NCBI GenBank assembly: GCA_017411745.1
Contig: JAFQPM010000005.1
Coordinates: 5,145-69,144, forward strand
DNA length: 64,000 nucleotides
Origin: Clostridia bacterium
Lineage (GTDB): Bacteria; Bacillota; Clostridia; Oscillospirales; CAG-272
Reading direction: 5' to 3'
This document shows positions 1 through 64,000 of this stretch, one piece after another. A model generated the notes under the pieces. The model was not told the origin of the DNA, did not search any database, and saw only the letters and a list, made by a program, of their open reading frames with translations. Each line of letters starts with the position of its first letter. The stretch's first letter is position 1. The translations under genes were made by a program, and so were the position numbers.

Positions 1-1
1 C

Positions 2-286
2 AGTATCATTTACATCATTTGGGGAATTATGGGACCCGTGTCGGCTATCAACGCGATCATCGCGCTCAACGTTCCCGCACTGATCTCGGCAACGGTCAGC
101 GTTCTTATGCTTCTTGCAGGTATTTTCGGCCTTCTCGGTATGAAGAAGATCAAATGCAAGGTGTTTGGCGTGATCATTTTCGTGTTTGCCGCTATTGCGG
201 TGGTTTCCGCGCTTATGGCAGGCGGTGGATTTGTCAATCCCTTGATCACTGCGGTTCTCGCGTGGCTCTTTATTATTTGCGTCTGA
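2..286 (+). CDS. 3' end of a multi-pass membrane protein gene (5' end upstream of window)
   Basis: Frame is open from position 2 to TGA at 284-286. Hydrophobic helices present (AINAIIALNVPALISATVSVLMLLAGIFGLLG; VFGVIIFVFAAIAVVSALMAGG). Terminator follows. Confidence 0.5.
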   Translation, partial: SIIYIIWGIMGPVSAINAIIALNVPALISATVSVLMLLAGIFGLLGMKKIKCKVFGVIIFVFAAIAVVSALMAGGGFVNPLITAVLAWLFIICV

Positions 287-304
287 TAAATTGAAAACGC
301 AACC

Positions 305-336
305 GAGGCAACTCATTGAGAGTTGCCTCTTTTTTT
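305..336 (+). terminator. Rho-independent terminator
   Basis: Stem gaggcaact (305-313) pairs with agttgcctc (321-329), followed by a T7 run. Confidence 0.85.
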
Positions 337-498
337 GAATCTTAGTTAAGCAAACTGAACTGAATGGCGTTTGTTAGAATGATATTAAGCGAGCTTAACA
401 GAAAACTGTGGAATTGGTTAATTATACTTAACTTTGTTTTGCCGTTCTTGCGGTTCGTATTTTTTTGATAAGATATCGGTTGTGCAACCTGATCGGTG

Positions 499-527
499 TT
501 GACATACGCCGCAATTTATGATAAAAT
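499..527 (+). promoter_or_regulatory. sigma-A type promoter (TTGACA-17-TAAAAT)
   Basis: TTGACA at 499-504, 17-nt spacer, TAAAAT at 522-527, about 35 nt upstream of the U32 gene. Confidence 0.6.
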
Positions 528-561
528 ATAAATTGTATATATATGTTTACATTTGGACGGT

Positions 562-1851
562 ATGGAAATGAAAAACAACATAAAAAGACCCGAATTGCTC
601 TCGCCCGCGGGCAATTTCGAAAAGCTGAAGGCTGCTTTGCTTTACGGCGCTGACGCTATATATTGCGCGGGACAGAGCTTTGGTATGCGCTCGGCTGCAG
701 ACAATTTTACGGTCGAGGAGCTTTACGAGGCGGTAAAATATACTCACGATAGAGGTAAGAAGCTCTATCTGACGCTTAACACAATGCCTCACGGAAACGA
801 ATACGACGAATTGCGTAAATTCCTAGCTGATATAAGCGCTGCGGAGATCGACGCGTTTATCGTTGCCGATCTTGGAGTTATGGCGACGGTCAGGGAGATC
901 ATGCCCGATGCTGAGATACATATTTCGACGCAGGCGAGCATAGTTTCGCCCGAGGCGGCGAAGGCTTACGCGGCGCTGGGTGCTAAAAGGCTCGTGCTTG
1001 CGCGTGAGCTTTGCTTTGAGGAGATCAAGGCGATCCGCGACGCGCTTCCCGAGGACGTGGAGCTTGAGGCATTCGTCCACGGCTCAATGTGCGTTTCTTA
1101 TAGCGGAAGATGTATGCTTTCAAATCTTATGACGGGCAGAGATGCCAATCGCGGAAGGTGCACACAGCCTTGCCGTTGGAATTACATAATTTACGAGGAA
1201 AAGCGTCCCGATCTGCCGATACCGATCGAGCAGACCGAGCTTGGCACGTTCATTATGTCGTCCAAGGATATGTGCACGATCAAGCACATTCCCGAGCTTA
1301 TCACTTGCGGCATAGATTCCTTCAAGATAGAGGGAAGAATGAAGAGCGCGTATTACACATCTGTGGTCACGAACGCTTACAGAATGGCTATTGATGCTTA
1401 TCTTGCCGATCCCGAGGGCTATATATTTGACAGCCGTTGGTACAACGAGCTTGAGAGCGTTTCGCACCGTGAGTATTGCACGGGCTATTATCTCGACGAC
1501 CCGATGGACAACGCGCAGCTTTGCACACAGACGGGATATATTCGCGACAAGGCATATTTTGCTACCGCGATCGATTATAATGAAGAAGAAGCTTGCCGTA
1601 TTGCTGCCCTTGGTGTTGCTCTTGAAAACGAGAACGGACGGCTTTACCGCTTCATTCAGCGCAACAAGGTCAAGATCTCGGACAGAGCCGAGATGATCTC
1701 GCCTATGAAGGTGGGCAGGGGCTTTGAGGTTGGTGAGATCTATCTTACCGATGGCTCGGCTGCCGAGTCCGCGCCCCACCCCTCGATGATCTTTTGGTGC
1801 AGAGTGCCCTTTGAGGTCAAGGAAGGCGACATAATGCGTGGTGCGGAATAA
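562..1851 (+). CDS. Peptidase U32 family protein (collagenase-like / Fe-S RNA or quinone hydroxylase family)
   Basis: N-terminal ELLSPAGNFEKLKAALLYGADAIYCAG and the Cys cluster SGRCMLS...RGRCTQPCRW are typical of U32. The track ORF starts at TTG 553; ATG 562 is preferred. Confidence 0.9.
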   Translation: MEMKNNIKRPELLSPAGNFEKLKAALLYGADAIYCAGQSFGMRSAADNFTVEELYEAVKYTHDRGKKLYLTLNTMPHGNEYDELRKFLADISAAEIDAFIVADLGVMATVREIMPDAEIHISTQASIVSPEAAKAYAALGAKRLVLARELCFEEIKAIRDALPEDVELEAFVHGSMCVSYSGRCMLSNLMTGRDANRGRCTQPCRWNYIIYEEKRPDLPIPIEQTELGTFIMSSKDMCTIKHIPELITCGIDSFKIEGRMKSAYYTSVVTNAYRMAIDAYLADPEGYIFDSRWYNELESVSHREYCTGYYLDDPMDNAQLCTQTGYIRDKAYFATAIDYNEEEACRIAALGVALENENGRLYRFIQRNKVKISDRAEMISPMKVGRGFEVGEIYLTDGSAAESAPHPSMIFWCRVPFEVKEGDIMRGAE

Positions 1852-1868
1852 TTTTGACGGAGAAAATA

Positions 1869-2762
1869 ATGGGTTTTATAGAAATAATTAAGGCGATAAT
1901 TTTCGGAGTTATAGAGGGTATAACCGAGTGGCTGCCCGTCAGTTCTACGGGGCATCTGATACTTCTCGACGAATTTTTGTCGCTTAACGTGGCACCCTTG
2001 CTTGACGCTACCTTTGCAGATGAATACATGAGTATGTTTGAGGTCGTCATTCAGCTTGGAGCGATCCTTGCCGTTGTCGTGATGTTTTTCGGAAAATTAA
2101 ATCCTTTTGCGCCCTCGAAAAGCACGACCGAGAAAAAGGCTACTTGGGTCTTATGGTTCAAGGTGATATTGGCGAGTGTTCCCGCCGCGTTTGTCGGAAT
2201 AGTCGTTGACAAGCTGCTTGAAAATGCCACGGGTAAGAACATTGACGGTTGGATCTACAACGCGGTCACGGTTGCCGTTGCTTTGACCGTGTACGGTGTG
2301 CTTTTCATACTTGTGGAGAGGTGGCAGTCGAAGAAAAATTCGACGGTATCGTCGGTTGAGGGGATATCATACGGTCAGGCGATGCTTGTCGGTTGCTTTC
2401 AGGTACTTTCGATAGTGCCCGGTACTTCAAGGTCGGGTTCTACGATTCTCGGCGCGAGAGCTCTTGGCATATCGCGCTCGGCGGCGGCTGAATTTTCCTT
2501 CTTTATGGGTATTCCCGCTATGGTGGGCGCGAGCTTGCTCAAGGGATACGGATTTTTTGATTACGTCAGCGAATCAGGAGTGCAAGTGCCGCCGCTTGCG
2601 TGGGCAGTTTTGGCGATTGCAAGTGTCGTAGCCTTTGCCGTTTCGATGGTTGCAATAAAGTTCTTGATGGAATTCGTCAAGAAGCACAGCTTTGCGCCCT
2701 TTGGCGTATATCGCATAGTGCTTGGCGCGCTCGTTTTGATTTATTTTGCTTGCGGTTTTTGA
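1869..2762 (+). CDS. uppP: Undecaprenyl-diphosphate phosphatase
   Basis: Motifs EGITEWLPVSSTGHLIL and VPGTSRSGSTILGA; polytopic membrane protein. GGAG lies 7 nt before ATG 1869. Confidence 0.93.
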   Translation: MGFIEIIKAIIFGVIEGITEWLPVSSTGHLILLDEFLSLNVAPLLDATFADEYMSMFEVVIQLGAILAVVVMFFGKLNPFAPSKSTTEKKATWVLWFKVILASVPAAFVGIVVDKLLENATGKNIDGWIYNAVTVAVALTVYGVLFILVERWQSKKNSTVSSVEGISYGQAMLVGCFQVLSIVPGTSRSGSTILGARALGISRSAAAEFSFFMGIPAMVGASLLKGYGFFDYVSESGVQVPPLAWAVLAIASVVAFAVSMVAIKFLMEFVKKHSFAPFGVYRIVLGALVLIYFACGF

Positions 2763-2764
2763 TT

Positions 2765-3346
2765 ATGGAAAAATTGAGGATAAACTACCCTATAATCGTT
2801 GAGGGTAAATATGATAAGATAAAGATACTGTCGGTCGCAGACGCTTGCGTGATACAGACCGACGGTTTCGGGGTCTTTAAAAATTCCGAGAGACTTGCTT
2901 TGATAAGAAAGCTTGCCGAAAGGGAAAAGATAATAGTTATGACCGACAGTGACGGCGCGGGCAAGGTCATTCGCTCGCACATCACGTCGGCAATACCGAA
3001 GGACAGGCTTATACAACTGTATATTCCGCAGGTCGAGGGCAAGGAGAAGAGAAAGCAGGCGCCGTCGGCAGAGGGGTATCTTGGAGTCGAGGGCACAGAA
3101 GCTGATATTATCCGACGCTTGCTTGAACCGTTTGCAAGTGACGTCCAGCTTCCGTTGCGTGCCGAGATCAGAAAGGCGGATCTTTACGAGGTCGGGCTCA
3201 CGGGGGGCGCTGACAGCGCGCAAAAAAGGGACGATTTTGCAGTCAGCATAGGTCTTCCGCGTGGTATGACGCCTAATGCTCTTTTGGCGGCGCTTAACGT
3301 GCTTATGGATAGGGACAAGCTCTATTCTATGATAGGTGATAAATAA
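2765..3346 (+). CDS. Toprim domain protein (RNase M5-like / DUF4093-type)
   Basis: IIVEGKYDK (Toprim Glu) and VMTDSDGAGKVIR (DxD). The internal ATG at 2765 sits right after the uppP stop; the upstream part of ORF 2600-3346 overlaps uppP. Confidence 0.75.
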   Translation: MEKLRINYPIIVEGKYDKIKILSVADACVIQTDGFGVFKNSERLALIRKLAEREKIIVMTDSDGAGKVIRSHITSAIPKDRLIQLYIPQVEGKEKRKQAPSAEGYLGVEGTEADIIRRLLEPFASDVQLPLRAEIRKADLYEVGLTGGADSAQKRDDFAVSIGLPRGMTPNALLAALNVLMDRDKLYSMIGDK

Positions 3347-3392
3347 TCACGCGGATTTTGATAATAACTGTGAAGAAATCGGAGAATAAAAA

Positions 3393-4655
3393 ATGAAAAC
3401 AAAGTTGCTGAAGTGTTTAACGCTATTTGTGACGATGATCATCGTCGTTAGTACATTCTCGGTCATTGTATCCGCTTATAGCGGCACCCCATCCGTTACA
3501 AATTGGGGAACGAGAGACGAGGTATGCACGGAGCTCAGCGAATATGCAGAGGCATATTATACGGGGGATTACACCTATGAGTCGCTTTCGTCGCTGTCGT
3601 CAAGCGAACTGAAAACTCAACTCAAGAGCCTTATGACGACGACTCATACCTATCAGTCTTCTTACAGCGACTGCAGAGATTTGGCAAAATATACCGACTG
3701 TCAAAACGGCGACGGCACGTCTGTTGTTCTTTTGTATACATCGTTCGTTGCCAATCAGCAGCTTTGGATAAATAATACCTCGGGAGGCTGGAACAGGGAA
3801 CACGTATGGCCCAAGAGCATTGGCGGAAAAAATGAGACGGGCGGAGGAGCAGATCTTCATCATATTCGTCCTTCCGACTCGGGCGTGAATACGGATAGGG
3901 GAAATAAGCTCTATGGCAACGTTCCCAATCCTACCGCTACCAGTATAAGCAATAGCGTTACCGGAAAGATACAAGGCGGCACCTATGATGGCAGATATTT
4001 TGAACCTAACGATAACGTTAAAGGCGACGTTGCGAGAATTTGTTTGTATCTATACGTGCGTTGGGGATCCGCGTGGGGTGCGGACAGTATTACCAAGGTC
4101 TTCGAGAGCGTTGACGTTCTGCTTGAATGGTGCGAGCTTGATCCTGTTGATACTTGGGAGATGGGCAGAAACGATGCGGTTCAGAGCATTCAGGGCAACA
4201 GAAACGTGTTTATTGACTATCCCGAGCTTGCATGGATGCTCTTTGAGGAGGATATTCCTGCTGAAATGACAACTCCTTCTATGAGCTTGATCAACGGAAG
4301 CGTTGATACCGAGACGGAAACCGAAACTGAGACCGAAACTGAGACCGAAACTGAAACTGAAACTGAAACCGAGACAGAGACAGAGACGGAGACGGAAACC
4401 GAGACAGAGACTGATATAAAAATAGAAACGGAGACTGATACTGAAATCGAATCCGATACTGATAGGAATCAAGCAGAGGAAGATGTTGGAACTGATACAT
4501 CAACAGTTACCTCACGTGACGAGACTCAAGATCAGCTTGAAGAGACCGACAGGACTGAGAATGGATGCAATTCGAGTGTTTCGGGAGGTCTTGTGATCGT
4601 GTCGGTAGTGGCTACCGTGCCATTTGCTGTTGCGCGCAAAAAGAAAGAGCTTTAA
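3393..4655 (+). CDS. Exported endonuclease I-family nuclease with (Thr-Glu)n linker and C-terminal membrane anchor
   Basis: Signal peptide. NREHVWPKSIGG and DLHHIRPSDSGVNTDRGN match the endonuclease I / extracellular nuclease signature. TE repeat present; C-terminus GGLVIVSVVATVPFAVARKKKEL. Confidence 0.8.
   Translation: MKTKLLKCLTLFVTMIIVVSTFSVIVSAYSGTPSVTNWGTRDEVCTELSEYAEAYYTGDYTYESLSSLSSSELKTQLKSLMTTTHTYQSSYSDCRDLAKYTDCQNGDGTSVVLLYTSFVANQQLWINNTSGGWNREHVWPKSIGGKNETGGGADLHHIRPSDSGVNTDRGNKLYGNVPNPTATSISNSVTGKIQGGTYDGRYFEPNDNVKGDVARICLYLYVRWGSAWGADSITKVFESVDVLLEWCELDPVDTWEMGRNDAVQSIQGNRNVFIDYPELAWMLFEEDIPAEMTTPSMSLINGSVDTETETETETETETETETETETETETETETETETETDIKIETETDTEIESDTDRNQAEEDVGTDTSTVTSRDETQDQLEETDRTENGCNSSVSGGLVIVSVVATVPFAVARKKKEL
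4308..4409 (+). repeat. In-frame hexanucleotide (ACN-GAR) x17 repeat encoding (Thr-Glu)17
   Basis: Counted directly: 17 consecutive ACN GAR codon pairs from 4308 to 4409, followed by degenerate ET/DT units. Confidence 0.95.
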
Positions 4656-4687
4656 GCTTGAATAACGGATACTTTTTGGAGGATTAT

Positions 4688-4993
4688 ATGGCGGAATTTT
4701 TGGAGATCACGATGATAGTCAGCTTTGGTGTATCCTGGCCGATGAACGTGATAAAGTCCTACAAGGCGAGGACGACTAAAGGGAAAAGCCTTGCGTTTAT
4801 CTTGCTTATTTTGTTCGGGTACGTTGCGGGAATTACATCCAAGTTCGTTAACGAGAGCTATATGGCGAATATCGGGCAGAAATGGTACGTGCTTTTCTTC
4901 TACGTTCTTAACTTTATAATGGTCAGCGCCGATCTTTGTCTTTACGTGCGTAATTACAGACTTGACAAACAAAGAATGATCGAGGAGGAATGA
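4688..4993 (+). CDS. Small 3-TM membrane protein, PQ-loop/SemiSWEET-like
   Basis: 101 aa with three hydrophobic helices. SWPMNVIKSYKARTTKGKS resembles a PQ-loop motif. The ATG at 4688 is internal to track ORF 4565-4993, whose first 41 codons overlap the nuclease gene. Confidence 0.5.
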   Translation: MAEFLEITMIVSFGVSWPMNVIKSYKARTTKGKSLAFILLILFGYVAGITSKFVNESYMANIGQKWYVLFFYVLNFIMVSADLCLYVRNYRLDKQRMIEEE

Positions 4994-4998
4994 TCTTT

Positions 4999-5721
4999 AT
5001 GAACGTACTTGCAATTGGAAACAGCTTTTCTGAGGATGCGACGAGATATCTGCACGGCATTGCACGCGCAGACGGAATGTATACCGAGATAGTCGGCGCG
5101 GCTATAGGCGGCTGCTCTTTTGAGTGGCACTATCGCAATATGCTTGCCGACCGTAAAGAGTATATGCTTTTCTTTAACGGATATTTCACCGGATTCAGAA
5201 CCACGCTCAAGGAGGCGCTTTTGTCGCGCGAGTGGGACGTTGTCACTATTCAACAGGTGAGCCATTTGAGCTTTAATAAGGAAACTTATCAGCCTTATGT
5301 GTCTGCGCTTGCCGCATATATCAGGCAGTATGCTCCCAAGGCGAAGCTTTTACTTCAGCAGACCTGGGCTTACGAGGAGGGAAGCGACCGCCTTCACAAT
5401 ATCGCGGGATATCAGACGGGTGATGATATGCTTGCAGATATCAAGAAGGCATACGGCGAGATCTGTGATGAGGTCGGTTTTGACGGAATTATTCCCTCGG
5501 GTGAGATGTTTGCAGAGCTTTTGAAGCTTGGTATTCCCAAGGTGCACAGAGATTCCTTTCACGCTACGCTTGGACTTGGAAGATATGCGCTCGGGCTTTT
5601 GTGGTATCGCATGCTGACGGGCAGAAGCGTTGAAAATAACAGCTTTTGTGACTTTGACGAGCCGATTTCCGACGAGGAGATCGCAATCGTCAAGAAATAC
5701 GTGGATTCGGTTGCTCTGTAA
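4999..5721 (+). CDS. DUF4886 / SGNH-like hydrolase family protein
   Basis: N-terminal NVLAIGNSFSEDATRYLHGIA block typical of DUF4886. GGAGG lies about 10 nt before ATG 4999. Confidence 0.7.
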   Translation: MNVLAIGNSFSEDATRYLHGIARADGMYTEIVGAAIGGCSFEWHYRNMLADRKEYMLFFNGYFTGFRTTLKEALLSREWDVVTIQQVSHLSFNKETYQPYVSALAAYIRQYAPKAKLLLQQTWAYEEGSDRLHNIAGYQTGDDMLADIKKAYGEICDEVGFDGIIPSGEMFAELLKLGIPKVHRDSFHATLGLGRYALGLLWYRMLTGRSVENNSFCDFDEPISDEEIAIVKKYVDSVAL

Positions 5722-5740
5722 GGAGCTTTGAAATATAGAA

Positions 5741-5780
5741 GAGGCAACGCCCACGAAAATTTGGGCGTTGCCTCTTTCTT
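5741..5780 (+). terminator. Rho-independent terminator
   Basis: gaggcaacgccca (5741-5753) pairs with tgggcgttgcctc (5762-5774), then tttctt. Confidence 0.85.
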
Positions 5781-5852
5781 AAGGAAAATTAAGAATTCTC
5801 GTATATATATATTAAGAATTTCATTGTATGATATACACGGAGGTGAAAAAAT

Positions 5853-6533
5853 ATGAACGTATTGGTTGTTGATGACGATAGAGAGATCGTTGACAGCATA
5901 AGTATTTTTCTTTCTGGGGAGGGCTATAAGTCATTCAAAGCCTATGACGGAATCGAAGCGCTTGATATTCTGTCGGAAAACGAAGTGCATCTGATGATTC
6001 TTGATATTATGATGCCAAGGCTTGACGGGATCAAGACCTTGATGAAATTGCGTGAATCAAGAAATATTCCCGTTATTCTGCTTTCTGCAAAATCTGAAGA
6101 TACAGATAAAATTTTCGGACTTACGGCAGGGGCAGATGATTATGTTACGAAACCGTTTAATCCTTCGGAGCTTATGGCAAGAGTCAAGTCACAGCTCAGA
6201 AGATATACCGCTCTCGGTGCTATCGGAAAGCAGAACGGTGAAATCGTAATTGATGGTCTCTGCGTCAACACGGAGCGCAAGACTGTAAAGGTCGATGGGG
6301 AAAACGTCAGACTGACTCCCGTTGAGTACAAAATACTTGAGCTGTTGGTCAGAAACAGGGGGCGCGTGTACTCTGCGGAGGATATTTATTCAAACGTATG
6401 GAATGAACAAACGATCGTAGGGGATAACACGATAGCGGTACATGTCCGTCATATCCGAGAAAAAATCGAGATCAATCCCAAAGAACCGAAATATCTTAAG
6501 GTGGTTTGGGGGATAGGCTATAAGATTGATTAG
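5853..6533 (+). CDS. OmpR-family two-component response regulator
   Basis: Receiver domain (VVDDD..., ILDIMMP, K in LSAKSE) plus a winged-helix C-terminus (LTPVEYKILELL, VWGIGYKID). Confidence 0.92.
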   Translation: MNVLVVDDDREIVDSISIFLSGEGYKSFKAYDGIEALDILSENEVHLMILDIMMPRLDGIKTLMKLRESRNIPVILLSAKSEDTDKIFGLTAGADDYVTKPFNPSELMARVKSQLRRYTALGAIGKQNGEIVIDGLCVNTERKTVKVDGENVRLTPVEYKILELLVRNRGRVYSAEDIYSNVWNEQTIVGDNTIAVHVRHIREKIEINPKEPKYLKVVWGIGYKID

Positions 6534-6547
6534 AGGAGAAGGGATCT

Positions 6548-8611
6548 ATGAAAAAAATAATTTATTCGAGCTTTTTGAAGCTTATTGCCGTGATCTTATT
6601 GATCACGAGCATTGTGTGCGGTGTATTGACTATGATATACGGGAATTTAGAATATGGTGAGGAGGAGCAGGATATATATGCATTTGAAAGCGATTTCTCG
6701 GAATCGTGGTATATTTCTTACTTGCTGAGCCGACCCGAAAATCTGCTGATGGATGCATACTACAGCGCATACGGTGATCGTGAGTACGAAGGTGAAGTTA
6801 CATTTGATGATCAGGAAACCTATAGTCAAGAGAGCAATGCAGTTGAGGATCCCGAGATCATTGAAGACAACCTTACGCAAACATTCGGAGATCCTTATAA
6901 TTTTGAAAAAATAAATTATTACGTACAGTGGAATGATCTTGTATTTACAAACTGCGGAGCCGTTGCCCCCGAGGAGCTTATGCAGGGCGAGTATTATTCC
7001 TATTTGAAACGTGATAACACCGGCATGGTGGAGCGCTCATCGACAAATGAGCTTCGGGGATATTGGATAGAGGGGCTTGAGCGATTTGATTCCACGAGTG
7101 TCATTATCATCAGCTGCAGTGTAAAGGAAGAGACCGCCAAAGAATACAGGGCAATCTGGGAGAGGCAAGAAAATATATTTATCGGAATGTGTGTTCAAAC
7201 GCTTTTATGTGCTATTGTTGCTCTGATTTTGTTGATCTATCTGCTCTGCGTATGCGGAAAGAAGGCAAACGGTGAATATAAGAATATGTGGCTTGATAAC
7301 GTCTGGGTCGAGATACATTTGGCGGCGGTTATCGCTGCGGGTGTCGGATCGGTCGCACTCTGTATATTTGTACTTGAAGAATATATGTGGGGGAATTTCC
7401 CTCATATTTTGATTGGTTGGGCAATAGGGGCAGCTTCAGCGTTCGGCAGCTTGGTTATCATAACGTCGCTGCTTTCGATCATACGGAATATTAAAACCAA
7501 ACGGCTGGTCGAAACAAGCATTATACTTCGTATTTTAAGGTGGATATTGCATTTGATAATTAAGATGATAAAGTGGATCTGGAGACTAACGAAAGCGTTT
7601 TGGACGACTATTTTCAGGATGCTGTCGAAAAAAACAGGTGTACTTTTCACAACTATGCTTTTTGTATATACAGCCCTTATTGGAGTCATGGGTGTGTGTA
7701 CGGCTATTTCTCCGATATGGTTGCTAATTGGTGTTCTCTTGTTCGGAATTGCGTGCTTTGCTGTTGCTTGTCGAGCCAAAGATCTTGATGAGATAAAAAA
7801 AGGTGTCAGTGAGGTGCGGAGTGGAAATGTGTCGTATAAAATTCCTGAGCTGAAGTGCGATGATATGAAACCCTTGGCGGTTAATATAAATGATATTGCC
7901 AAGGGGCTCGACGAATCCGTATCTGCCAAGGTCAAGGCAGAAAGATTGAAGAGCGAGCTTATTACGAATGTATCACACGATCTGAAAACACCGATTACTT
8001 CTATTGTCAGCTATACCGAGCTTTTGTCAAAAATAGATGAGCTGCCCGAAGAAGCAAAGGATTACGTGTCCGTAATTGCTAAAAAGAGTGACAGATTAAA
8101 AAGGCTTACGCAAGATCTGTTCGATATTTCAAAGGCGCAGAGTGGTAACGATGACGTTGTTTTGGAAAAGCTCGATGTGGCGCTTCTTATCAACCAAGCG
8201 CTTGGTGAGCACGATAACGAAATTCAAAGCTCGGGTCTGCCGTTTTGCGTAGAAGCTCCTAAAGAGTTATTCATTTTAGCTGACGGTCGAAAGATGTCGC
8301 GCGTTTTGAGCAATTTGATTAACAACATTCTTAAGTATACGATGAAAAACACAAGAGTGTTTATTGCTGCATGCGAAAAAGAAGGCAATATTGAAATTGA
8401 GTTCAAGAATATTTCTGCATATCCTCTGAATTTTAACGTGGAAGAAATTACCCAAAGATTTGTTCGCGGTGACGAATCAAGAACAGCAGAAGGAAACGGT
8501 CTCGGCCTTGCGATCGCAAAAAGCTATACCGAAATATGTAACGGAGTTTTTGAAATCGTAGTTGACGGCGATATGTTCAAGGCAATTTTGAAATTTAAAA
8601 AGTATAGTTAA
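6548..8611 (+). CDS. Sensor histidine kinase (multi-TM N-terminal region, HAMP-like, HisKA, HATPase_c)
   Basis: H-box NVSHDLKTPITSI, N-box NLINNILKYT, G-box GNGLGLAIAKS. Starts 15 nt after the regulator gene. Confidence 0.9.
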   Translation: MKKIIYSSFLKLIAVILLITSIVCGVLTMIYGNLEYGEEEQDIYAFESDFSESWYISYLLSRPENLLMDAYYSAYGDREYEGEVTFDDQETYSQESNAVEDPEIIEDNLTQTFGDPYNFEKINYYVQWNDLVFTNCGAVAPEELMQGEYYSYLKRDNTGMVERSSTNELRGYWIEGLERFDSTSVIIISCSVKEETAKEYRAIWERQENIFIGMCVQTLLCAIVALILLIYLLCVCGKKANGEYKNMWLDNVWVEIHLAAVIAAGVGSVALCIFVLEEYMWGNFPHILIGWAIGAASAFGSLVIITSLLSIIRNIKTKRLVETSIILRILRWILHLIIKMIKWIWRLTKAFWTTIFRMLSKKTGVLFTTMLFVYTALIGVMGVCTAISPIWLLIGVLLFGIACFAVACRAKDLDEIKKGVSEVRSGNVSYKIPELKCDDMKPLAVNINDIAKGLDESVSAKVKAERLKSELITNVSHDLKTPITSIVSYTELLSKIDELPEEAKDYVSVIAKKSDRLKRLTQDLFDISKAQSGNDDVVLEKLDVALLINQALGEHDNEIQSSGLPFCVEAPKELFILADGRKMSRVLSNLINNILKYTMKNTRVFIAACEKEGNIEIEFKNISAYPLNFNVEEITQRFVRGDESRTAEGNGLGLAIAKSYTEICNGVFEIVVDGDMFKAILKFKKYS

Positions 8612-8801
8612 GTTTGGATGATTGACTTTTGAGGTAATATCTTAATATCTAATGAATAAAGAAGCCCTCGATCAAATATCGAGGGCTTCTGTCCGTATAT
8701 GAAATATAAAACCATCCGGGAATCAGAACCTTTGCACAAAAATTGCAAGCAAATTTTGGCGTCGGAGTTCGATTAAGCCCGAAGGATCACAATAATAAAA
8801 A

Positions 8802-8827
8802 GGAGTAGCCGTTGCTACTCCTTTTTG
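8802..8827. terminator. Bidirectional hairpin terminator (tRNA-Glu on minus strand; HK operon on plus strand)
   Basis: ggagtagc (8802-8809) pairs with gctactcc (8814-8821). Flanked by an A-run on the left and tttttg on the right. Confidence 0.7.
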
Positions 8828-8831
8828 TTAT

Positions 8832-8906
8832 TGGTGACCCATCCGGGAATCGAACCCGAGTTTCCAGCGTGAGAGGCTAGCGTCTTAACCGCTTGACCAA
8901 TGGGCC
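8832..8906 (-). tRNA. tRNA-Glu (anticodon CUC)
   Basis: 75 nt. The reverse complement reads GGCCCATTGGTCAAGCGGTTAAGACGCTAGCCTCTCACGCTGGAAACTCGGGTTCGATTCCCGGATGGGTCACCA. Acceptor stem, anticodon stem CTAGC/GCTGG, loop CT-CTC-AC, T-loop GGTTCGATTCC and an encoded CCA are all present. Confidence 0.93.
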
Positions 8907-8925
8907 GTATCTTGACGACTTGAAT

Positions 8926-8954
8926 ATTATAGCACACTTTTTTTGAAAATGCAA
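8926..8954 (-). promoter_or_regulatory. sigma-A promoter for tRNA-Glu (TTGCAT-17-TATAAT)
   Basis: On the minus strand: TTGCAT (8954-8949), 17-nt spacer, TATAAT (8931-8926), about 20 nt upstream of the tRNA 5' end. Confidence 0.7.
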
Positions 8955-9023
8955 GAGGTTTTTGAAAAAAAGTTTAAAAATTTTTTGGAATTTTTGAAAA
9001 AAGACGAAAAAACCTCTTGCATT
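8948..9023. repeat. Perfect 16-bp inverted repeat (aatgcaagaggttttt / aaaaacctcttgcatt) separated by 44 A/T-rich nt
   Basis: Arms at 8948-8963 and 9008-9023, read directly. Each arm carries a TTGCAT -35-like hexamer facing outward. Confidence 0.9.
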
Positions 9024-9678
9024 ACGTCGAACAAGTGAATATAATTGTCGAGAAATCCCTTTTGGTACAAAGGGTTACGGGGATATTGCCAAATGAGAAG
9101 CGGTGCAGATAAACATTTTGAGTTTCTTGCATATTTTTACCATTTGAGCCTGTTTTTTTTTCGTTTTCGAGAAATTCAGCAAGGTTTGTGCCGAAAAATT
9201 TAGATTTTGCCTCTTTTTCGCTCCAAAGGCGAGCAAACTCCGAAGGCTCGTCTTCAATAGCCTTTTTATCGGCATCATGAAAAAATCTTTCGGATATTTT
9301 TTTGGCGCGGTCATCGGGTAGCAGGGCTGATTCGATATCAACTCCTACCTCATCCGCGTCCGATAGCGCACAAGCGACGTAGCCGCGTGAATGGGAAAGA
9401 TTGAATTTCAGTGTTGAGTTCAAAAAATACGGCTTGCCGTATTCTCCGCGTGCGAGTATCAGGGCAGAGGTGTCGGTTTTTTGAGGCAGTTGGGGGATCA
9501 TATCGCAGAGCAGGTTCAAGGCGAACAAGCTTTCACAAGCCGATAGTTCGTTGTTCTTTTGCTCCAACGCTCCTATATATTCGTCGTTCGCTTTGTTCAG
9601 CAGCTTTGCTCGTACGAGCTCTGCGATATCTTTTTTCCTTATCCCATCGGGCAGTTTGGCGCACGAAAGCAATATCAT
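9022..9678 (-). CDS. Sfp-type 4'-phosphopantetheinyl transferase
   Basis: Motifs FNLSHSRGYVACA, VGVDIE and WSEKEAKSKF (W-x-x-KE-A-x-x-K). The start ATG overlaps the hprK stop (ATGA). Confidence 0.85.
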   Translation of the reverse strand: MILLSCAKLPDGIRKKDIAELVRAKLLNKANDEYIGALEQKNNELSACESLFALNLLCDMIPQLPQKTDTSALILARGEYGKPYFLNSTLKFNLSHSRGYVACALSDADEVGVDIESALLPDDRAKKISERFFHDADKKAIEDEPSEFARLWSEKEAKSKFFGTNLAEFLENEKKTGSNGKNMQETQNVYLHRFSFGNIPVTLCTKRDFSTIIFTCST

Positions 9679-10610
9679 CCAAAGACTCCCATCTGCTCCA
9701 TCAGTCTCTTGTTAAACTCCTCGGCGGTGTTGTATCCCATACGCTTCTGGCGGTTATTCATCGCCGCGATCTCAAGAATGATCGCGAGGTTTCGGCCGGG
9801 CTGGACCGGGATAGTCAGAGAAGAGATCTGATTTCCGAGGATCTCCACCTTTTCGTCGTCAAGTCCGAGTCTGTCGTACATTTTGCCCTGAACCCAAGGC
9901 TCGAGGTTTATAACGAGGTCGATCTTTTCGGTCTCCTTGACCGCGCCCATACCGAAAAGACGGCAGACGTCAACGATACCGATACCGCGAAGCTCGATAT
10001 AGTGGCGTATGATCTCGGGGGCAGAGCCGACGAGTGTCTTGTGCGATACCTTCTTGATCTCTACCGCGTCGTCTGCGATAAGTCTGTGACCGCGCTTGAC
10101 AAGCTCGATAGCGGTCTCGCTCTTTCCGACTCCGCTATCGCCAAGTATCAGCATACCTTCGCCGTAGACTTCGACCAAAACTCCGTGGCGTGTTACTCGG
10201 GGAGCGAGGTGGGTGTTCAGCGAGCTGATGAGAGCTGCCATGAACGGACTGGTGGTCTCCTTGGTTCGAAGGACGGGAATGCCGTACTCCTTGGCATACT
10301 CCTTGAGCTCGTCGAAAACGTCAAGCTCTGAGGTGAATACGATGGCGCGAGGCTTGGCGCTTACGTAGTCTTTTATTTTTTTGTTTCTGTCCTCGTCGTC
10401 GAGATTGCTCAGATAAAGGTGCTCTGCGCGTCCGATGATGCTCAGACGGGCTTGGTCAAAAATTTCGTAAAATCCCGAAAGTGCAAGACCCGGGCGGTTG
10501 ACCTCGGGGGTGTCTATCAATATTTCGTCATAATTTTCGGGAGTAACGATCTTTTCAAGACCGAATTCCTCGGCGATCTTATAAAGGGGGATAGTGTATT
10601 CAGCGCTCAT
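9675..10610 (-). CDS. hprK: HPr kinase/phosphorylase
   Basis: GVLVEVYGEGMLILGDSGVGKSETAIELVKRGHRLIADD (P-loop plus signature). I prefer the start at MSAEYTIPLY (10610) with GGAGA 6 nt upstream; the track ORF extends to 10733. Confidence 0.93.
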   Translation of the reverse strand: MSAEYTIPLYKIAEEFGLEKIVTPENYDEILIDTPEVNRPGLALSGFYEIFDQARLSIIGRAEHLYLSNLDDEDRNKKIKDYVSAKPRAIVFTSELDVFDELKEYAKEYGIPVLRTKETTSPFMAALISSLNTHLAPRVTRHGVLVEVYGEGMLILGDSGVGKSETAIELVKRGHRLIADDAVEIKKVSHKTLVGSAPEIIRHYIELRGIGIVDVCRLFGMGAVKETEKIDLVINLEPWVQGKMYDRLGLDDEKVEILGNQISSLTIPVQPGRNLAIILEIAAMNNRQKRMGYNTAEEFNKRLMEQMGVFG

Positions 10611-10831
10611 TGTTATCTCCGTTCTGCGCGTGGCGCGAAGTGTTTTTGATGGATTACAAGATAAGTATAACATAAAATTTCGATTTTGCATAGTCTTTTT
10701 TGAAATATCATTAAAAAAAGGCTCACAATTCATAAAACATTCACAATGATATTGTATAATAAAACATTATAATGGGTTATTGTACCGTTCTTTGACCTGA
10801 TTTGATGATTTTATGAAATTCGGAGAAGATT

Positions 10832-12001
10832 ATGGCTAAAAACAGCAATAGTGTGAAAAAAATTTCGACAGCAGAAAATAAAAAAACAACATGGACTAAA
10901 CAGAAGAAGATCGCGGCGTCTGTCATCATCGCGGGAATAGCTTGCACTGTTTTGTTTGCCGTGATTATGGCGGTGTCATATTTCAATTCGGTTCGCCCTA
11001 TCAAGAGCACAGAGGATGAGGCGCGAGTGGTTGGAGAGTGCGGCGGATTTGAGGTCAGATACGAGGAGCTGCGCTACGTTACGCTTCTTTATAAGCAGGC
11101 ACTTGACGTAAGGATTGGCAAATACGATACGCTTGACGACACAGGGAAGGCTGAATATGAATCCCAGCTTGAATCTCTCGTGCTTGACGATCTCAAGAGC
11201 AACTATATAATTCTCGCTTTGTGCGATGAATACGATATCAAGACCGATTCGCGCAAGGTGAAAAATTACGTAAACGATGAGATGGAAAAGTTTGTTGAAG
11301 CTACGTTTGATGGTGATATGGACGAATACAAGGATTGGCTTGCGAAAAACAATCTGACCGACAGCTTCGTCAGACTTATGTATAAGGTCGACTATCTCGA
11401 ATCGCAGCTCCTTGAACATTTTATAAAGAACAAGATCGGCATAGAGTACGACGAATACTCGTTGGAGGCGTTCGCAGAGCACATTATGGAGAGCGAGGAT
11501 TGGGCAAAGGCAACCTATGCTTACTATCCCAAGAGCTCCGTTACGACCACTTATAAAGGACAGGTCTACACGATATGGGATGCGAAAAACAGTCTGCCCA
11601 CGGCTGAGGCGGCTGCCAAGGCGCTTGCCGCAATAAGCGATGACGGCGAGAGATTTACTTATATGACCAAGAGCGTCATCGGAAAAGCGCCTATGGTTCA
11701 AGGTTATTCGATCACGGGAACGGGAGTTTATTTTACGGTTGGACAGATGGGCGAGGAGTTTGAATCTGCCGCGCTTGAGCTTGATCTTTACGGTACGAGC
11801 GACGTGATCGAGTTTGAAGACGGATATTACGTTATTATGAGACTTCCTCTCGAGGAGGACGAGGTCAAGAAGCAAGCCGCGGAGCTGTTGTCGCATTATC
11901 GATACAGTGCGCTAAAAAAATGCGAGGACGCCAAGGAGGCCGAGATAAGATTCGTTGGAAATGAATATTTTGACGGTCTGTCGCTTATTGATATTGAATA
12001 A
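10832..12001 (+). CDS. N-terminally membrane-anchored exported protein, possibly a SurA/PrsA-N-like chaperone domain
   Basis: Single TM (AASVIIAGIACTVLFAVIMAV), then a helical Glu/Lys/Tyr-rich ectodomain. No PPIase motif recognised, so function is uncertain. Confidence 0.55.
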   Translation: MAKNSNSVKKISTAENKKTTWTKQKKIAASVIIAGIACTVLFAVIMAVSYFNSVRPIKSTEDEARVVGECGGFEVRYEELRYVTLLYKQALDVRIGKYDTLDDTGKAEYESQLESLVLDDLKSNYIILALCDEYDIKTDSRKVKNYVNDEMEKFVEATFDGDMDEYKDWLAKNNLTDSFVRLMYKVDYLESQLLEHFIKNKIGIEYDEYSLEAFAEHIMESEDWAKATYAYYPKSSVTTTYKGQVYTIWDAKNSLPTAEAAAKALAAISDDGERFTYMTKSVIGKAPMVQGYSITGTGVYFTVGQMGEEFESAALELDLYGTSDVIEFEDGYYVIMRLPLEEDEVKKQAAELLSHYRYSALKKCEDAKEAEIRFVGNEYFDGLSLIDIE

Positions 12002-12034
12002 TCCATAAAATTTTACGCAAAGGAGGGCAGACGC

Positions 12035-12973
12035 ATGGCTCGCGTAAGGAGAAGAAGCAGATATTCCCGCAGAACAGTTTTGAACCGAGACCGTTCACGC
12101 GCGTGGATCTACGTTATTGCGGTCGCAGCATTCGTCGTGCTTTGCCTGATCGTATCCGTTGGCGTAGGGCTTTTGCTCGCCAAGCAGGCGGAGAAGCATG
12201 AGAACGCTCCCAAATATGACTTTGATCCAAAGCCGTATTATTCGGGGGATAAGATGGTGAAACCCGTCAACGCGCGTCCTTACTTGTTTGGAGATTACGC
12301 AGGGTTGCTGACGGGAATTGGCATTACTGATTTTTCGGTCTGCTTACGTGCTCCCGACGGCTCGCTTACATACGATACCGAATACGACGTTAACTTTGGT
12401 GAAGGGGCCGAAGAAGGGGTTAGCGCGCTTTCAAAATACACGACGTATATTCACGAAAACGGTGGGCGTGTTTGCGCATATTTTTACGTGACTTCATTTG
12501 ACGTTGAGGACGAAAATTTGCGTGAAATATACAAGGCGTATGAGCTGGCGCTTATCAGCGAGGCGGCTCGTAACGGCGCTGACGAGATCATGCTTGTCGG
12601 TCTTGACGTGACAGAGGACAATATTGACGAGATCGAAAAATTCGTCAGTATGGCTTCGTATTCTGCGGAAGCTGCCGTGATCGGTGCGCTTATTTCTCCC
12701 GATACGTTTAAGCTTACGGAAGATGGGATCTATCACGCGGCAAGGTTACGATCGGTATGCGATTTCGTTGCGCTTGATCTGAGAGAGCTTCCCGTTGATG
12801 CCGACAAGGTCGAGATCGAAGGTGAGATAAGTCTGCTTGACTCAACGTTGAGTGAGATGGAATATTATATCTCGTCTTATTCGATGAGGATAGTTTTCTC
12901 CGAGAAAAATTCATCGCTTTGCGACGCGGCGGTCACACTCGGAGTCGAAAACATACAGATAATTGGCGAATGA
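12035..12973 (+). CDS. Hypothetical N-terminally anchored protein (Arg-rich cytoplasmic tail, 1 TM, alpha/beta ectodomain)
   Basis: MARVRRRSRYSRR..., TM WIYVIAVAAFVVLCLIVSVGVGLLL. AAGGAGG RBS present. No motif recognised. Confidence 0.55.
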   Translation: MARVRRRSRYSRRTVLNRDRSRAWIYVIAVAAFVVLCLIVSVGVGLLLAKQAEKHENAPKYDFDPKPYYSGDKMVKPVNARPYLFGDYAGLLTGIGITDFSVCLRAPDGSLTYDTEYDVNFGEGAEEGVSALSKYTTYIHENGGRVCAYFYVTSFDVEDENLREIYKAYELALISEAARNGADEIMLVGLDVTEDNIDEIEKFVSMASYSAEAAVIGALISPDTFKLTEDGIYHAARLRSVCDFVALDLRELPVDADKVEIEGEISLLDSTLSEMEYYISSYSMRIVFSEKNSSLCDAAVTLGVENIQIIGE

Positions 12974-13107
12974 GATTCGCTGTTGACGAAAATTTAAAAT
13001 TTTTTATTAAAAATCACGTAAAAAAAGATATTTTGTTTTTTTGAGCGTATATTAATATTGCGTGGGTGATTTTTCGCGGCACGACTATTTTGAAGGGAGA
13101 GTACAAC

Positions 13108-14133
13108 GTGAAACATAAATTTGATAAAGATATGTGTGAGATATTTACAGAGCGTGAAAAAACGACGTTTTCGCGTTATGCTTTCCTGACCGCTAACACC
13201 AAGGGCAGAGAGCGTCCTTACGTTCCTTGTACCATACGCACGGAGTTTCAGAGGGACAGAGATAAGATCATTCACTCGCAGTCCTTCCGCAGACTTATGA
13301 ATAAAACTCAGGTGTTTCTTGCTCCTGCGGGCGACCATTATCGAACAAGACTTACCCACACGCTTGAGGTCACTCAAATAGCAAGAATTATCGCGCGCGC
13401 GCTTCGTCTTAACGAGGACCTTACCGAAGCGGCGGCGCTTGGTCACGATCTTGGGCACACTCCCTTCGGACATGCGGGAGAGTCGGCGCTACAAGAGTGC
13501 TTTGATCCGAATTTTACACATTATAGGCAAAGCTTGCGCGTAGTAGACGTACTCGAAAACAATGGCGAGGGGCTTAATCTTACATGGGAGGTCCGCAACG
13601 GTATCGTTAATCACACAGGCAAGCATATGGCTGCCACGCTTGAGGGCGTTATAGTTAAATATGCCGATAGAATAGCCTACATAAATCACGATATAGACGA
13701 CGCTTGCCGTGCGGGAGTACTCAAAAAAGAGGATATTCCGAAGCAGATAACCGACGTGCTCGGTCAGGATCATAGCGAGCGAATAAACAATATGGTCATG
13801 TCGATCATCGAGACCAGCTACGACAAGCCGTACATTATGATGAGTCAGGACGTTGGACAGGCTACCAACGATCTGCGTGACTTCCTTTTTGAAAACGTAT
13901 ATCTCAATCCCATCGCAAAGGGAGAAGAGGCAAAGGCGCGCGAGCTGCTCATAAAGCTGTTTGAATATTACGTTAAAAATCCCGACAAACTGCCGGGGCT
14001 ATACCATAAAAATTTGGAAAACGAGTCTGTTGAGAGGTGCGTTTGCGATTTTGTGTCGGGTATGACCGACAGATACGCGATCGAGACCTATAACGACATC
14101 TTCGTTCCCAAGGTCTGGAGGGGTCACGCATGA
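13108..14133 (+). CDS. dgt: dGTP triphosphohydrolase-like HD-domain protein
   Basis: FQRDRDKIIHSQSFRRL, HYRTRLTHTLEV and LGHDLGHTPFGHAGE. GTG 13108 is preceded by AGGGAGAG; ATG 13132 is an alternative, and the track ORF starts at 13066. Confidence 0.86.
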   Translation: MKHKFDKDMCEIFTEREKTTFSRYAFLTANTKGRERPYVPCTIRTEFQRDRDKIIHSQSFRRLMNKTQVFLAPAGDHYRTRLTHTLEVTQIARIIARALRLNEDLTEAAALGHDLGHTPFGHAGESALQECFDPNFTHYRQSLRVVDVLENNGEGLNLTWEVRNGIVNHTGKHMAATLEGVIVKYADRIAYINHDIDDACRAGVLKKEDIPKQITDVLGQDHSERINNMVMSIIETSYDKPYIMMSQDVGQATNDLRDFLFENVYLNPIAKGEEAKARELLIKLFEYYVKNPDKLPGLYHKNLENESVERCVCDFVSGMTDRYAIETYNDIFVPKVWRGHA

Positions 14134-15893
14134 GATTCCCCAGAGAGCTTGTTGAGGAGATCCGTTCGCGAAACGATATAGTCGAGCTTATCGGGTCTTA
14201 CGTAAATCTGAAACGCGCGGGGGCGAACTACAACGGACTTTGTCCGTATCACAGTGAAAAATCGCCTTCGTTTACGGTTTTTCCAGCTACACAGTCGTTT
14301 TATTGTTTCGGCTGCGGCGCAGGCGGTGATGCGGTGACGTTTATCATGCGTTCGGAAAATCTTGATTATCCCGAAGCGGTCGAATTGCTCGCCAAAAGGG
14401 CGGGAATAACAATAACGGCAGACGAAGAAAAGCAGGGCGGTATCAGCAAAAGAAGGATATACGAGATGAATCTCGCGGCGGCAAAATATTTCCGCGCTTG
14501 TCTTTTCGATCCAAAGCTTGGTCGGGTCGGAATGGAATATCTTTCTGAAAAAAGAAGACTGTCGCCTGCCGTCATCAAGCATTTCGGCCTTGGCTTTGCG
14601 CCCGAGAGCTTCGGCGCGCTTACCGATCACATGCACAAGCAGGGGTTTTCTGACGAGGAGCTGATAGTCGGCTTCCTTTGCGGAAAAAGTCAGAAAACGG
14701 GAAGAGCGTACGATTATTTCAGAAATCGAGTTATTTTTCCTATCATCAATACGTCGGGCGATATTATCGCGTTCGGCGGTCGAGTTATGGACGATTCAAA
14801 GCCGAAGTATCTGAACTCGTCGGATACGCCGGGATTTAAAAAGAGCCGCAATCTGTTTGCGCTCAATTATGCGAAAAATCATTGCTCGGAGAGGCTTATT
14901 CTCTGTGAGGGCTATATGGACGTTATAGCGCTTCACGCGGCAGGATTTGAAAATGCCGTCGCAACGCTTGGAACTGCGCTTACGCAGGATCAGGCGAGAA
15001 TGATGGCTAAATATACCAAGGAGGTCGTTATTTCCTACGACTCCGACGAAGCGGGGCAGGCGGCTACGAGAAAAGCGGTCAGGATGCTCTCGGAGGTCGG
15101 TCTTGACGTAAAGATACTTCGAATGGAAGGCGCGAAGGATCCCGACGAATATATTAAAAAATTCGGTGCGGACAGCTTCCGCAGGCTGCTTGATGCAAGC
15201 CGCACGGGCTTTGAATTCAAGCTTGAATCGACGCTGCAGAAATACAATCTGTCGACCGCACAGGACAAGATCAAGGCATCGGCTGAAATGTGTGAGTATA
15301 TTTCGGAGGAATGGTCGAGCGCGGCGAGGGACGTTTATATCGGCGCAACGGCGGCGAGACTTTCGATCTCTCCCGAGGGGCTGAAAAATGACGTGGAGCT
15401 ACTCAGGAAGAAGAAGATCAAAAGCTTCAACGAAAAGACGTCGCAGCAGGCAAGGCTTGGCGCGATGGGCGTTGGCGACAAGATAAATGCCGACGGGATC
15501 AAAAATATAAAGGCAAAGGCGGCGGAGGAGGCAGTCATCGGGCTTATGCTTACGTACGACGAGTATCGCGACGCGATAATTCGGGGCAAGGCAGAGCTTT
15601 CGGCAGACGATTTTACGTCCGAATTCCACGCAAGAGTTTTTGATAAAATAATTGAGCTTCAAAAGGAAAATCAGTTTGATTTTTCTTTGCTCGGCGAGTT
15701 TTTCACGCCCGATGAAATGGGCAGGCTTCAGGGTCTGGAGCAAAAGAGAAGAGTGCTGACCGAAAACGGTATGCAGGTATTTCTCCAATGTGTAGCGACC
15801 GTGAAGGAGGAAAAGAGATCTTCCTCATCCGAAGCTGGTGGTATCGACGAGATAAAACGGTTGCTTGAACAAAAAAGAAACGCGAATAAATAG
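14130..15893 (+). CDS. dnaG: DNA primase
   Basis: Zinc ribbon CPYHSEKSPSFTVF...CFGCGAGGD; Toprim EGYMDVIA / SYDSDEAGQAAT. The ATG overlaps the dgt stop (ATGA). Confidence 0.95.
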   Translation: MRFPRELVEEIRSRNDIVELIGSYVNLKRAGANYNGLCPYHSEKSPSFTVFPATQSFYCFGCGAGGDAVTFIMRSENLDYPEAVELLAKRAGITITADEEKQGGISKRRIYEMNLAAAKYFRACLFDPKLGRVGMEYLSEKRRLSPAVIKHFGLGFAPESFGALTDHMHKQGFSDEELIVGFLCGKSQKTGRAYDYFRNRVIFPIINTSGDIIAFGGRVMDDSKPKYLNSSDTPGFKKSRNLFALNYAKNHCSERLILCEGYMDVIALHAAGFENAVATLGTALTQDQARMMAKYTKEVVISYDSDEAGQAATRKAVRMLSEVGLDVKILRMEGAKDPDEYIKKFGADSFRRLLDASRTGFEFKLESTLQKYNLSTAQDKIKASAEMCEYISEEWSSAARDVYIGATAARLSISPEGLKNDVELLRKKKIKSFNEKTSQQARLGAMGVGDKINADGIKNIKAKAAEEAVIGLMLTYDEYRDAIIRGKAELSADDFTSEFHARVFDKIIELQKENQFDFSLLGEFFTPDEMGRLQGLEQKRRVLTENGMQVFLQCVATVKEEKRSSSSEAGGIDEIKRLLEQKRNANK

Positions 15894-15918
15894 TATATAA
15901 GCGAAAGGAAGTATAAAA

Positions 15919-17052
15919 ATGAGTGATATGTTTTTGGAGGATGTTGAGGTAGACGCAGTCCCCGAGGAGACCGAGTCTAAAAAGGTAGAACACCTCATTG
16001 AAAAAAGCAAAAAAGCAGGACTTTCAGAGGAAGATTTCGATCAGGCTCTCGAGGAGATGAATTACGACGTCGACGAGCTTGACAAGCTCTACGAGGCGCT
16101 TGAGGATAACGGTGTGTCTTTGCCGGGATCGCTCTCCAACGCCGAGCTTGAGGAGATCCAAAAGGAAGTATCCAAGTTCGAAAACGGCGCGAGCATGGAA
16201 AAGATACTCGAGCAGGAGGGACTTTCGATCGACGACCCCGTTCGCCAGTATCTTAAGGAGATCGGTCGTATTCCGTTGCTTGATTCCGACGGAGAAAAGG
16301 AGCTTGCAGAGAGAATGCTCAACGGAGACGAAAATGCAAAGACCAAGCTCGTTGAGTCTAACCTTCGTCTTGTTGTAAGTATAGCTAAAAAGTACCTTGG
16401 AAGAGGAATGTACTTCCTTGATCTTATTCAGGAGGGAAATCTCGGTCTTATGAAGGCGGTCGACAAGTTCGACTACACCAAGGGATACAAATTCTCGACC
16501 TACGCGACCTGGTGGATCAGACAGGCTATCACCAGAGCGATCGCTGACCAGGCAAGAACCATTCGTATTCCCGTGCACATGGTCGAGACTATTCACAAGG
16601 TAACAAAATATTCCCGTCAGATGCTTCAGGAGCTTGGTCGTGAGCCCACTGCCGAGGAGATCGGTGACAAGATCGGCATGAGCGCTGACAAGGTCAGAGA
16701 GATACTTAAGATCGCGCAGGATCCCGTGTCGCTCGAAACTCCTATCGGTGAAGAGGAGGACAGCCATCTTGGCGACTTTATCCCCGACGATGATACGCCT
16801 GCGCCTGCAGATGCCGCCGCTTCAACTATTCTTCGCGAGGTCATCGAAAGAGAGCTCCATACGTTGACGCCCAGAGAGGAGCACGTCATCAAGCTTCGCT
16901 TCGGTCTTTACGACGGAAGAACTAGAACTCTTGAGGAGGTTGGTAAGGAATTTGACATTACCAGAGAGCGTATCCGCCAGATCGAGGCAAAGGCGCTCCG
17001 CAAGCTGCGCCATCCCAGCCGCGCAAGACATCTCAGAGGCTTTCTTGATTGA
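15919..17052 (+). CDS. rpoD: Primary RNA polymerase sigma factor
   Basis: Region 2 [27 protein letters not shown]; region 4 [30 protein letters not shown]. Confidence 0.96.
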
Positions 17053-17244
17053 TAAATTGTAAATATTTATTCTTTTTGAGTTACAAAATCGACCCTACAA
17101 AATGTGCACTATTCACAATCGCTTGTGCTTGGTGCACAAAAAGGCGCCAAGCTTATTGTGTACGTTGCATATTGTCATTTGTCGTTTTATAGCGGCGAGA
17201 TAACGTTTGCAGGTTTGCCCTTATATTTGTTAATAATTATTTAC

Positions 17245-17273
17245 TTGACAAAATGGCACGTTTAGTGTAAAAT
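17245..17273 (+). promoter_or_regulatory. sigma-A promoter (TTGACA-17-TAAAAT)
   Basis: TTGACA at 17245-17250, TAAAAT at 17268-17273, about 115 nt upstream of the lipoprotein gene. Confidence 0.6.
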
Positions 17274-17387
17274 ATAGTTTAGCGTTGATTCTGATATTCG
17301 CAAGAAAGTCAGAATTCGAACGGAGGCGCTTTTTGGTGTCGCCGTTCACAAAAACCTTGCCCCGCGTGGCAGAAATGGAGATTTAAC

Positions 17388-19439
17388 ATGAAAAAGAGAT
17401 TGCTTTGTCTGTTTATGGGCTTGATCCTTGTGCTGTCTGTGTTCCTTACAGCTTGTTCGTCAGACGACGAAGGTGCTGATAAGAAGAACACTGGAGCGCA
17501 GACGATAACTATGTGCGTTATTACCGAGAGAAAGGTATGTAACACGGAAGCCGAGCTTGCCGAATATCTTGAAAAAGAGTGCGGCGGCAATAAGGACAGC
17601 GAAAAATATAAGGAAATGCTCAAGGTCGTTGAAAACTACGAGGCGGTTGAAGAGGCATTTACCAAAATAACCAAGGAATCTAAGATCAACGTAGACCTGC
17701 TCTTCTATACCGAGGAGGAATACGAAGAAAGACTTACTACTACTATCGCGGATGCTGCTGAATATGCGCAGGAGGCCGAGCGTGCCGCAAGAGCTTTGGA
17801 AAAGTACATAAGCGACTACCAGGCTGCTTATCCCGAGGAAAAGTATCCCGTTTCGGCTTTAACAAAATCCTTCTACTATCATTTCCCCGAGTTCGAAAAG
17901 TATAAGGATTATATCGCTCAGTCCGCTATGGAGGACGAGGAGGAATCGGGCGAAGAGAACGTCGAAGATATATATCAGGCAGGCGATCTTGGTGTAAAGG
18001 AGCTCGTATATCCCGAAACTCAGGAAAATCAGCTTGACATCATATACGTTTCCGGATTGGATATGTACAGAGAATATATTGAGAACGATTGGCTTATGGC
18101 TCTTGACTCCTATATCTCTTCCAGCGGAAAGAAGCTTAACGACTATATCGCCGGCTCTTTGCTTAAGGGCGTTCAGTACTACGGAAGCACCTACGCTATT
18201 CCCAACAATGTACAGATCGGCGAATACAAGTATATGCTTGTCGACAAGGATCTTTTCGATGAATGGCGTTACAACAGTGAGCAGGTTAGCACCGTTCTTG
18301 ATCTCAATCATTTCTTTGAAGATATATCTAATTCCAATCCCGAGATACTTCCTATTGACGCTACGTTTGATGAGTGTATCGGTCAGTTCGTATGGTATTG
18401 GAACATCGATTGGGTAGAAGACGAGTTTGGCGACAATATTTATTCGATCGGCGACGGCAACAAATTCTCGTTGCTTGGCGCACTTTACGGCGACGCGGCT
18501 ACCGCCTCCCGTGGACAGATCTCTCTTGGATTCAACTCGTTGTTTACCAGCCCCGAATACCGTGATATCTATCTTAAGCTCAAGGAATACGAGTATAACG
18601 GATATTACGCTACCGAGGGCGATACGAGAACTAATGCGGCGGTTTCTTTCGTAGACGGTGACTACACTATCAAGGCTTCTATGGAAGAAAATGACGGTGT
18701 TTATACCGATGAAAACGGCAAGGAATATTACGCATACGTTGTAAAGTATCCTGAGGTTGACGAGACATCGCTTTACGGAAATATGTTTGGAGTTTTTGCA
18801 AACTCCTCTAACGTGAGCGCTTGCGTGAGCGTATTGACGATGCTTAACACCGATTCTAAACTCCGTAACATTCTTCAGTACGGTGTTGAGGGCGTTGACT
18901 ATACTATTGACGAGGAAACCGGAGTTCTCACCAGATCTGCAGAAACTCTCTACAAGATGGATATCGAGAAGACGGGTAACTGCTTTATAGCTCATCCTGA
19001 GGAGGGACTTCCTGCGGATTATTGGGAAAACGCCAAGAATCAGAACAACGATGCGCTTATCAATCCGTTGCTCGGATTTGATTTTAATAGCATTTTCGAA
19101 GAATATGATAATGATCTTGACTATAATCTTTGGTCTTACCTGATGCAGTATACTGCACAGATCTCCGCAGAGATCGACGCTTGTGAGGATATAGATGAGC
19201 TTACGAAGCTTGTAGCTGACGAAAAATCCGGTCTGTGCGTCACTTTGGCAGGTAACCCCTCGATCACCGTTGAATATGAGGGTCAGATCTATACCGACTT
19301 CGTATTGCAGCTGTCAAAGCTTACTAACAAAAATTACGATGCTGCGACCGAGGAAGAGGATAGATACGCAGGCGAATCGCCTTACGCTGTATACTATACA
19401 TGGATGCAAACGTACGGTTACGTTCCTGCGGGAGAATAA
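17388..19439 (+). CDS. Large lipoprotein, extracellular solute-binding-protein-like (LplA-type sugar SBP), with no adjacent permease
   Basis: Lipobox VFLTAC. 683 aa. Segments resembling SBP family 1 (DIIYVSGLDMYREYIENDWLMALDSY..., GSTYAIPNN). Confidence 0.65.
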   Translation: MKKRLLCLFMGLILVLSVFLTACSSDDEGADKKNTGAQTITMCVITERKVCNTEAELAEYLEKECGGNKDSEKYKEMLKVVENYEAVEEAFTKITKESKINVDLLFYTEEEYEERLTTTIADAAEYAQEAERAARALEKYISDYQAAYPEEKYPVSALTKSFYYHFPEFEKYKDYIAQSAMEDEEESGEENVEDIYQAGDLGVKELVYPETQENQLDIIYVSGLDMYREYIENDWLMALDSYISSSGKKLNDYIAGSLLKGVQYYGSTYAIPNNVQIGEYKYMLVDKDLFDEWRYNSEQVSTVLDLNHFFEDISNSNPEILPIDATFDECIGQFVWYWNIDWVEDEFGDNIYSIGDGNKFSLLGALYGDAATASRGQISLGFNSLFTSPEYRDIYLKLKEYEYNGYYATEGDTRTNAAVSFVDGDYTIKASMEENDGVYTDENGKEYYAYVVKYPEVDETSLYGNMFGVFANSSNVSACVSVLTMLNTDSKLRNILQYGVEGVDYTIDEETGVLTRSAETLYKMDIEKTGNCFIAHPEEGLPADYWENAKNQNNDALINPLLGFDFNSIFEEYDNDLDYNLWSYLMQYTAQISAEIDACEDIDELTKLVADEKSGLCVTLAGNPSITVEYEGQIYTDFVLQLSKLTNKNYDAATEEEDRYAGESPYAVYYTWMQTYGYVPAGE

Positions 19440-19461
19440 TTTGATTTAAGTTTATTGTAGA

Positions 19462-19488
19462 AAGCCTCCGTCTTGGACGGAGGCTTTT
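19462..19488 (+). terminator. Rho-independent terminator
   Basis: aagcctccgtc / gacggaggctt hairpin followed by ttt. Confidence 0.85.
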
Positions 19489-19564
19489 GATACCTGAATT
19501 TTAATCCAATAATTTCAGCTTGCTATATTGCTGTAGGCTGAAATCTGTTGACGTGGAGGATGCT

Positions 19565-20200
19565 TTGAAATATACTCATCTATTTTGGGATTTTAACGGC
19601 ACTATCTTTTCGGATATGCAGGCGGGAATAGACAGCGTGAACTGTATGCTTGAAGATCGAGGACTACCGATCATAGCCGATATGGAGGCGTACAGAGAGA
19701 TATTTGATTTTCCAATAAAAGAATATTACCGAGCGCTTGGCTTTGACTTTGACAAGGAGCCTTACGAGGTGTTGGCTCCGATCTGGGTCGATCTTTATTT
19801 GAAAAATTGCTGCACTGCGGGAATCGTCGACGGAGTCGACGAGGTCGTAAAGGCAGTTGCCAAGACAGATATCAAGCAGGTGATACTTTCTGCTTGCGAG
19901 AAAAAAATGCTTTGCGATCAGCTCTCCGAGCTTGGAATTATTGAATATTTTGACGAGATCATCGGTCTTGACGATATTCACGCGGCGAGCAAGCTTCATT
20001 TGGCTCAGGCGTGGAGAGAGAAGAACCCCAAGGCGAAGATATTGTTCGTGGGTGACACGATCCACGATGCCGAGACCGCGGAGGTGCTCGGCGCGAATTG
20101 CTTGCTTTTCACGGGCGGTCACCAGTCGAAGGCAAGGCTTTTGACTACGGGCTGTCAGACGATAGACGGTATCGTTGAGATCCTCGATCATCTTGAATAA
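19565..20200 (+). CDS. HAD-superfamily hydrolase (phosphoglycolate phosphatase-like)
   Basis: Motif I FWDFNGT; motif IV FVGDTIHD. A TTG at 19565 with GGAGGA 4 nt upstream is the likely start; the track ORF begins at 19520. Confidence 0.78.
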   Translation: MKYTHLFWDFNGTIFSDMQAGIDSVNCMLEDRGLPIIADMEAYREIFDFPIKEYYRALGFDFDKEPYEVLAPIWVDLYLKNCCTAGIVDGVDEVVKAVAKTDIKQVILSACEKKMLCDQLSELGIIEYFDEIIGLDDIHAASKLHLAQAWREKNPKAKILFVGDTIHDAETAEVLGANCLLFTGGHQSKARLLTTGCQTIDGIVEILDHLE

Positions 20201-20210
20201 TTGAATAAAG

Positions 20211-20243
20211 ATCCCACCCGTTTCGGTTAACGACGGGTGGGAT
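20211..20243. terminator. Bidirectional terminator between convergent genes
   Basis: atcccacccg (20211-20220) pairs with cgggtgggat (20234-20243). Confidence 0.8.
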
Positions 20244-20251
20244 TTGTGCAA

Positions 20252-22354
20252 TTATTCAGTTATTATTAAGGTCTCATAGCCGCCGAGGGTGAACTCATAG
20301 CGCGTGCCCGATTTGTCAGGGTAAGAAGCAAACGGTTTGTTCGTATCCTCAAGAGGAGAATAAAGTTTTGCATTGCCCGTTTCGCGCAGAGCACAGTTGA
20401 TATGCTTTTCTTCGTTTGTCGAATTTACGAACATATAGCGATTCTTGCCGCCGATCTTTTTACACAGGCAGGCAACTCCCTCGTGAAGCGTATCGAGGTC
20501 TACGGCGAAGCCTTCTTCATAACGGTCAAATGAGGTAACGAGCGCCGATGCAGTTGAGAATTTTTTGCCAAAGCCTGCACTTCCGAGGTCGGAGAAGCAG
20601 GAGTCTCTCATAATACATATTTTGACGCCTTTGGATTCAAGATGCGCGAATACACCACTCATTTCGGGAGTCAGCTCCATTGGAGGCAGAACGAGATATT
20701 TATATATCTGTCCTTGCTTGCCGAGTAGCTTCCCGTCGCGGACGGGCAGATTTTTGATGACCTCAAAATCGGCAAAGTCGAAATCCACCTGAGCGTCGCA
20801 GAGCTCGTACATTATACTGTAAAGACCGTCGCGGCAGGCGTTTTCCTCGTCCGTGAAGCTCAAAAAGCTATTTTCGTCTGGCGTGATATGGTTCATCATA
20901 AAGGTCTCGATGGGGTAGCAGAGCAGGACGTCTGCCTGGGGCGATCCACCTGCCATTATGTCTCCGAATTTTCCTATTGCGCGGTTGTACTTTTCGTAAT
21001 TTTCTCTATCAAAGAGCGTTTCGGGATAGTAAGACGTGAATATATCAACACCGAATGCGTATTGGAGCGCAAGTGATGCATACATCTGATCGATCGTCAC
21101 GTTGTTTCCTTGCGCGTGCGCCGAGACCTCGCTCATAACGTGGGGACGGTCGTATGCGTGAGCGATCGAGGAGACCAGCTTGGGAGTAAACATATCTCTG
21201 CGAACCAGCTCGGGCAGGGAATGGAGCATATCTATGCCCGGGATATGCATATGGCGAAGGAAAGAGAACATATTGCCCTCGAATATTACGTGGTGGCGGA
21301 TATCGTCTTCGAGAAGCACGTGCCCGCCGAATCTTGTACCTACGGTAGCGCAATAATTGGATATCTGTGCGTAAAAGCTTTCTTCAAAGAGCTTTGATGT
21401 GGTCCGATGGAAGAAATAGCGCACTTCTTTTGCGTGGTTGCTATTTCCGCAGAAAAGATATATGAGATTTTTTCTGAAGCTTAATCCCGAAAGCGCCTCA
21501 AAGGTGTTTTCGACGTCTCTGCCGAAGTTTACGATGGGATAAAGCGGGATCGTGTCGTCGTAGGGGTCGCGTGTGCGAGGGGGATAGAGTCCTGCGTTGA
21601 TATAGCAACCCATAAGCGAGGGCTCGTCGGTAAAATACGCTTCGATTAGTCCCGTGCCGTTCGTATAATGCTCGCCGACGTGGGCGGTGTATTTTTCATA
21701 GGTGTTTTTGATGAACTCGCGCACCGCGTCCTTGTTCATAAGGTCGATGTAACGCTGAGCCATAAAGACGTTATGCTCGGCGTGTGAGCCCTCGTAAAGA
21801 TACTTGTCCGCAAAGGCGCAGATAACGAGAGGCTGAGACGTGGTGTTGGTGAAGCTTACGCTATCCTCATTATTGCAGATAATTTCTTCGAGAGGCGCAA
21901 TGGGATTTATTTTGCCGCTTTTCGTTTTGGGATATGTTGCCGCGTATAGAAAACGCAGGTGCCCGTGGGGAAGGTCGATGGTTTTGGTCTCTCCGACTGC
22001 CAACTCCTCGGTGATCTTTGCAACTGCGCGGCACTCGTATTCGGGATGAGCCGCTAACGTTTGTCCGCTTGCGCCACCGCTTGGATAACCGTGCTCGTCG
22101 TATATCCAAGCTCGCATACCGAGACGGTCCGCCTCGTCGAGTGCATATTTGAGCAGAGCCCAGTCCTCTTCGTTGTTCAGGTAGTCGCTACCCCAATGCA
22201 CGTTGGTGACTACACCGCCGTATCCGAGCGACGAGAGATTTCTAAGCCCTTGGGTGATGTCGGCGCATTTCTCCTCAAACGTCGAATCCCCGGGTCTTTT
22301 TATTTCGTGAACTATCTTCAAAGGGAGGTGGTTTTTGACTACGATATCCTTCAT
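20252..22354 (-). CDS. Putative intracellular glycoside hydrolase-like protein (family not assigned)
   Basis: 700 aa with no signal peptide. The N-terminal block GYGGVVTNVHWGSDYL...RAWIYDEHGYPSGGASG resembles uncharacterised TIM-barrel GH-like proteins. Weak assignment. Confidence 0.5.
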   Translation of the reverse strand: MKDIVVKNHLPLKIVHEIKRPGDSTFEEKCADITQGLRNLSSLGYGGVVTNVHWGSDYLNNEEDWALLKYALDEADRLGMRAWIYDEHGYPSGGASGQTLAAHPEYECRAVAKITEELAVGETKTIDLPHGHLRFLYAATYPKTKSGKINPIAPLEEIICNNEDSVSFTNTTSQPLVICAFADKYLYEGSHAEHNVFMAQRYIDLMNKDAVREFIKNTYEKYTAHVGEHYTNGTGLIEAYFTDEPSLMGCYINAGLYPPRTRDPYDDTIPLYPIVNFGRDVENTFEALSGLSFRKNLIYLFCGNSNHAKEVRYFFHRTTSKLFEESFYAQISNYCATVGTRFGGHVLLEDDIRHHVIFEGNMFSFLRHMHIPGIDMLHSLPELVRRDMFTPKLVSSIAHAYDRPHVMSEVSAHAQGNNVTIDQMYASLALQYAFGVDIFTSYYPETLFDRENYEKYNRAIGKFGDIMAGGSPQADVLLCYPIETFMMNHITPDENSFLSFTDEENACRDGLYSIMYELCDAQVDFDFADFEVIKNLPVRDGKLLGKQGQIYKYLVLPPMELTPEMSGVFAHLESKGVKICIMRDSCFSDLGSAGFGKKFSTASALVTSFDRYEEGFAVDLDTLHEGVACLCKKIGGKNRYMFVNSTNEEKHINCALRETGNAKLYSPLEDTNKPFASYPDKSGTRYEFTLGGYETLIITE

Positions 22355-22389
22355 AATAATCTCCGTTCTGCCGCCGACTGCGGCATAAT

Positions 22390-22599
22390 TTATTCTTGCT
22401 CGGTGTACTTGGAAAGATCTATTGCGGAGAGCTTTGCCGCGTCTATCTTGCCCTTTGTGCGCTCAAAATACTGGATATTGTTACGCAGCATAAAGATGAA
22501 CTGATTGTTGGGCGTTCTGCCTTCAGCCTCGGAGATGTAGATGAGCTTGCGGATAAGCTCGTCGGAGAGGCGCACCTTGATCTCGTTTTGATTTTTCAT
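22390..22599 (-). CDS. Arc/ribbon-helix-helix family DNA-binding protein
   Basis: 69 aa. The N-terminal beta-strand motif IKVRLSDELIRKLIYISEAEGRTPNNQ is typical of Arc/CopG RHH proteins. Confidence 0.65.
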   Translation of the reverse strand: MKNQNEIKVRLSDELIRKLIYISEAEGRTPNNQFIFMLRNNIQYFERTKGKIDAAKLSAIDLSKYTEQE

Positions 22600-22600
22600 T

Positions 22601-23176
22601 TTAATTTCCTTTCGCTTGATTGTTTGTGCGTTTCGCAGATGCTCTGAATGCGCCCGCGTTGTATTTTTTTAGAAGCTCGACGGCACGCTCGGGAGCGTCG
22701 AAATATACGATGCCTCTGCCTTCTTCGTCTTCATACAGCGCGTAGTAGACGTCGGGCGCTGACAGCGATGAGATGCAGATGTGGTTTTTTTGCAAAGAGA
22801 GCTTGCTGATCTCCTCATAAGCCTTGTCATCGTATTCTCCTATTTCGGAGAACGAGGAGACGGGGGAGGAGAATATCATTTTCCGTGAGCCTTTGCCGTA
22901 AAGCCTTGTGATAACGATATCGCCGTTTGCAATAAGTATCTCGTACTCAATGCACAGAAACCGCCACGTTATAAATATCAGAAGCGCGGTCAGGCAACAT
23001 ATAAGGATAAAAGCAGGGATAAAGAGGGATGGGATAAGCGCCAGAACAAATGCGGTAAGAACAAAGAAAAACACCGCGTACCCGATGATCGTTGCTATCC
23101 TTTTGAACAGCAGGTCACCCTCTGCTTTCTTTTTGATTATGTATTCGTATGAATTTTCAAACATTTGACTCTCCAA
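22601..23176 (-). CDS. Hypothetical 2-TM membrane protein
   Basis: Two adjacent TM helices (IIGYAVFFFVLTAFVLALIP / FIPAFILICCLTALLIFITW). Its stop lies 1 nt before the Arc-like start. Confidence 0.6.
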   Translation of the reverse strand: MESQMFENSYEYIIKKKAEGDLLFKRIATIIGYAVFFFVLTAFVLALIPSLFIPAFILICCLTALLIFITWRFLCIEYEILIANGDIVITRLYGKGSRKMIFSSPVSSFSEIGEYDDKAYEEISKLSLQKNHICISSLSAPDVYYALYEDEEGRGIVYFDAPERAVELLKKYNAGAFRASAKRTNNQAKGN

Positions 23177-23272
23177 AGCTATTTGTTATCTTCAGTATAG
23201 CATAATTTTTGATTTTTTTCAATTAATTTTAAAAAATACGGGCAAAAATATTGAATTGGATATATTTTTTTG

Positions 23273-23301
23273 TTGAATTATTCATAAATGTGTAGTATAA
23301 T
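23273..23301 (+). promoter_or_regulatory. sigma-A promoter (TTGAAT-17-TATAAT)
   Basis: Read directly, 35 nt upstream of the ACT-domain gene. Confidence 0.6.
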
Positions 23302-23336
23302 TAGAGTAGGATAATATTTCGTACGGAGGTTACGTA

Positions 23337-23606
23337 ATGAAAGCAGTTATAACGGTTACGGGAAAAGACTCGGTTGGAATCATTGCAAAGCTCGCTTCCG
23401 AGTGTGCAAAATACGATGCTAATATCGTTGATATTTCCCAAAGCGTTCTTTCCGAATACTTTGCCATGATAATGCTTGCCGATATAGACAAGCTTTCCAT
23501 TCCTTTTTCTGAATTCGTGGATATTCTCTCGAATACCGGAAGCGAGAAGGGTCTCGCCGTTCAAGTTATGCACGAGGATATTTTCAACAGCATGCATCAT
23601 ATCTGA
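23337..23606 (+). CDS. ACT domain protein, UPF0237 family
   Basis: [38 protein letters not shown]. It has the typical partner gene of UPF0210 immediately downstream. Confidence 0.88.
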
Positions 23607-23617
23607 TCGGAGCGACT

Positions 23618-24976
23618 ATGGTTAACGTTAAAGACATTCTCGAAACTATAAATATGATCCGCGAAGAAAATCTGGACATCCGAACAATCACCATGGGCGT
23701 CTCTCTCTACGACTGTGTGAGCGAGGATGAAGACAGACTTTGCGAAAAAATATACGATAAGATAACAAAGAGTGCTGAAAACCTTGTTGCGACGGGTCAG
23801 AATATCGAGAAAAAATACGGTATTCCGATAGTCAACAAACGAGTTTCGGTCACCCCGATCTCGCTCATCGGTGGTGCTTGCTCTCCCGAGGGATATTTCA
23901 AGATCGCCAAGACGCTTGACAGGGCGGCAAAGACGCTCGGCATCAACTTTATCGGTGGATTTTCTGCTCTCGTTCAAAAGGGTATGACTAGGGGCGCTGA
24001 AAATATGATATCGATCATTCCCGAGGCGCTTGCCGAGACCGATTTCGTTTGCTCGTCGGTAAACGTTGCTTCAACCAAGGCGGGAATCAATATGGATGCC
24101 ATCAAGCTGATGGGAAGCGCTGTCAAAAGGGCGGCTTTTCTCACCAAAGACAGAGATTCTATCGGTTGTGCGAAGCTCGTGGTGTTTGCTAACGTGCCCG
24201 AGGATAATCCCTTTATGGCAGGTGCATTCCACGGAATCGGAGAGCCTGAAAACGTTATAAACGTCGGCGTTTCGGGCCCGGGTGTCGTAAGCTCTGCTAT
24301 TGCGCGCGCGGGCGACTGCGATCTCAGCGAGCTTGCCGATATTATAAAGAAGACTGCGTTCAAGATCACCCGTGTGGGTCAGCTCGTTGCAGGTGAGGCG
24401 GCAAAGGCTTTGAACGTTCCATTTGGAATAGTGGACCTTTCGTTAGCCCCCACCCCTGCGGTTGGAGATTCGGTCGCCCACATACTTGAAAATATGGGAC
24501 TTGAGTCCTGCGGTGCTCACGGCACGACCGCTACGCTCGCGATGCTTAACGACGCGGTCAAGAAGGGCGGCGTTATGGCTTCGAGCCATGTTGGAGGCCT
24601 TTCGGGTGCGTTTATTCCCGTTTCCGAGGATGCGGGCATGATTGCAGCGGTCGAGAGAGGCGCGTTGACCCTTGAAAAGCTCGAGGCAATGACGGCAGTT
24701 TGCTCGGTGGGTCTTGATATGATAGCTATTCCCGGTGACGTCGACGAGTCGATCATCTGCGGAATTATAGCCGACGAGATATCTATCGGTGTTGTCAACA
24801 CCAAGACTACGGCGGTACGTGTTATCCCTGCGTATAATAAAGGAGTCGGTGACTATATTGACTATGGAGGACTGCTTGGAAAGGCGCCCATTATGGAGGT
24901 CAACAGATATTCTCCCGCGAGATTTATTGACCGCGGCGGACGTATACCTGCACCTATACATAGTCTCAAAAACTAA
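23618..24976 (+). CDS. PFL-like UPF0210 (DUF711) family protein
   Basis: 452 aa. N-terminus [24 protein letters not shown] is characteristic of UPF0210. Confidence 0.9.
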
Positions 24977-25020
24977 TAAACAAATGCGAGAGCATTAAAA
25001 TAAAAAAGGAGGAACAAAAA

Positions 25021-25311
25021 ATGTTAGACAATCATGATGTTCAGGAGCTCATCGTTGAGGAAAAGAAGAACCGCACACTTCTCTTCGTACTTATCGGAGT
25101 AGGTGTAGCTATCGTTGCGGCTATCGCAGCAGCAGCTATATATCTTTCTTCCAAGAACGAAGAGGGAGAGAGACGCGGCAAGGTTCTCGTTGAGAAGATC
25201 AAGAGCAAGCTTCCCGCGAAGAAGGCTGCAGAGGCTGAGGCTGAAGAGCTTTTTGAGGAAGAATGCGAGTGCGAGTGTGCATGCGAGATCGCAGCTGACG
25301 ATGCAGAATAA
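25021..25311 (+). CDS. Small single-pass membrane protein with an acidic Cys-alternating C-terminal tail
   Basis: 96 aa. TM LLFVLIGVGVAIVAAIAAAAIYL; C-terminus EELFEEECECECACEIAADDAE. AGGAGG RBS present. Confidence 0.6.
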   Translation: MLDNHDVQELIVEEKKNRTLLFVLIGVGVAIVAAIAAAAIYLSSKNEEGERRGKVLVEKIKSKLPAKKAAEAEAEELFEEECECECACEIAADDAE

Positions 25312-25328
25312 TTTTGACTTTTGAGATT

Positions 25329-25367
25329 AAGGGGAGCATCCTTTTGGACGCTCCCCCTTAATTTTTT
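25329..25367 (+). terminator. Rho-independent terminator
   Basis: aaggggagc / gctcccctt hairpin followed by aatttttt. Confidence 0.85.
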
Positions 25368-25438
25368 GCCGCTTGCTATTGACGGAAAAGTCAATACGGT
25401 GTATAATGTATATAATAATTTGTTTGCTTTGAGGTAGT

Positions 25439-26062
25439 ATGAAAAAATATAAAATACCGAAAAAGAACGTTGACCTGCGTTTTTATGCTGTGATAAGAAA
25501 TCTCAAACGTATATTTTTTTACGTTTTGATAGTGGTCGTTATGAACCTTGCTATGTTGTCGTATCTTGACAAAAGGGTCGCGGGCTTGCCGCCGATCAAA
25601 TGGTGGGTATATCTTATCTTTGAAACGGTCGTTATTGTGGGTGGTTGGATCGTGTGCAATATGTCGCTTTTCGTCACCGACAGATATGCTTCGGGACGGA
25701 TAAAGTCTATGAAGACCGTTCGAAGCTATGGAAGATTCTTATCCAGAAACGGAAAGATGGACGTTGGACCTTACAATTACTTGAAGGTAGCGCTTGTTTG
25801 TAAGCATGGTCGCAGAACAGTAAGGATACAGCTTTTTGAGGATGGATACGACGGCTATTATCGCGACGGGGGAACTCTGGTGAAATTCAGAGGACTGAAT
25901 TATCCCTTGTGTCTTGAATCCGAGGCTGACGGCGTTCATATCTGCTCTGTTTGCGGTGTCAGGTATGATGAGCAAGACCGAGCGGCCGATGCGTCGTTGA
26001 CTTGCTATACGTGTAGACATACGCTCATAGATGTTGATGAAATGATAGAGACTTCCAAATGA
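25439..26062 (+). CDS. Hypothetical 2-TM protein with C-terminal CxxC...CxxC zinc-ribbon-like motif
   Basis: TM helices at about residues 25-45 and 55-80. C-terminus CSVCGVRYDEQDRAADASLTCYTCRH. Confidence 0.55.
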   Translation: MKKYKIPKKNVDLRFYAVIRNLKRIFFYVLIVVVMNLAMLSYLDKRVAGLPPIKWWVYLIFETVVIVGGWIVCNMSLFVTDRYASGRIKSMKTVRSYGRFLSRNGKMDVGPYNYLKVALVCKHGRRTVRIQLFEDGYDGYYRDGGTLVKFRGLNYPLCLESEADGVHICSVCGVRYDEQDRAADASLTCYTCRHTLIDVDEMIETSK

Positions 26063-26303
26063 TTGGACTTCTCCGTGCTCGCATACATGGCAAGCGAAAA
26101 AACAAAAAGCCTCGTCGGCTCACCTGTTCGGTCAATAAATAAATTTTGGCATTAGCTCCTTCTTCAAAGAAGAAAAGAGGGAACTAATGCCTTTTTGTTG
26201 TTGTCTAAGCTTTGTGACGTCTTGAATAGTGCCTATAATAGCTTTATATTATACAAAGGATTGAAAAATCAACAAATGATTGATTTTGCATCTAGATCGA
26301 ATA

Positions 26304-27281
26304 TTATTTTAAGGCTTCTTTTAATATCTCGAGGTTTTGTTTCATTATTTCGATATAATCCGCGCCCGCCTTGATGTCGGCTCTTTTTATGGATTGCATA
26401 GAGTTGAGCGAAAGGATCTTACAGCCTGTCTGTGCTGCGATCGACTCGGCAAGGACCTTCCCATCGCCCTCAATGGTCAAAACATAGGCGAGGCTGTGCG
26501 TTCTGACACTGTCTATAAGTTGCGCCTGCGTTTCAAAGCTGGCGTTTACCTCGGTGGAGCAGCCGTCAAATGCCGCGCGGTAGGGAATGAGATAGTCGTG
26601 CATGAGATATACAAAGGGAAAACGATCTGCGAACACTACGAGCTTTTTGCTCGCCTCGGCGGCTGCCTGCGCGTATTCTGAATCGAGCTGATCAAGCTTT
26701 TGAATGTATTTTGCCGCATTTTCAGAATATACGTCTGAGCCGTCAGGATCCTTTTGCGAAAAAGCTTTTTTAATTTCAGACACTATGATTTTTGCGTTTT
26801 TCACGGAAGTCCATATGTGCTCGTCACCATTATGTTCGTGATCGCTGTTATTGTGTTCGTAATCGTGATCGTGCTCAAGCCAATCGTTTTCGAGCTCTGC
26901 GTGAATGAGTGAAACGTGGTCTATGAGGCAAAGTGTCAAGAGATCCTTGTTTTTTGCTGCCTTTATAGCGTTTTGTACCCATTTTTCATCGGACGATCCG
27001 CCCACGTAGATGAAAACGTCTGCGTTTGAGAGTGCGTCGATCGTTGCGCTGGTTGCAGTGTAATTGTGCGGATCGGCGCCACTGTCCTGAAGAATTGTGA
27101 CTGTTACGCGGTCGCCTCCTACTTCTCTTGCGAATTCAAATGGCGCAAAGGTCGTGCAGACCACACTCAGCTCGCCCTCTCCCTCGCTGTAAAGGGTGGC
27201 AGAAGAGCAGGCGGAGAGAGAAGTGGCAAGTGGAATCAATGCTAAAAGTAGCACTAATATATAAAAGGTAAGTTTTTTCAT
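26304..27281 (-). CDS. znuA: Metal (probably zinc) ABC-transporter substrate-binding lipoprotein, ZnuA/AdcA-like
   Basis: Lipobox LSAC. TroA-fold motifs (VVCTTFAPFEFAREVGGD, PHNY). His/Asp/Glu-rich loop EHDHDYEHNNSDHEHNGDEH. ATG 27281 preferred; TTG 27293 is an alternative. Confidence 0.82.
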   Translation of the reverse strand: MKKLTFYILVLLLALIPLATSLSACSSATLYSEGEGELSVVCTTFAPFEFAREVGGDRVTVTILQDSGADPHNYTATSATIDALSNADVFIYVGGSSDEKWVQNAIKAAKNKDLLTLCLIDHVSLIHAELENDWLEHDHDYEHNNSDHEHNGDEHIWTSVKNAKIIVSEIKKAFSQKDPDGSDVYSENAAKYIQKLDQLDSEYAQAAAEASKKLVVFADRFPFVYLMHDYLIPYRAAFDGCSTEVNASFETQAQLIDSVRTHSLAYVLTIEGDGKVLAESIAAQTGCKILSLNSMQSIKRADIKAGADYIEIMKQNLEILKEALK

Positions 27282-27616
27282 GCTTTTTGTCAAAAATCCT
27301 TTCTTTTATGTTGCTAATTGAGCGAAAATAGCAAATATAATCAAAAATACTTATTTTCATTAATGCTGTCTATTGTCGTTTGCTTACTGTGCTTTTGCGA
27401 TTTGGGGGGATGCCTTTTCGTTACGCTTGTTATTATAATATGGATTTTTTAATTAAAAAAGCGGGTTGTATGAATATAGTGTAAATTGAAACGCTAAGAT
27501 TTTAATATCCGAACAATCGGAAAATCAAAAAATACAAATAATGGAAATGAAGGAAAAAGCAAGGGGATATTGCACAAATTGGCACGCTTAAACTGGCAAA
27601 TATTTTGCAAAAGCTA

Positions 27617-27645
27617 TTGAAATTTTGGAATTTTAGTGTTATAAT
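27617..27645 (+). promoter_or_regulatory. sigma-A promoter P1 (TTGAAA-17-TATAAT)
   Basis: TTGAAA at 27617-27622, 17-nt spacer, TATAAT at 27640-27645. Confidence 0.6.
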
Positions 27646-27916
27646 GTATTACAAGGAAGGGGTTGAGAGGATTTCCACTTCCGTTTTGATGCAACGATGT
27701 CCGATCAAACGAAAAAAGACGTTGAAATTACGAGAAACGGTTCGATGGTATGAGTTTTTCTTGCAAATGATGCTATTTGGGCGTTGTGAAGGTAAGTTTT
27801 TTGCAGAAAACCATCATTTTAATTATAATAGATGTGTGATCGCCTCGCCGGAGCTTTGGCTGTTTCTGGGAGGCAGGAAACTTTGTTAACAAATTGTAAA
27901 TTGATACTGTGCTTTA

Positions 27917-27945
27917 TTGACAATATTTGCTTGTTGTGCTATAAT
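27917..27945 (+). promoter_or_regulatory. Perfect consensus sigma-A promoter P2 (TTGACA-17-TATAAT)
   Basis: TTGACA at 27917-27922, 17-nt spacer, TATAAT at 27940-27945. It lies about 320 nt upstream of the 28274 start codon. Confidence 0.72.
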
Positions 27946-28273
27946 CCTCATAGGAATCATTAAAAGGGATATCTGTGCCCAAACCAACACGGATCCTTTT
28001 GAGATTTCTGGATGTTGAATATCTGTTGGGCGTCGCTTTTTTGATCGGTCCCGATTAAAAAGCGGTGGACAACTGATTATATATAGTCGAAGAATTGAGA
28101 TTCGATGCCTGCGGTTTGCGTAGGGTCGCCTGTTCACGGTTAAGGTGAATAGGAGAACCCGCGTGCCCGCTTATGCGGATTCTCGGGGGTTCTGGTTGAG
28201 ATTTTTCGACTATAGGGCTTATGGATTTGCCTTGAAAATCCAAATACACAAAACATTTTTCATGGAGGAAAAA

Positions 28274-31200
28274 ATGAAAAAAACAATGAAGAAGATCCTT
28301 TCATTTGCTCTTGCTATGGTAATGTGCGCTTCTCTTGCGATTCCTGCATTCGCAACCGAGCCTACTTGCCCCGGTGTAAACGAGGATCACTTTAAGACCA
28401 ACTGCACTTATACTTATGTTGATACATATGCCCCTAAGTGCGGCGAGAGAGGTTATACTGTTTACCAGTGTAACGGCTGTAATAAGTATTTTGCTGATGA
28501 TTTCACAGAAAATACTGAACAGCACGACTATCAGCAGACTAAGGCTCCCACCTGTACCGAGCTCGGCACTGAGAAGTGCACGAAGTGCGGCGATGAGAGA
28601 GATGTTGCTGCTCTTGGACACGATTGGACTCCCTCCGCGAACGTTTGCGGTCAGGACGGCGCAGAGCTCAAGGAGATCACCCAGACCTGTAGCAGATGCG
28701 ACGCTACTCAGACTGTTCCTACTACCAAGGACCATACTTGGACCATCGAAGTAAAGGAAGAGCCCATCTGCGGTAAAGACGGCCTTGCAATCTACACTTG
28801 TACCGTTTGCGGCTTCGTAAAGGAAGTTGCTATCGACTGTGAGACCGCTGAGGTTGGCGGACACAAGTGGGTATTCGTAGAGGCCGTTGCTAAGACCTGT
28901 ACAACTGCAGGTAACACTGCCGGTTACGTTTGTGACAACGAAGGCTGCGACGCGGTTGCTGAGGTTGGCATGGTTATCGACACCGTTGACAAGGATGGCA
29001 ACCCTGTTCAGGTAACCGTTGAGTCCAAGTATCAGGTTGTTCCTGCAAGCCACGAGTATAGCTCTGCTTACGTTGGTCCTACCTGTGTAACTCCCGGATA
29101 CACTATGTACGTTTGTACTGTTGAGGGTTGCGGAAGTGCATATATGGAGATGGACGTTGACGCTCCTGCTCTCGGACACACGATGCCTGATAACGCAACT
29201 ACTACTACAACTCCCTGCGCGATCGTAGACGGCAATTTCGTTCCCGGTAAGACTGTTAAGACCGGCACTTGCAAGGTTTGCAGCATGAATGCAACCGTTA
29301 CCGAGACCGTTACCCACACCTACACCGCTACTCCTGTTGCGGCTACCTGCCAGACCGGCGCATACACCATTTACACTTGTAATATGGGTTGCCCTGCTGT
29401 AGAGTCTGCTAAGGGTGAGCCTGTTGCAGATGCACACAACTTTGTTTACATCTACACTGGTAGTGATGATGCTGTAAATTATCCTTCCCTTGACCTCGCG
29501 GGAACTTATGCTCCTACTTGCACGGAGACTGGTTACGGCTACAAGGTCTGCGCTAATGCAGGTTGCGATGCTGATATGGAGCTTATAGTTGTTCCTGCTC
29601 TTGGACATGACTATGGCGATCATCCCGTTTACAACTGTCTCACCGGTATGTTGGATTACACCTGCGCTACTTGCAGCGACGTTAAGAGCGAAGCTATCGA
29701 AGGCTTTAACAAGAATGATTACACCAAGCACTACGACTGGATCGAGGATGGTGTTTGGGATGGCGCGATCAACGTTAACGTTGACAATGGTTGCGGCAAA
29801 TCCGCTATTTATAACTATACCTGTGATCACTGTGATCAGGTGATCCTCGTTATCGTGGCAACCAGCCACACCGCTCCTGACGGTTGGGTAAACAATGCTA
29901 AGGCTCCCACTTGTACTCAGGACGGTAACTATGCATGGTTCATCTGTGATGACTGTAATACTTACTGCTACTATGATGCAACCGACGCTCTCGTAGAGAT
30001 TGCTAACGTTGAGAACACTAACGCTCCCGAGCTTGTTGAGAACTCCGATATGCCTAAGGCTGTTGTTCTCGAGAAGACCGGTTGTGATATCGTTATCGAT
30101 AAGGTATACGTAGCTCCTGTCTGCGGTGCTCCCGGACAGACCGCACAGTGGCACTGTAAGAACGCTAACTGTGATGCGGCTTGCACGTATAACGCTGAAA
30201 ATGTTGCTGTTGATGCAGACGGCTATCCTATGGTTAAGGCTGGCGACGAGAAGTACCTCACAGGTACCAGCGCTGTTTCTGTACCTCTTACCGTTAATCA
30301 TAATTTCGTATATACTGACAATGCAACCCACATCTTCCAGGGTGCTGCTACCGTTCAGAACCGCACCTGCAGTCAGTATGGCTACCACCTCTACGCTTGC
30401 ACCAACTGCAACGCTTGGGAGTGGAGAGGCTACGCACAGGCTACCGGTCACAACATCGTTGAGACCAAGCCCGAGTGTACCGTTAACGGCTACAAGGTTT
30501 GTGAGAACGCTTGGTGTGAGTACAACAATGTTAATAAGCTCACCCCCGCTAACCCCACCTACGAGGTAGTTTACTCCGTTGGTCACACCGATGAAAATGG
30601 CAACCCCATCATCTGTGTAGCTGATGACTTCTGGTGTGCAGTTTGTAACCCTGAGTTCATTGAGAACCCCAACTTCGACCAGAACGCAGAAGAAAGCGAA
30701 ACCAATCCTAAGATGATCCCCAGCGGTCTTAACAAGCTTAAGTTCTGGGAATCTCACAACACTGCACGTGAGGATTGGAGAGCTGTTCAGGCTCAGCACT
30801 CTTATCCTGATCGCGGCGGTATGATCCCCACTGCACTTACCTCCATCAAGGATTGTACTCAGTGGAGATACCTCCTCTACGTATGTCCCGATTGCGAAGA
30901 TGACACTATAGGCGGTCACTTCAATGATGAAGTACCTCCTTGCACCGAGCATCACGTTTATGATGTAGTGACCGACAAGAACTACGTTGCAGCTGATGCA
31001 GACAAGATTCCTGATCGTCTCTACACCGTGGTTATTAAACCCGCAACCTTTGCTGAGGCTGGTATTCTTGGCGTTCCCTGTAGCTGTGGCGGATGCGAGC
31101 AGATAGTTGCTACTAAGCCCTACATCAATGACGAGATCGGATTCGACCTCGTAGTTGACAGCGCTATCGTTGCTGGTGCTGACATCGTTGACTCCGGCAG

Positions 31201-31852
31201 AATCGAAATCGACGTTCTTGTTAACGCTTACGACATCGACGTTTACAGCATCTACTTTGATCTTGCATACAATGCAAACCATCTCGAGTTCGTTGAAGCT
31301 AAGCTTCCCGAAAGCTCTCCTTTCGGAATCAGCGGACTTGATGCAAACGCTACCGTTGGCGAAGTTCACGTTTACCTCGCTAACTATGGCGAACAGCTTT
31401 CTAACATCGACTTCGATCTCTTCGGTGAGCAGATGGCCATCGTAACTCTCGTATTCGATGTTAAGAATGTTAACGCTACCGGTACCGGTAAGACCGCATC
31501 CGGTGTTGCTCTCAACGATATCCGCGTTCATGAGGCAAACGGCAGTGTTGTTGACGTTGCTGCAGAGGCAGTAGCTCCTGCAACCTTCAACAAGCTTCTC
31601 AACTCCAACCTCACCGAGGGATTCGATATCTACATGCTCGGTAACGTAACTAAGGGTGTTGTTGAGAACCAGAACCAGACCGCAAGAATCGACGACTTTG
31701 ATGCTCTCAACTGGGAGGCTCTCTTCATTGAGGGTAAGTATCTTGCAGCTGCCGATATCAACAAGAACGGCGAGCTTGATGCATACGATTACCAGTACAT
31801 CTGTGATTACATCGTTCAGACTATCGACTACAACGAGCTTTGCGCTAAATAA
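28274..31852 (+). CDS. Secreted Cys-rich-repeat protein with C-terminal cohesin-like domain and dockerin-like EF-hand module (scaffoldin-like)
   Basis: Signal peptide MKKTMKKILSFALAMVMCASLAIPAFA, with GGAGG 5 nt upstream. About 17 modules of C-x2-G...C-x2-3-C. Cohesin-like segment GRIEIDVLVNAYDIDVYSIYFDLAYNANHLEFVEA; dockerin-like loop DINKNGELDAYDYQYICDYIV. Confidence 0.8.
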   Translation: MKKTMKKILSFALAMVMCASLAIPAFATEPTCPGVNEDHFKTNCTYTYVDTYAPKCGERGYTVYQCNGCNKYFADDFTENTEQHDYQQTKAPTCTELGTEKCTKCGDERDVAALGHDWTPSANVCGQDGAELKEITQTCSRCDATQTVPTTKDHTWTIEVKEEPICGKDGLAIYTCTVCGFVKEVAIDCETAEVGGHKWVFVEAVAKTCTTAGNTAGYVCDNEGCDAVAEVGMVIDTVDKDGNPVQVTVESKYQVVPASHEYSSAYVGPTCVTPGYTMYVCTVEGCGSAYMEMDVDAPALGHTMPDNATTTTTPCAIVDGNFVPGKTVKTGTCKVCSMNATVTETVTHTYTATPVAATCQTGAYTIYTCNMGCPAVESAKGEPVADAHNFVYIYTGSDDAVNYPSLDLAGTYAPTCTETGYGYKVCANAGCDADMELIVVPALGHDYGDHPVYNCLTGMLDYTCATCSDVKSEAIEGFNKNDYTKHYDWIEDGVWDGAINVNVDNGCGKSAIYNYTCDHCDQVILVIVATSHTAPDGWVNNAKAPTCTQDGNYAWFICDDCNTYCYYDATDALVEIANVENTNAPELVENSDMPKAVVLEKTGCDIVIDKVYVAPVCGAPGQTAQWHCKNANCDAACTYNAENVAVDADGYPMVKAGDEKYLTGTSAVSVPLTVNHNFVYTDNATHIFQGAATVQNRTCSQYGYHLYACTNCNAWEWRGYAQATGHNIVETKPECTVNGYKVCENAWCEYNNVNKLTPANPTYEVVYSVGHTDENGNPIICVADDFWCAVCNPEFIENPNFDQNAEESETNPKMIPSGLNKLKFWESHNTAREDWRAVQAQHSYPDRGGMIPTALTSIKDCTQWRYLLYVCPDCEDDTIGGHFNDEVPPCTEHHVYDVVTDKNYVAADADKIPDRLYTVVIKPATFAEAGILGVPCSCGGCEQIVATKPYINDEIGFDLVVDSAIVAGADIVDSGRIEIDVLVNAYDIDVYSIYFDLAYNANHLEFVEAKLPESSPFGISGLDANATVGEVHVYLANYGEQLSNIDFDLFGEQMAIVTLVFDVKNVNATGTGKTASGVALNDIRVHEANGSVVDVAAEAVAPATFNKLLNSNLTEGFDIYMLGNVTKGVVENQNQTARIDDFDALNWEALFIEGKYLAAADINKNGELDAYDYQYICDYIVQTIDYNELCAK

Positions 31853-31865
31853 TTAGGAGGCAGCG

Positions 31866-33431
31866 ATGCGAACCAAAAGAATATTAATGATACTTTTGGT
31901 TGTTGCTCTGACTATTGTTTGCGGAGTTATAAACGTAGCCGCTCAAGATAATGCTAATTCCTTCCAGATGGAAGTGGAGGTTACATCCTCCGCTTCCATG
32001 TCGGAAGAGCTCTGCGTTTTGAAGCCGGGCGATAGCATTGAGGTCAGTGTAATGATCACCGAAAATACTGGTTTGATGAGTAGGATTTTCGCATTTGATA
32101 TCAATTATGATGCGGATGCTCTCGCCCCCGTATTGACGGAAGATGGCGACGTAGATTTTACTGCCTATAACCTTCTGGGCGAAAAAACCGCAGAAAACGT
32201 TTTGGTTGAAGCTCCCGGAAAGGTGTCTTACAGAGTTACCGGCATTGATAATACTGTCAATCCTACCGGTAAACTCGTAACCATAAAATTTGTTGTAAAA
32301 GAAACTTTCAAGGGTACGGTCGGCATAACCGTTGACGGTTATGAGAATATGATCATCTTCCCGAACGGCGAAGGAGTTATACCCGGTGAGAACGTTGTTA
32401 TTAAGGACTCCAATACTCCCGATTACGACGGCGCTACCGTGTACGCTCACCAGTATGGCGAGCCTGTAGTTCAAGAACCCACCTGTACAAGTGAAGGAAC
32501 TGCTACTTATACTTGTACTTGTCATGAGGATCATGTGCTTGTAGTTAAAACTGCTGATATGTTGCCTCACACCCCCGGTGCTGAAGCAACCTGTACTACT
32601 GCTCAGGTATGTACCGGCTGTGGCTTGGAGTTTGTAGCTGCGCTTGGACATACTGCCGGCCCTGATGCGACTTGCACAGAGCCTCAGAGTTGTATCGTTT
32701 GCGGCGAAGAATTGGTTTCTGAAAACGGACACGTTCCTGGTAATGAGGCAACCTGTACTACAAATCAAGTATGTATTGTTTGTGATGTAGAGCTTGTAGC
32801 AGCAAAGGGACACACTCCCGGTGCTGAAGCAACTTGCACAACCAATCAGGTATGTACTGTTTGTGACGTAGAGCTTGTAGCAGCAAAGGGACACACTCCC
32901 GGTGCTGAAGCAACTTGCACAACCAATCAGGTATGTACTGTTTGTGACGTAGAGCTTGCAGCAGCAAAGGGACACACTCCCGGTGCTGAAGCAACTTGTA
33001 CAACCAATCAGGTATGTACTGTTTGTGACGCTGAGCTTGCAGCAGCAAAGGGACACACTCCCGGTGCTGAAGCAACTTGCACAACCAATCAGATATGTAC
33101 TGTTTGTGACGCTGAGCTTGCGGCAGCAAAGGGACATACTCCCGGTGCTGAAGCAACTTGTACGACAGCTCAGATATGTACCGTATGTAACGAGGAGCTC
33201 AATCCTGCAAAGGGTCATACCGAAGAGGTAATTCCTGCAGTTGATCCCACCTATTCTAAGGATGGTTCTACTGAAGGTAAGAAGTGTGCAGTTTGCGGCA
33301 CTATTTTGGAAGCTCCCGAGGTTATTCCCGCTAAGTCTTTGGCTTGGCTCTGGATACTCATCTCGGTAGTAGTTGTTGCAGGTGCAGGCGTAGCAGTATA
33401 TTTCTTCGTATTTAAAAAGAAGATTAAATAA
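31866..33431 (+). CDS. Membrane-anchored cohesin-like protein with nine 27-aa Cys-repeat units (anchoring-scaffoldin-like)
   Basis: Signal peptide. Cohesin-like segment LKPGDSIEVSVMITEN...FAFDINYDADALAPV...GKLVTIKFVVKE. Repeats GHTPGAEATCTTNQVCTVCDVELVAAK. C-terminal TM LAWLWILISVVVVAGAGVAVYFFVF followed by KKKIK. Confidence 0.8.
   Translation: MRTKRILMILLVVALTIVCGVINVAAQDNANSFQMEVEVTSSASMSEELCVLKPGDSIEVSVMITENTGLMSRIFAFDINYDADALAPVLTEDGDVDFTAYNLLGEKTAENVLVEAPGKVSYRVTGIDNTVNPTGKLVTIKFVVKETFKGTVGITVDGYENMIIFPNGEGVIPGENVVIKDSNTPDYDGATVYAHQYGEPVVQEPTCTSEGTATYTCTCHEDHVLVVKTADMLPHTPGAEATCTTAQVCTGCGLEFVAALGHTAGPDATCTEPQSCIVCGEELVSENGHVPGNEATCTTNQVCIVCDVELVAAKGHTPGAEATCTTNQVCTVCDVELVAAKGHTPGAEATCTTNQVCTVCDVELAAAKGHTPGAEATCTTNQVCTVCDAELAAAKGHTPGAEATCTTNQICTVCDAELAAAKGHTPGAEATCTTAQICTVCNEELNPAKGHTEEVIPAVDPTYSKDGSTEGKKCAVCGTILEAPEVIPAKSLAWLWILISVVVVAGAGVAVYFFVFKKKIK
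32565..33212 (+). repeat. Tandem 81-bp in-frame repeat, 8 units (central units near-identical)
   Basis: Unit starts at 32565, 32646, 32727, 32808, 32889, 32970, 33051 and 33132. Units 4-7 differ by only a few nucleotides. Confidence 0.95.
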
Positions 33432-33453
33432 TCTGTTATTTAAATAATTTTTA

Positions 33454-33490
33454 CTACCACTCGAAGCTTTTCGGGTGGTAGTTTTTTTTT
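33454..33490 (+). terminator. Rho-independent terminator
   Basis: ctaccac (33454-33460) pairs with gtggtag (33475-33481), followed by a T9 run. Confidence 0.88.
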
Positions 33491-33501
33491 GCATAAAAAA
33501 G

Positions 33502-33529
33502 GGAGAAAGAGGCGAATGTCTCTTTCTCC
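33502..33529 (-). terminator. Hairpin terminator for the convergent esterase gene (can act in both directions)
   Basis: ggagaaagag / ctctttctcc stems flanked by an A-run and a T-run. Confidence 0.7.
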
Positions 33530-33543
33530 AATTTTTTTTAAGC

Positions 33544-35019
33544 TTATATTTTCATTACAAATGCAGGGCAGGGCAGATTTGCACCGTTACGCAGGGTGAT
33601 ATCGTCGGGGGTGATATTGGTCGACATTGCGTAGCCGACGTGTGTGGGCTCGACTCCCTCGGGGACTTCGACCTTGACGGTGTATCGCGTGGTAATAGTA
33701 GCGCGAGCCTTCTGTCTGCAATCGTATGCGCCGACGTAGAAGCCGTTGACCTCCATATCAATGCTCTCGGCAGGGGCATGGCCCGATGCAATAAGACCAG
33801 TGTGTATATTTTCAAATGCGATCTCGATCGATTTGCCCCCGTCCTCAAGTCTTGCATACGTGGGCATGGGGGAGTTTGCCTCGGATTCGCTACCGATGCC
33901 GTACTCTTTTGCTAGCGCAAGGCTTGCTACTCGCTCGGCAAGCTCAAGCTTTCGGGGGCTGTGCGCCCAATCCTCGTAGTCGATGGGCGATCCGAGATCC
34001 ATATCTACTGTCAGGGTTGAGTTGGGGATGATCTTAAGCGCGTCGAATTGCTGTGTTCGGACGATATCATGGAAGGGGAAGAACTGTGCTCCCTCGGCAC
34101 GATAGTCGGACAGCTGAATGTTGTAGAAGGGGAAGTTGAAGCCGAAGCGCTCACGCTCGTCTGCAACAAGCACGGCAAGATCATGGGCGTATCTTTCGGC
34201 AAAGCGGCGCTCGATGCCCTCGCTTTCGCCCTGAAAATATATCATTGCCTTGAAGGGAAGCTTTAAGAAGGGGTTGACGAGGGTATTGAAGTATCCCGCC
34301 TCCTTGACGTTCGCGCCGAACGTATAGCCTTCCGAGTGCGCGAGATCTTCGGGGAGATATTCGCGGATGCAAGCGCCGCCTGCGGCGAGTACGATAAGTC
34401 CGAGGGGGATATCGGTCATGCTTGTGATCTTTTTCGCAAAGTACCAACCGAGAGCCGAGAACTCGCGTGATGCTGCTTCATCGGGGCGCTTCCAGCACCA
34501 TTCGGGGCGGATGACGTCGCGCTGGGGCTCGTTGCAGTACTCCTGATTTTCGTAAACTATATGCTGAAACTGCGTGAATACGCGGAAGTTGTCGTTCTCG
34601 GAAAAGTCGACACTTGGGGTCAAAGCGAGGCAGGGAGCTAAGGGAAGTGCCGCGTTGGACTGACCGTGTATCATCCAGACGTCGCCGATGAGGATGTCGT
34701 CAAAGGTGACCTTGTGTCCGCGGTCGTCGTTTATCGTCATCGTCTGACCTTCCCACTCGTATCTGCGAGGGGAGAAGCGGAGAGTCCAATTATTGTCGTC
34801 ATCTACCGTTGCTTGGGCGTATTCGCCCATAAAGTTTGCGCTGACGGTGCTTCCCGGTGTATCCGAAAAGCCCCATACGACGATCTCCTTGTCTCTCTGG
34901 AGCACCATGTGAGATGAGAATGCGCCCGAGACCTTGAATTCGGGGCATTTCCACGTGCTTTTTGATATATTTTCGACCACTTTCTTTTCTTTTGTGGGTA
35001 GTGCAACTGTTGTTTCCAT
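33544..35019 (-). CDS. Sialate O-acetylesterase-like carbohydrate esterase (SASA/DUF303 family)
   Basis: GDVWMIHGQSNA (GQSN motif) and MIYFQGESEG blocks. No signal peptide. Confidence 0.78.
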   Translation of the reverse strand: METTVALPTKEKKVVENISKSTWKCPEFKVSGAFSSHMVLQRDKEIVVWGFSDTPGSTVSANFMGEYAQATVDDDNNWTLRFSPRRYEWEGQTMTINDDRGHKVTFDDILIGDVWMIHGQSNAALPLAPCLALTPSVDFSENDNFRVFTQFQHIVYENQEYCNEPQRDVIRPEWCWKRPDEAASREFSALGWYFAKKITSMTDIPLGLIVLAAGGACIREYLPEDLAHSEGYTFGANVKEAGYFNTLVNPFLKLPFKAMIYFQGESEGIERRFAERYAHDLAVLVADERERFGFNFPFYNIQLSDYRAEGAQFFPFHDIVRTQQFDALKIIPNSTLTVDMDLGSPIDYEDWAHSPRKLELAERVASLALAKEYGIGSESEANSPMPTYARLEDGGKSIEIAFENIHTGLIASGHAPAESIDMEVNGFYVGAYDCRQKARATITTRYTVKVEVPEGVEPTHVGYAMSTNITPDDITLRNGANLPCPAFVMKI

Positions 35020-35206
35020 AAAAAACCTCCGTGTGTATTTGCTAAGGCGCGCCCGAGGGCACGAATACAGTCAAGTCTGATTTTTTTGCTTATTTTCAAC
35101 TATTATTTTAGCACGGGTGCTGCCTTTTGTCAATAATTTTCGCCAAACTATTGAAATGGCGGCGATTTTGTATTATAATTTATTTATCAGGTTTGAGAGG
35201 TTTTTT

Positions 35207-36364
35207 ATGGATAAAACTATAAGATTATTTGATCAGCTTCCGTCCGAGAGCGAGTTTGAGGCAAGAGTGCTTTCCTGCCTACCCGACGAGAACGGGAATT
35301 ATACAGTCGTGCTCGATAAAACGCTCTTTTTCCCCGAGGAGGGCGGTCAGGCGTGTGACACGGGTCTTCTTGGCGGCGCGGAGGTCATTCACGTTTGTGA
35401 GAAGGAGAGAGTTATTTATCACACGGTAGCCGAGCCTCTGGCTGAGGGCAGCCTTGTGAGTGGAAAAATCGACTTCTGCGAGCGCTTTCGCAAAATGCAG
35501 AATCATACAGGCGAGCATATCGTTTCGGGGCTTATATTCAAAAATTTCGGCTTTAGCAACGTCGGTTTTCATCTTGGCAAGGATATAATGACCGCGGATT
35601 TTGACGGAGTTCTTGATGCCGAGCAGCTTTTACTGATAGAAACGCTTGCTAACCGCGCGGTGTTCGAGTGCCACGCGGTGCGCGGATACTATCCGTCGAC
35701 CGAGGAGCTTGAGACTCTCGAGTACAGAAGCAAGCTTGATCTATGTGAGAACGTGCGCATAGTTGAGATAGAGGGTGTTGACAAGTGCGCTTGCTGTGCG
35801 CCGCACGTTTCAAATACGGGTCAGGTCGGGCTTATCAAGATACTTGAATGTGAAAAATACAAGGGCGGCATACGGCTTTATATGAAGTGCGGCTTTGACG
35901 CGCTTGACGGCTATCGCGCCGAATACGAGCAGAGCCGTCGCATCTCGGTCGCTATATCGGCAAGGCACGACGAGGTTGCACACGGAGTTGACCGTCTGCT
36001 TGAGGATATTTCGTCACTCAAGGGTGAGATCGCCGCGCTTAAACGCTCGTTGATGGCTTATAAGCTTGAGAAGATCGAGGCGACCGACGGAAATATTTGC
36101 ATTTTTGAGGATGCTGGGCTTGATGCGGTCTCTCTGCGCAATATGGCCAATGAGATCAAGAAGCGTTGCGGCGGCATTTGCGCCGTGTTTACAGGTGACG
36201 ACGAGGGCGGCTACAAATACATAATTGCCAGCGCCACGGTCGATCTGCGCGACCATGCGAAGGAGATAAACGCTGCTATCTCGGGTCGCGGCGGCGGCTC
36301 ATCCGAAATGATACAGGGAAGCTGTGCTGCGAAGCGCGCAGAGATAGAGGAATATTTTGCTTGA
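35207..36364 (+). CDS. alaX: Alanyl-tRNA editing protein, AlaX-L type (tRNA_SAD + DHHA1)
   Basis: Zn-site motifs HTGEHIVSG and KCACCAPHV; C-terminal GRGGGSSEMIQG. The ATG at 35207 is internal to track ORF 35117-36364. Confidence 0.85.
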   Translation: MDKTIRLFDQLPSESEFEARVLSCLPDENGNYTVVLDKTLFFPEEGGQACDTGLLGGAEVIHVCEKERVIYHTVAEPLAEGSLVSGKIDFCERFRKMQNHTGEHIVSGLIFKNFGFSNVGFHLGKDIMTADFDGVLDAEQLLLIETLANRAVFECHAVRGYYPSTEELETLEYRSKLDLCENVRIVEIEGVDKCACCAPHVSNTGQVGLIKILECEKYKGGIRLYMKCGFDALDGYRAEYEQSRRISVAISARHDEVAHGVDRLLEDISSLKGEIAALKRSLMAYKLEKIEATDGNICIFEDAGLDAVSLRNMANEIKKRCGGICAVFTGDDEGGYKYIIASATVDLRDHAKEINAAISGRGGGSSEMIQGSCAAKRAEIEEYFA

Positions 36365-36384
36365 GATTTGTAAACATAAAAGCA

Positions 36385-36416
36385 CCCCGACAGAGCTCTG
36401 TCGGGGTATCCTTTTA
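36385..36416. terminator. Bidirectional terminator (alaX / potD convergent)
   Basis: ccccgacag-agct-ctgtcgggg perfect hairpin with T-rich flanks on both strands. Confidence 0.85.
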
Positions 36417-36443
36417 TTTAGGAAAGTTTTTGCCGGAGGGGAG

Positions 36444-36489
36444 TGCAGAGGGGAACCTGCTTTTTTCAAAAAGCGGGTTCCCCTCTGCA
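36444..36489. repeat. Long (about 21 bp) near-perfect palindromic hairpin
   Basis: tgcagaggggaacc-tgcttttt..aaaaagc-gggttcccctctgca. Related in sequence to the hairpin at 44121-44141. Confidence 0.7.
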
Positions 36490-36496
36490 TTTATCA

Positions 36497-37759
36497 TCAA
36501 TAATTATTTCTCTTACGCTTTCTGATGCCGAAGAAGGTGACGAAGCCGACGAGCGAGCCGACGATCACTATACAGATGATATAGATCGTGGGGCTTACGT
36601 CGATATCCGATTTCAGCTCCTCCCAGAGCTCATTGATAAGGGCGAGCTTTTCGGGGGTGAGGTTTTCGTAATAGGTTGCTTCAACGTGGCCAAGGTCATA
36701 CATTTTTTCAAAGGCGTCGTCCTTGATCTCGTTCATATAGTCACGGTATTCCTCGCTCTCAACGACCTTTGCGTTGGGAGAGGCGTAATAGGTATATTCG
36801 GCGTTTGCTATTGCGGGAGCGCCGTATTTTTCATCTATGCTGAGCATAAAGTTGATGTATCGCTCTGCCACCGTTTTATTCGCGGAGGTCTTGGGGATAC
36901 ACATAGCGTCGACGTAGAGGTTTGTACCCTCGGAGGGGTAGAAAAAGTCGAGGCTCTCGTTGTTTTCGTACATAGCCAGGAAGTCGCCTGCATAGTATGC
37001 CGCGATCGCAGCACTTCCGCCCTCCATCTTGTTGAATATCTCGTCCATGACATAGCCCTGAACGATATTCTTTTGAGCCTTGAGCTCCTCGAGCGCGCGT
37101 CTCCACTCGGCTTCGTTGTCGGTGTTGACGTCGATTCCAAGCTTATACTGAGCGGTGCCGAGCGCGTCGCGGGAGTTGTTGAATTGCAGAATGTTGCCCT
37201 TGTACTTTTCGTTCCACATAATATCCCACGAGCCGATATCCTCCTCGTCTACCATGTCGGTATTATAGATGATACCGATCATTCCGTAGAAATAGGGGAC
37301 GGAGTATACGCTGCCCTCGTCGTAGTAGTCGTACTTGGCATTCTCGCCGAAGAACTCGGAGTCGAGATTTTCCTTTGCCAAGGGGATATTATCGTAATTA
37401 AGCGGAGCGAGCTTGTCCTCCTTGATGAGTCGCTCGATCATATAGTCCGAGGGGACTATAATATCGTAGCTGACTGCGCCGCCCGAGAGCTTGGCGTACA
37501 TATCCTCATTGGAGGAGTAGGTCGAATAGCTGACCTTGACTCTTTCGCCGAAGGTGTCGAAGTACCATTTTTCAAACTGCTCGTTGGAGTCTACCGAATC
37601 CTCGCTTCCGTCGGAGATATATTCTCCCCAGTTGTAGACGTAGAGCGTAGTCACGTCACCGCCGTCGTTTGCCTTGTCACAGGCAAAGAGGCAACAGCAG
37701 GATGCGGCAAGGATTGCGAGAAGGAGCAGTGCGGAGATGATTTTTTTGATATTTTTCAT
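36497..37759 (-). CDS. potD: Spermidine/putrescine ABC transporter substrate-binding lipoprotein with an extra C-terminal TM helix
   Basis: Lipobox LFAC; LYVYNWGEYISDG and the PotD-like body. C-terminus PTIYIICIVIVGSLVGFVTFFGIRKRKRNNY. Confidence 0.86.
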   Translation of the reverse strand: MKNIKKIISALLLLAILAASCCCLFACDKANDGGDVTTLYVYNWGEYISDGSEDSVDSNEQFEKWYFDTFGERVKVSYSTYSSNEDMYAKLSGGAVSYDIIVPSDYMIERLIKEDKLAPLNYDNIPLAKENLDSEFFGENAKYDYYDEGSVYSVPYFYGMIGIIYNTDMVDEEDIGSWDIMWNEKYKGNILQFNNSRDALGTAQYKLGIDVNTDNEAEWRRALEELKAQKNIVQGYVMDEIFNKMEGGSAAIAAYYAGDFLAMYENNESLDFFYPSEGTNLYVDAMCIPKTSANKTVAERYINFMLSIDEKYGAPAIANAEYTYYASPNAKVVESEEYRDYMNEIKDDAFEKMYDLGHVEATYYENLTPEKLALINELWEELKSDIDVSPTIYIICIVIVGSLVGFVTFFGIRKRKRNNY

Positions 37760-38572
37760 TTACGCCACCCCATTTCTCTTTTTCTTCTTGTTGACCGAGC
37801 CCGTAAAGTTGACTGCGAGCAGGATCGCAAGAATGATTGCTACGATAAGGGCGCAGAGCGCGTACATACTGAACTTGACGTTGTGTACGGTCTGGTTATA
37901 AACGTAGAGAGGAAGTGTCTGGAAATTCGGCGAGCTTACGAAATGGCTGATGACGAAGTCGTCGAGCGAGAGCGTGAAGCTCATCATAAGCGCCGATACG
38001 ATGCCGGGCACTATTTCGGGAAGCTCTACCGAGAAGAATGCGCGGGCGGGAGTACATCCCAGATCCTGTGCCGCTTCGGAGAGCGATTTATCAAGCTGAT
38101 TGAATCTCGGCATAATGGAGAGCAGAGCATAGGGCAGGTTGAAGGTAGTGTGCGCTATGAGCATTGTTCCGAAGCCGAAGAATTGCTTTGCGCCAATGAA
38201 ATTGGCTACCGCCACGAAGAGCAGCATCATAGATACGCCCGTGACGATATCGGGGTTCATCATAGGTATGTTGGTGACCGATTTGACCGCGCCCTTGACA
38301 TACTTGTTTCTCATGTGGTGAAGTCCGAGCGCCGCAAAGGTTGCTATGCCCGTTGCTATGACCGAGGAGCAGACCGCGAGAATAAGAGAGTTCTTCAGTG
38401 CGGTCAGAGCCTCTTCGTCGCGGAAGAGCTCGCCGTACCATTTGAGCGATATGCCCGTGAACTCACTGAGCGAGCCGCCGTCGTTAAACGAGAAAACGAT
38501 GAGCACCACGATGGGCGCGTAGAGCAGGGCGAATATGATGAACATATAGAATTTTGACAGGAATTTCATCAT
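37760..38572 (-). CDS. potC: Spermidine/putrescine ABC transporter permease
   Basis: Six-TM permease with an EAA-like loop (LSEAAQDLGCTPARAFFSVELP). The ATG at 38572 overlaps the potB stop (ATGA). Confidence 0.9.
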   Translation of the reverse strand: MMKFLSKFYMFIIFALLYAPIVVLIVFSFNDGGSLSEFTGISLKWYGELFRDEEALTALKNSLILAVCSSVIATGIATFAALGLHHMRNKYVKGAVKSVTNIPMMNPDIVTGVSMMLLFVAVANFIGAKQFFGFGTMLIAHTTFNLPYALLSIMPRFNQLDKSLSEAAQDLGCTPARAFFSVELPEIVPGIVSALMMSFTLSLDDFVISHFVSSPNFQTLPLYVYNQTVHNVKFSMYALCALIVAIILAILLAVNFTGSVNKKKKRNGVA

Positions 38573-39387
38573 ATGATCACACCTCCTTCGTCGTCGGAGA
38601 ACTTGTTCATTATCCATACCGAAATGAGAATGAGTATCATCATAACGAGGGAAATGACTGCGCCGACGTTATAGGTGCTGGTGTTCTGGAAGAGTCGCTC
38701 GATGGTGTCACCTATGAGGTCGATCTTACCTGCGCCGAGCTTCTGCGAGATGTAGAAGGTGCTGATAGAGGGTACGAATACCATGGTCACGCCCGAGACG
38801 ATTCCCGATGCGGTGAGGGGAAGGACGACCTTTGTCATAGTCTGGATATTGTTACAGCCGAGGTCGTGCGCCGCCTCAATATAGCGTTTGTCGAGCTTTG
38901 TTATCGACGTGAAGATCGGCAATACCATATATGGCAGGAAGTCGTAGACCATACCGAGAATAACGCCGAAATCCGAGCCTACGATGCGGAGCTTGTCAAG
39001 TCCCATGCTCTCAAGGAAGGAGTTAAGCAGTCCTCCGTTGTCGAGCAGAGCCATAAGCGCGTAGGTGCGGATAAGCAGGTTGCACCACATAGGGAGCATT
39101 ATAAGCACCATAAGCAGCTTTTGAGTTTTTGGCTTGCTTCTCGCCATAAAATACGCGAGGGGATAGCCGATAAGCAGGCAGATCACGGTCGCTATCAATG
39201 CAAACGCGATCGACAGGACGAACACGTTGCCGTACTGCGAGAGCGTTGATATATTTGAAAGGGAAAAATGTCCGTCCTCGGTAAATGCGAAGTAGAGGAC
39301 GAACAGCATCGGCGCCACGATAAACAGGACCATCCATACGATGTGTGGAGCCGCCGCCATTTTCTGAAAGAGCGAGCCTTTTTTCAT
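38569..39387 (-). CDS. potB: Spermidine/putrescine ABC transporter permease
   Basis: Permease with EAA loop ([22 protein letters not shown]). Overlaps the potA stop. Confidence 0.9.
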
Positions 39388-40520
39388 TCCTCTCCCTCCT
39401 CCTCTTCGGGCTCGGTGGGATCGGCAAGCTGGTCAAGCTCGTCCGAGAATGAGGAATAGTCGCCGAACATACCCGAGAATTCGGACTTGTTCATAATATG
39501 TATTGCTTCGGGCTCGATGAAAAGACCGATATGCTCGCCTTCTGCTACGAAATCGGTGGTCTGTATCATCCACTTGAAGCCGTTGATATCAACGATGATC
39601 TCCCAGTGCACGCCCTTGAAGGTCACCGAGGTGACGGTGCCCTGAAGCATGCCCTTATCGGATGAGACCACGTCAACATCCTCGGGGCGTACTACTACGT
39701 CGACCTTCTGATTCTTTTCAAATCCGGCGTCGACACACTCGAAGGTGTGGCCCGAGAAGCGAACCTTGTAGTCCTCGAGCATAATTCCGTCGACGATGTT
39801 ACTCTCGCCGATGAAGTCTGCGACGAATGCGTTTTCGGGCTCGTTGTATATGTCGGTAGGAGAGCCTATCTGCTGTATCTGTCCGTTTGCCATAACTACG
39901 ACGGTATCGGACATAGAGAGGGCTTCCTCCTGATCGTGAGTGACGTATATAAAGGTGATTCCCGTTGCCTTCTGGATCTTTTTGAGCTCGTTCTGCATGT
40001 CCTTGCGGAGCTTGAGGTCGAGCGCACCGAGAGGCTCGTCGAGAAGGAGCACCTCGGGCTCGTTTATAAGCGCTCTTGCGATCGCAACTCTTTGCTGCTG
40101 ACCGCCCGAAAGGGTGCTTACACGACGGCGCTCGAAGCCCTTGAGGTTGACCATGGAGAGCATTTCCTTTACCTTTGCTCGAATAGTATCCTCGGGAGTC
40201 TTTTTAAGACGCAAACCGAAGGCTACGTTTTCAAACACGTTAAGGTGAGGGAAGAGCGCGTATTTCTGGAAGACCGTGTTTACAGGTCTTTGATGAGGGG
40301 GAACGCCTTTGACGCTTTTGCCGTCAAACTTTACGTCGCCCGTGTCTGCGGTCTCAAAGCCGCCTATTATACGCAGAGTCGTGGTCTTACCGCAGCCCGA
40401 GGGACCGAGCAGAGTCACGAATTCTTTGTCGTGGATCTTGAGGTTGATGTGGTCGAGAACTATCTCGCCATCAAAGGATTTTGACACATCAGTCAGGTCG
40501 ATGATTACTTCTTTTTCCAT
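39384..40520 (-). CDS. potA: Spermidine/putrescine ABC transporter ATP-binding protein
   Basis: Walker [10 protein letters not shown], signature [15 protein letters not shown], Walker [12 protein letters not shown]. Has an acidic C-terminal tail. Confidence 0.93.
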
Positions 40521-40724
40521 TACACATAAAAACTCCTTTTAAAATCTGAGATTAGCGTTCCCCTTGTCTGAAAATAAGCTTTTCCGATAAGGGTCTCGCC
40601 GAAATTTTTGATGCGTTTTCCGACAATGTGTGGCGCGCAGGTCTTGCCTTGCCGTTTCCGTCTTAGAACGACAGATACTTCCTTTTATCGTTCAAAGTAT
40701 AATAAGGACAGTATAACAGCATAC

Positions 40725-40753
40725 ATTTTATCATAAATTTACACTAATTGCAA
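40725..40753 (-). promoter_or_regulatory. Candidate sigma-A promoter of potABCD (TTGCAA-17-TAAAAT)
   Basis: On the minus strand: TTGCAA (40753-40748), 17-nt spacer, TAAAAT (40730-40725). This leaves a leader of about 200 nt. Confidence 0.5.
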
Positions 40754-40906
40754 TAGGTTTTAAAAAATTTCTCCAAAAATCACGGTTTTTTGTGAAAAAT
40801 CCAAAAAAATCGGCATCAGTTGCGAGTTTTTGAGATTATTTTTGAAAAATCTCCAAATTTCTCGCTTAATCTCTCTTATTCTCACAAATTTAAAAAATAA
40901 CTCGCT

Positions 40907-40941
40907 AAAAAAATGAATATTTTTGTGAATATTCATTTTTT
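40907..40941 (-). terminator. A/T-rich hairpin terminator after the cysteine desulfurase gene
   Basis: aaaaatgaatat / atattcattttt arms with a T-run on the minus strand. The stem is weak (A/T only). Confidence 0.55.
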
Positions 40942-40956
40942 CAGTTGTGTATTGAA

Positions 40957-42120
40957 TTAAACGCGGTACTGCCTGACTATATCGCGGATCGTAAGGCTGA
41001 GGCTTTCGACCTCTTTTTCGGTGTTGAAGATGCCAAATCCGATTCGGACCGCGCCGCCCTCGGCAGTTCCGAGCGCCTTATGGGCGAGAGGAGAGCAGTG
41101 GTAGCCTGTGCGCAGACAAAAGCCGCGGTCGGAGAGCAGTGCGCCCACGTCGTCGGCGGGGATGCCGTTTATATTGAAGAGTAGGACGCTGCCCTCGGTG
41201 TCGTCGTAGATCGTCAGATCCTTGATGGAGGAGAGACGGTCGTAGGTCTGACGCCAGAGCCTGCGCTCGTGATTTTGTATAGTATGAAGTCCGAAGCTTC
41301 TGATGAATTCGATGCCCGATACAAGACCTGCTATGGCCGGGGTGCAAAGCGTGCCGCCCTCGTACCTTTCGGGGCTTTCGTTGCCCATTGAGAGCTCGAG
41401 CGAGTTGACTCCGTTGCCGCCCTCGGTGAGAGTTGCGAGCTTTTGAAGCCCCTTTCGCATTATCATTATGCCGCAGCCCTGGGGGGAATAGAGTCCTTTA
41501 TGGGCGGGGAGGCAGAGAATATCGATGCAGTCCTTTTCCATATTTATCGGCAGGTGTCCTGCGGATTGGGCAGCGTCAACGCAGAAAAGAATTCCGTGGC
41601 GGCGGCAGAATTCTCCGATCTCGCGAATGGGGAGGGAATAGGAGCAGATATTTGACGAGTGGATGCAGGTCAGCATTTTCGTGTCCTTGCGAAGCTTGGA
41701 GATTATGTTCGTTATGATCTCCTTTGGGGTCAGAGGCTTTGTTTTGTCGTAAGCCTTGAAGATATCGTAGCGCAGCACGTTATCCCTTGCCATTTTTGCC
41801 GCGGGGCGCAGTACGGAGTTGTGCTCCATATTGCTGATTAGCATATGGCCGCCGCCACTCATCACACCCTTTATCGCCATATTGAGCGCATAGGTTGTAT
41901 TGAGTGTGAAGACAACGTTTTCGGGCGAGCTGCCGAAGAAATCGGCGACGGATTCTCTTGCCTCAAAAACCTTTTCGGCGCTCATCATGGCGATCGGGTG
42001 AGATCCGCGCCCTGCGTTTCCGCAATATTCGCTCATACATTCATAGGCTGCGTTCAGTACGCTTTGAGGCTTTGGAAAGGTGGTGGCGGCGTTGTCGAAA
42101 TATACGATGTTTGGTTGCAT
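40957..42120 (-). CDS. Class-V aminotransferase / cysteine desulfurase (NifS/Csd-like)
   Basis: YFDNAATTFPKP; PLP-Lys block LPAHKGLYSPQGCG; active-site RTGYHCSPLAH. GAGGAG RBS before ATG 42120. The track ORF extension to 42279 runs into the structured element. Confidence 0.87.
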   Translation of the reverse strand: MQPNIVYFDNAATTFPKPQSVLNAAYECMSEYCGNAGRGSHPIAMMSAEKVFEARESVADFFGSSPENVVFTLNTTYALNMAIKGVMSGGGHMLISNMEHNSVLRPAAKMARDNVLRYDIFKAYDKTKPLTPKEIITNIISKLRKDTKMLTCIHSSNICSYSLPIREIGEFCRRHGILFCVDAAQSAGHLPINMEKDCIDILCLPAHKGLYSPQGCGIMIMRKGLQKLATLTEGGNGVNSLELSMGNESPERYEGGTLCTPAIAGLVSGIEFIRSFGLHTIQNHERRLWRQTYDRLSSIKDLTIYDDTEGSVLLFNINGIPADDVGALLSDRGFCLRTGYHCSPLAHKALGTAEGGAVRIGFGIFNTEKEVESLSLTIRDIVRQYRV

Positions 42121-42215
42121 TTGGAGGACTCCTCTCGTGAATTTTTGTGTGAAGGGCTCTGTTACATAGAATGGTTGATTATTGGAATTTTGCGGTAAAT
42201 TGGAGTTTGTCGGGG

Positions 42216-42408
42216 AAAAAGCCTTCCCTTGTGAGGGAAGGGGGACCAACGGAGTTGGTGGATGAGTAGAATACGCCACCGTGTCTACCGTTGAACACGC
42301 GTGAGCAAGATAAACTACATCGTAAAAATTTTTCTACCAGAGACGGTTAAAATCGTTAGTCTTCTACTCATCCGTCGCTACGCGCCACCTTCCCTCACAA
42401 GTGAAGGC
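42216..42408 (-). ncRNA. Candidate structured RNA: ~190-nt rod-like inverted-repeat element ending in an intrinsic terminator (cis-regulatory leader or 6S-like sRNA)
   Basis: 21-nt arms at 42221-42241 and 42388-42408 (20/21 complementary). 12-nt arms at 42260-42271 and 42362-42373 (12/12). 9-nt arms at 42278-42286 and 42339-42347 (8/9). On the minus strand the 3' hairpin ccttccct-caca-agggaagg is followed by cttttt. Confidence 0.4.
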
Positions 42409-42523
42409 TTACGCAAAGCGAGGTTTGGCAAAAATTTATAGCCGTGAGGTAATCGTTAAACCACCGACAAATCAAAATTTGAAGAACACAAAAAATTGAT
42501 CATATGCCATGGCAGAGCCGTGT

Positions 42524-42560
42524 AAAAAACGCCCCTCACCGAAGATCTTGGAGAGGGGCG
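42524..42560 (-). terminator. Rho-independent terminator after the DUF3343 gene
   Basis: On the minus strand: cgcccctc...gaggggcg followed by tttttt. Confidence 0.85.
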
Positions 42561-42565
42561 GCCGA

Positions 42566-42811
42566 TCATCGCAGATATTCTTTTACGTCAACTCCCGCGC
42601 TTGCAAGTGCGGAGCGAACGCTAGCGTAGGCGGCGCAATCAAATTCTACGCCGTATATACAGCCCTTGCTTTTACTTCCTATGCCGACCTTGACCACCTT
42701 GGCACGCAAGGCGTTCTTGCCGAGCGCTCTTTGCGCGGTCATTGCCGACGTCATTGAACCCGTCACGGCGGTACATACCGCCTGCGGTCGGTATGATATA
42801 TCGTTTCTCAT
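42566..42811 (-). CDS. DUF3343 (putative Se/S carrier-like) small protein
   Basis: 81 aa. The pattern TGSMTSAMTAQRALGKNALRAKVVKV...SKGCIYGVEF...ALASAGVDVKEY matches the DUF3343 layout with its conserved GC. Confidence 0.68.
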   Translation of the reverse strand: MRNDISYRPQAVCTAVTGSMTSAMTAQRALGKNALRAKVVKVGIGSKSKGCIYGVEFDCAAYASVRSALASAGVDVKEYLR

Positions 42812-43030
42812 GTGGGTCTCCTTGTTTCTGCCGTTTGGTTGTGAGAATTTTCATCCTCGCTATTATTGTATGCGCGAGGGAGAATTTTGACAGCTTTTGT
42901 CGGGAATATGATAATTGATGCCATTTTTTGCAAAGCACTTGATTTTTTTGTTGAGATATAGTATAATTAAATAAATATACGCTAAATTTGATTCGGCACT
43001 GCCAAAAATCAATATAAGTAGGAGATTGTT

Positions 43031-43525
43031 ATGAGCAACGAGAGAGTTTCCAAGCACAATTATTATCTTGATATCGCGCAGACTGTTGCGGAGAGAGCGA
43101 CCTGCATGCGCCGCCATTTCGGTGCTATCATCGTCAAGGACGACGTTATCGTTTCGACGGGCTACAACGGCGCGCCCAGAGGCAGACAGAACTGCACCGA
43201 CATCAACTTCTGCATCAGGGACAAGCTTCAGATCCCTCGCGGAGAGAGATACGAGATGTGCCGTTCGGTTCACGCCGAGGCGAACGCGATCATTGCCGCG
43301 CCCAGAGACAGAATGCTCGGTGCGACGCTTTATATGGTCTGTGTTAACCCCAAGGACAACTCGCTTTACGACGGCACGTCGAGCTGTATGATGTGCAAGC
43401 GCCAGATAATCAACGCGGGTATTGAGACGGTCATCGTGCGCGACACCAAGGACGAATACAGAATTATTCCCGTTTCGAGCTGGATCGAGGACGACGATTC
43501 GCTTTCGGGCAAGTTTGGATATTGA
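43031..43525 (+). CDS. comEB: dCMP deaminase (ComEB-type)
   Basis: Zinc motifs VHAEANAI and SCMMCKRQIINAGI. Confidence 0.9.
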   Translation: MSNERVSKHNYYLDIAQTVAERATCMRRHFGAIIVKDDVIVSTGYNGAPRGRQNCTDINFCIRDKLQIPRGERYEMCRSVHAEANAIIAAPRDRMLGATLYMVCVNPKDNSLYDGTSSCMMCKRQIINAGIETVIVRDTKDEYRIIPVSSWIEDDDSLSGKFGY

Positions 43526-44028
43526 TCAAGGATTTTGGAGATATGGAAGAAAATATTAAGGTTGGCGGCGAGAAAAAGGCGAGAAAGAGGATCTATCCTG
43601 AAAGGCTGACCGTCGACGCGCTTGACGGAGTAGCGGAGCTTGAGAAGCTTTGCTTTAGTCAGCCGTGGAGCCGCAAAAGTCTTGAATTGCTGACGAATGA
43701 AGGCATCGGCGTTGGCATGGTCTGCCGCAAGGACGGGATCGTTTGCGCTTACGGCGGTATGATGTGCGCGGTCGACGAGGGGCAGATAACCAATATCGCT
43801 ACTCATCCCGACCATCGCAGACAAGGCTACGGCAAGGCGGTCGTTGAGGCGCTTATTAAGTACGCTAAGAATAATCATCTTGAGTCGATCTCGCTTGAGG
43901 TCAGGGAATCTAATCGTGCGGCGATAGAGCTTTATTCGGCGCTTGGATTTAAGGTCGAGGGTAAGAGGAAGGATTTTTATACCAAGCCCACGGAGTCGGC
44001 GCTCGTTATGGTGCTGAAGGTTAAGTAA
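43522..44028 (+). CDS. rimI: Ribosomal-protein-alanine N-acetyltransferase (GNAT)
   Basis: GNAT motif HRRQGYGKAVVEAL; position directly upstream of tsaD. Start is uncertain (TTG 43522 or ATG 43543). Confidence 0.78.
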   Translation: MIKDFGDMEENIKVGGEKKARKRIYPERLTVDALDGVAELEKLCFSQPWSRKSLELLTNEGIGVGMVCRKDGIVCAYGGMMCAVDEGQITNIATHPDHRRQGYGKAVVEALIKYAKNNHLESISLEVRESNRAAIELYSALGFKVEGKRKDFYTKPTESALVMVLKVK

Positions 44029-44150
44029 GTGCAGAGTGTGGTGGACTTCAAATTGAAGTGCAACCAAATTTTTGAAAGGTTTTGAAATCCAAAAACTTTT
44101 CCCAAAAGTTTTTGGTGGGGTGCAGGGGTAACGCCCCTGCAAAGAGAATT

Positions 44151-45158
44151 ATGTACATTTTAGGAATGGAAAGCTCCTGCGACGAGACGTCGGCGGCGGT
44201 GGTTGAATACCGTGACGGAGTGTTTGAGATAAAATCGAATATAGTGGCGTCGCAGATCGAGACGCACCGTTTATACGGCGGTGTAGTGCCCGAGATCGCG
44301 AGCAGGGCACACATTGAGGCGGTATCGTCGATCACGACCGAGGCACTTGAAACAGCGGGAATAACGCTTGGAGAGCTTGACTGCGTGGCGGTCACGACGC
44401 ATCCCGGGCTTATCGGCGCGCTTTTGGTTGGGGTCAACTTTGCAAAGTCGCTCGCGTTTGCGAACAATATTCCGCTTGTGTCGGTCAATCACGTGCACGG
44501 ACACGTGGCGGCGGCTTATCTGACAGACAAGACCTTGAAGCCCAAGTTTTTGTCGCTCGTGGTGTCGGGCGGTCACACGTCGATATACGTTTGCGAGGAC
44601 CACAGAACGCTTCGCGAGATCGGTACTACCCGTGACGACGCGGCAGGAGAGGCGTTTGACAAGATCGGGCGCGTGATCGGTATGCCGTACCCCGGCGGCG
44701 CGGCACTTGACAAGCTTGCCTACGAGGGTGACTCAAAGGCGATCAAGCTTCCGTCGCCTGCGCTTATGCACACGCTTGATTTTTCATTCAGCGGTATCAA
44801 GACGGCGGCGCTCAATTACCTCAATTCCGCTTCGCAAAAGGGCGAGCAGATCGTTTGCACGGACGTTGCCGCGTCCTACACCAAGGCGATCGTGGACGCT
44901 ATAGTTAAGCAGACCTCGGCGGCTTTGGACCAGACGGGGCTTGACACGCTCGTGCTTGCGGGCGGCGTTGCGGCTAACTCGCATTTGCGCGCGGCGCTTG
45001 AAAAAATGTGTCAGGGCAGGGGTGTGAAATTTATCGTACCTCCGAGAGAGCTTTGCGGCGACAACGGCGCGATGATCGCGGTTGCGGGCTGCTTTGAGTA
45101 TCTTGGCGGCAAATTCGCAGATACCTCTCTGAACGCTTCGGCTTCGGATGAGATTTGA
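44151..45158 (+). CDS. tsaD: tRNA N6-adenosine threonylcarbamoyltransferase
   Basis: ILGMESSCDETSAAVV, VNHVHGHVAAAY, GGVAANSHLR. The ATG at 44151 is internal to track ORF 44082-45158. Confidence 0.95.
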   Translation: MYILGMESSCDETSAAVVEYRDGVFEIKSNIVASQIETHRLYGGVVPEIASRAHIEAVSSITTEALETAGITLGELDCVAVTTHPGLIGALLVGVNFAKSLAFANNIPLVSVNHVHGHVAAAYLTDKTLKPKFLSLVVSGGHTSIYVCEDHRTLREIGTTRDDAAGEAFDKIGRVIGMPYPGGAALDKLAYEGDSKAIKLPSPALMHTLDFSFSGIKTAALNYLNSASQKGEQIVCTDVAASYTKAIVDAIVKQTSAALDQTGLDTLVLAGGVAANSHLRAALEKMCQGRGVKFIVPPRELCGDNGAMIAVAGCFEYLGGKFADTSLNASASDEI

Positions 45159-45208
45159 TGGCTCGAACAGAGGTTCAGTTTTGTGTTTCCAGGTGTTTTC
45201 AACACAGG

Positions 45209-45371
45209 TTTTCCACAGATGTGGAAAAGCGCAAAACCCAGATGACTTTTTTCGACAAATATGTATAAATATTCGTCGGTGAGGTTTTGATTTCCTTTAT
45301 TTGTCAATGATTTTTGTGGATAAGTTTGTGGAAACTGTGGATTAATCGAACGCTTGAACGGCTGTGGAAAA
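45209..45371. promoter_or_regulatory. Cluster of six DnaA-box-like 9-mers
   Basis: TTTTCCACA 45209-45217; TGTGGAAAA 45220-45228; TGTGGATAA (perfect) 45315-45323; TGTGGAAAC 45327-45335; TGTGGATTA 45336-45344; TGTGGAAAA 45363-45371. Consensus is TTATCCACA / TGTGGATAA. Confidence 0.75.
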
Positions 45372-45478
45372 CTCAAAAACGTCGATTTTTGGCGTTTTAG
45401 CCTGCTAAAATATGCCATTTTAATTTGAAATTTTTTGTGAATTGTTTGATAACTAATTTGTTATAAGGATGTGTAAGG

Positions 45479-46219
45479 ATGAACATTTACGACAACGAAA
45501 GCATGGGCAAGATGACCGAAAAGCAGAGTATTTCTCCCGCGGTCATTCGCAGACTGCCGAGATACTATCGCTATCTTTGCGAGCTGATCGCAAAGGGAAA
45601 GACTCGCATAAGCTCGGGTGAGCTGGCTCACATGATGAACGTTACCGCTTCGCAGATCCGTCAGGATCTTAACTGCTTCGGCGGCTTCGGTCAGCACGGT
45701 TACGGCTACAACGTGAACTATCTTTTCGCAAAAATAAGCGAGATACTCGGGGTCAGTGCGGGCTTTAACGCTATTATAATCGGCGCGGGCGACCTTGGCC
45801 GTGCGCTCGTGCACCTGTCGATGTTCGAAAAGAGAGGCGTTGATATCAGCGCGCTCTTTGACACGGGTAACGATGCCGAGGGCAAGGATTGCGCGGGCGT
45901 GCCCGTATATCCTATTTCCCAGCTCGAGAGCTTCTGCGCGGAGAACAAGGTCGATATTGCGGTGCTCGCTTGTCCCAAGCAGTACGTTAAGGAGATCGCG
46001 GACAGGTGCGTTAAGCTCGGTCTGAAGGGCCTTTGGAACTATATGGGAGTTGAGCTTGACTACACCGACGACGATATTATCGTTGAAAACGTGCATCTTG
46101 GCGACTCGCTGATGATAATGAATTGCCGCATCTGTCGCAATATGAGCGACGACAAGGCTTCGTCCGACGGCGACGTTTCGGAGAATGAATGGCAGGACGA
46201 CAAGGAGAGTGAATTTTAA
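45479..46219 (+). CDS. rex: Redox-sensing transcriptional repressor Rex
   Basis: ISPAVIRRLPRYYRYLCEL...SSGELAHMMNVTASQIRQDLNCFGGFGQHGYGYNV, plus the Rossmann motif IIIGAGDLGRAL. Confidence 0.92.
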   Translation: MNIYDNESMGKMTEKQSISPAVIRRLPRYYRYLCELIAKGKTRISSGELAHMMNVTASQIRQDLNCFGGFGQHGYGYNVNYLFAKISEILGVSAGFNAIIIGAGDLGRALVHLSMFEKRGVDISALFDTGNDAEGKDCAGVPVYPISQLESFCAENKVDIAVLACPKQYVKEIADRCVKLGLKGLWNYMGVELDYTDDDIIVENVHLGDSLMIMNCRICRNMSDDKASSDGDVSENEWQDDKESEF

Positions 46220-47209
46220 GTGAAGTATATAATCAATTACGGTTGCAAGGTTGCCGTCGTTCCCGAAAAGGCGCTTGAGGTAAGCGCGAGGGCGGGAGCT
46301 GTTGAGCTTCGGGTCCTGCTCGGGCTTTGCGCTCTCGGCGGCAGCGTTGATATAAAGAAGCTTGCGCGGTCGCTCTCGTGCTCCGAGGACGACGTAAAGA
46401 GTGCGTTGGCATTCTGGAGAGGCGCGGGTGTTATTGAGCTTGGTGACTCGAAGGAAACTGCTTCAGATGAGCCTGCGGCAGAGGCTGTCGTTGCGTCCCA
46501 AAAGTTTGATGAGAAGGCTACAGAGGTTTCTCGCGAGGCTGTAAAGAAGCTTCGCAGAGCCGACGAGCTGCCGCAGTACACCTCTGATCAGCTTTCTGAC
46601 ATTCTTGAGCAAAGAAAAGAGACTGCGACGTTGATCGACGAGTGTCAGCATATTATGGGTAAGGTGTTTAACGTCAAGGAGATCAACGTTCTGATGGGAC
46701 TCGTTGATTATCTTGAGCTTGACTGTGAGTACATAATGATGCTTTTGACCTATTGCGTTTCATTGGGTAAAAAGACTCTGCATTATGCCGAAAAGCTGGC
46801 ATTTGCGCTTTACGATGCGGGAATTACTACGGGGGAGCAGCTTTCCGAGGAGCTTCGTCGACGCGAACTTGCATCTGACGCGGAGGGCAAGATCAGGACG
46901 CTTTTCGGAGTTGGAGAGAGAGCTTTTACCACGAAGGAAAAGAAGTTTATTTCCTCTTGGATCAACGATATGAATTATTCGATCGAGATAATCGAGAAGG
47001 CTTACGAGGTCACTGCCGACGCGACGGGCAAGGGCTCGTTTCCTTACGCGAACACGGTTCTTGAGCGTTGGAATGCGGCAGGGCTCAGAACTCTTGAGGA
47101 AATAGAGGCGTCGTATAAAAAGAGTGGATCAGAGGGTCCTGCAGTCGGCAGCTTTGATACCGACAGCTTCTTTGAGGCGGCTGTAAGGCGCAGTCTTGGA
47201 AACAATTGA
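46220..47209 (+). CDS. DnaD-domain replication initiation protein (B. subtilis DnaB/DnaD-like)
   Basis: Two DnaD/DnaB_2-like segments (EINVLMGLVDYLELDCEYIMMLLTYC; ISSWINDMNYSIEIIEKAYEVT...VLERWNAAGLRTLEEIE). The GTG start abuts the rex TAA stop. Confidence 0.83.
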   Translation: MKYIINYGCKVAVVPEKALEVSARAGAVELRVLLGLCALGGSVDIKKLARSLSCSEDDVKSALAFWRGAGVIELGDSKETASDEPAAEAVVASQKFDEKATEVSREAVKKLRRADELPQYTSDQLSDILEQRKETATLIDECQHIMGKVFNVKEINVLMGLVDYLELDCEYIMMLLTYCVSLGKKTLHYAEKLAFALYDAGITTGEQLSEELRRRELASDAEGKIRTLFGVGERAFTTKEKKFISSWINDMNYSIEIIEKAYEVTADATGKGSFPYANTVLERWNAAGLRTLEEIEASYKKSGSEGPAVGSFDTDSFFEAAVRRSLGNN

Positions 47210-47227
47210 CGTTGTTAGGAGTTTTTT

Positions 47228-48190
47228 ATGGGTTTTAACAGAGAAAATTACGCTAAAATAAAGAGCGAATACGACGGTAAGTATCTTCGCGCGGTCGAAC
47301 AGGCTCAATTCAGGCGCGCAGAGATACACGCAAAGCTCCCTGAAATTGCGAAAATAGACGGTGAGCTGTCGGCTTCGGGTATGAGAGTCTTTGAGGCCTC
47401 GGTCAGCGGCGATCGTGCTATGGTCGACAGGATCAATGAGGAAAATCGTGCTCTCTTGAAGAAAAGAGCTGATATTCTCGTTGCGGCGGGATTCCCCGCA
47501 AACTATACCGAGATAAGATACGAGTGCTCGGAGTGCGGCGACACGGGTACGGTGGGTTACCGCATGTGCAGATGTATGCGTGACAAGCTTATCAAGGCGG
47601 GGCTTGAGTCCTCGGGAATGTACGAGCTTATAAAGACGCAGAGCTTTGATAATTTTGAGCTGAAGTATTACTCGGGCGATGCGCTTCCCAGAATGAAGGC
47701 TATTTTTGATATTGCAAAAAAATATGCAGAGGACTTTGAGGCTGAAAAGTCTGGCAGTATTCTGATGATGGGCGGCACAGGCCTTGGAAAGACGCATCTT
47801 TCAAGTGCTATGGGCGGTGTTATCATCGAAAAGGGAAACGACGTTTATTATGCTAATGCGGTCGATATGCTTGCTGATTTTGAAAAGGAAAAGTTCGGCA
47901 ATCTGCGTTCGAGCGAGTCTGCAGACACAGAAAAGTATTTTTCTTGCAATCTTCTTATAATCGACGATCTCGGAACAGAGCTTGTAAGTCAGTTCAGCAC
48001 GTCCTGTCTTTACAATCTCATAAATTCCCGTCTTATAAGGAAGAAATCTACTATAATCAACACTAATTTCACCAAAGAGGAAATGAGAAAGAAGTATCAG
48101 GATAGGATCACGAGCCGTATTTTCGGTGAATATCTCGTTTTGCCGTTTGCAGGCACGGATATTCGCGAGAAAAAGCTTTTTGCGAAATGA
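47228..48190 (+). CDS. DnaC/DnaI-like helicase-loader AAA+ ATPase
   Basis: Zinc motif CSECGDTGTVGYRMCRCM; Walker A MMGGTGLGKTHL; Walker B LLIIDDLGTE. Confidence 0.88.
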   Translation: MGFNRENYAKIKSEYDGKYLRAVEQAQFRRAEIHAKLPEIAKIDGELSASGMRVFEASVSGDRAMVDRINEENRALLKKRADILVAAGFPANYTEIRYECSECGDTGTVGYRMCRCMRDKLIKAGLESSGMYELIKTQSFDNFELKYYSGDALPRMKAIFDIAKKYAEDFEAEKSGSILMMGGTGLGKTHLSSAMGGVIIEKGNDVYYANAVDMLADFEKEKFGNLRSSESADTEKYFSCNLLIIDDLGTELVSQFSTSCLYNLINSRLIRKKSTIINTNFTKEEMRKKYQDRITSRIFGEYLVLPFAGTDIREKKLFAK

Positions 48191-48200
48191 TATTTAAAAA

Positions 48201-48235
48201 GCAACGAAAAATCACGGTTTTTCGTTGCTTTTTTG
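48201..48235 (+). terminator. Rho-independent terminator
   Basis: gcaacgaaaaa / tttttcgttgc hairpin followed by tttttt. Confidence 0.9.
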
Positions 48236-48303
48236 TATATTGGTCGTTTTTGTGTGCATACTACTCTTGAATTCACTTCGAATTGCGAAAGGATTTTGTA
48301 GAT

Positions 48304-48750
48304 ATGCAAGAATTAAAAACCAAAGAAGCGGAAATGCTCGAACAGTTATATAAAAACGTTAAGATGGGCTCTGATTCTATCGTGAAGCTGCTCCCGAAGG
48401 TCAGCGATGGCAAGTTCAAGACCGATATTACCGATCAGCTCAACGGTTATGAATCGTTGGCATCGAAAATAAAGGCGCACCTTAAGAATATGGGTGTTGA
48501 AGCCAAGGAAGAAAACGCTATGGTAAAGCTCTGGAGCAATATCGGAATATCCGTCAACGCTATGATGGACTCCACTGACAGCCATCTGGCGCAGATGATC
48601 TCCGAGGGCTCGAATATGGGTATCACGGACTCGATCAAGCTGCTTCGTGAATATGAGAACACTAACGTATCCGAGGCCGCTTTGAAGCTTGTTCGCGAGG
48701 TCATTGAATTTGAGGAGAACAATCTCGAGCGCGCAAAAAATTATCTTTGA
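48304..48750 (+). CDS. Hypothetical cytoplasmic all-helical protein
   Basis: 148 aa with helical heptad-like composition and no motif recognised. The ATG at 48304 is internal to track ORF 48283-48750. Confidence 0.55.
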   Translation: MQELKTKEAEMLEQLYKNVKMGSDSIVKLLPKVSDGKFKTDITDQLNGYESLASKIKAHLKNMGVEAKEENAMVKLWSNIGISVNAMMDSTDSHLAQMISEGSNMGITDSIKLLREYENTNVSEAALKLVREVIEFEENNLERAKNYL

Positions 48751-48766
48751 CATCAAATAAAAAAGT

Positions 48767-48800
48767 GGGCATCCTGCGGTTGCAGAATGCCCGTTTTTTG
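48767..48800. terminator. Bidirectional terminator between convergent genes
   Basis: gggcat-cctgc..gcaga-atgccc hairpin, with an A-run upstream and gttttttg downstream. Confidence 0.85.
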
Positions 48801-48810
48801 TTATTTGAAA

Positions 48811-51800
48811 TTATTCGCCGAGAGATTCGAGGTATGCGCTCGTATCCTCGCACATTGCTACGAATGCGATATCGATTGTAAGTCCCGTGGGAATTCCGTC
48901 CGGGTGGTTGAGCGCGTCAAGACGGATATATTTAGCGATATATTCGCCGTTTGCGTCAGGTGTGAAGGTGCCGCCGCTACCGAGTGTAGCATCGAGAATT
49001 ACGAGATGCCATTCACCGTCTGCTACAAGAAGCTCCTTGCCGAGCGTGTTGATATGGTCACCTGCGGTTGCATCGGTGTTGTTGGTGCTCGTGAAGCACT
49101 CGATGAAAAGATTTTCGGTAATCAGAGCCGCATGCTCGGCGGCAATGCGATACTTAATTACGATATACTGACCCGTCACTTCGTTTCCTCCCGCGTATAT
49201 GTTGAGGAAGGCTTCGGGTATGCTCTTTTCCGTGCCGATGGTCACGTAGCTTTCGTCGTCTGCAAGAGTTTTGGAAACTCCCGAGTTTCCGAGTGCTGCA
49301 GCGATGGTCGAGGAATCGATGAAGAGATCAAAATAGTCTGCGTCACTTGCTTCACCCGTTCCCGAGGAAACGTAGATCACGGAGCTGGTGTTTTCGTTTT
49401 GTACGAGGTCTACGGACACCATATCCTTATTGATCTCGAGAGCTGCATCAAGGCTGTCGCAGAGAGCTACGTACTGAAGATCAATATACGAGGTAGCAGA
49501 CATAGCTGCGTTGAATATATCGAATCTGAAGTATTTGGTAGAATAGCTGCCGTCTTCGTTTGCAACGAAGTTTTCAAGCTTGAATGCCGCAAGATCGATG
49601 ACCATAACGTGCCATTCGCCGTCTTTCTTGACATCGCGGGACAGCATCCAGTCCTTAGAGCCGATGATGTCAGTCGCTTCGGTTCCGATGTATACCTGGA
49701 AGTGACCGGGATCGGTATCGTTAGTAGTGGGAACTCTGTACTTGACGACTACGTATCCGCCTGTGGTTTCGGCAGTTATGGGGAGAGAGAAGTACTTTTC
49801 TGCGCTTGTGCCGTCGCCGTAGATACGAACGCAGGTGTCGTCCTCTTCAAGAGCAGCGCCTGTGATTACCGAGATGTCGGATGCGCCCCAATAGTTCTCT
49901 ATATCGGGGGTGTCGTCGGGCTTTTCGGGTTCGACCCAACCCGTGAATTCCTCGGAGGCTTCTACCTTGAAGGTTCTTGTCTGGTCGCCTGTGAGCGTGG
50001 TTACGAAGGAGTAGGAGAAGGTTCCGTCTCCGTCGTAGTGCACGGCATAGCCGTCGTAGAGGTGAGCGTTGCCATATTTGTCGGGAGTCGTCGCGGAGCT
50101 TACGTCAACGAGCACCCATTCGCCGTCAACGAGCTCGTAAAGCTTGGGAGCTGTGAGAAGATCAAATCCGTATACACGGAAGGTCACGTTGTTCTCTCCG
50201 CCCGAGAGGGTAAAGGTTGCGTCCTTACCATTGGTGGTCTTGATCGAGGGGAGGAACTCGCTATCAAGAACGGTTGCGTTCTCAACTGCGGTTGCCTTGA
50301 AGGGATCGAGAAGCGAGTTTTCACGAACGTCTCTTACGTTCTGGTCGGGGGCAACGGAGGTGTCACCGTTTCTGTACGCCTGGTTCCACCAAGGCATAAT
50401 GATCGCGTTGATGGTGACGGTCGCTCCTGCCTTGATCGTCTGCGTGCCGTCGATGTTGAGGGTAAGCGATCCCGTGCCGTCCTTCTCGTATACTGCAAAG
50501 TTGACACCGTCGTCGCTGCCGTCGGCGTTAAGGTCGACGAAGGAGTTATAGATAAGGAAGGAAACGTCTGCCATCTGCGTGCCGGGGGTATTGGAGGTCT
50601 CGTACATATCGAAATAGGGACAATCGGTGCCGAGCACGTACTTGGTTCCTTCGGTCATGGTAGCTATTTCAGCAACTGCGCCGTTTTCGCCCCAATAGCC
50701 AAGCTTTGCGTAGCCATCGCCGTATGCGCGGACTGCGTAGAAGGAGAAGTTCTTGTAGAACTCGTTGATGGTAATATCCTCCTTGACGGTGTACTGCATC
50801 GTGTAGTACGCTCTGTTCTCGTCGAGCTGAGGCATTTCCATATGAGTGTAGGTAACCTCGATCTTGCCGTCGTCGGAGAAGTAGGTCAGGTCGATATCTG
50901 CGTAGGTAGGACCTGCCGCCTCGATGTTGTTGACGATGCTATCCGAATTCACGAGGTTTCCGTCGCTGTCGGTATACTGCAGGAAGTAATGGAATCCGCC
51001 GTTGTCGTGCTGGGGATCTCCTGCCCAAAGGGGAGCAGACGCTGCTCTGTGGTCGGGGAGGGTCTGGAGGTCCTTATTGTAAACGTAGTAGTTCGCAATA
51101 CAGTTACTCTCGGTTACACCTGTAGAAAGGTGATAGTAGGGAGCAAAGAACTGGATCGAGGATATCTGCTTAAGCGGATATTTACCCCAGTTCATATAAA
51201 GCTGAAGCACGGTGAGCTCCTGAGTCTCTCCTGCGGAAAGTGCTACGGGGAATCTTACCTCACTGTACTTGATATCGCCCCAAGCCCAGATCGGCTCTTC
51301 AAACTCGTTTGCGAAGTTCTTGGAGACCTCTACGGGTATGGGAAGCATCATATCGTTACCGTCGAGCACTGCACCGCACTCGATGCTGGTAGAGTATGTG
51401 TATGCGAGAACGTACATATTACGGTCGTAGTCATCACCCTTTACGGAGAAGGATACTGCGCCGTGGAAGTTCTGTTCGTGATAGTATGCGGTGTTGAAGC
51501 CTATGTTTTCAGCTACGGTGAACGCGTAGATTCCGCGGAGACCGTCGTATCCGTCGAAGGTTGCGTTTACGGTCTTGTCGGTGTTGATAACGATATTTTC
51601 CTTGGTAAGAGGATTGCGCTCTATGTACGCTTCCTCAAGGAATTCGGCGAAATCGTGAGAAGCGTCGGTGTATATTCTCTGACCGAAGAAGTAGTCGGTC
51701 TTGGAGCTGTAGATGTCGGTGCTGGTGCCCTGGAAGCCTGCTACCTCCTGCTGTGTGTATACGGTCTTGTGAGCATCAAGCTTTCCTCCCTCGGGAACTG

Positions 51801-53121
51801 TGGCCTGCTTGATGACGTAGTTGCCGTCCTCAAGAGTAACGGTAAGAGTGCCGCTGGTTTCGTCGGTTGCGAGAATGTATCCGAAGATACCTGTACCCTT
51901 GATGTCGAAGCCTACGTATTCTGCGCTTGCCCAGTCGATGCCGTTAAGATCGTAGTGGAGACCGTTCTTGTCGTATACTACGAGCTTATCTACGGTGTTT
52001 TCCGCGATCTTGGTGATCATACCGATCTCCTTGATGCCCGTTACGTCTTCTGTTGCGATGAGGCGGGCGATCTGATGGAGCTTATCGGTGTAGGTGTGGA
52101 GGTTTCTGTCAAGCAGGATCTTGGGAGCTCCGTCGTCGTTTACGTTGACGAGCTTGACGCTCGAGACCTCGATCGTTTCGCCTACCTCGCCGTTAAAGTC
52201 GAAGCGGAAGCCGTTGATGTTTCCGTCGAAATTCTTAACGGTGCCCTGATCCAAGCGAATGGTGTAGGTGTGGAACTCACCGTCGTTCTTGGTGTAGAAG
52301 GTTACGTGCTGATCGTTGGTGTAGCTGTTGATACCGCCTGCGGAGAAGTATACGTCGACGTTGGTGGTCGAGGTGACCTTCATAGTGATCTGAAGCGCGT
52401 TTGCCTCGGATGTGGGAACCTTGAACGTGTCTATTTCCGTGAAGAAATAGGGGTCGCGGTTGCTTTCAATCGTGGATTTGAGAACGCCGCCCGTAGGATC
52501 GGGTCTGGTCATATCGTTCGACTTCTTAAACAGCTTCAAGCTGATATCCTTAACATCGGATATGGTCGTATCTCCTGCGAAGTTCTGTCCGTAAAGGCGG
52601 ATATCATAGTAGTAGTATCCGTAACGGAAGATGTTCGACTCCGCGTCGTAGAACGAGCCCGAGGAGTAGTAGGTCTTGCCGTTCTCCATAGCAACGTACA
52701 CGTCCATAGTGTCGGTCACGTATGCGTTACCCTTCTTATTTGTGATGGTAACGAGCTGTTTTTCGGTGCTCGTGAGGGGATAGTTGAGATTCATATTACC
52801 GTTCTCTACGCGATAGTGCTCACGCGCAGGATCGGTGAAATACGAGGTCACGCCGTTTTTGAGATTGTCGGCGTTCTCAATAAGCTGGGCATAGGGACCT
52901 TCGAGCTTGGGGTCGTTCGATACGGTGGTCTCCTCCTCGGTGGTCTCCTCGTCACCTTTTGTGGTGTCTTCGGTGCCACTTGTGGTTCCCTCGGTGGTGT
53001 TTTCCGAGCCTTGTGTTGTGGTCTCATCGCCTCCCGTGGGGGTCTTGCACGCTGCCAACATGCCCGCGGTCATGACTGCAACGAGAAGGAGAGCGATAAG
53101 CGCTAAGCTTCTTTTTTTCAT
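48811..53121 (-). CDS. Giant lipoprotein of unknown function (1436 aa) with Thr/Glu-rich linker and two paralogous C-terminal ~150-aa modules
   Basis: Lipobox MKKRSLALIALLLVAVMTAGMLAAC; AGAGAGGA RBS; consensus promoter upstream. The repeated C-terminal signature is KYR...DGEWH...KY-R-D...ID..VA-C. Confidence 0.82.
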   Translation of the reverse strand: MKKRSLALIALLLVAVMTAGMLAACKTPTGGDETTTQGSENTTEGTTSGTEDTTKGDEETTEEETTVSNDPKLEGPYAQLIENADNLKNGVTSYFTDPAREHYRVENGNMNLNYPLTSTEKQLVTITNKKGNAYVTDTMDVYVAMENGKTYYSSGSFYDAESNIFRYGYYYYDIRLYGQNFAGDTTISDVKDISLKLFKKSNDMTRPDPTGGVLKSTIESNRDPYFFTEIDTFKVPTSEANALQITMKVTSTTNVDVYFSAGGINSYTNDQHVTFYTKNDGEFHTYTIRLDQGTVKNFDGNINGFRFDFNGEVGETIEVSSVKLVNVNDDGAPKILLDRNLHTYTDKLHQIARLIATEDVTGIKEIGMITKIAENTVDKLVVYDKNGLHYDLNGIDWASAEYVGFDIKGTGIFGYILATDETSGTLTVTLEDGNYVIKQATVPEGGKLDAHKTVYTQQEVAGFQGTSTDIYSSKTDYFFGQRIYTDASHDFAEFLEEAYIERNPLTKENIVINTDKTVNATFDGYDGLRGIYAFTVAENIGFNTAYYHEQNFHGAVSFSVKGDDYDRNMYVLAYTYSTSIECGAVLDGNDMMLPIPVEVSKNFANEFEEPIWAWGDIKYSEVRFPVALSAGETQELTVLQLYMNWGKYPLKQISSIQFFAPYYHLSTGVTESNCIANYYVYNKDLQTLPDHRAASAPLWAGDPQHDNGGFHYFLQYTDSDGNLVNSDSIVNNIEAAGPTYADIDLTYFSDDGKIEVTYTHMEMPQLDENRAYYTMQYTVKEDITINEFYKNFSFYAVRAYGDGYAKLGYWGENGAVAEIATMTEGTKYVLGTDCPYFDMYETSNTPGTQMADVSFLIYNSFVDLNADGSDDGVNFAVYEKDGTGSLTLNIDGTQTIKAGATVTINAIIMPWWNQAYRNGDTSVAPDQNVRDVRENSLLDPFKATAVENATVLDSEFLPSIKTTNGKDATFTLSGGENNVTFRVYGFDLLTAPKLYELVDGEWVLVDVSSATTPDKYGNAHLYDGYAVHYDGDGTFSYSFVTTLTGDQTRTFKVEASEEFTGWVEPEKPDDTPDIENYWGASDISVITGAALEEDDTCVRIYGDGTSAEKYFSLPITAETTGGYVVVKYRVPTTNDTDPGHFQVYIGTEATDIIGSKDWMLSRDVKKDGEWHVMVIDLAAFKLENFVANEDGSYSTKYFRFDIFNAAMSATSYIDLQYVALCDSLDAALEINKDMVSVDLVQNENTSSVIYVSSGTGEASDADYFDLFIDSSTIAAALGNSGVSKTLADDESYVTIGTEKSIPEAFLNIYAGGNEVTGQYIVIKYRIAAEHAALITENLFIECFTSTNNTDATAGDHINTLGKELLVADGEWHLVILDATLGSGGTFTPDANGEYIAKYIRLDALNHPDGIPTGLTIDIAFVAMCEDTSAYLESLGE

Positions 53122-53172
53122 AATCAGGTCCTCTCTTTTTTTGTAATAAAGATGTATAATCCCTATGGAAAT

Positions 53173-53201
53173 ATTATACCTTTTTTTATATAATATGTCA
53201 A
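53173..53201 (-). promoter_or_regulatory. Perfect consensus sigma-A promoter (TTGACA-17-TATAAT) of the giant lipoprotein gene
   Basis: On the minus strand: TTGACA (53201-53196), 17-nt spacer, TATAAT (53178-53173). Confidence 0.72.
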
Positions 53202-53251
53202 GTAATATTTTCGGAGTTTATAGCACAATCTTAATTTGGTGCGTGGCGTTT

Positions 53252-53683
53252 TTATTTTAGAAAATCGTACAGGTGCTCGATCGCGACTTTGTATCCTTCA
53301 AAGCCAAGTCCCATAACGGTTTTTATTGCCGTGAGGGAGATATACGAGTGCTTTCTGAATTCGTCGCGAGAGTTTATGTCAGAAATATGCACCTCGACGG
53401 TTGGTATCGAAACCGCTTTGAGTGCGTCGAGAATGGCTACGGAGGTGTGCGTATAAGCGGCGGGATTTATTACTATTCCGTCGAATTTTCCGTAAGCATC
53501 CTGTATCTTATCGACTATTGCACCCTCATGATTGGATTGGAATATCTCGTGGTCAACTCCAAGCTCTTTGCAGGTATCGTCTATCAGCGCACAGAGTGAT
53601 GCGTAATTTTGATTTCCGTATATTTCGGGCTCGCGGAGTCCGAGAAGATTGAGATTGGGGCCGTTTATTATCAATATTTTCAT
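53252..53683 (-). CDS. aroQ: Type II 3-dehydroquinate dehydratase
   Basis: MKILIINGPNLNLLGLREPEIYG...HISDINSRDEFR. Confidence 0.95.
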   Translation of the reverse strand: MKILIINGPNLNLLGLREPEIYGNQNYASLCALIDDTCKELGVDHEIFQSNHEGAIVDKIQDAYGKFDGIVINPAAYTHTSVAILDALKAVSIPTVEVHISDINSRDEFRKHSYISLTAIKTVMGLGFEGYKVAIEHLYDFLK

Positions 53684-53687
53684 TTTT

Positions 53688-54920
53688 CTATGCCTTTTCG
53701 TACTTTTTTAATATTTCGGAGGCGCATTCCTCGGGTGTCACGTTGTTTGACACCTCAAAGTCGCATATCTCGCGGTAGAGGGGAAGTCGTGTGCGATACA
53801 TCTCCTCAAGCTTATTTTGTTGGGAGAGTGGGCGGTCATTGGTGGGTAGGCTATCAAGGCTGCGGTGAATGAAGAATATCTTGCCGTTTTGGCGCAGGGG
53901 GTCGAAGTTTTCGCGTCTTGTGACGACTCCGCCGCCGGTTGAGATTATCATTCCACTCATTTTGCCCGCGTTTTTGACCTCTGCGTGCTCGATCTCGCGG
54001 AATTTTTCTTCTCCGTCGGTCTTTATTATCTCGGCTGGGGTTCTTCCTTGCGAGGCGGTTATCATTTCGTCGGTGTCGATGAATTTTCGGCCCGTCGCCT
54101 CGGAGAGAAGCTTGCCGACGGTGGTTTTGCCGCTGCCCGGCATTCCAACGAGGATTATATTGCCGGTTTGTTTGGCGATCAGAGTGTTTATGCGGTCTAT
54201 TTCGCTGTCCGCTATCTTTTCGTCAAGGAAAAACTCGCACGCCCTTTTGGCTTGGGCGACGAGCATTGGAAGTCCGTTTACATAGGGTATTCCGAGGTGC
54301 TCGGCATCCAGCAAAAGCTTGGTCTTTGCAGGGTTGAAGATCATATCGAGAACGCCTTTGCAGCTCTTGAACTTGTCAAGAGTGACGGGGGATTCTCCAT
54401 TTGTTCTCGGGTACATTCCAACGGGGGTGCAGTTGATTATTACGTCGGTGTCGGGGCATTTTTCGTAGACGTTCTCGTAATTGATCTCGCCCGAGCGCGA
54501 AACGAAGGTGATCATTTTTGCGCCGAGGTCCTCACTTACGGTCTTGGCGGTCAGAGACGCGCCGCCCGTGCCGAGAATCAGGATGTTTTTATTCTTTATC
54601 TCTATTCCGCTGTGGTTTACGGTGTATAAAAAGCCGTAGTAGTCGGTATTATAGCCGCACTTCTTGCCGTTTTTCTTCTTTACGACGGTGTTTACCGCGC
54701 CGATCCGTCGAGCTTCGGCGGAGATCTCGTCGAGGTAGGGCATTACGGTCTTTTTATAGGGTATGGTTACGTTTATGCAGTCGTATCTGTCGCTCTCGAG
54801 GAAGCCTTTGACCTCGCTCTCCTGCATCTCGAAAAGCTCGTAGGAATAGTCGGCGAGCTCTTTATGTATCTGCGGAGAAAAGCTATGGCCGAGCTTCTCG
54901 CCTATAAGACCGCATCTCAT
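53688..54920 (-). CDS. aroE-aroK: Fused shikimate dehydrogenase / shikimate kinase
   Basis: N-terminal GLIGEKLGHSFSPQIH and NVTIPYK (AroE). C-terminal NIILVGMPGSGKTTVGKLLSEATGRKFIDTD (AroK P-loop). ATG 54920 preferred over 54941. Confidence 0.9.
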   Translation of the reverse strand: MRCGLIGEKLGHSFSPQIHKELADYSYELFEMQESEVKGFLESDRYDCINVTIPYKKTVMPYLDEISAEARRIGAVNTVVKKKNGKKCGYNTDYYGFLYTVNHSGIEIKNKNILILGTGGASLTAKTVSEDLGAKMITFVSRSGEINYENVYEKCPDTDVIINCTPVGMYPRTNGESPVTLDKFKSCKGVLDMIFNPAKTKLLLDAEHLGIPYVNGLPMLVAQAKRACEFFLDEKIADSEIDRINTLIAKQTGNIILVGMPGSGKTTVGKLLSEATGRKFIDTDEMITASQGRTPAEIIKTDGEEKFREIEHAEVKNAGKMSGMIISTGGGVVTRRENFDPLRQNGKIFFIHRSLDSLPTNDRPLSQQNKLEEMYRTRLPLYREICDFEVSNNVTPEECASEILKKYEKA

Positions 54921-54967
54921 ATTTTGTTTTCCTGTTATCATTTTTTCTGCTTTCTGCCGTCTTGGCG

Positions 54968-56116
54968 TCAGACTATCTCGTTATATGCTCCAAGTAAGCG
55001 AAGCTGTTCTCCTCGTGCTTCAAGCTCGCAGAGCAACGGCTTTAGCTGATCCGAATAGACCGATAGGGTAAAATCAAAGTAGAACATTGATTCAAAGTCG
55101 CGCTCGGGAATGGGTGTGGACTCGAGCTTGGTCATATTCACCCCTAGGGAATTGAAGCAGGAGAGCACGTGATACAGCGCGCCCGGCTTATTATGGGTTA
55201 CGAGCATTATTGAGAATTTGTCCGCACCCGGATAGATCTCGGGCTCCTTGGAGATGCAGATGAATCTCGTGTAGTTGTTGCCCATGTCCTGAACCGCGCC
55301 TGCGAGTGTATCGAGTCCGTAAAGGTCGGCACAGAAGCGAGAGGAGAGGGCGGCGAGATCCTGTCTGCCCGATTCGGCAACGGCTTTTGCCGCCATCGCG
55401 GTGTTTGCGACGACGGTTATTTTTACGTCTCCAAGACTTTTCAGAAAGCTCTCGCTTTGATTGATCGCTTGCTCGTGTGAGACTATCTCTTTGATATCCG
55501 AGAGCTTTGCGCCGCGGTTTGCGAGCAGACAATGGTCGATCTTGAGTCGGAGCGATCTGACTATATGGAATTTATGCTTTATCATAAGCTCGTAGACCTT
55601 TTTGACCGAGCCTGCGGTGCTGTTTTCGATCGGCAGCACTCCGTAGCGACATTCGCCGTTTTCGATTGCGGTGAATACGCTGTCGAAGGTGGGGCAGTAG
55701 CTTATTGATGGCAGCTCGAAGAGCTTTTCAGCCGCGATCTGCGAATACGCGCCCTCAACGCCCTGACAGGCTACCTTGGCGCGCACGGGGAAGGTCTTTG
55801 CGGTAGATTTGAGTGATTTTTGTATGCCGTCGTATATCTCGGACGAGCCGCCGAGCCTTGTGTGCTGATAGGCGCGCGAGACGTCGAGCATCGTGTGGTA
55901 GAGCGTGCGCGCGTAGCTGTCGAATTCTTCTCCTGCCATATCCGACACGCGACAGAGCAGGGATCTTTCGCGAGCCGCATCAAGCACGGGCAGACCGTGC
56001 TCTCTTTTATATTCGGCAACGCTTGCGGCTATTCCCATACGCTTGCGGAAAAGTGCAACTATTTCTTCGTCGGTTTCGTTTATTTCTTCTCTTAATTTGT
56101 TGAGGTCGAGTTCCAT
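54968..56116 (-). CDS. pheA: Bifunctional chorismate mutase / prephenate dehydratase (P-protein)
   Basis: CM helix LNKLREEINETDEEIVALFRKRM; PDT VACQGVEGAYSQIAA; ACT-like C-terminus. AAGGAG lies 7 nt before ATG 56116. Confidence 0.9.
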   Translation of the reverse strand: MELDLNKLREEINETDEEIVALFRKRMGIAASVAEYKREHGLPVLDAARERSLLCRVSDMAGEEFDSYARTLYHTMLDVSRAYQHTRLGGSSEIYDGIQKSLKSTAKTFPVRAKVACQGVEGAYSQIAAEKLFELPSISYCPTFDSVFTAIENGECRYGVLPIENSTAGSVKKVYELMIKHKFHIVRSLRLKIDHCLLANRGAKLSDIKEIVSHEQAINQSESFLKSLGDVKITVVANTAMAAKAVAESGRQDLAALSSRFCADLYGLDTLAGAVQDMGNNYTRFICISKEPEIYPGADKFSIMLVTHNKPGALYHVLSCFNSLGVNMTKLESTPIPERDFESMFYFDFTLSVYSDQLKPLLCELEARGEQLRLLGAYNEIV

Positions 56117-56129
56117 TTTTTGCTCCTTG

Positions 56130-57209
56130 TTATTTATCAAGCATCATATCGACAAGCGCGATCGCTGCCGCCGCCTCAAATACGGGGACTGCTCGCGGGA
56201 CTACGCAGGGGTCGTGTCTGCCGCTGATCGTCAGCTTGACGTTTTCCTTGCGCGAGAGTGACACGCTATCCTGCTCCTTGCCGATAGAGGGGGTGGGTTT
56301 GAGCGCGGCGCGGAAGATCAGGGGCATTCCGTTTGTCATGCCGCCGAGAATCCCTCCGCAGTTGTTGGTTTTGGTATATATGCGGCTGCCATCGGTCTCG
56401 AACGGGTCGTTATTTTGCGAGCCGAGCAGGGCTGACGAGCCAAATCCGAGTCCGAATTCAATGCCCTTAACGGCAGGAATGCCGAAGACTATCGAGGAGA
56501 TCCTGCCCTCGACTCCGCAAAACATATGCTCTCCCCAGCCGACAGGAAGTCCTATAACCGCACATTCAACGGTGCCGCCGACAGAGTCGCAGTCAAGTCT
56601 GGCTTTTTCGATGGTGTCGCGCATTTTTGCGCCTGCTTCCTCACTTATTGTGGGGAAGATGTGGGAGTGGAGTGCGTCAAGATCGGATTTTGAGACGTTG
56701 ACCTTGTCAAAGCTCTCGTCGGTGACGTTGCCTACGCTTGAAATGTGCGCGGCGATGCTTATGCCTCGCTTTTCAAGCATTTGCAGGCAGATACTGCCCG
56801 CGATGCACATGGGGGCGGTGAGTCTGCCCGAGAAGTGACCGCCTCCGCGCAGGTCGACCTGATCTCCGTATTTCATTCTCGCAGCATAGTCAGCGTGGGA
56901 GGGACGGGGGATATCGACGAGTGAATTGTAGTCGCTCGAATGCTGATTCGTGTTATAGATGACTGCCTCTATTCGCTCGCCCGTGGTTACTCCGTTTTCG
57001 TCGAGTCCCGAGAGAAAGACCGGCTTGTCGGGTTCTTTTCTTTTCGTGGAATAGGGATCCTTGCCCGGCGCGCGACGCGCCATAAAGGCGGCGAGGGCAG
57101 TCATATCCACGGGTTCGCCTGCGGGGATACCGTCAAGTATCATTCCGATCTTTTCGTCGTGCGAGCCGCCGTAGATCTTTAGTTTTAAGTTGATTCCGTA
57201 CGTATTCAT
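56130..57209 (-). CDS. aroC: Chorismate synthase
   Basis: GGSHDEKIG..., RPSHADY, GGGHFSGR, GGILGGMTNG. Confidence 0.95.
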   Translation of the reverse strand: MNTYGINLKLKIYGGSHDEKIGMILDGIPAGEPVDMTALAAFMARRAPGKDPYSTKRKEPDKPVFLSGLDENGVTTGERIEAVIYNTNQHSSDYNSLVDIPRPSHADYAARMKYGDQVDLRGGGHFSGRLTAPMCIAGSICLQMLEKRGISIAAHISSVGNVTDESFDKVNVSKSDLDALHSHIFPTISEEAGAKMRDTIEKARLDCDSVGGTVECAVIGLPVGWGEHMFCGVEGRISSIVFGIPAVKGIEFGLGFGSSALLGSQNNDPFETDGSRIYTKTNNCGGILGGMTNGMPLIFRAALKPTPSIGKEQDSVSLSRKENVKLTISGRHDPCVVPRAVPVFEAAAAIALVDMMLDK

Positions 57210-58447
57210 TCAAAATTCTCCGCAAATGTGGGGTAGGATTTGTTGATCGCTTCAAAGCGCGTTATGGTCACGCTATCCGTAGAGACTAACGAGGCTATGG
57301 CGGCGCTCATAGCGATGCGGTGGTCGTTATATGAGTCGACTGTGCCGCCAAGGAGCGATTTTTTGCCGTTTATTATCATTCCGTCGTCGGTCGCGGTTAT
57401 ATTTGCGCCGAGGGTAGAAAGAGTCGTGCAGACGCTCTCGATTCGGTCGCTTTCTTTAAGTCTGAGTCTGCCTGCGTTGTAGATCTTCGTTTGCCCATCG
57501 GCCACCGAGGCTACGGTTGCGAGGATCGGCACGAGGTCGGGGATCTGCGCGGCATCTATTTCTATTCCGTGCAATTTTGAGGGGTAGACCGTTATTTCGT
57601 TGTCGCCGTGCTTGGTGTGAGCGCCCATTTTTTCAAGGATCGCTACTATTTCGCGGTCACCTTGTATTGATTTTTCGCCGATCCCGCTTACCCTGACCTC
57701 GTTTTGCCCGATTGCGCCTGCGGCGAGAAAGAATGCCGCGTTTGACCAATCTCCGCCGACTGTCAGCTTTTTTGGGGAGTGCAATTTTGCTTGTCCTTCG
57801 ATGGCAAAACGGTTGTTTTCGCTATCGAAGTCGATCTTCGCGCCAAATGCTCGCAGGGCGTCGGTCGTCATCTCTATATAGGGTGCGGATTCGATCTTTC
57901 CTTCGAGTGCAAGGGTGCTTTTGCCGTTTGCGACCGAGAGGGCAAAGAGAAGTCCGCTTATGTACTGTGAGGATATGTTTGCCGCGACGGTGTAATTGCC
58001 TGCGCCGAATTCCCCTTGAATTGTCAAGGGATTTTCTCCTTGCGGGGTGAGCGTGATACCGTTATCTCTCAATATTTCGTAGAGAGGGGAGAGGGGGCGG
58101 CTTGCAAGTCTGCCGCGCATATTGAAGCTACAGTCAGCCCCGAGGCTTGCCGCAAGCGGAAGCATAAAACGGAGCGTTGAGCCTGATTCGTTGCAGTCGA
58201 GGGCTTGATTTTTTGACACCTCGGATATGGGCGTTACGGAAAAGCCGTTTTCAGTGCGCTTAATATCCGCGCCGAGTGAGCACAGGCAGCTTGCGGTCGC
58301 GTCGATGTCGGCGTTCGTGTCGGTGCATATTATTTCGGTCGGGCTATCGGAGAGCGCGGCACAGATCAGATATCTGTGCGCCTCGGATTTAGAGGAGATC
58401 GCTCGAACCTGATTTTTTACTTGGCTGTTTTTAAAGGTCTTGTCCAT
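57206..58447 (-). CDS. aroA: 3-phosphoshikimate 1-carboxyvinyltransferase (EPSP synthase)
   Basis: SSKSEAHRYLICAALS, NESGSTLRFMLP, LKESDRI, DHRIAMSAAIA. Confidence 0.95.
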   Translation of the reverse strand: MDKTFKNSQVKNQVRAISSKSEAHRYLICAALSDSPTEIICTDTNADIDATASCLCSLGADIKRTENGFSVTPISEVSKNQALDCNESGSTLRFMLPLAASLGADCSFNMRGRLASRPLSPLYEILRDNGITLTPQGENPLTIQGEFGAGNYTVAANISSQYISGLLFALSVANGKSTLALEGKIESAPYIEMTTDALRAFGAKIDFDSENNRFAIEGQAKLHSPKKLTVGGDWSNAAFFLAAGAIGQNEVRVSGIGEKSIQGDREIVAILEKMGAHTKHGDNEITVYPSKLHGIEIDAAQIPDLVPILATVASVADGQTKIYNAGRLRLKESDRIESVCTTLSTLGANITATDDGMIINGKKSLLGGTVDSYNDHRIAMSAAIASLVSTDSVTITRFEAINKSYPTFAENFE

Positions 58448-58461
58448 TTTTTTATCCTTTA

Positions 58462-59511
58462 TTAAAGTCCTGCGGCGAAGAAGCCCTCAAGGTCGGTCAC
58501 GGGGATCTTGTGTATCCGAGAGTTGCCGATGCCGAAGGGCACGATGAGATTTATCGTGTCGCCGTTGCGCTTTTTGTCGCGGAGCGCTACCTCGGCAAGC
58601 TCGCTTGCGCTATAAGGACACTCGGTCGGGAGTCCGTATGACTCAAGCATATTTATGATCTGCTTGGTGTCGCCTGCGGGACAGTAGCCGAGCTTTTCTG
58701 CCGCGCGGGAGATGATCGCGGTGCCTATCGCGACCGCGCTTCCGTGCGAGATCTTGAAATGAGAAAGCGTTTCTATCGAATGAGCCGCTGTGTGCCCAAG
58801 GTTCAGAAGCTGGCGCACTCCTTCGTCGCGCTCGTCGGCGTTTACTATGTCGCGTTTGTCGGTCACGCAGGCTTCGATGATATCCTCGATCTGCGGCTGT
58901 ATGGGAGATTTCAGCCTTTCAAAGAGCTGTTTGTCGTTGATTATTCCATATTTGATTACTTCGGCACAGCCGTCTGCGAAGATATCCTCATCGAGTGTGT
59001 CGAGCGTTTTGGGATCGCAAAGGACGAGCGAGGGCTGATAGAACGCTCCCACGAGGTTTTTGCCCGCGGGGATATCTATTGCGGTCTTGCCGCCTACCGA
59101 CGAATCGACCATCGCGAGCAGAGTCGTGGGTATTTGTATAAATCTGATGCCGCGAAGGTAGGTTGCCGCCGCGAAGCCTGCGAGGTCTCCGACGACTCCG
59201 CCGCCGAGAGCGAAGATGCAATCGGTTCTGGTGAGCTGATTTTCCGCCAAAAAGTTAAGGAAACTTAAATATGACTCGGCCGATTTTGATTCTTCGCCCG
59301 CTTTTATCGTAAAGCGGAGGGGAGAATATCCTGCATTTTTGAGCGAATTTTCAAGTCTTTCGGCGTAGAGGGGGGCGACGTTTGAATCGGTGAGAATGGC
59401 TGACTTGCAGGGCTTGATCACCTTTGCCGATTCTGCTCCCGCGCGGTCGAGGATTCCGCTTTCTATGATGACATCGTAAGTGCGTGAGGCTGTTACCGTT
59501 ACTTTTTTCAT
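58462..59511 (-). CDS. aroB: 3-dehydroquinate synthase
   Basis: ALGGGVVGDLAGFAAATYLRGIRFIQIPTTLLAMVDSSVGGKT, HGSAVAIG. Confidence 0.95.
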   Translation of the reverse strand: MKKVTVTASRTYDVIIESGILDRAGAESAKVIKPCKSAILTDSNVAPLYAERLENSLKNAGYSPLRFTIKAGEESKSAESYLSFLNFLAENQLTRTDCIFALGGGVVGDLAGFAAATYLRGIRFIQIPTTLLAMVDSSVGGKTAIDIPAGKNLVGAFYQPSLVLCDPKTLDTLDEDIFADGCAEVIKYGIINDKQLFERLKSPIQPQIEDIIEACVTDKRDIVNADERDEGVRQLLNLGHTAAHSIETLSHFKISHGSAVAIGTAIISRAAEKLGYCPAGDTKQIINMLESYGLPTECPYSASELAEVALRDKKRNGDTINLIVPFGIGNSRIHKIPVTDLEGFFAAGL

Positions 59512-59539
59512 TGTGATACCTGTTTCTTTCGTATCTTTT

Positions 59540-60418
59540 TTAGTCGATGATCTGTTTTGCTTTTTCGGCTTGTCCGTCGATCTGCTCTTTGGCGATGCGT
59601 CCGTCGCGGAGGAGATCTTTCATTTTCGCGCGGTCATTTTCGATAAGCGCGTCGCGATATTCGGAAAGTGAGCTTATTATCTGATCGATCTCGTAGGTGA
59701 GAGCTTTTTTATTTTCGAAAAAGAGCTCCGTCCACATAGTTTCGTTGAGCCAAGCGACTCGGGTGAGGTCCTTATAGCTTCCCGCAGAGAAGCCCTTATG
59801 ATTTTTTGCCGTCGGGCTCTTGACGTACGCGTTGGATACGACGTGGGCAAGCTGGGATGTGAATGCGATCATTCGGTCGTGCTCGACTGCCGTGGTAAAG
59901 GAATACATACCAAATCCCGCGGGTGAGAGCATCTGCGTCAGTTTCACGCGCAGAGGGATATCGCTAAGGTCCTTTGGTACGAAGACCATCGGTGCGCCGT
60001 GGAACATATTTGATCTCGAATATTTGTAGCCCGATTTGTGAGTTCCTGCCATCGGGTGACCGCCGACGAAGGTATATCCGTACTCATCTGCGAGCGCGAA
60101 GCAGGCGTTGCAGATAAGCTCCTTAGTGCCGCAGAGGTCGATCACGTAGGCGTCCTTGCGGATATAGGGAGAGATCTGCTTTACGTATTCTATTGAGGAT
60201 TCGGGATAAAGTCCGACTAAGATGAGATCGCAAAGCGGTACGGTGCTCTCATCGAGCTTGGCGGTCACCGTTCCGTCTGCTATTGCCTCATTCAAGGTCG
60301 ATTCGCTGCGGTTGTAGGCGTATATTTTGAAGTTGAGCCCGCTTTCGTTTGAATATTCTCTGTATGCCTTTGCCATTGAACCACCGATGAGTCCAAGGCC
60401 CACTATTCCTATCGTCAT
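59540..60418 (-). CDS. tyrA: Prephenate dehydrogenase
   Basis: IGIVGLGLIGGSMAKA Rossmann motif; GGHPMAG. Confidence 0.9.
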   Translation of the reverse strand: MTIGIVGLGLIGGSMAKAYREYSNESGLNFKIYAYNRSESTLNEAIADGTVTAKLDESTVPLCDLILVGLYPESSIEYVKQISPYIRKDAYVIDLCGTKELICNACFALADEYGYTFVGGHPMAGTHKSGYKYSRSNMFHGAPMVFVPKDLSDIPLRVKLTQMLSPAGFGMYSFTTAVEHDRMIAFTSQLAHVVSNAYVKSPTAKNHKGFSAGSYKDLTRVAWLNETMWTELFFENKKALTYEIDQIISSLSEYRDALIENDRAKMKDLLRDGRIAKEQIDGQAEKAKQIID

Positions 60419-60507
60419 TTTTTACCTCTTTTGATCTGCCGCCTTGAGTATTGCGGCTTTGGGGTTTTTTACCGTGTGTATTTTGAGAAAATAATACTAC
60501 ATTATAC

Positions 60508-60536
60508 ATTATATCAGAAAGCCCTTGATTTTTCAA
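60508..60536 (-). promoter_or_regulatory. sigma-A promoter of the aromatic amino-acid operon (TTGAAA-17-TATAAT)
   Basis: On the minus strand: TTGAAA (60536-60531), 17-nt spacer, TATAAT (60513-60508). A second TATAAT lies 7 nt downstream. Confidence 0.6.
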
Positions 60537-60543
60537 GGGCTTT
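60518..60543. promoter_or_regulatory. Perfect 11-bp inverted repeat AAAGCCCTTGA-N4-TCAAGGGCTTT overlapping the -35 and spacer (candidate operator)
   Basis: Arms at 60518-60528 and 60533-60543, read directly. Confidence 0.45.
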
Positions 60544-60661
60544 GGCAAACTTTTTGACTTTTACGCAGAGCTTGGATATACGGCTGTGTGTAAGGAGGTC
60601 GGATCGGCGGCTGTTTTTTGCGCCGAATAGCGCTGAAAAGCGACCGCATAGGGATTTGGTA

Positions 60662-60689
60662 TTGACTTTTTTTCGCTCGGGAGTATAAT
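60662..60689 (+). promoter_or_regulatory. sigma-A promoter (TTGACT-16-TATAAT) for the LytTR operon
   Basis: TTGACT at 60662-60667 and TATAAT at 60684-60689. Confidence 0.6.
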
Positions 60690-60808
60690 AAAAGTGCAAG
60701 GCGGCAGAGCCTTGCGGTCGGCTGATCTTGGGCTGAAAATACCGTGTGACGAAAGCGCAGCGCGGCTTTCGGGGGTGCTTTTATGCCCGATGCTCTTTGG
60801 AGGTAAAA

Positions 60809-61240
60809 ATGAAATATAAGATTTACATTGATCGCGAGCGAGAGGAGGAGATCCTGATATACGCTCACGAGAAGAATGCTCTCGTTAATCGCATTGAGGA
60901 GCTCATTCTTGAGCAACAGAGGGATATTCTTGCTTTCGGTGACGGTGAGGTCGTCAAGCTTTGCGAGGATGAGATATTCTGCTTCGTCGTTGAGGAGGGC
61001 AGGGTGTTTGCGCTGACTGACAGTGATAAGCTTCAGCTTAAGATGAGGCTTTATCAGCTTGAAGAACAGTTTTCGGAACGCTTCGTGAAGATCAATCAGT
61101 CCTGTCTTGTAAACGTGGATAAAATTGCTCGGTTTGACGCTTCGATAGGAGGCTCGTTGATGGTCACCTTGAAGAACGGATACAAGGATTATATCTCGCG
61201 CAGACAGATGCGGGCGGTCAAAGATAGGATCGGATTTTGA
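60809..61240 (+). CDS. LytTR-family DNA-binding protein (no receiver domain)
   Basis: ERFVKINQSCLVNVDKIARFDASIGGSLMVTLKNGYKDYISRRQ. GGAGG RBS before ATG 60809, which is internal to the track ORF. Confidence 0.85.
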   Translation: MKYKIYIDREREEEILIYAHEKNALVNRIEELILEQQRDILAFGDGEVVKLCEDEIFCFVVEEGRVFALTDSDKLQLKMRLYQLEEQFSERFVKINQSCLVNVDKIARFDASIGGSLMVTLKNGYKDYISRRQMRAVKDRIGF

Positions 61241-61266
61241 TATTTAGGAAAGGATAGGCATTTATT

Positions 61267-61686
61267 ATGAAAAAGAATTATGTTAAGGAATTTTTGCACC
61301 GAGGATTATTGTTCGGTGGATTTGGTCCGATAATTGCGGGAATCGTATTTTTTATACTGTCGCTTACGCTTGACGACTTTTCTTTGAGTGGGCAAGAGAT
61401 GCTTTTAGCGATAGTTTCGACCTATTTGCTTGCTTTTTTACAGGCGGGGGCGAGCGTTTTCAATCAGATCGAGAGCTGGTCTGTGGCGAGGAGCATGCTT
61501 TGTCATTTTGCGACGATATACTTGGCTTACGTCGCCTGTTATCTGCTGAATTCGTGGATACCCTTTGATATTAAGGTGATCCTGATATTTACGGTGATAT
61601 TCGTGGTTCTTTATCTCGTGATCTGGCTTTCCGTATTCTTTACGGTCAAGACGACGAGCAAAAGGCTTAATGCGAAGGTGAAATAA
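61267..61686 (+). CDS. DUF3021-like 4-TM membrane protein
   Basis: 139 aa with four TM helices and N-terminus FLHRGLLFGGFGPIIAGIVFFIL. This is the usual partner of stand-alone LytTR proteins. Confidence 0.72.
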   Translation: MKKNYVKEFLHRGLLFGGFGPIIAGIVFFILSLTLDDFSLSGQEMLLAIVSTYLLAFLQAGASVFNQIESWSVARSMLCHFATIYLAYVACYLLNSWIPFDIKVILIFTVIFVVLYLVIWLSVFFTVKTTSKRLNAKVK

Positions 61687-61698
61687 CGGCGCCAAAAA

Positions 61699-61732
61699 GG
61701 AGTGCGCGGCTTTTTGTAAAGTCGTGCACTCC
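61699..61732. terminator. Bidirectional terminator
   Basis: ggagtgc (61699-61705) pairs with gcactcc (61725-61731), with an A-run before and cttttc after. Confidence 0.7.
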
Positions 61733-61737
61733 CTTTT

Positions 61738-62592
61738 CTATTTTGCGTTGTTTGTTCGTTTAAATCTTTTTGCATATCCGCATTTGCGGCACAATTCTTC
61801 GCAGGCGCGGCGTCGGGTGAAGCCGTCGTAGATGTTTTTTGCTCGCTCGGAGGCAAGAATACTGTCGAGGTCGTTTTCAAAGAGGTTGCCGAGGGCGAGA
61901 TTTCCGTCGGCGTCGAGGCAGCAGGGAACGACCGTGCCGTCTGACAATACTCCGATCTGATCACGGAGAGCAAAGCAGAATGCGTCGGCATTTTTATCAT
62001 CCTCGGGTACACTTGGGTCGGGCCAATCGAAGTGCTCGCCGTATTCAAGAAAGAGCCTTGGCGCTATTTTGTATCCGTTGTTGCTTCTTACGTTCTCCCA
62101 TTCGTCAGGGAATTTTTTGCGGATCTTTTCGAGAATATGCGAATTGTCGGCATCCGTGCCGAGATTCCAGAGGCGCAGAGCGACGACGCAGCCCTTTTGC
62201 GATGCTTCTTTTGCAAAATTCAGGCAGTTATCGAGGTAGCTTTCGTCGGCAAAGGCGGGGTTAGCGTCGGGTGCGTGGAGCGATATATTTACTTTGTGGG
62301 GAAGGTGATCAAGCAGAAGGCTGCCTTTCGTCCCAAGCAGGGAGCCGTTGGTTGTGAGCATCGGTTTAAATCCCTTGTTTTTTGCTGTTTCGATGAATTG
62401 GGGCAGCAGTGGGTGCAGAGTCGGCTCTCCCATAAGGTGAAAATACAGGTGAGGCGCTTTCCCTTGGATCTTGTCGGTGAGAAGCTCGAATTCTGCCTCG
62501 GACAGAAGCTTATGGGGGCGCTTGGTTTTGTGGCAAAACGAGCAGGAGAGGTTACAGACATTGGTTATTTCAAGATAGATTTTTTTGAGCAT
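61738..62592 (-). CDS. Radical SAM / SPASM-domain protein (stand-alone)
   Basis: CNLSCSFC (CxxxCxxC) at residues 13-20. C-terminal Cys cluster CFALRDQIGVLSDGTVVPCCLD...ACEELCRKCGY. Confidence 0.87.
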   Translation of the reverse strand: MLKKIYLEITNVCNLSCSFCHKTKRPHKLLSEAEFELLTDKIQGKAPHLYFHLMGEPTLHPLLPQFIETAKNKGFKPMLTTNGSLLGTKGSLLLDHLPHKVNISLHAPDANPAFADESYLDNCLNFAKEASQKGCVVALRLWNLGTDADNSHILEKIRKKFPDEWENVRSNNGYKIAPRLFLEYGEHFDWPDPSVPEDDKNADAFCFALRDQIGVLSDGTVVPCCLDADGNLALGNLFENDLDSILASERAKNIYDGFTRRRACEELCRKCGYAKRFKRTNNAK

Positions 62593-62743
62593 TTTTTAAT
62601 CCTTTTAGACTTGATTAATATATTTTACCATAAAAATTGTTCGATTTCAAGTGATTTTATTGTTGACAAGTGTGAATTTATGTGCTACAATATCTATTAT
62701 AGTTGCAAAACTAAATATTTTGGTAATTATAAGGAGAAGTGTT

Positions 62744-63085
62744 ATGAAATATTGTACACACTGCGGAGCTCAGATCGAAGACGATGCTGTGATTTGTGTA
62801 AGCTGCGGAAGAATGGTTGGCGACCCCGTTAAATTTAATCAGCCTGCTGCTGAACCTGCCGGCCCTTCGGCCCTCTCTACTGTTGCGTTTGTATTTATGA
62901 TAATCGGCACGGTTGCGATGGCAATCTCCACCTGCTGCATTGGTCTTGCTTGGTGCTTGCCTATGACTATTTCGTACAACAAGAGCAGAAAGAACGGAAC
63001 TCCCGTAAGCACGGGCTTTAAGGTTTGCTCGCTTCTGTTTGTTAATACTGTTGCGGGTATTTTGATGCTGTGTGATAAGCAGTAA
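62744..63085 (+). CDS. Zinc-ribbon + 2-TM (CD225/dispanin-like) small membrane protein
   Basis: MKYCTHCGAQIEDDAVICVSCG followed by two TM helices. AAGGAG RBS present. The ATG at 62744 is internal to the track ORF. Confidence 0.7.
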   Translation: MKYCTHCGAQIEDDAVICVSCGRMVGDPVKFNQPAAEPAGPSALSTVAFVFMIIGTVAMAISTCCIGLAWCLPMTISYNKSRKNGTPVSTGFKVCSLLFVNTVAGILMLCDKQ

Positions 63086-63130
63086 GCTATCGATAGGATT
63101 TTAAAACTACATATAGAGCATCAATATAAA

Positions 63131-63165
63131 AAGGCATTGAGATTTATGGTCTCAATGCCTTTTTG
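63131..63165 (+). terminator. Rho-independent terminator
   Basis: aaggcattgaga / tctcaatgcctt hairpin followed by ttt. Confidence 0.9.
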
Positions 63166-63450
63166 GGCTTAATTGCGTATTATTTGTTTGCTTCTTCGAT
63201 AGCAACTGCTACTGCAACAGTCATACCAACCATAGGATTGTTTCCTGCGCCGATCAAGCCCATCATCTCTACGCATCAGTCGCTTTAGCAATAGCCTCGG
63301 GGTGGAAAGCTACCGCCCAAAAGCCTTGCCACATAAGCCTTTTTGATATATTTGCATTGCAAGATCTTTATTCGCTGAACACATCGTTTTAAGTTTTGCT
63401 GAATGCATTATATCGTGTTTTGAAGTGTTTGCGAATGATTTTTCAAAAAA

Positions 63451-63990
63451 TTATTCCTCAAGCTTTTTTCTGATCTCCTCGAGTTCTCGTGTCTGCTTGC
63501 GGCTCTCCTGCTCGACGTTGAAATTGTGGCAGATCTGATCACTCTGAGCCTTTGCGATCGCATCTCTGATCACATTATTCATTTGCATTTGATGAATCTC
63601 TTGTTCAAACCTTGCTTTTCTGTTTTCATTATGAACGTCCAACTGGCCAAGAGCCTCCTTCAGAGTATCTGCGCGTCCCGACTCAAGCTGTTTGATCAAA
63701 AATTCCACACTCTGCAGGTTCTTGTCTTCGGAATACAAAATACCATGTTCCGCAATCAACTTGTCGTACTTTGCAAGCTGAAGCTCTGCATCTGCACTCT
63801 CCCTTGCGCATCTGGCGGTAACTCGTTTGCGCTCTTCGTCTGCCGCCGCCTTGGCACGAGCAAGATTTCTCTGGTTCTCCTCTTTATTTTTCGCATCAAA
63901 CTTACGAAGCTCCGCAAGTCTCTTTTTTTGCTTTTTGGTCAAGAATTCGAAGTTAATGTTAGATAAAATTTTATATCCTAAAAATGCCAA
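63451..63990 (-). CDS. Hypothetical coiled-coil protein (N-terminus may lie beyond the window)
   Basis: Lys/Glu/Arg/Gln-rich helical sequence. The first in-window start is TTG at 63990 and the frame stays open to position 64000. Confidence 0.5.
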   Translation of the reverse strand: MAFLGYKILSNINFEFLTKKQKKRLAELRKFDAKNKEENQRNLARAKAAADEERKRVTARCARESADAELQLAKYDKLIAEHGILYSEDKNLQSVEFLIKQLESGRADTLKEALGQLDVHNENRKARFEQEIHQMQMNNVIRDAIAKAQSDQICHNFNVEQESRKQTRELEEIRKKLEE

Positions 63991-64000
63991 AAGCGGATAT

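Follow-up and report, generated by a model that had tools for sequence, protein, structure and literature searches.

The window analysed here, meaning the whole stretch of DNA, comprises 64 kb from a Clostridia bacterium. Within it, a cluster of DnaA boxes lies between tsaD (gcp), which is preceded by rimI, and an operon-like group of genes headed by rex. The tsaD stop codon is at 45158, and the first box follows at 45209, or at 45196 if a weak one is included. Genes and other features of the locus are listed in Table 1, where the start of tsaD was set according to the length of its homologues (335 aa).

Table 1. Genes, DnaA boxes and further elements of the tsaD-rex region (positions refer to the 64-kb window).
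Feature	Position	Strand	Evidence and remarks
rimI	43522-44028		directly upstream of tsaD
tsaD (gcp)	44151-45158	+	TIGR03723 TsaD, 410 bits; PF00814
Weak extra box TTTTCAACA	45196-45204	-	two mismatches; upstream of the inverted pair
Box L1 TTTTCCACA	45209-45217	-	left arm of the inverted pair; matches TTWTNCACA exactly
Box L2 TGTGGAAAA	45220-45228	+	right arm of the inverted pair, 2 bp from L1
Middle element TTTTCGACAAATATGTATAAATATTCG	45249-45275		can be read as an inverted pair of weak boxes, TTTTCGACA-aa-TATGTATAA
Box R1 TGTGGATAA	45315-45323	+	perfect; first of the triple array; essentially invariant in relatives
Box R2 TGTGGAAAC	45327-45335	+	two mismatches; 3 bp after R1; n3 spacing conserved
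Box R3 TGTGGATTA	45336-45344	+	abuts R2; n0 spacing conserved
Box R4 TGTGGAAAA	45363-45371	+	18 bp after R3; conserved in alignment A1
Predicted -10 of the rex operon, TGc-TAAAAT	45403-45411	+	31 nt past R4; read from sequence
Rex-operator-like site TTGTGAATTGTTTGATAA	45435-45452	+	two mismatches to TTGTGAAnnnnTTCACAA; between the -10 and the rex start codon
rex (redox-sensing repressor)	45479-46219	+	NF003990, 262 bits, above cut-off; PF06971, PF02629
DnaD-domain protein gene (co-loader gene)	46220-47209	+	PF07261 twice, i.e. two DnaB_2 (DDBH2) domains; TIGR01446
Putative DnaC/DnaI-like AAA+ helicase loader gene	47228-48190	+	NF005304, 272 bits, above cut-off; PF01695
Intrinsic-terminator-like hairpin	48196-48233	+	17-bp stem, then T run; end of the rex-loader operon

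Downstream of the boxes, three genes are tightly packed. The GTG start codon of the second gene directly abuts the rex stop codon, with a ribosome-binding site (AGGAGAG) 10 nt upstream, and a gap of only 18 nt separates the second gene from the third. A terminator-like hairpin follows the third gene, and a scan of the spacer sequence found no such site between tsaD and rex. Because of the abutting rex and GTG codons, the 18-nt gap and a terminator placed after the loader gene only, the three genes look like one operon. A sequence-only reading of this DNA had described the second gene as DnaD-like. Its product is indeed a DnaD-domain protein, and a 99%-identical protein is labelled 'DnaD domain protein' by its source, but the two predicted DnaB_2 domains correspond to the architecture of the B. 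subtilis co-loader DnaB and not to that of DnaD; we therefore refer to it as the co-loader gene. The product of the third gene matches the DnaC and DnaI profiles weakly, under their cut-offs. A 1439-aa plus-strand ORF further downstream (48787-53106) was considered as an additional replication-operon gene, for example PolC, and rejected, as it has no family match. The real gene there is a lipoprotein-like ORF on the minus strand (48811-53121), the plus-strand ORF being its shadow explained by codon usage.

All six boxes reported by the sequence-only reading between 45209 and 45371, including a palindromic pair and three boxes arranged head to tail, were found at their positions. Its mismatch tally also holds, with five boxes (one of them perfect) differing from TGTGGATAA in at most one position and a sixth box differing in two. 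The core TGTGGA is common to all six, and four of them match exactly the consensus TTWTNCACA, which was established by Schaper and Messer (1995) and has been applied to Clostridia (PMC7561715). Firmicutes and E. coli share the DnaA residues responsible for box recognition, an argument for using this consensus in Clostridia (PMC7561715). Weaker boxes were also noted in the middle element, at 45249 (TTTTCGACA) and 45260 (TATGTATAA).

Next, we compared the density of boxes in this spacer with that in the rest of the window. Of the 15 copies of the core TGTGGA/TCCACA in 64 kb, six fall within about 160 bp here. Similarly, the window contains 19 sites that differ from TGTGGATAA in no more than one position, and five of them belong to the cluster. 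When two mismatches are allowed, eight to nine boxes are counted in 200 bp here vs at most four in any other such segment of the 64 kb. Exact TTWTNCACA sites are themselves more numerous than expected over the whole window (11 observed, 3.6 expected). A secondary (non-oriC) DnaA-box cluster, or DBC, has been defined by at least four closely spaced boxes, with at most one mismatch each, in one intergenic region (Ishikawa et al. 2007; Okumura et al. 2012); five such boxes, together with the sixth carrying two mismatches, are found here within 163 bp. Evidently, the clustering is not random.

Several other roles for this spacer were considered and rejected. The inverted pair L1/L2 might have formed the terminator of tsaD or another RNA hairpin; its folding is unremarkable (z = -1.19), it is not followed by a U tract, and substitutions in relatives break the pairing without compensation. 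L2 is either kept or weakened to TGTTGAAAA or TGTGGGAAA, and the opposite arm shows no compensating change. No known RNA family was found in the tsaD-rex spacer when the 64-kb window was searched against Rfam, which matched only a tRNA at 8835-8906. We also dismissed a sigma-A promoter within the cluster, at TGTATAAAT (about 45262), since no acceptable spacing of -35 and -10 sequences exists on either strand; TGTATAAAT is nevertheless a conserved element.

An array of DnaA boxes followed by an A/T-rich stretch also brings to mind an ectopic oriC, be it a working replication origin or what is left of one. The A/T-rich stretch pointed out by the sequence-only reading is present (45412-45470, 80% A+T), and tandem boxes of the same orientation and tight spacing are shared with the oriC arrays of B. 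subtilis (incC) and C. difficile (oriC2). Those arrays, however, combine tandem boxes with DnaA-trios and a DUE, whereas no conserved unwinding element accompanies the cluster described here. Its A+T-rich stretch is occupied by the -10-like hexamer, the Rex-operator-like site and the rex ribosome-binding site, and it is absent from four relatives that keep the boxes (loci L010, L025, L027 and L030). No run of DnaA-trios was found in 45101-45500. Profile searches identified neither DnaA nor DnaN among the window ORFs of 340-540 aa, in agreement with the earlier statement that both genes are absent from the window. GC skew, which had been suggested as a means of placing the locus relative to origin and terminus, could be followed across the window, where it is positive in every 2-kb bin and does not switch sign. 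Together, these results place the locus outside the origin. The B. subtilis counterpart discussed below is not an origin either. It is thus extremely improbable that the cluster serves, or once served, as oriC.

To find out how the boxes fare in other genomes, we collected related loci by a TsaD scan with one genome per species. This yielded 32 loci with TsaD 56-97% identical, all from metagenome-assembled genomes of uncultured gut or rumen Clostridia/Oscillospiraceae; searches for homologues of single proteins returned close relatives only (TsaD at least 75% and the DnaB_2 protein at least 62% identical). At least three boxes were present within 500 bp after tsaD in 24 of 29 related species genomes, vs one of 452 control windows (Fisher p = 1e-34), so that the conservation which the sequence-only reading had named as a check was indeed found. 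The order tsaD - spacer - rex - co-loader - loader was retained in all 28 related loci long enough to show it.

Alignment of 13 spacers of relatives (A1) revealed a clear footprint. Invariant columns fall almost exclusively within the boxes, while the sequences between boxes diverge. The inverted pair takes the form TTTTCCACA-nn-TGTGGAAAA, often with an extra box upstream, and the columns of L1 are invariant. At the position of the weak box preceding L1, relatives carry TTTTCCACA or TTTCCCACA. The right-hand array reads TGTGGATAA-n3-TGTGGAAAC-TGTGGAWWA-n18-TGTGGAAAA. The middle element is conserved as well (in the form TTCGACAAAnATGTATAAATAT), and related motifs are found near the box array in distant loci.

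Conservation is not universal. The cluster is missing or degraded in five of the 29 related genomes, four of which were inspected. In L015, L028 and L031 the tsaD-rex spacer measures only 50-104 bp, and in L011 the boxes are degraded. In another locus, L041, tsaD is joined directly to the co-loader gene; rex is missing and only one good box is present.

These data also bear on the identity of the protein that might recognise the repeats. Most of the boxes are the TGTGGAAAA variant and not the textbook TGTGGATAA, and they are interleaved with TTCGACA, a part of the middle element that is the reverse complement of the Spo0A-box-like TGTCGAA; one could therefore imagine sites of some other DNA-binding protein whose motif contains TGTGGA, or a mere chance assembly. 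Chance is excluded by the statistics of clustering and conservation. As for another protein, TTTTCCACA is an exact TTWTNCACA, the perfect box R1 is kept in nearly all relatives, and the same position is bound by DnaA in B. subtilis (Ishikawa et al. 2007; PMC4447404). Taken together, we regard either of these explanations as very improbable.

We then examined the region between the last box and rex. The extended -10-like TGcTAAAAT named by the sequence-only reading is present 31 nt after R4. It is accompanied by a poor match to a -35 sequence at about 45382-45388, and a scan with consensus promoters calls no promoter at this position. Alignment A1 shows conservation of hexamer positions 2 (A) and 6 (T), but the TG that would extend the -10 varies among relatives. 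In a more distant member of the group, L017, a good sigma-A-like promoter (TTGACA-17-TAGAAT) lies past the last box. The Rex-operator-like site is one of only two sites in 64 kb with at most two mismatches to TTGTGAAnnnnTTCACAA, and its TTTGTGAA/TTTGTAAA half is conserved in A1. Both DnaA and Rex could thus take part in control of the co-loader and loader genes.

This arrangement raises the question whether the cluster is mainly a DnaA-dependent operator, by which replication status would feed back on the rex/DnaB-like/DnaC-DnaI-like operon, any titration of DnaA being incidental. Control of these genes by DnaA had been put forward by the sequence-only reading, and some features of the locus are in its favour. 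The boxes are located directly upstream of the predicted promoter of an operon-like gene group, with the end of R4 about 11 nt before the putative -35; about 24 species share the order cluster - rex - co-loader - loader; and the boxless relatives L015, L028, L031 and L038 also lack a spacer big enough for a promoter, while more distant members such as L017 have theirs past the last box. Moreover, DnaA controls replication genes elsewhere, namely dnaN and, in Caulobacter, dnaB and dnaQ (PMC8203912). On the other hand, the distance between boxes and promoter varies among sub-clades, so this geometry is not conserved, and L041 shows tsaD joined to the co-loader gene with neither rex nor more than one good box.

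In the genomes considered so far, 'follows tsaD' and 'precedes rex and the loader genes' mean the same thing. In order to separate them, a TsaD alignment (A2) was used to scan viral and metagenome contigs, and 84 distant loci with TsaD 46-72% identical were obtained. At least three boxes within 500 bp after tsaD were found in 13 of 73 usable loci, as compared with one of 970 control windows (p = 4e-15). In total, 594 kb of distant loci contain 11 box clusters, of which ten begin 26-322 bp past the tsaD stop codon.

The most conspicuous feature is the arrangement of the boxes. A search of 117 sequences on both strands (930 kb) found three boxes spaced as box-n3-box-n0-box (with relaxed boxes allowed) in 28 of them, 34 arrays in total, and all 34 lie on the tsaD strand, 100-330 bp after tsaD. 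When TsaD is clustered at 75% identity, they fall into seven of 37 lineages. By chance 0.01 such arrays would be expected, and none appeared in five shuffles preserving local composition. The triple array can therefore serve as a defined minimal element for tests.

The genes located 3' of the cluster in other lineages are not related to those found here: a histidine kinase, a HAD hydrolase, IspD, the rho side, a GNAT protein, a serine recombinase and a CDP-alcohol phosphatidyltransferase were encountered. In some of these lineages (L075/L083, L107) the downstream genes are convergent, and in several distant ones a tsaD terminator stands ahead of the boxes. Since the same array after tsaD precedes unrelated or convergent genes elsewhere, the constant partner of the cluster is the 3' end of tsaD, and only in the studied clade does the cluster adjoin rex and the loader genes. 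A DnaA-box cluster thus occupies this position both in uncultured gut Clostridia and in several further Clostridia lineages. Fixed array and fixed orientation argue that selection maintains a conserved function linked to tsaD and not to the downstream genes. At the same time, absence or degradation of the cluster in 5 of 29 related loci and its absence from 60 of 73 distant ones imply that it is dispensable.

These results weaken the operator explanation. In at least six other lineages the array is followed by unrelated or convergent genes, often behind a tsaD terminator, and the B. subtilis cluster at this position sits between convergent genes, a location termed 'uncharacteristic for transcriptional regulation' (Ishikawa et al. 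2007). We consider it rather unlikely that the cluster exists mainly as an operator. The part of the earlier claim that holds is the position of the boxes, upstream of a predicted promoter and an operon-like gene group; as the constant partner is tsaD, DnaA control of rex and the loader genes is a plausible clade-specific possibility and not the reason for the cluster's existence.

The B. subtilis cluster deserves closer attention. DBC[gcp-ydiF] is a top DnaA-binding site of this bacterium and is conserved in Bacillaceae, with no known role (Ishikawa et al. 2007). It contains 8-10 boxes within about 50 bp (Ishikawa et al. 2007; PMC4447404). In strain 168, the gcp-ydiF spacer has the old coordinates of about 643,951-643,999, and most B. 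subtilis DBCs are situated close to oriC. In vitro, gcp-ydiF ranks within the top four regions for DnaA binding, with a Kd for ATP-DnaA of 0.15 uM, 10 sites and a 16-fold preference for ATP-DnaA at low DnaA concentration (PMC4447404). Deletion of all six DBCs leads to early initiation; deletion of DBC[gcp-ydiF] only has no measurable effect, and the six-fold deletion is not rescued when this DBC by itself is re-inserted close to oriC (PMC3245932; review PMC13220808). The null result of the single deletion and the failed rescue imply that titration by the gcp-ydiF cluster is weak even in B. subtilis.

The sequence-only reading proposed a secondary cluster of the B. subtilis type, without making the connection to gcp-ydiF. 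Its proposal has been borne out in that the cluster is non-random, is conserved in relatives and occupies the same position as the proven DBC[gcp-ydiF]. We conclude that it is very probably a genuine secondary (non-oriC) DnaA-box cluster, the Clostridia counterpart of DBC[gcp-ydiF], fixed at the 3' end of tsaD.

How might such a cluster work? Judging by position and motif, ATP-DnaA would bind cooperatively to R1-n3-R2-n0-R3 together with R4, and to the inverted pair L1/L2, giving rise to a stable nucleoprotein complex outside oriC, at a site that would be of high affinity and prefer ATP-DnaA. By analogy with B. subtilis, the complex would hold a part of the cell's DnaA and so help to restrain initiation. 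In the studied clade only, it would be situated at about -45 to -210 of the predicted rex-operon promoter, where DnaA occupancy might also modulate expression of the helicase-loading genes; here we lean towards repression or homeostatic feedback.

A more active part can be imagined as well, in which the cluster is a dedicated locus of the DnaA cycle that changes the nucleotide state of DnaA, either by stimulated ATP hydrolysis (as datA) or by nucleotide exchange (as DARS). Preservation of spacing and orientation of the triple array over seven TsaD lineages suggests a specific oligomer geometry and not boxes that have simply accumulated, the array comes with a head-to-head pair, and the second conserved motif beside the boxes could bind an accessory factor. 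In addition, the preference of the B. subtilis counterpart for ATP-DnaA over ADP-DnaA is among the strongest (PMC4447404). Nevertheless, the B. subtilis cluster has no phenotype when deleted alone (PMC3245932), IHF, Hda and datA-type systems are reportedly absent from Firmicutes (PMC13220808), and the cluster is missing from many lineages. This explanation is, in our opinion, quite improbable.

A bolder extension would regard the triple array at the tsaD 3' end as an ancient Firmicutes-wide DnaA-control locus, active in a datA/DARS-like or checkpoint manner instead of being a passive sink and, in the studied clade, wired together with the Rex operator to the loader promoter. We see this as decidedly unlikely. 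If true, the status of the initiator and the cellular NADH/NAD+ ratio would together determine how much loading machinery is supplied.

The existence of a DBC downstream of gcp/tsaD is already known from B. subtilis as a kind. New are its extension to Clostridia, the conserved triple-box architecture and the site before a rex/helicase-loader operon; among the papers searched, none pairs 'DnaA box' with 'tsaD'. Nothing is overturned by these findings, which provide a defined conserved element through which the unexplained gcp DBC could be studied. Location of the cluster beside a predicted promoter for Rex and two helicase-loading genes suggests a testable route by which initiator and redox state might act on initiation capacity in anaerobes.

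Finally, the cluster can be set beside known systems. Like datA, DARS1 and DARS2 of E. coli, it is a non-origin cluster; those loci consist of 3-5 boxes whose spacing and orientation are defined, and they regulate how much initiator is available. In contrast to it, datA and DARS2 need IHF (and Fis) and switch DnaA between nucleotide states, Firmicutes not being known to possess such a factor or activity (PMC13220808), and the E. coli loci show no sequence or positional homology to the cluster described here. In the promoter-associated DBCs of B. subtilis, DnaA activates sda and represses dnaA, ywlC and yydA (Ishikawa et al. 2007; PMC3245932). Multiple boxes next to a promoter (a predicted one in our case) are a shared trait; the differences are that DnaA would act here on rex and the loader genes, none of which figures among the DnaA targets compiled in a 2021 review (PMC8203912), and that the position is tied to the upstream and not the downstream gene.

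The closest resemblance is to DBC[gcp-ydiF] (Ishikawa et al. 2007; Okumura et al. 2012; Smith & Grossman 2015). In both cases closely packed intergenic boxes are found directly 3' of gcp/tsaD, with rimI before tsaD, outside oriC and conserved in relatives, and rex is nearby in both genomes (in B. subtilis it is ydiH, two genes beyond ydiF). The two differ in their surroundings, as the B. subtilis cluster is flanked by convergent genes and has no candidate target promoter, whereas co-oriented rex and helicase-loader genes follow here; convergent 3' ends, absent from our locus, are a trait of the type example and not of the class. They also differ in host (uncultured, Oscillospiraceae-like gut Clostridia instead of Bacillus), in the prevalent box variant, which is TGTGGAAAA here, and in that DnaA binding has been measured in B. 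subtilis and is predicted here. Matched by position and motif, the cluster downstream of tsaD is thus the positional counterpart of DBC[gcp-ydiF].

Upstream of rex, a predicted -10 element is followed, still before the rex start codon, by a site resembling a Rex operator. Only two sites in the whole window come that close to the Rex operator consensus, this one among them, and its first half-site is kept among relatives. Judged from sequence, this candidate operator suggests that rex may be autoregulated, and that the co-transcribed helicase-loader genes (DnaB_2 co-loader-like and DnaC/DnaI-like) would therefore come under redox control as well.

Features annotated in the window
Feature	Window position	Strand	Remarks
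tRNA gene	8835-8906	-	Rfam match
sigA	15919-17052		sigma-70 regions 1.2-4
Conserved element TTTTCGACAAATATGTATAAATATTCG	45249-45275		between the two DnaA-box modules
Rex-operator-like site TTGTGAATTGTTTGATAA	45435-45452		two mismatches to Rex operator consensus TTGTGAAnnnnTTCACAA
Lipoprotein-like ORF	48811-53121	-	N-terminal lipoprotein signal peptide; Thr-, Asp- and Gly-rich

Beyond the loader genes, two overlapping ORFs of about 1,437 codons each lie on opposite strands at 48787-53121. The plus-strand ORF is a shadow ORF, accounted for by TTA, CTA and TCA codons being nearly absent from the genome; its minus-strand, lipoprotein-like partner gave no match in Pfam and NCBIfam searches. Elsewhere, an ORF of 587 aa upstream of sigA (region 14130-17052) may represent dnaG, and the single tRNA gene was the sole Rfam match across the window.

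Three relatives have unusual DNA 3' of tsaD. In two of them, L019 (6026-6192) and L021 (5339-5509), whose TsaD proteins are about 70% identical, GACCTTGGAGGCGCAGGGA is repeated in tandem 3' of tsaD, accompanied by a palindromic stretch rich in G+C. These sequences occupy the place of the DnaA boxes of other relatives, and in both cases the contig ends soon afterwards. In L018 about 590 bp of inserted repetitive DNA (6050-6640), in which segments are duplicated, lie between tsaD and the DnaA-box cluster; the boxes still adjoin rex.

Among the distant viral and metagenome contigs, mobile DNA adjoins the box cluster 3' of tsaD in two lineages: L033 (1300-6084), an IMG/VR prophage contig, the rest of whose bacterial flank is near-identical to L049, and L106 (6824-7780), where a large serine recombinase is encoded beside the cluster. 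The sole box cluster of this set not found 3' of tsaD (L101, 2862-2987) lies directly 3' of rimI; in that genome about 2 kb lie between rimI and tsaD.

The conserved element between the box modules may be a weak DnaA-box pair; alternatively, another protein may bind there. A similar ATGTAAAT, together with TCGACA/GTCGAA motifs, occurs again near the triple box array of distant lineages (L041, L078, L106, L113), and in the window the element contains TTCGACA, the reverse complement of the Spo0A-box-like TGTCGAA.

Follow-up and report, generated by a model that had tools for sequence, protein, structure and literature searches.

A predicted surface lipoprotein of uncultured gut Clostridia as a candidate for a new family of plant-glycan-degrading enzymes

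Rhamnogalacturonan-degrading systems combine GH78 and GH106 rhamnosidases, CE12-type SGNH esterases, and PL4 and PL26 lyases made of beta-sandwich domains; the PL4 lyases are all-beta, three-domain proteins. The beta-supersandwich is non-catalytic in most of the enzymes that contain it; in GH36, GH31, GH38 and YidC it binds carbohydrate or has a structural role and takes no part in catalysis. The OpgG and OpgD proteins (MdoG and MdoD), beta-1,2-glucanases of the Gram-negative periplasm, belong to family GH186, the general acid of which is D388 in EcOpgD (PMC10514313). Here we describe a protein family of herbivore-hindgut and rumen Clostridia, organisms known from metagenomes only. It reaches at least 12 copies per genome, yet databases name no such family, and no structure closely resembles it (the Foldseek matches are weak).

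A predicted multi-modular lipoprotein with an all-beta core

The member studied here is encoded by the largest ORF of a 64-kb stretch of DNA (the window), at 48811..53121 on the minus strand (1436 aa plus the stop codon). Full-length homologues exhibit 37 to 99% identity, and the 1436-residue lipoprotein gene is real. The N-terminus (MKKRSLALIALLLVAVMTAGMLAAC) consists of MKKR, followed by LALIALLLVAVMTAGM and L-A-A-C25, which fits the charged n-region, h-region and lipobox ([LVI][ASTVI][GAS]C) of a lipoprotein signal peptide (53047..53121, minus strand). Equivalent lipoboxes are kept in nearly all of the approximately 40 homologues sampled. A low-complexity linker rich in Thr, Glu, Gly and Asp follows the predicted lipidated residue Cys25 (residues 26-67; 52921..53046, minus strand); its counterparts in homologues are S/T/E/D-rich and of variable length. 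The protein exhibits no dockerin, cohesin, SLH or LPXTG motif. An initial sequence-only reading was right on the rank of this gene in the window, on its canonical lipobox and Thr/Glu/Gly-rich linker, and on the abundance of Tyr, Asp, Asn and Thr (92, 122, 88 and 149 residues out of 1436). The product is predicted to be a surface lipoprotein. Once lipidated, it would be tethered on the outer face of the cytoplasmic membrane and exposed at the surface of its producer, an uncultured Clostridia bacterium of the herbivore hindgut, the flexible Thr/Glu-rich linker keeping the all-beta multi-domain protein off the membrane.

Beyond the linker, we distinguish three regions, all on the minus strand. 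N-terminal accessory beta domains (residues 68-332; 52126..52920), modelled as all-beta with high pLDDT, are missing in a short subfamily, the matches of which begin at profile position ~265. The conserved core (residues 333-1040; 50002..52125) is common to all relatives (profile positions ~265-973). Its AlphaFold model is all-beta and confident (pLDDT 88.3, pTM 0.87), and the DSSP string of this model reads as a large beta-sandwich domain flanked by two Ig-like sandwiches, the second of them C-terminal. Two C-terminal modules (residues 1085-1250, 49372..49869; residues 1261-1436, 48814..49341) are paralogous, as previously noticed: their Smith-Waterman score is 144, against 31 +/- 5 for shuffled sequences (z = 21), and the motifs quoted in that reading are common to both. 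A third, weaker copy (z = 6.5 against the first module) lies within the accessory region (residues 226-330; 52132..52446). Among homologues, the copy number of the C-terminal module ranges from 0 to about 5.

Sequence searches of Pfam (E <= 1), NCBIfam and the PDB with the entire protein gave no match, profile searches of PDB sequences returned nothing relevant, and all named homologues are annotated as "hypothetical protein". The family is uncharacterised, as had been supposed. Against an enzyme reading, these searches give no link to any characterised enzyme. The proposed AlphaFold/Foldseek check did provide carbohydrate-active fold matches. The top matches to the core are OpgG/OpgD/MdoD of GH186 (E-values of 8e-6 to 6e-4 over 440-490 aligned columns), a resemblance that is weak globally (TM 0.36 normalised to the target, 9% identity). 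Further core matches comprise GH85, CBM86/CBM29, SGBP-B and the beta-sandwich domains of GH36 alpha-galactosidases. We regard the resemblance to GH186 and to glycoside-hydrolase beta-sandwich domains as one of predicted fold only. Sequence membership in GH186 was rejected: there is no Pfam MdoG match, and hhalign of the family profiles against E. coli OpgG gave probabilities of only 0.04 and 0.11. The 50 top-ranked Foldseek PDB matches to the core contain no PL4 or PL26 structure, and no PL4/PL26 sequence match was found among PDB chains. The C-terminal model (all-beta, pLDDT 93.5) matches tandem CBM22 (E-value = 4.5e-6), SGBP-B, CBM51, CBM86 and CBM32, with TM 0.55-0.60 per module. Together with the CBM22, CBM86 and CBM32 matches, this model fits a beta-jelly-roll fold of about 130-180 residues. 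Membership in known CBM families (CBM4/9, 22, 29, 32, 86) was likewise rejected, none giving a Pfam match at E <= 1.

The core had been described as devoid of any catalytic motif. A known motif is indeed absent, but the core holds a dense, family-wide cluster of invariant polar residues. About 20 such residues, concentrated in residues 567-770 (50812..51423, minus strand), are conserved down to 30% identity: R567, E581, K601, N602, D616, Q652, S654, Y662, H664, S666, E671, C674, D690, R692, S695, Q704, E762, D767, E768 and R770. They are invariant across 25 sequences of 30-49% identity and across 20 sequences that include the far subfamily, and largely so in 105 closer sequences. Such invariance of polar residues is typical of active sites, not of binding proteins. 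Because it persists at 30% identity, we read the core as an enzyme rather than a binder and the cluster as its putative active site. With a probability of about one half, the protein is an enzyme that is anchored at the surface, cleaves glycans and belongs to a new family; its substrates may be rhamnose-containing pectins, cleaved by a chemistry that we can only propose.

Distribution and neighbours of the family

Across the GTDB species representatives, the family counts 416 loci, every one of them from uncultured animal-gut Clostridia; the nearest genome is the MAG RGIG6414 from sheep rectum. It is multi-copy, with tandem arrays. This is a large and completely unstudied family from uncultured herbivore-gut Clostridia. 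Distant relatives bear dockerin_1, cohesin or CBM_4_9 domains, and fusions to BspA-type LRR adhesin repeats occur in some relatives. A known catalytic module was found nowhere in the family, fusions included. We rejected the 1436-aa protein as a cellulosomal component, since dockerin and cohesin are confined to its distant relatives.

The window copy and its orthologues reside among housekeeping genes, with an aro operon on one side and dnaI/DnaB_2/rex/tsaD on the other, and no CAZyme or transporter partner is found in their neighbourhood; this location too speaks against an enzyme. Other paralogues, 40-50% identical to the window protein, exhibit an association with rhamnose genes, partly at orthologous and thus non-independent loci: the commonest of 105 immediate neighbours of family genes are GH78 (8), TMEM164-like (7) and AraC (6), and the same set includes RhaA (2), GH106 (2), GH25 and SASA. 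GH106 occurs within 6 kb at 10 family loci. One paralogue locus reads KDPG-aldolase/PfkB, GDSL esterase, family gene, AraC, an unknown gene and GH78; in another, RhaA precedes the family gene. Transglutaminase-like and GH25 lysozyme genes are neighbours at a few loci. The link to glycans is indirect and derives from the CBM-like folds, the GH-type core sandwich, the dockerin, cohesin and CBM_4_9 domains of relatives, and the rhamnosidase, RhaA and AraC neighbours of paralogues. This agrees with the glycan part of the earlier proposal (a glycan-binding or glycan-degrading protein, or an adhesin). Judging by the neighbours of paralogues, rhamnose-containing pectic glycans would be the substrate class with the best support in this family.

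The alternative that survives best is a non-catalytic surface glycan-binding protein or adhesin, whose core and CBM-like modules would serve only to bind plant or host glycans, so that other enzymes are supplied with substrate or the cell adheres to particles, as with Bacteroides SGBPs or cellulosomal anchoring components. SGBP-B structures match both the core and the C-terminal models, the supersandwich fold is non-catalytic in GH36, GH31, GH38 and YidC, and the variable number of CBM-like repeats, the fused BspA-type repeats and the multi-copy, tandemly arrayed family would all suit such a role. Dockerins, moreover, occur on non-enzymes too, which lessens their weight for an enzyme. However, binding sites diversify with their ligand, so that about 20 charged or polar residues invariant at 30% identity would be unusual, and no fusion brings in a known catalytic domain for the family to serve. 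We thus consider this alternative doubtful.

Expression signals and less probable readings

The gene is monocistronic and has a promoter and a terminator of its own. A ribosome-binding site, GAGAGGA (53129..53135, minus strand), stands 7 nt 5' of the ATG. Upstream lies a sigma-70-type promoter, TTGACA-17-TATAAT (53173..53201, minus strand), and downstream an intrinsic terminator hairpin (48767..48792, minus strand), 7 of whose 11 pairs are G-C, with a T-run after it. The promoter, previously singled out as a perfect consensus, does match at 12/12 positions but does not set the gene apart: an equal match precedes 21 of the 160 control genes (13%) in related genomes, and near-consensus promoters are frequent 5' of family genes and control genes alike.

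The only TTA, CTA or TCA codon of the gene is the TTA at codon 6. The frequency of these codons in the other window genes (1.1%) predicts about 16 (P about 1e-7), and close orthologues predict only 6-8. Orthologues of 94%, 81% and 82% protein identity have this number beyond codon 6, and the positions of these codons are not conserved. The absence, once taken for a strong expression-type bias, is true but represents an extreme case of a bias that runs through genome and family alike, and the orthologues do not share it. Among two-fold NNY codons, the fraction that ends in C is 0.76, the window maximum, tied with one other gene. It is this codon usage that suggests that the lipoprotein is probably well expressed; for the "major" protein formerly proposed, the promoter and the missing codons are weaker arguments than was claimed.

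These signals, and the housekeeping location, might also befit an abundant S-layer-like coat or an antigenically variable surface family that has no specific role in glycan use. The large number of paralogues per genome, all of them with near-consensus promoters, would agree, and the Thr-rich linker might be glycosylated. We find this improbable: a strictly conserved polar cluster is unexpected in coats or variable antigens, the dockerin-bearing relatives and the CAZyme and rhamnose-pathway neighbours point to polysaccharide use, and consensus promoters are common in related genomes.

Very improbable in our view is a surface enzyme on a non-glycan substrate, such as a peptidase or amidase that depends on Cys and His and attacks proteins or cell-wall material. 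The invariant C674, H664, D690 and R692 could make a thiol-type catalytic set, and the GH25 lysozyme and transglutaminase-like neighbours would suit it, but no such fold or family appears among the sequence or structure matches, the accessory modules are CBM-like, and glycosidases and sugar regulators dominate the neighbours.

The absence of TTA, CTA and TCA on the coding strand leaves a mirror ORF of 1439 aa open at 48787..53106 (plus strand). To the idea that it is a real overlapping gene, which would explain the missing codons, we give practically no credence: 1439 unbroken codons in DNA of ~49% G+C may seem striking where window-average codon use predicts ~16 interruptions, but the frame is broken 6-8 times at varying positions in the above orthologues and is therefore a by-product, it has no Pfam match, mirror ORFs equally long face well-annotated window genes (e.g. 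SBP, permease), and the avoidance of these codons is genome-wide.

A candidate enzyme family and its described counterparts

The reading that we prefer, a glycan-cleaving surface enzyme, would work as follows. N-terminal accessory sandwiches with their CBM-like module, the ~700-aa core and the two C-terminal CBM-like jelly rolls would form one multi-domain protein. The core, a hydrolase or lyase of a family so far undescribed, would cleave polysaccharide kept in place by the CBM-like modules, at an active site formed by E581, K601, D616, H664, E671, C674, D690, R692, E762, D767 and R770. The many paralogues per genome may cover different substrates. Both catalysis and substrate are deduced from conservation, folds and neighbours. 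With the enzyme-like invariant residues of its all-beta core and with its CBM-like modules, the protein is a good candidate to represent a new family of enzymes that degrade plant glycans. Tentatively, the ~700-residue core (residues 333-1040) may found a new GH or PL family, which would show beta-sandwich catalysis with an invariant Glu/Asp/His/Cys/Arg/Lys cluster, massive expansion in uncultured herbivore-gut Clostridia, anchoring by lipid or dockerin, and rhamnose-containing pectic glycans (e.g. rhamnogalacturonan) as substrates. Should the core prove catalytic, it would define a new family of enzymes that break down plant cell walls, with pectin or rhamnogalacturonan as possible targets. 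Such a family would close gaps in the polysaccharide-degrading capacity predicted for these Clostridia, and it would join GH186 as the second case in which a glycan is cleaved on a beta-sandwich scaffold.

In the core model, a large beta-sandwich of catalytic type precedes a small Ig-like sandwich, a layout that OpgG/OpgD may share, and both proteins are all-beta and extracytoplasmic (here by prediction). Apart from the low identity and TM score and the missing MdoG match, the window protein differs from these proteobacterial proteins in its clostridial origin, predicted lipid anchor, threefold larger size and CBM-like modules, and the genomic associations of its family point to rhamnose-containing glycans instead of beta-1,2-glucan. 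The C-terminal modules and the module at residues 226-330 share the beta-jelly-roll with CBMs (tandem CBM22 of Xyn10C, 4xup; CBM86, 6sgf; CBM32, 2wdb; CBM29; CBM4), with TM 0.55-0.67 normalised to single CBMs, and like CBMs they are tandemly repeated in variable number. Unlike known CBMs, they belong to no Pfam CBM family, show 12-15% identity and have motifs of their own (G-Y-V-V-KYR, DGEWH, KYFRFD); binding is predicted from their fold. The window protein, having a lipobox anchor in place of dockerin, cohesin, SLH or LPXTG, and its family, lacking a known catalytic module, differ from cellulosomal proteins; relatives of the core nevertheless bear dockerin_1, cohesin and CBM_4_9 as cellulosomal enzymes do. 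As with SGBP-B and the cellulosomal proteins of gut bacteria, the family is multi-modular, predicted to be extracellular and rich in paralogues, and SGBP-B is among its matches. Finally, although the core resembles PL4/PL26 neither among the 50 best fold matches nor in sequence and the window copy lacks such neighbours, paralogues adjoin GH78, GH106, RhaA, GDSL esterase and KDPG-aldolase/KDG-kinase-type genes, as in rhamnogalacturonan-degrading systems.

Organization and expression signals of the lipoprotein gene

The largest gene of the window, an ORF of 1436 amino acids (48811..53121, minus strand) with none longer there, begins its translation with MKKRSLALIALLLVAVMTAGMLAAC. The lipobox LAAC proposed in the sequence-only reading was found after a charged n-region and a hydrophobic h-region, with its cysteine at residue 25, and the Thr/Glu/Gly-rich linker quoted there directly follows this cysteine. 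A ribosome-binding site (GAGAGGA, read from the sequence) lies 5' of the ATG. A promoter TTGACA-17-TATAAT is located at 53201..53173 (minus strand), and an 11-bp G+C-rich terminator hairpin followed by a T-run at 48792..48767, 3' of the stop codon. The downstream neighbour (48283..48750, plus strand) is convergent, and the upstream gene of like orientation, aroQ (53252..53683), closes the aro operon. Having its own promoter and terminator between a convergent gene and the end of an operon, the lipoprotein gene is thus a self-contained transcription unit.

The promoter had been singled out as a perfect consensus. The 12/12 match is indeed present but is not distinctive. In related genomes (loci L006-L079), a 12/12 promoter within 160 nt upstream was found for 13 of 72 family genes (homologues and paralogues of the window gene) versus 21 of 160 control genes, i.e. 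non-family genes with an upstream gap of at least 100 nt. This control weakens the perfect promoter as a sign of exceptional expression; promoter strength cannot be read from the consensus match alone in these metagenome-assembled genomes (MAGs).

The observation that TTA, CTA and TCA are missing after codon 6 is exact, a TTA at codon 6 being the sole such codon. These codons make up 1.1% of all codons in the other 44 likely window genes, so that about 16 would be expected (P about 1e-7). Orthologues with 94%, 81% and 82% protein identity contain 6-8 of them after codon 6, mostly TCA, at non-conserved positions, and in the family at large such codons are generally two to three times scarcer than in neighbouring genes. 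With a proportion of C-ending two-fold codons of 0.76, and a preference for AAG and CAG, the gene is at the extreme of the window. Its codon usage fits translational selection; the "strong expression-type" bias is real as a bias, but does not prove high expression.

A direct consequence of the missing codons is a 1439-codon open frame on the plus strand (48787..53106). We reject it as a real antisense gene, and regard it as a by-product, since orthologues do not preserve the frame and a domain search returned no match. Similar mirror ORFs, 211-1076 aa long, face genuine window genes: 36443..38557 (plus strand) opposite solute-binding protein (SBP) and ABC permease genes, and, on the minus strand, 28301..31531 opposite a 1235-aa ORF, 31884..33494 opposite a cohesin gene and 45461..46096 opposite rex; those facing the SBP-permease and cohesin genes span 500-1000 codons. 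As TTA, CTA and TCA account for only 1.1% of window codons, antisense stops are rare genome-wide, and such long mirror ORFs are a trap for gene callers.

The 1235-aa ORF (28145..31852, plus strand) is the second-largest gene of the window; its Cys-rich product is encoded with a single TTA/CTA/TCA codon and has no Pfam or NCBIfam match. Neither this ORF nor its mirror is a paralogue of the lipoprotein, no similarity being found. It is immediately followed by a gene for a 521-aa cohesin-domain protein (31866..33431, plus strand); the two may accordingly form a cellulosome-like scaffold pair.

A large family in uncultured gut Clostridia

The lipoprotein had been assigned to an uncharacterised family, and our searches agree. 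Pfam gave sub-threshold noise only, on the signal peptide and linker, NCBIfam gave nothing above noise, and searches of all PDB sequences, started from the protein itself or from three different family profiles, returned no relevant match. A literature search turned up no description of this family. A word-indexed search returned at least 420 relatives, of which the best 120 exhibit 37-99% identity over the full length. None of these 120 has a precomputed Pfam domain; wherever a name is given it is "hypothetical protein", and the MAGs concerned belong to Oscillospiraceae, Ruminococcaceae or Clostridia. Exhaustive HMMER searching with a profile built from the trimmed cores of 15 database proteins yielded 2434 cluster representatives at E <= 1e-3, 872 at E <= 1e-10 and 347 at E <= 1e-30. 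Among GTDB species representatives, 416 encoding stretches were identified, all in uncultured Clostridia or Eubacteriales MAGs. The family-bearing MAGs were obtained from animal guts, among them those of sheep, roe deer, cattle and horse; up to at least 12 loci occur in one MAG, and tandem arrays are common. In the closest genome, MAG RGIG6414 from sheep rectum, at least five family copies are present; its best match is 94% identical across the full-length protein and 96% in the best tblastn segment.

Family members exhibit a common modular layout, in which a signal peptide with a lipobox is followed by an acidic linker rich in S/T, a core of about 1000 aa and zero to about five C-terminal modules of 170-180 aa. 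The two modules of the window protein (residues 1085-1250 and 1261-1436) are paralogous as previously suggested, with a Smith-Waterman score of 144 against 31 +/- 5 for shuffles (z = 21), and have in common the motifs G-Y-[IV]-V-[IV]-KYR, DGEWH, KY[FI]R[FL]D and ID-x-x-[YF]VA[LM]C. Residues 226-330 form a third, more distant copy (z = 6.5 against the first module).

A distant subfamily (29-37% identity, 820-970 aa) lacks the first ~265 residues of the core, which reduces the minimal conserved unit to about 700 aa (residues 333-1040 of the window protein). Members of this and other subfamilies carry a type I dockerin, and some also a cohesin, CBM_4_9 or BspA-type LRR. The same core thus appears to be presented in two ways, by a lipid anchor or by scaffolds of the cellulosome type. 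The known domains of giant and distant relatives are limited to dockerin, cohesin, CBM_4_9, LRR_5 and PKD, with no catalytic domain. Giant members include P0186 (2970 aa), P0196 (2896 aa), P0202 (4372 aa) and a 2957-aa protein (locus L011, 3436..12309). Pfam found no domain in the latter two; such giants presumably combine the core with an extended series of C-terminal modules or of other, unknown ones.

Predicted structure and conserved residues of the core

An AlphaFold2 model of residues 68-1075, built with a 50-sequence alignment, is all-beta and confident (mean pLDDT 88.3, pTM 0.87); a model of residues 1060-1436 reached a pLDDT of 93.5. The best Foldseek PDB matches of the core are the GH186 beta-1,2-glucanases: E. 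coli OpgG, OpgD/MdoD and Xanthomonas OpgD (E-value 8e-6 to 6e-4). The alignment covers 440-490 columns, essentially the whole OpgG chain, and the modelled order of a large beta-sandwich and then an Ig-like sandwich resembles that of OpgG. At 9% identity and a TM of 0.36 (normalised to OpgG), global similarity is low; the likeness of the model to GH186 appears to be one of fold and layout and is no evidence that the two are homologous. The next matches are the beta-sandwich N-terminal regions of GH36 alpha-galactosidases, followed by GH85, the YidC P1 domain and single CBMs (CBM86, CBM29, CBM4). For the C-terminal pair, the best matches are the tandem CBM22 of Xyn10C (E-value = 4.5e-6), reelin repeats, SGBP-B and CBM51; taken singly, the modules match CBM86 and CBM32 (TM 0.55-0.60).

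Many polar residues of the core are invariant across 105 close homologues. Those that remain invariant when the distant subfamily is included (30-49% identity) are R567, E581, K601, N602, D616, Q652, S654, Y662, H664, S666, E671, C674, D690, R692, S695, Q704, E762, D767, E768 and R770; in these alignments, conservation extends to aromatic and Gly/Pro positions. The motifs bearing them, PLKQISSIQF-x-x-PYYHLSTGVTETNC, LPDHR-x-x-SAP and THMEMPQTDENR, lie partly in loops of lower model confidence. From the alignments, this dense constellation of acidic, basic, His and Cys residues, independent of the paralogue, looks like an active site or a catalytic metal site. Mainly for this reason we favour a glycan-cleaving enzyme, with a probability of about one half. 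A non-catalytic glycan binder or adhesin, the next candidate, we consider about half as likely; ligand-diversifying binding proteins do not usually show such an invariant polar constellation. A structural coat protein and a hydrolase of non-glycan substrates together take up most of the remaining probability.

Genomic neighbourhoods and relation to known systems

In every orthologue, as in the window, the gene has the aro operon on one side and, on the other, a DUF2383-like gene and then dnaI, DnaB_2, rex and tsaD. No conserved operon partner was found apart from this synteny, and the context of the window copy says nothing about function; the contexts of two distant members (P0264, P0251) are equally uninformative, being housekeeping. 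The aro operon itself includes a shikimate dehydrogenase-shikimate kinase fusion (417 aa; 53688..54941, minus strand) and a chorismate mutase-prephenate dehydratase fusion (390 aa; 54968..56140, minus strand); fusions and gene order are kept in relatives L001, L006 and L029. In another genus (GCA_017462125.1, JAFTRQ010000177.1; locus L005, 1736..18790), the slot downstream of aroQ, single-copy in the window, is occupied by four tandem paralogues (1484, 1046, 1439 and 1427 aa), each with a lipobox and a near-consensus promoter (10-12 of 12).

For paralogues, we clustered the flanking ORFs of 74 loci and annotated 105 immediate neighbours. These include GH78 alpha-L-rhamnosidases (8), TMEM164-like membrane proteins (7), AraC regulators (6), GH25 (3), and two each of L-rhamnose isomerase (RhaA), GH106 rhamnosidase and SASA-type esterase; GH106 occurs within 6 kb in 10 loci. 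GH78 adjoins a family gene in at least six differently organised loci. The order is GH106, TMEM164-like, family gene, GH78 in L022, L025 and L055 (about 2500..11700), and the same with no called TMEM164-like gene in L027 (about 2500..11700). In L039 (2151..14350), it is KDPG-aldolase/PfkB, GDSL esterase, family gene, AraC, an unknown gene and GH78; in L077, the family gene is convergent with GH78 and GH3; in L078 and L079 (4066..8820), RhaA is immediately 5' of the family gene. GH20, GH123, GH2 and GFO/IDH/MocA oxidoreductases are also present. What recurs in these loci is a link to the use of glycans that contain rhamnose. The association concerns paralogues with 40-50% identity to the window protein and is partly non-independent, as some loci are orthologous. 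Judging from GH78, GH106 and RhaA function, pectic rhamnogalacturonans or arabinogalactan-type gums would be the most plausible such glycans in herbivore guts.

The TMEM164-like protein recurs as a partner of family genes. SASA-type carbohydrate esterases, one of which is encoded in the window (491 aa; 33544..35019, minus strand), lie directly 5' of giant (2800-2950 aa) members in other MAGs (L011, L016, L033 and L059).

We propose that the window protein would be lipidated at Cys25 and held by its flexible linker at the external surface of the cytoplasmic membrane, where the three CBM-like modules would bind polysaccharide and the large beta-sandwich of the core would cleave it through the invariant cluster of residues 567-770. 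Exo-enzymes such as GH78 and GH106 may finish the products, and paralogue expansion and variable module number may tune the substrate range.

Highly expanded in organisms never brought into culture, the family is a concrete candidate for a new family of enzymes. In its mode of action, the window protein would resemble the multi-modular carbohydrate-active proteins that gut Firmicutes display on their surface or in cellulosomes. Unlike cellulosomal proteins it has no dockerin, which occurs in relatives only; its core looks most like GH186, yet by sequence the protein belongs neither to GH186 nor to any CBM family. We thus regard it as representing a new, hitherto undescribed family among surface-displayed, CBM-decorated glycan-processing proteins, rather than as a categorically new system.
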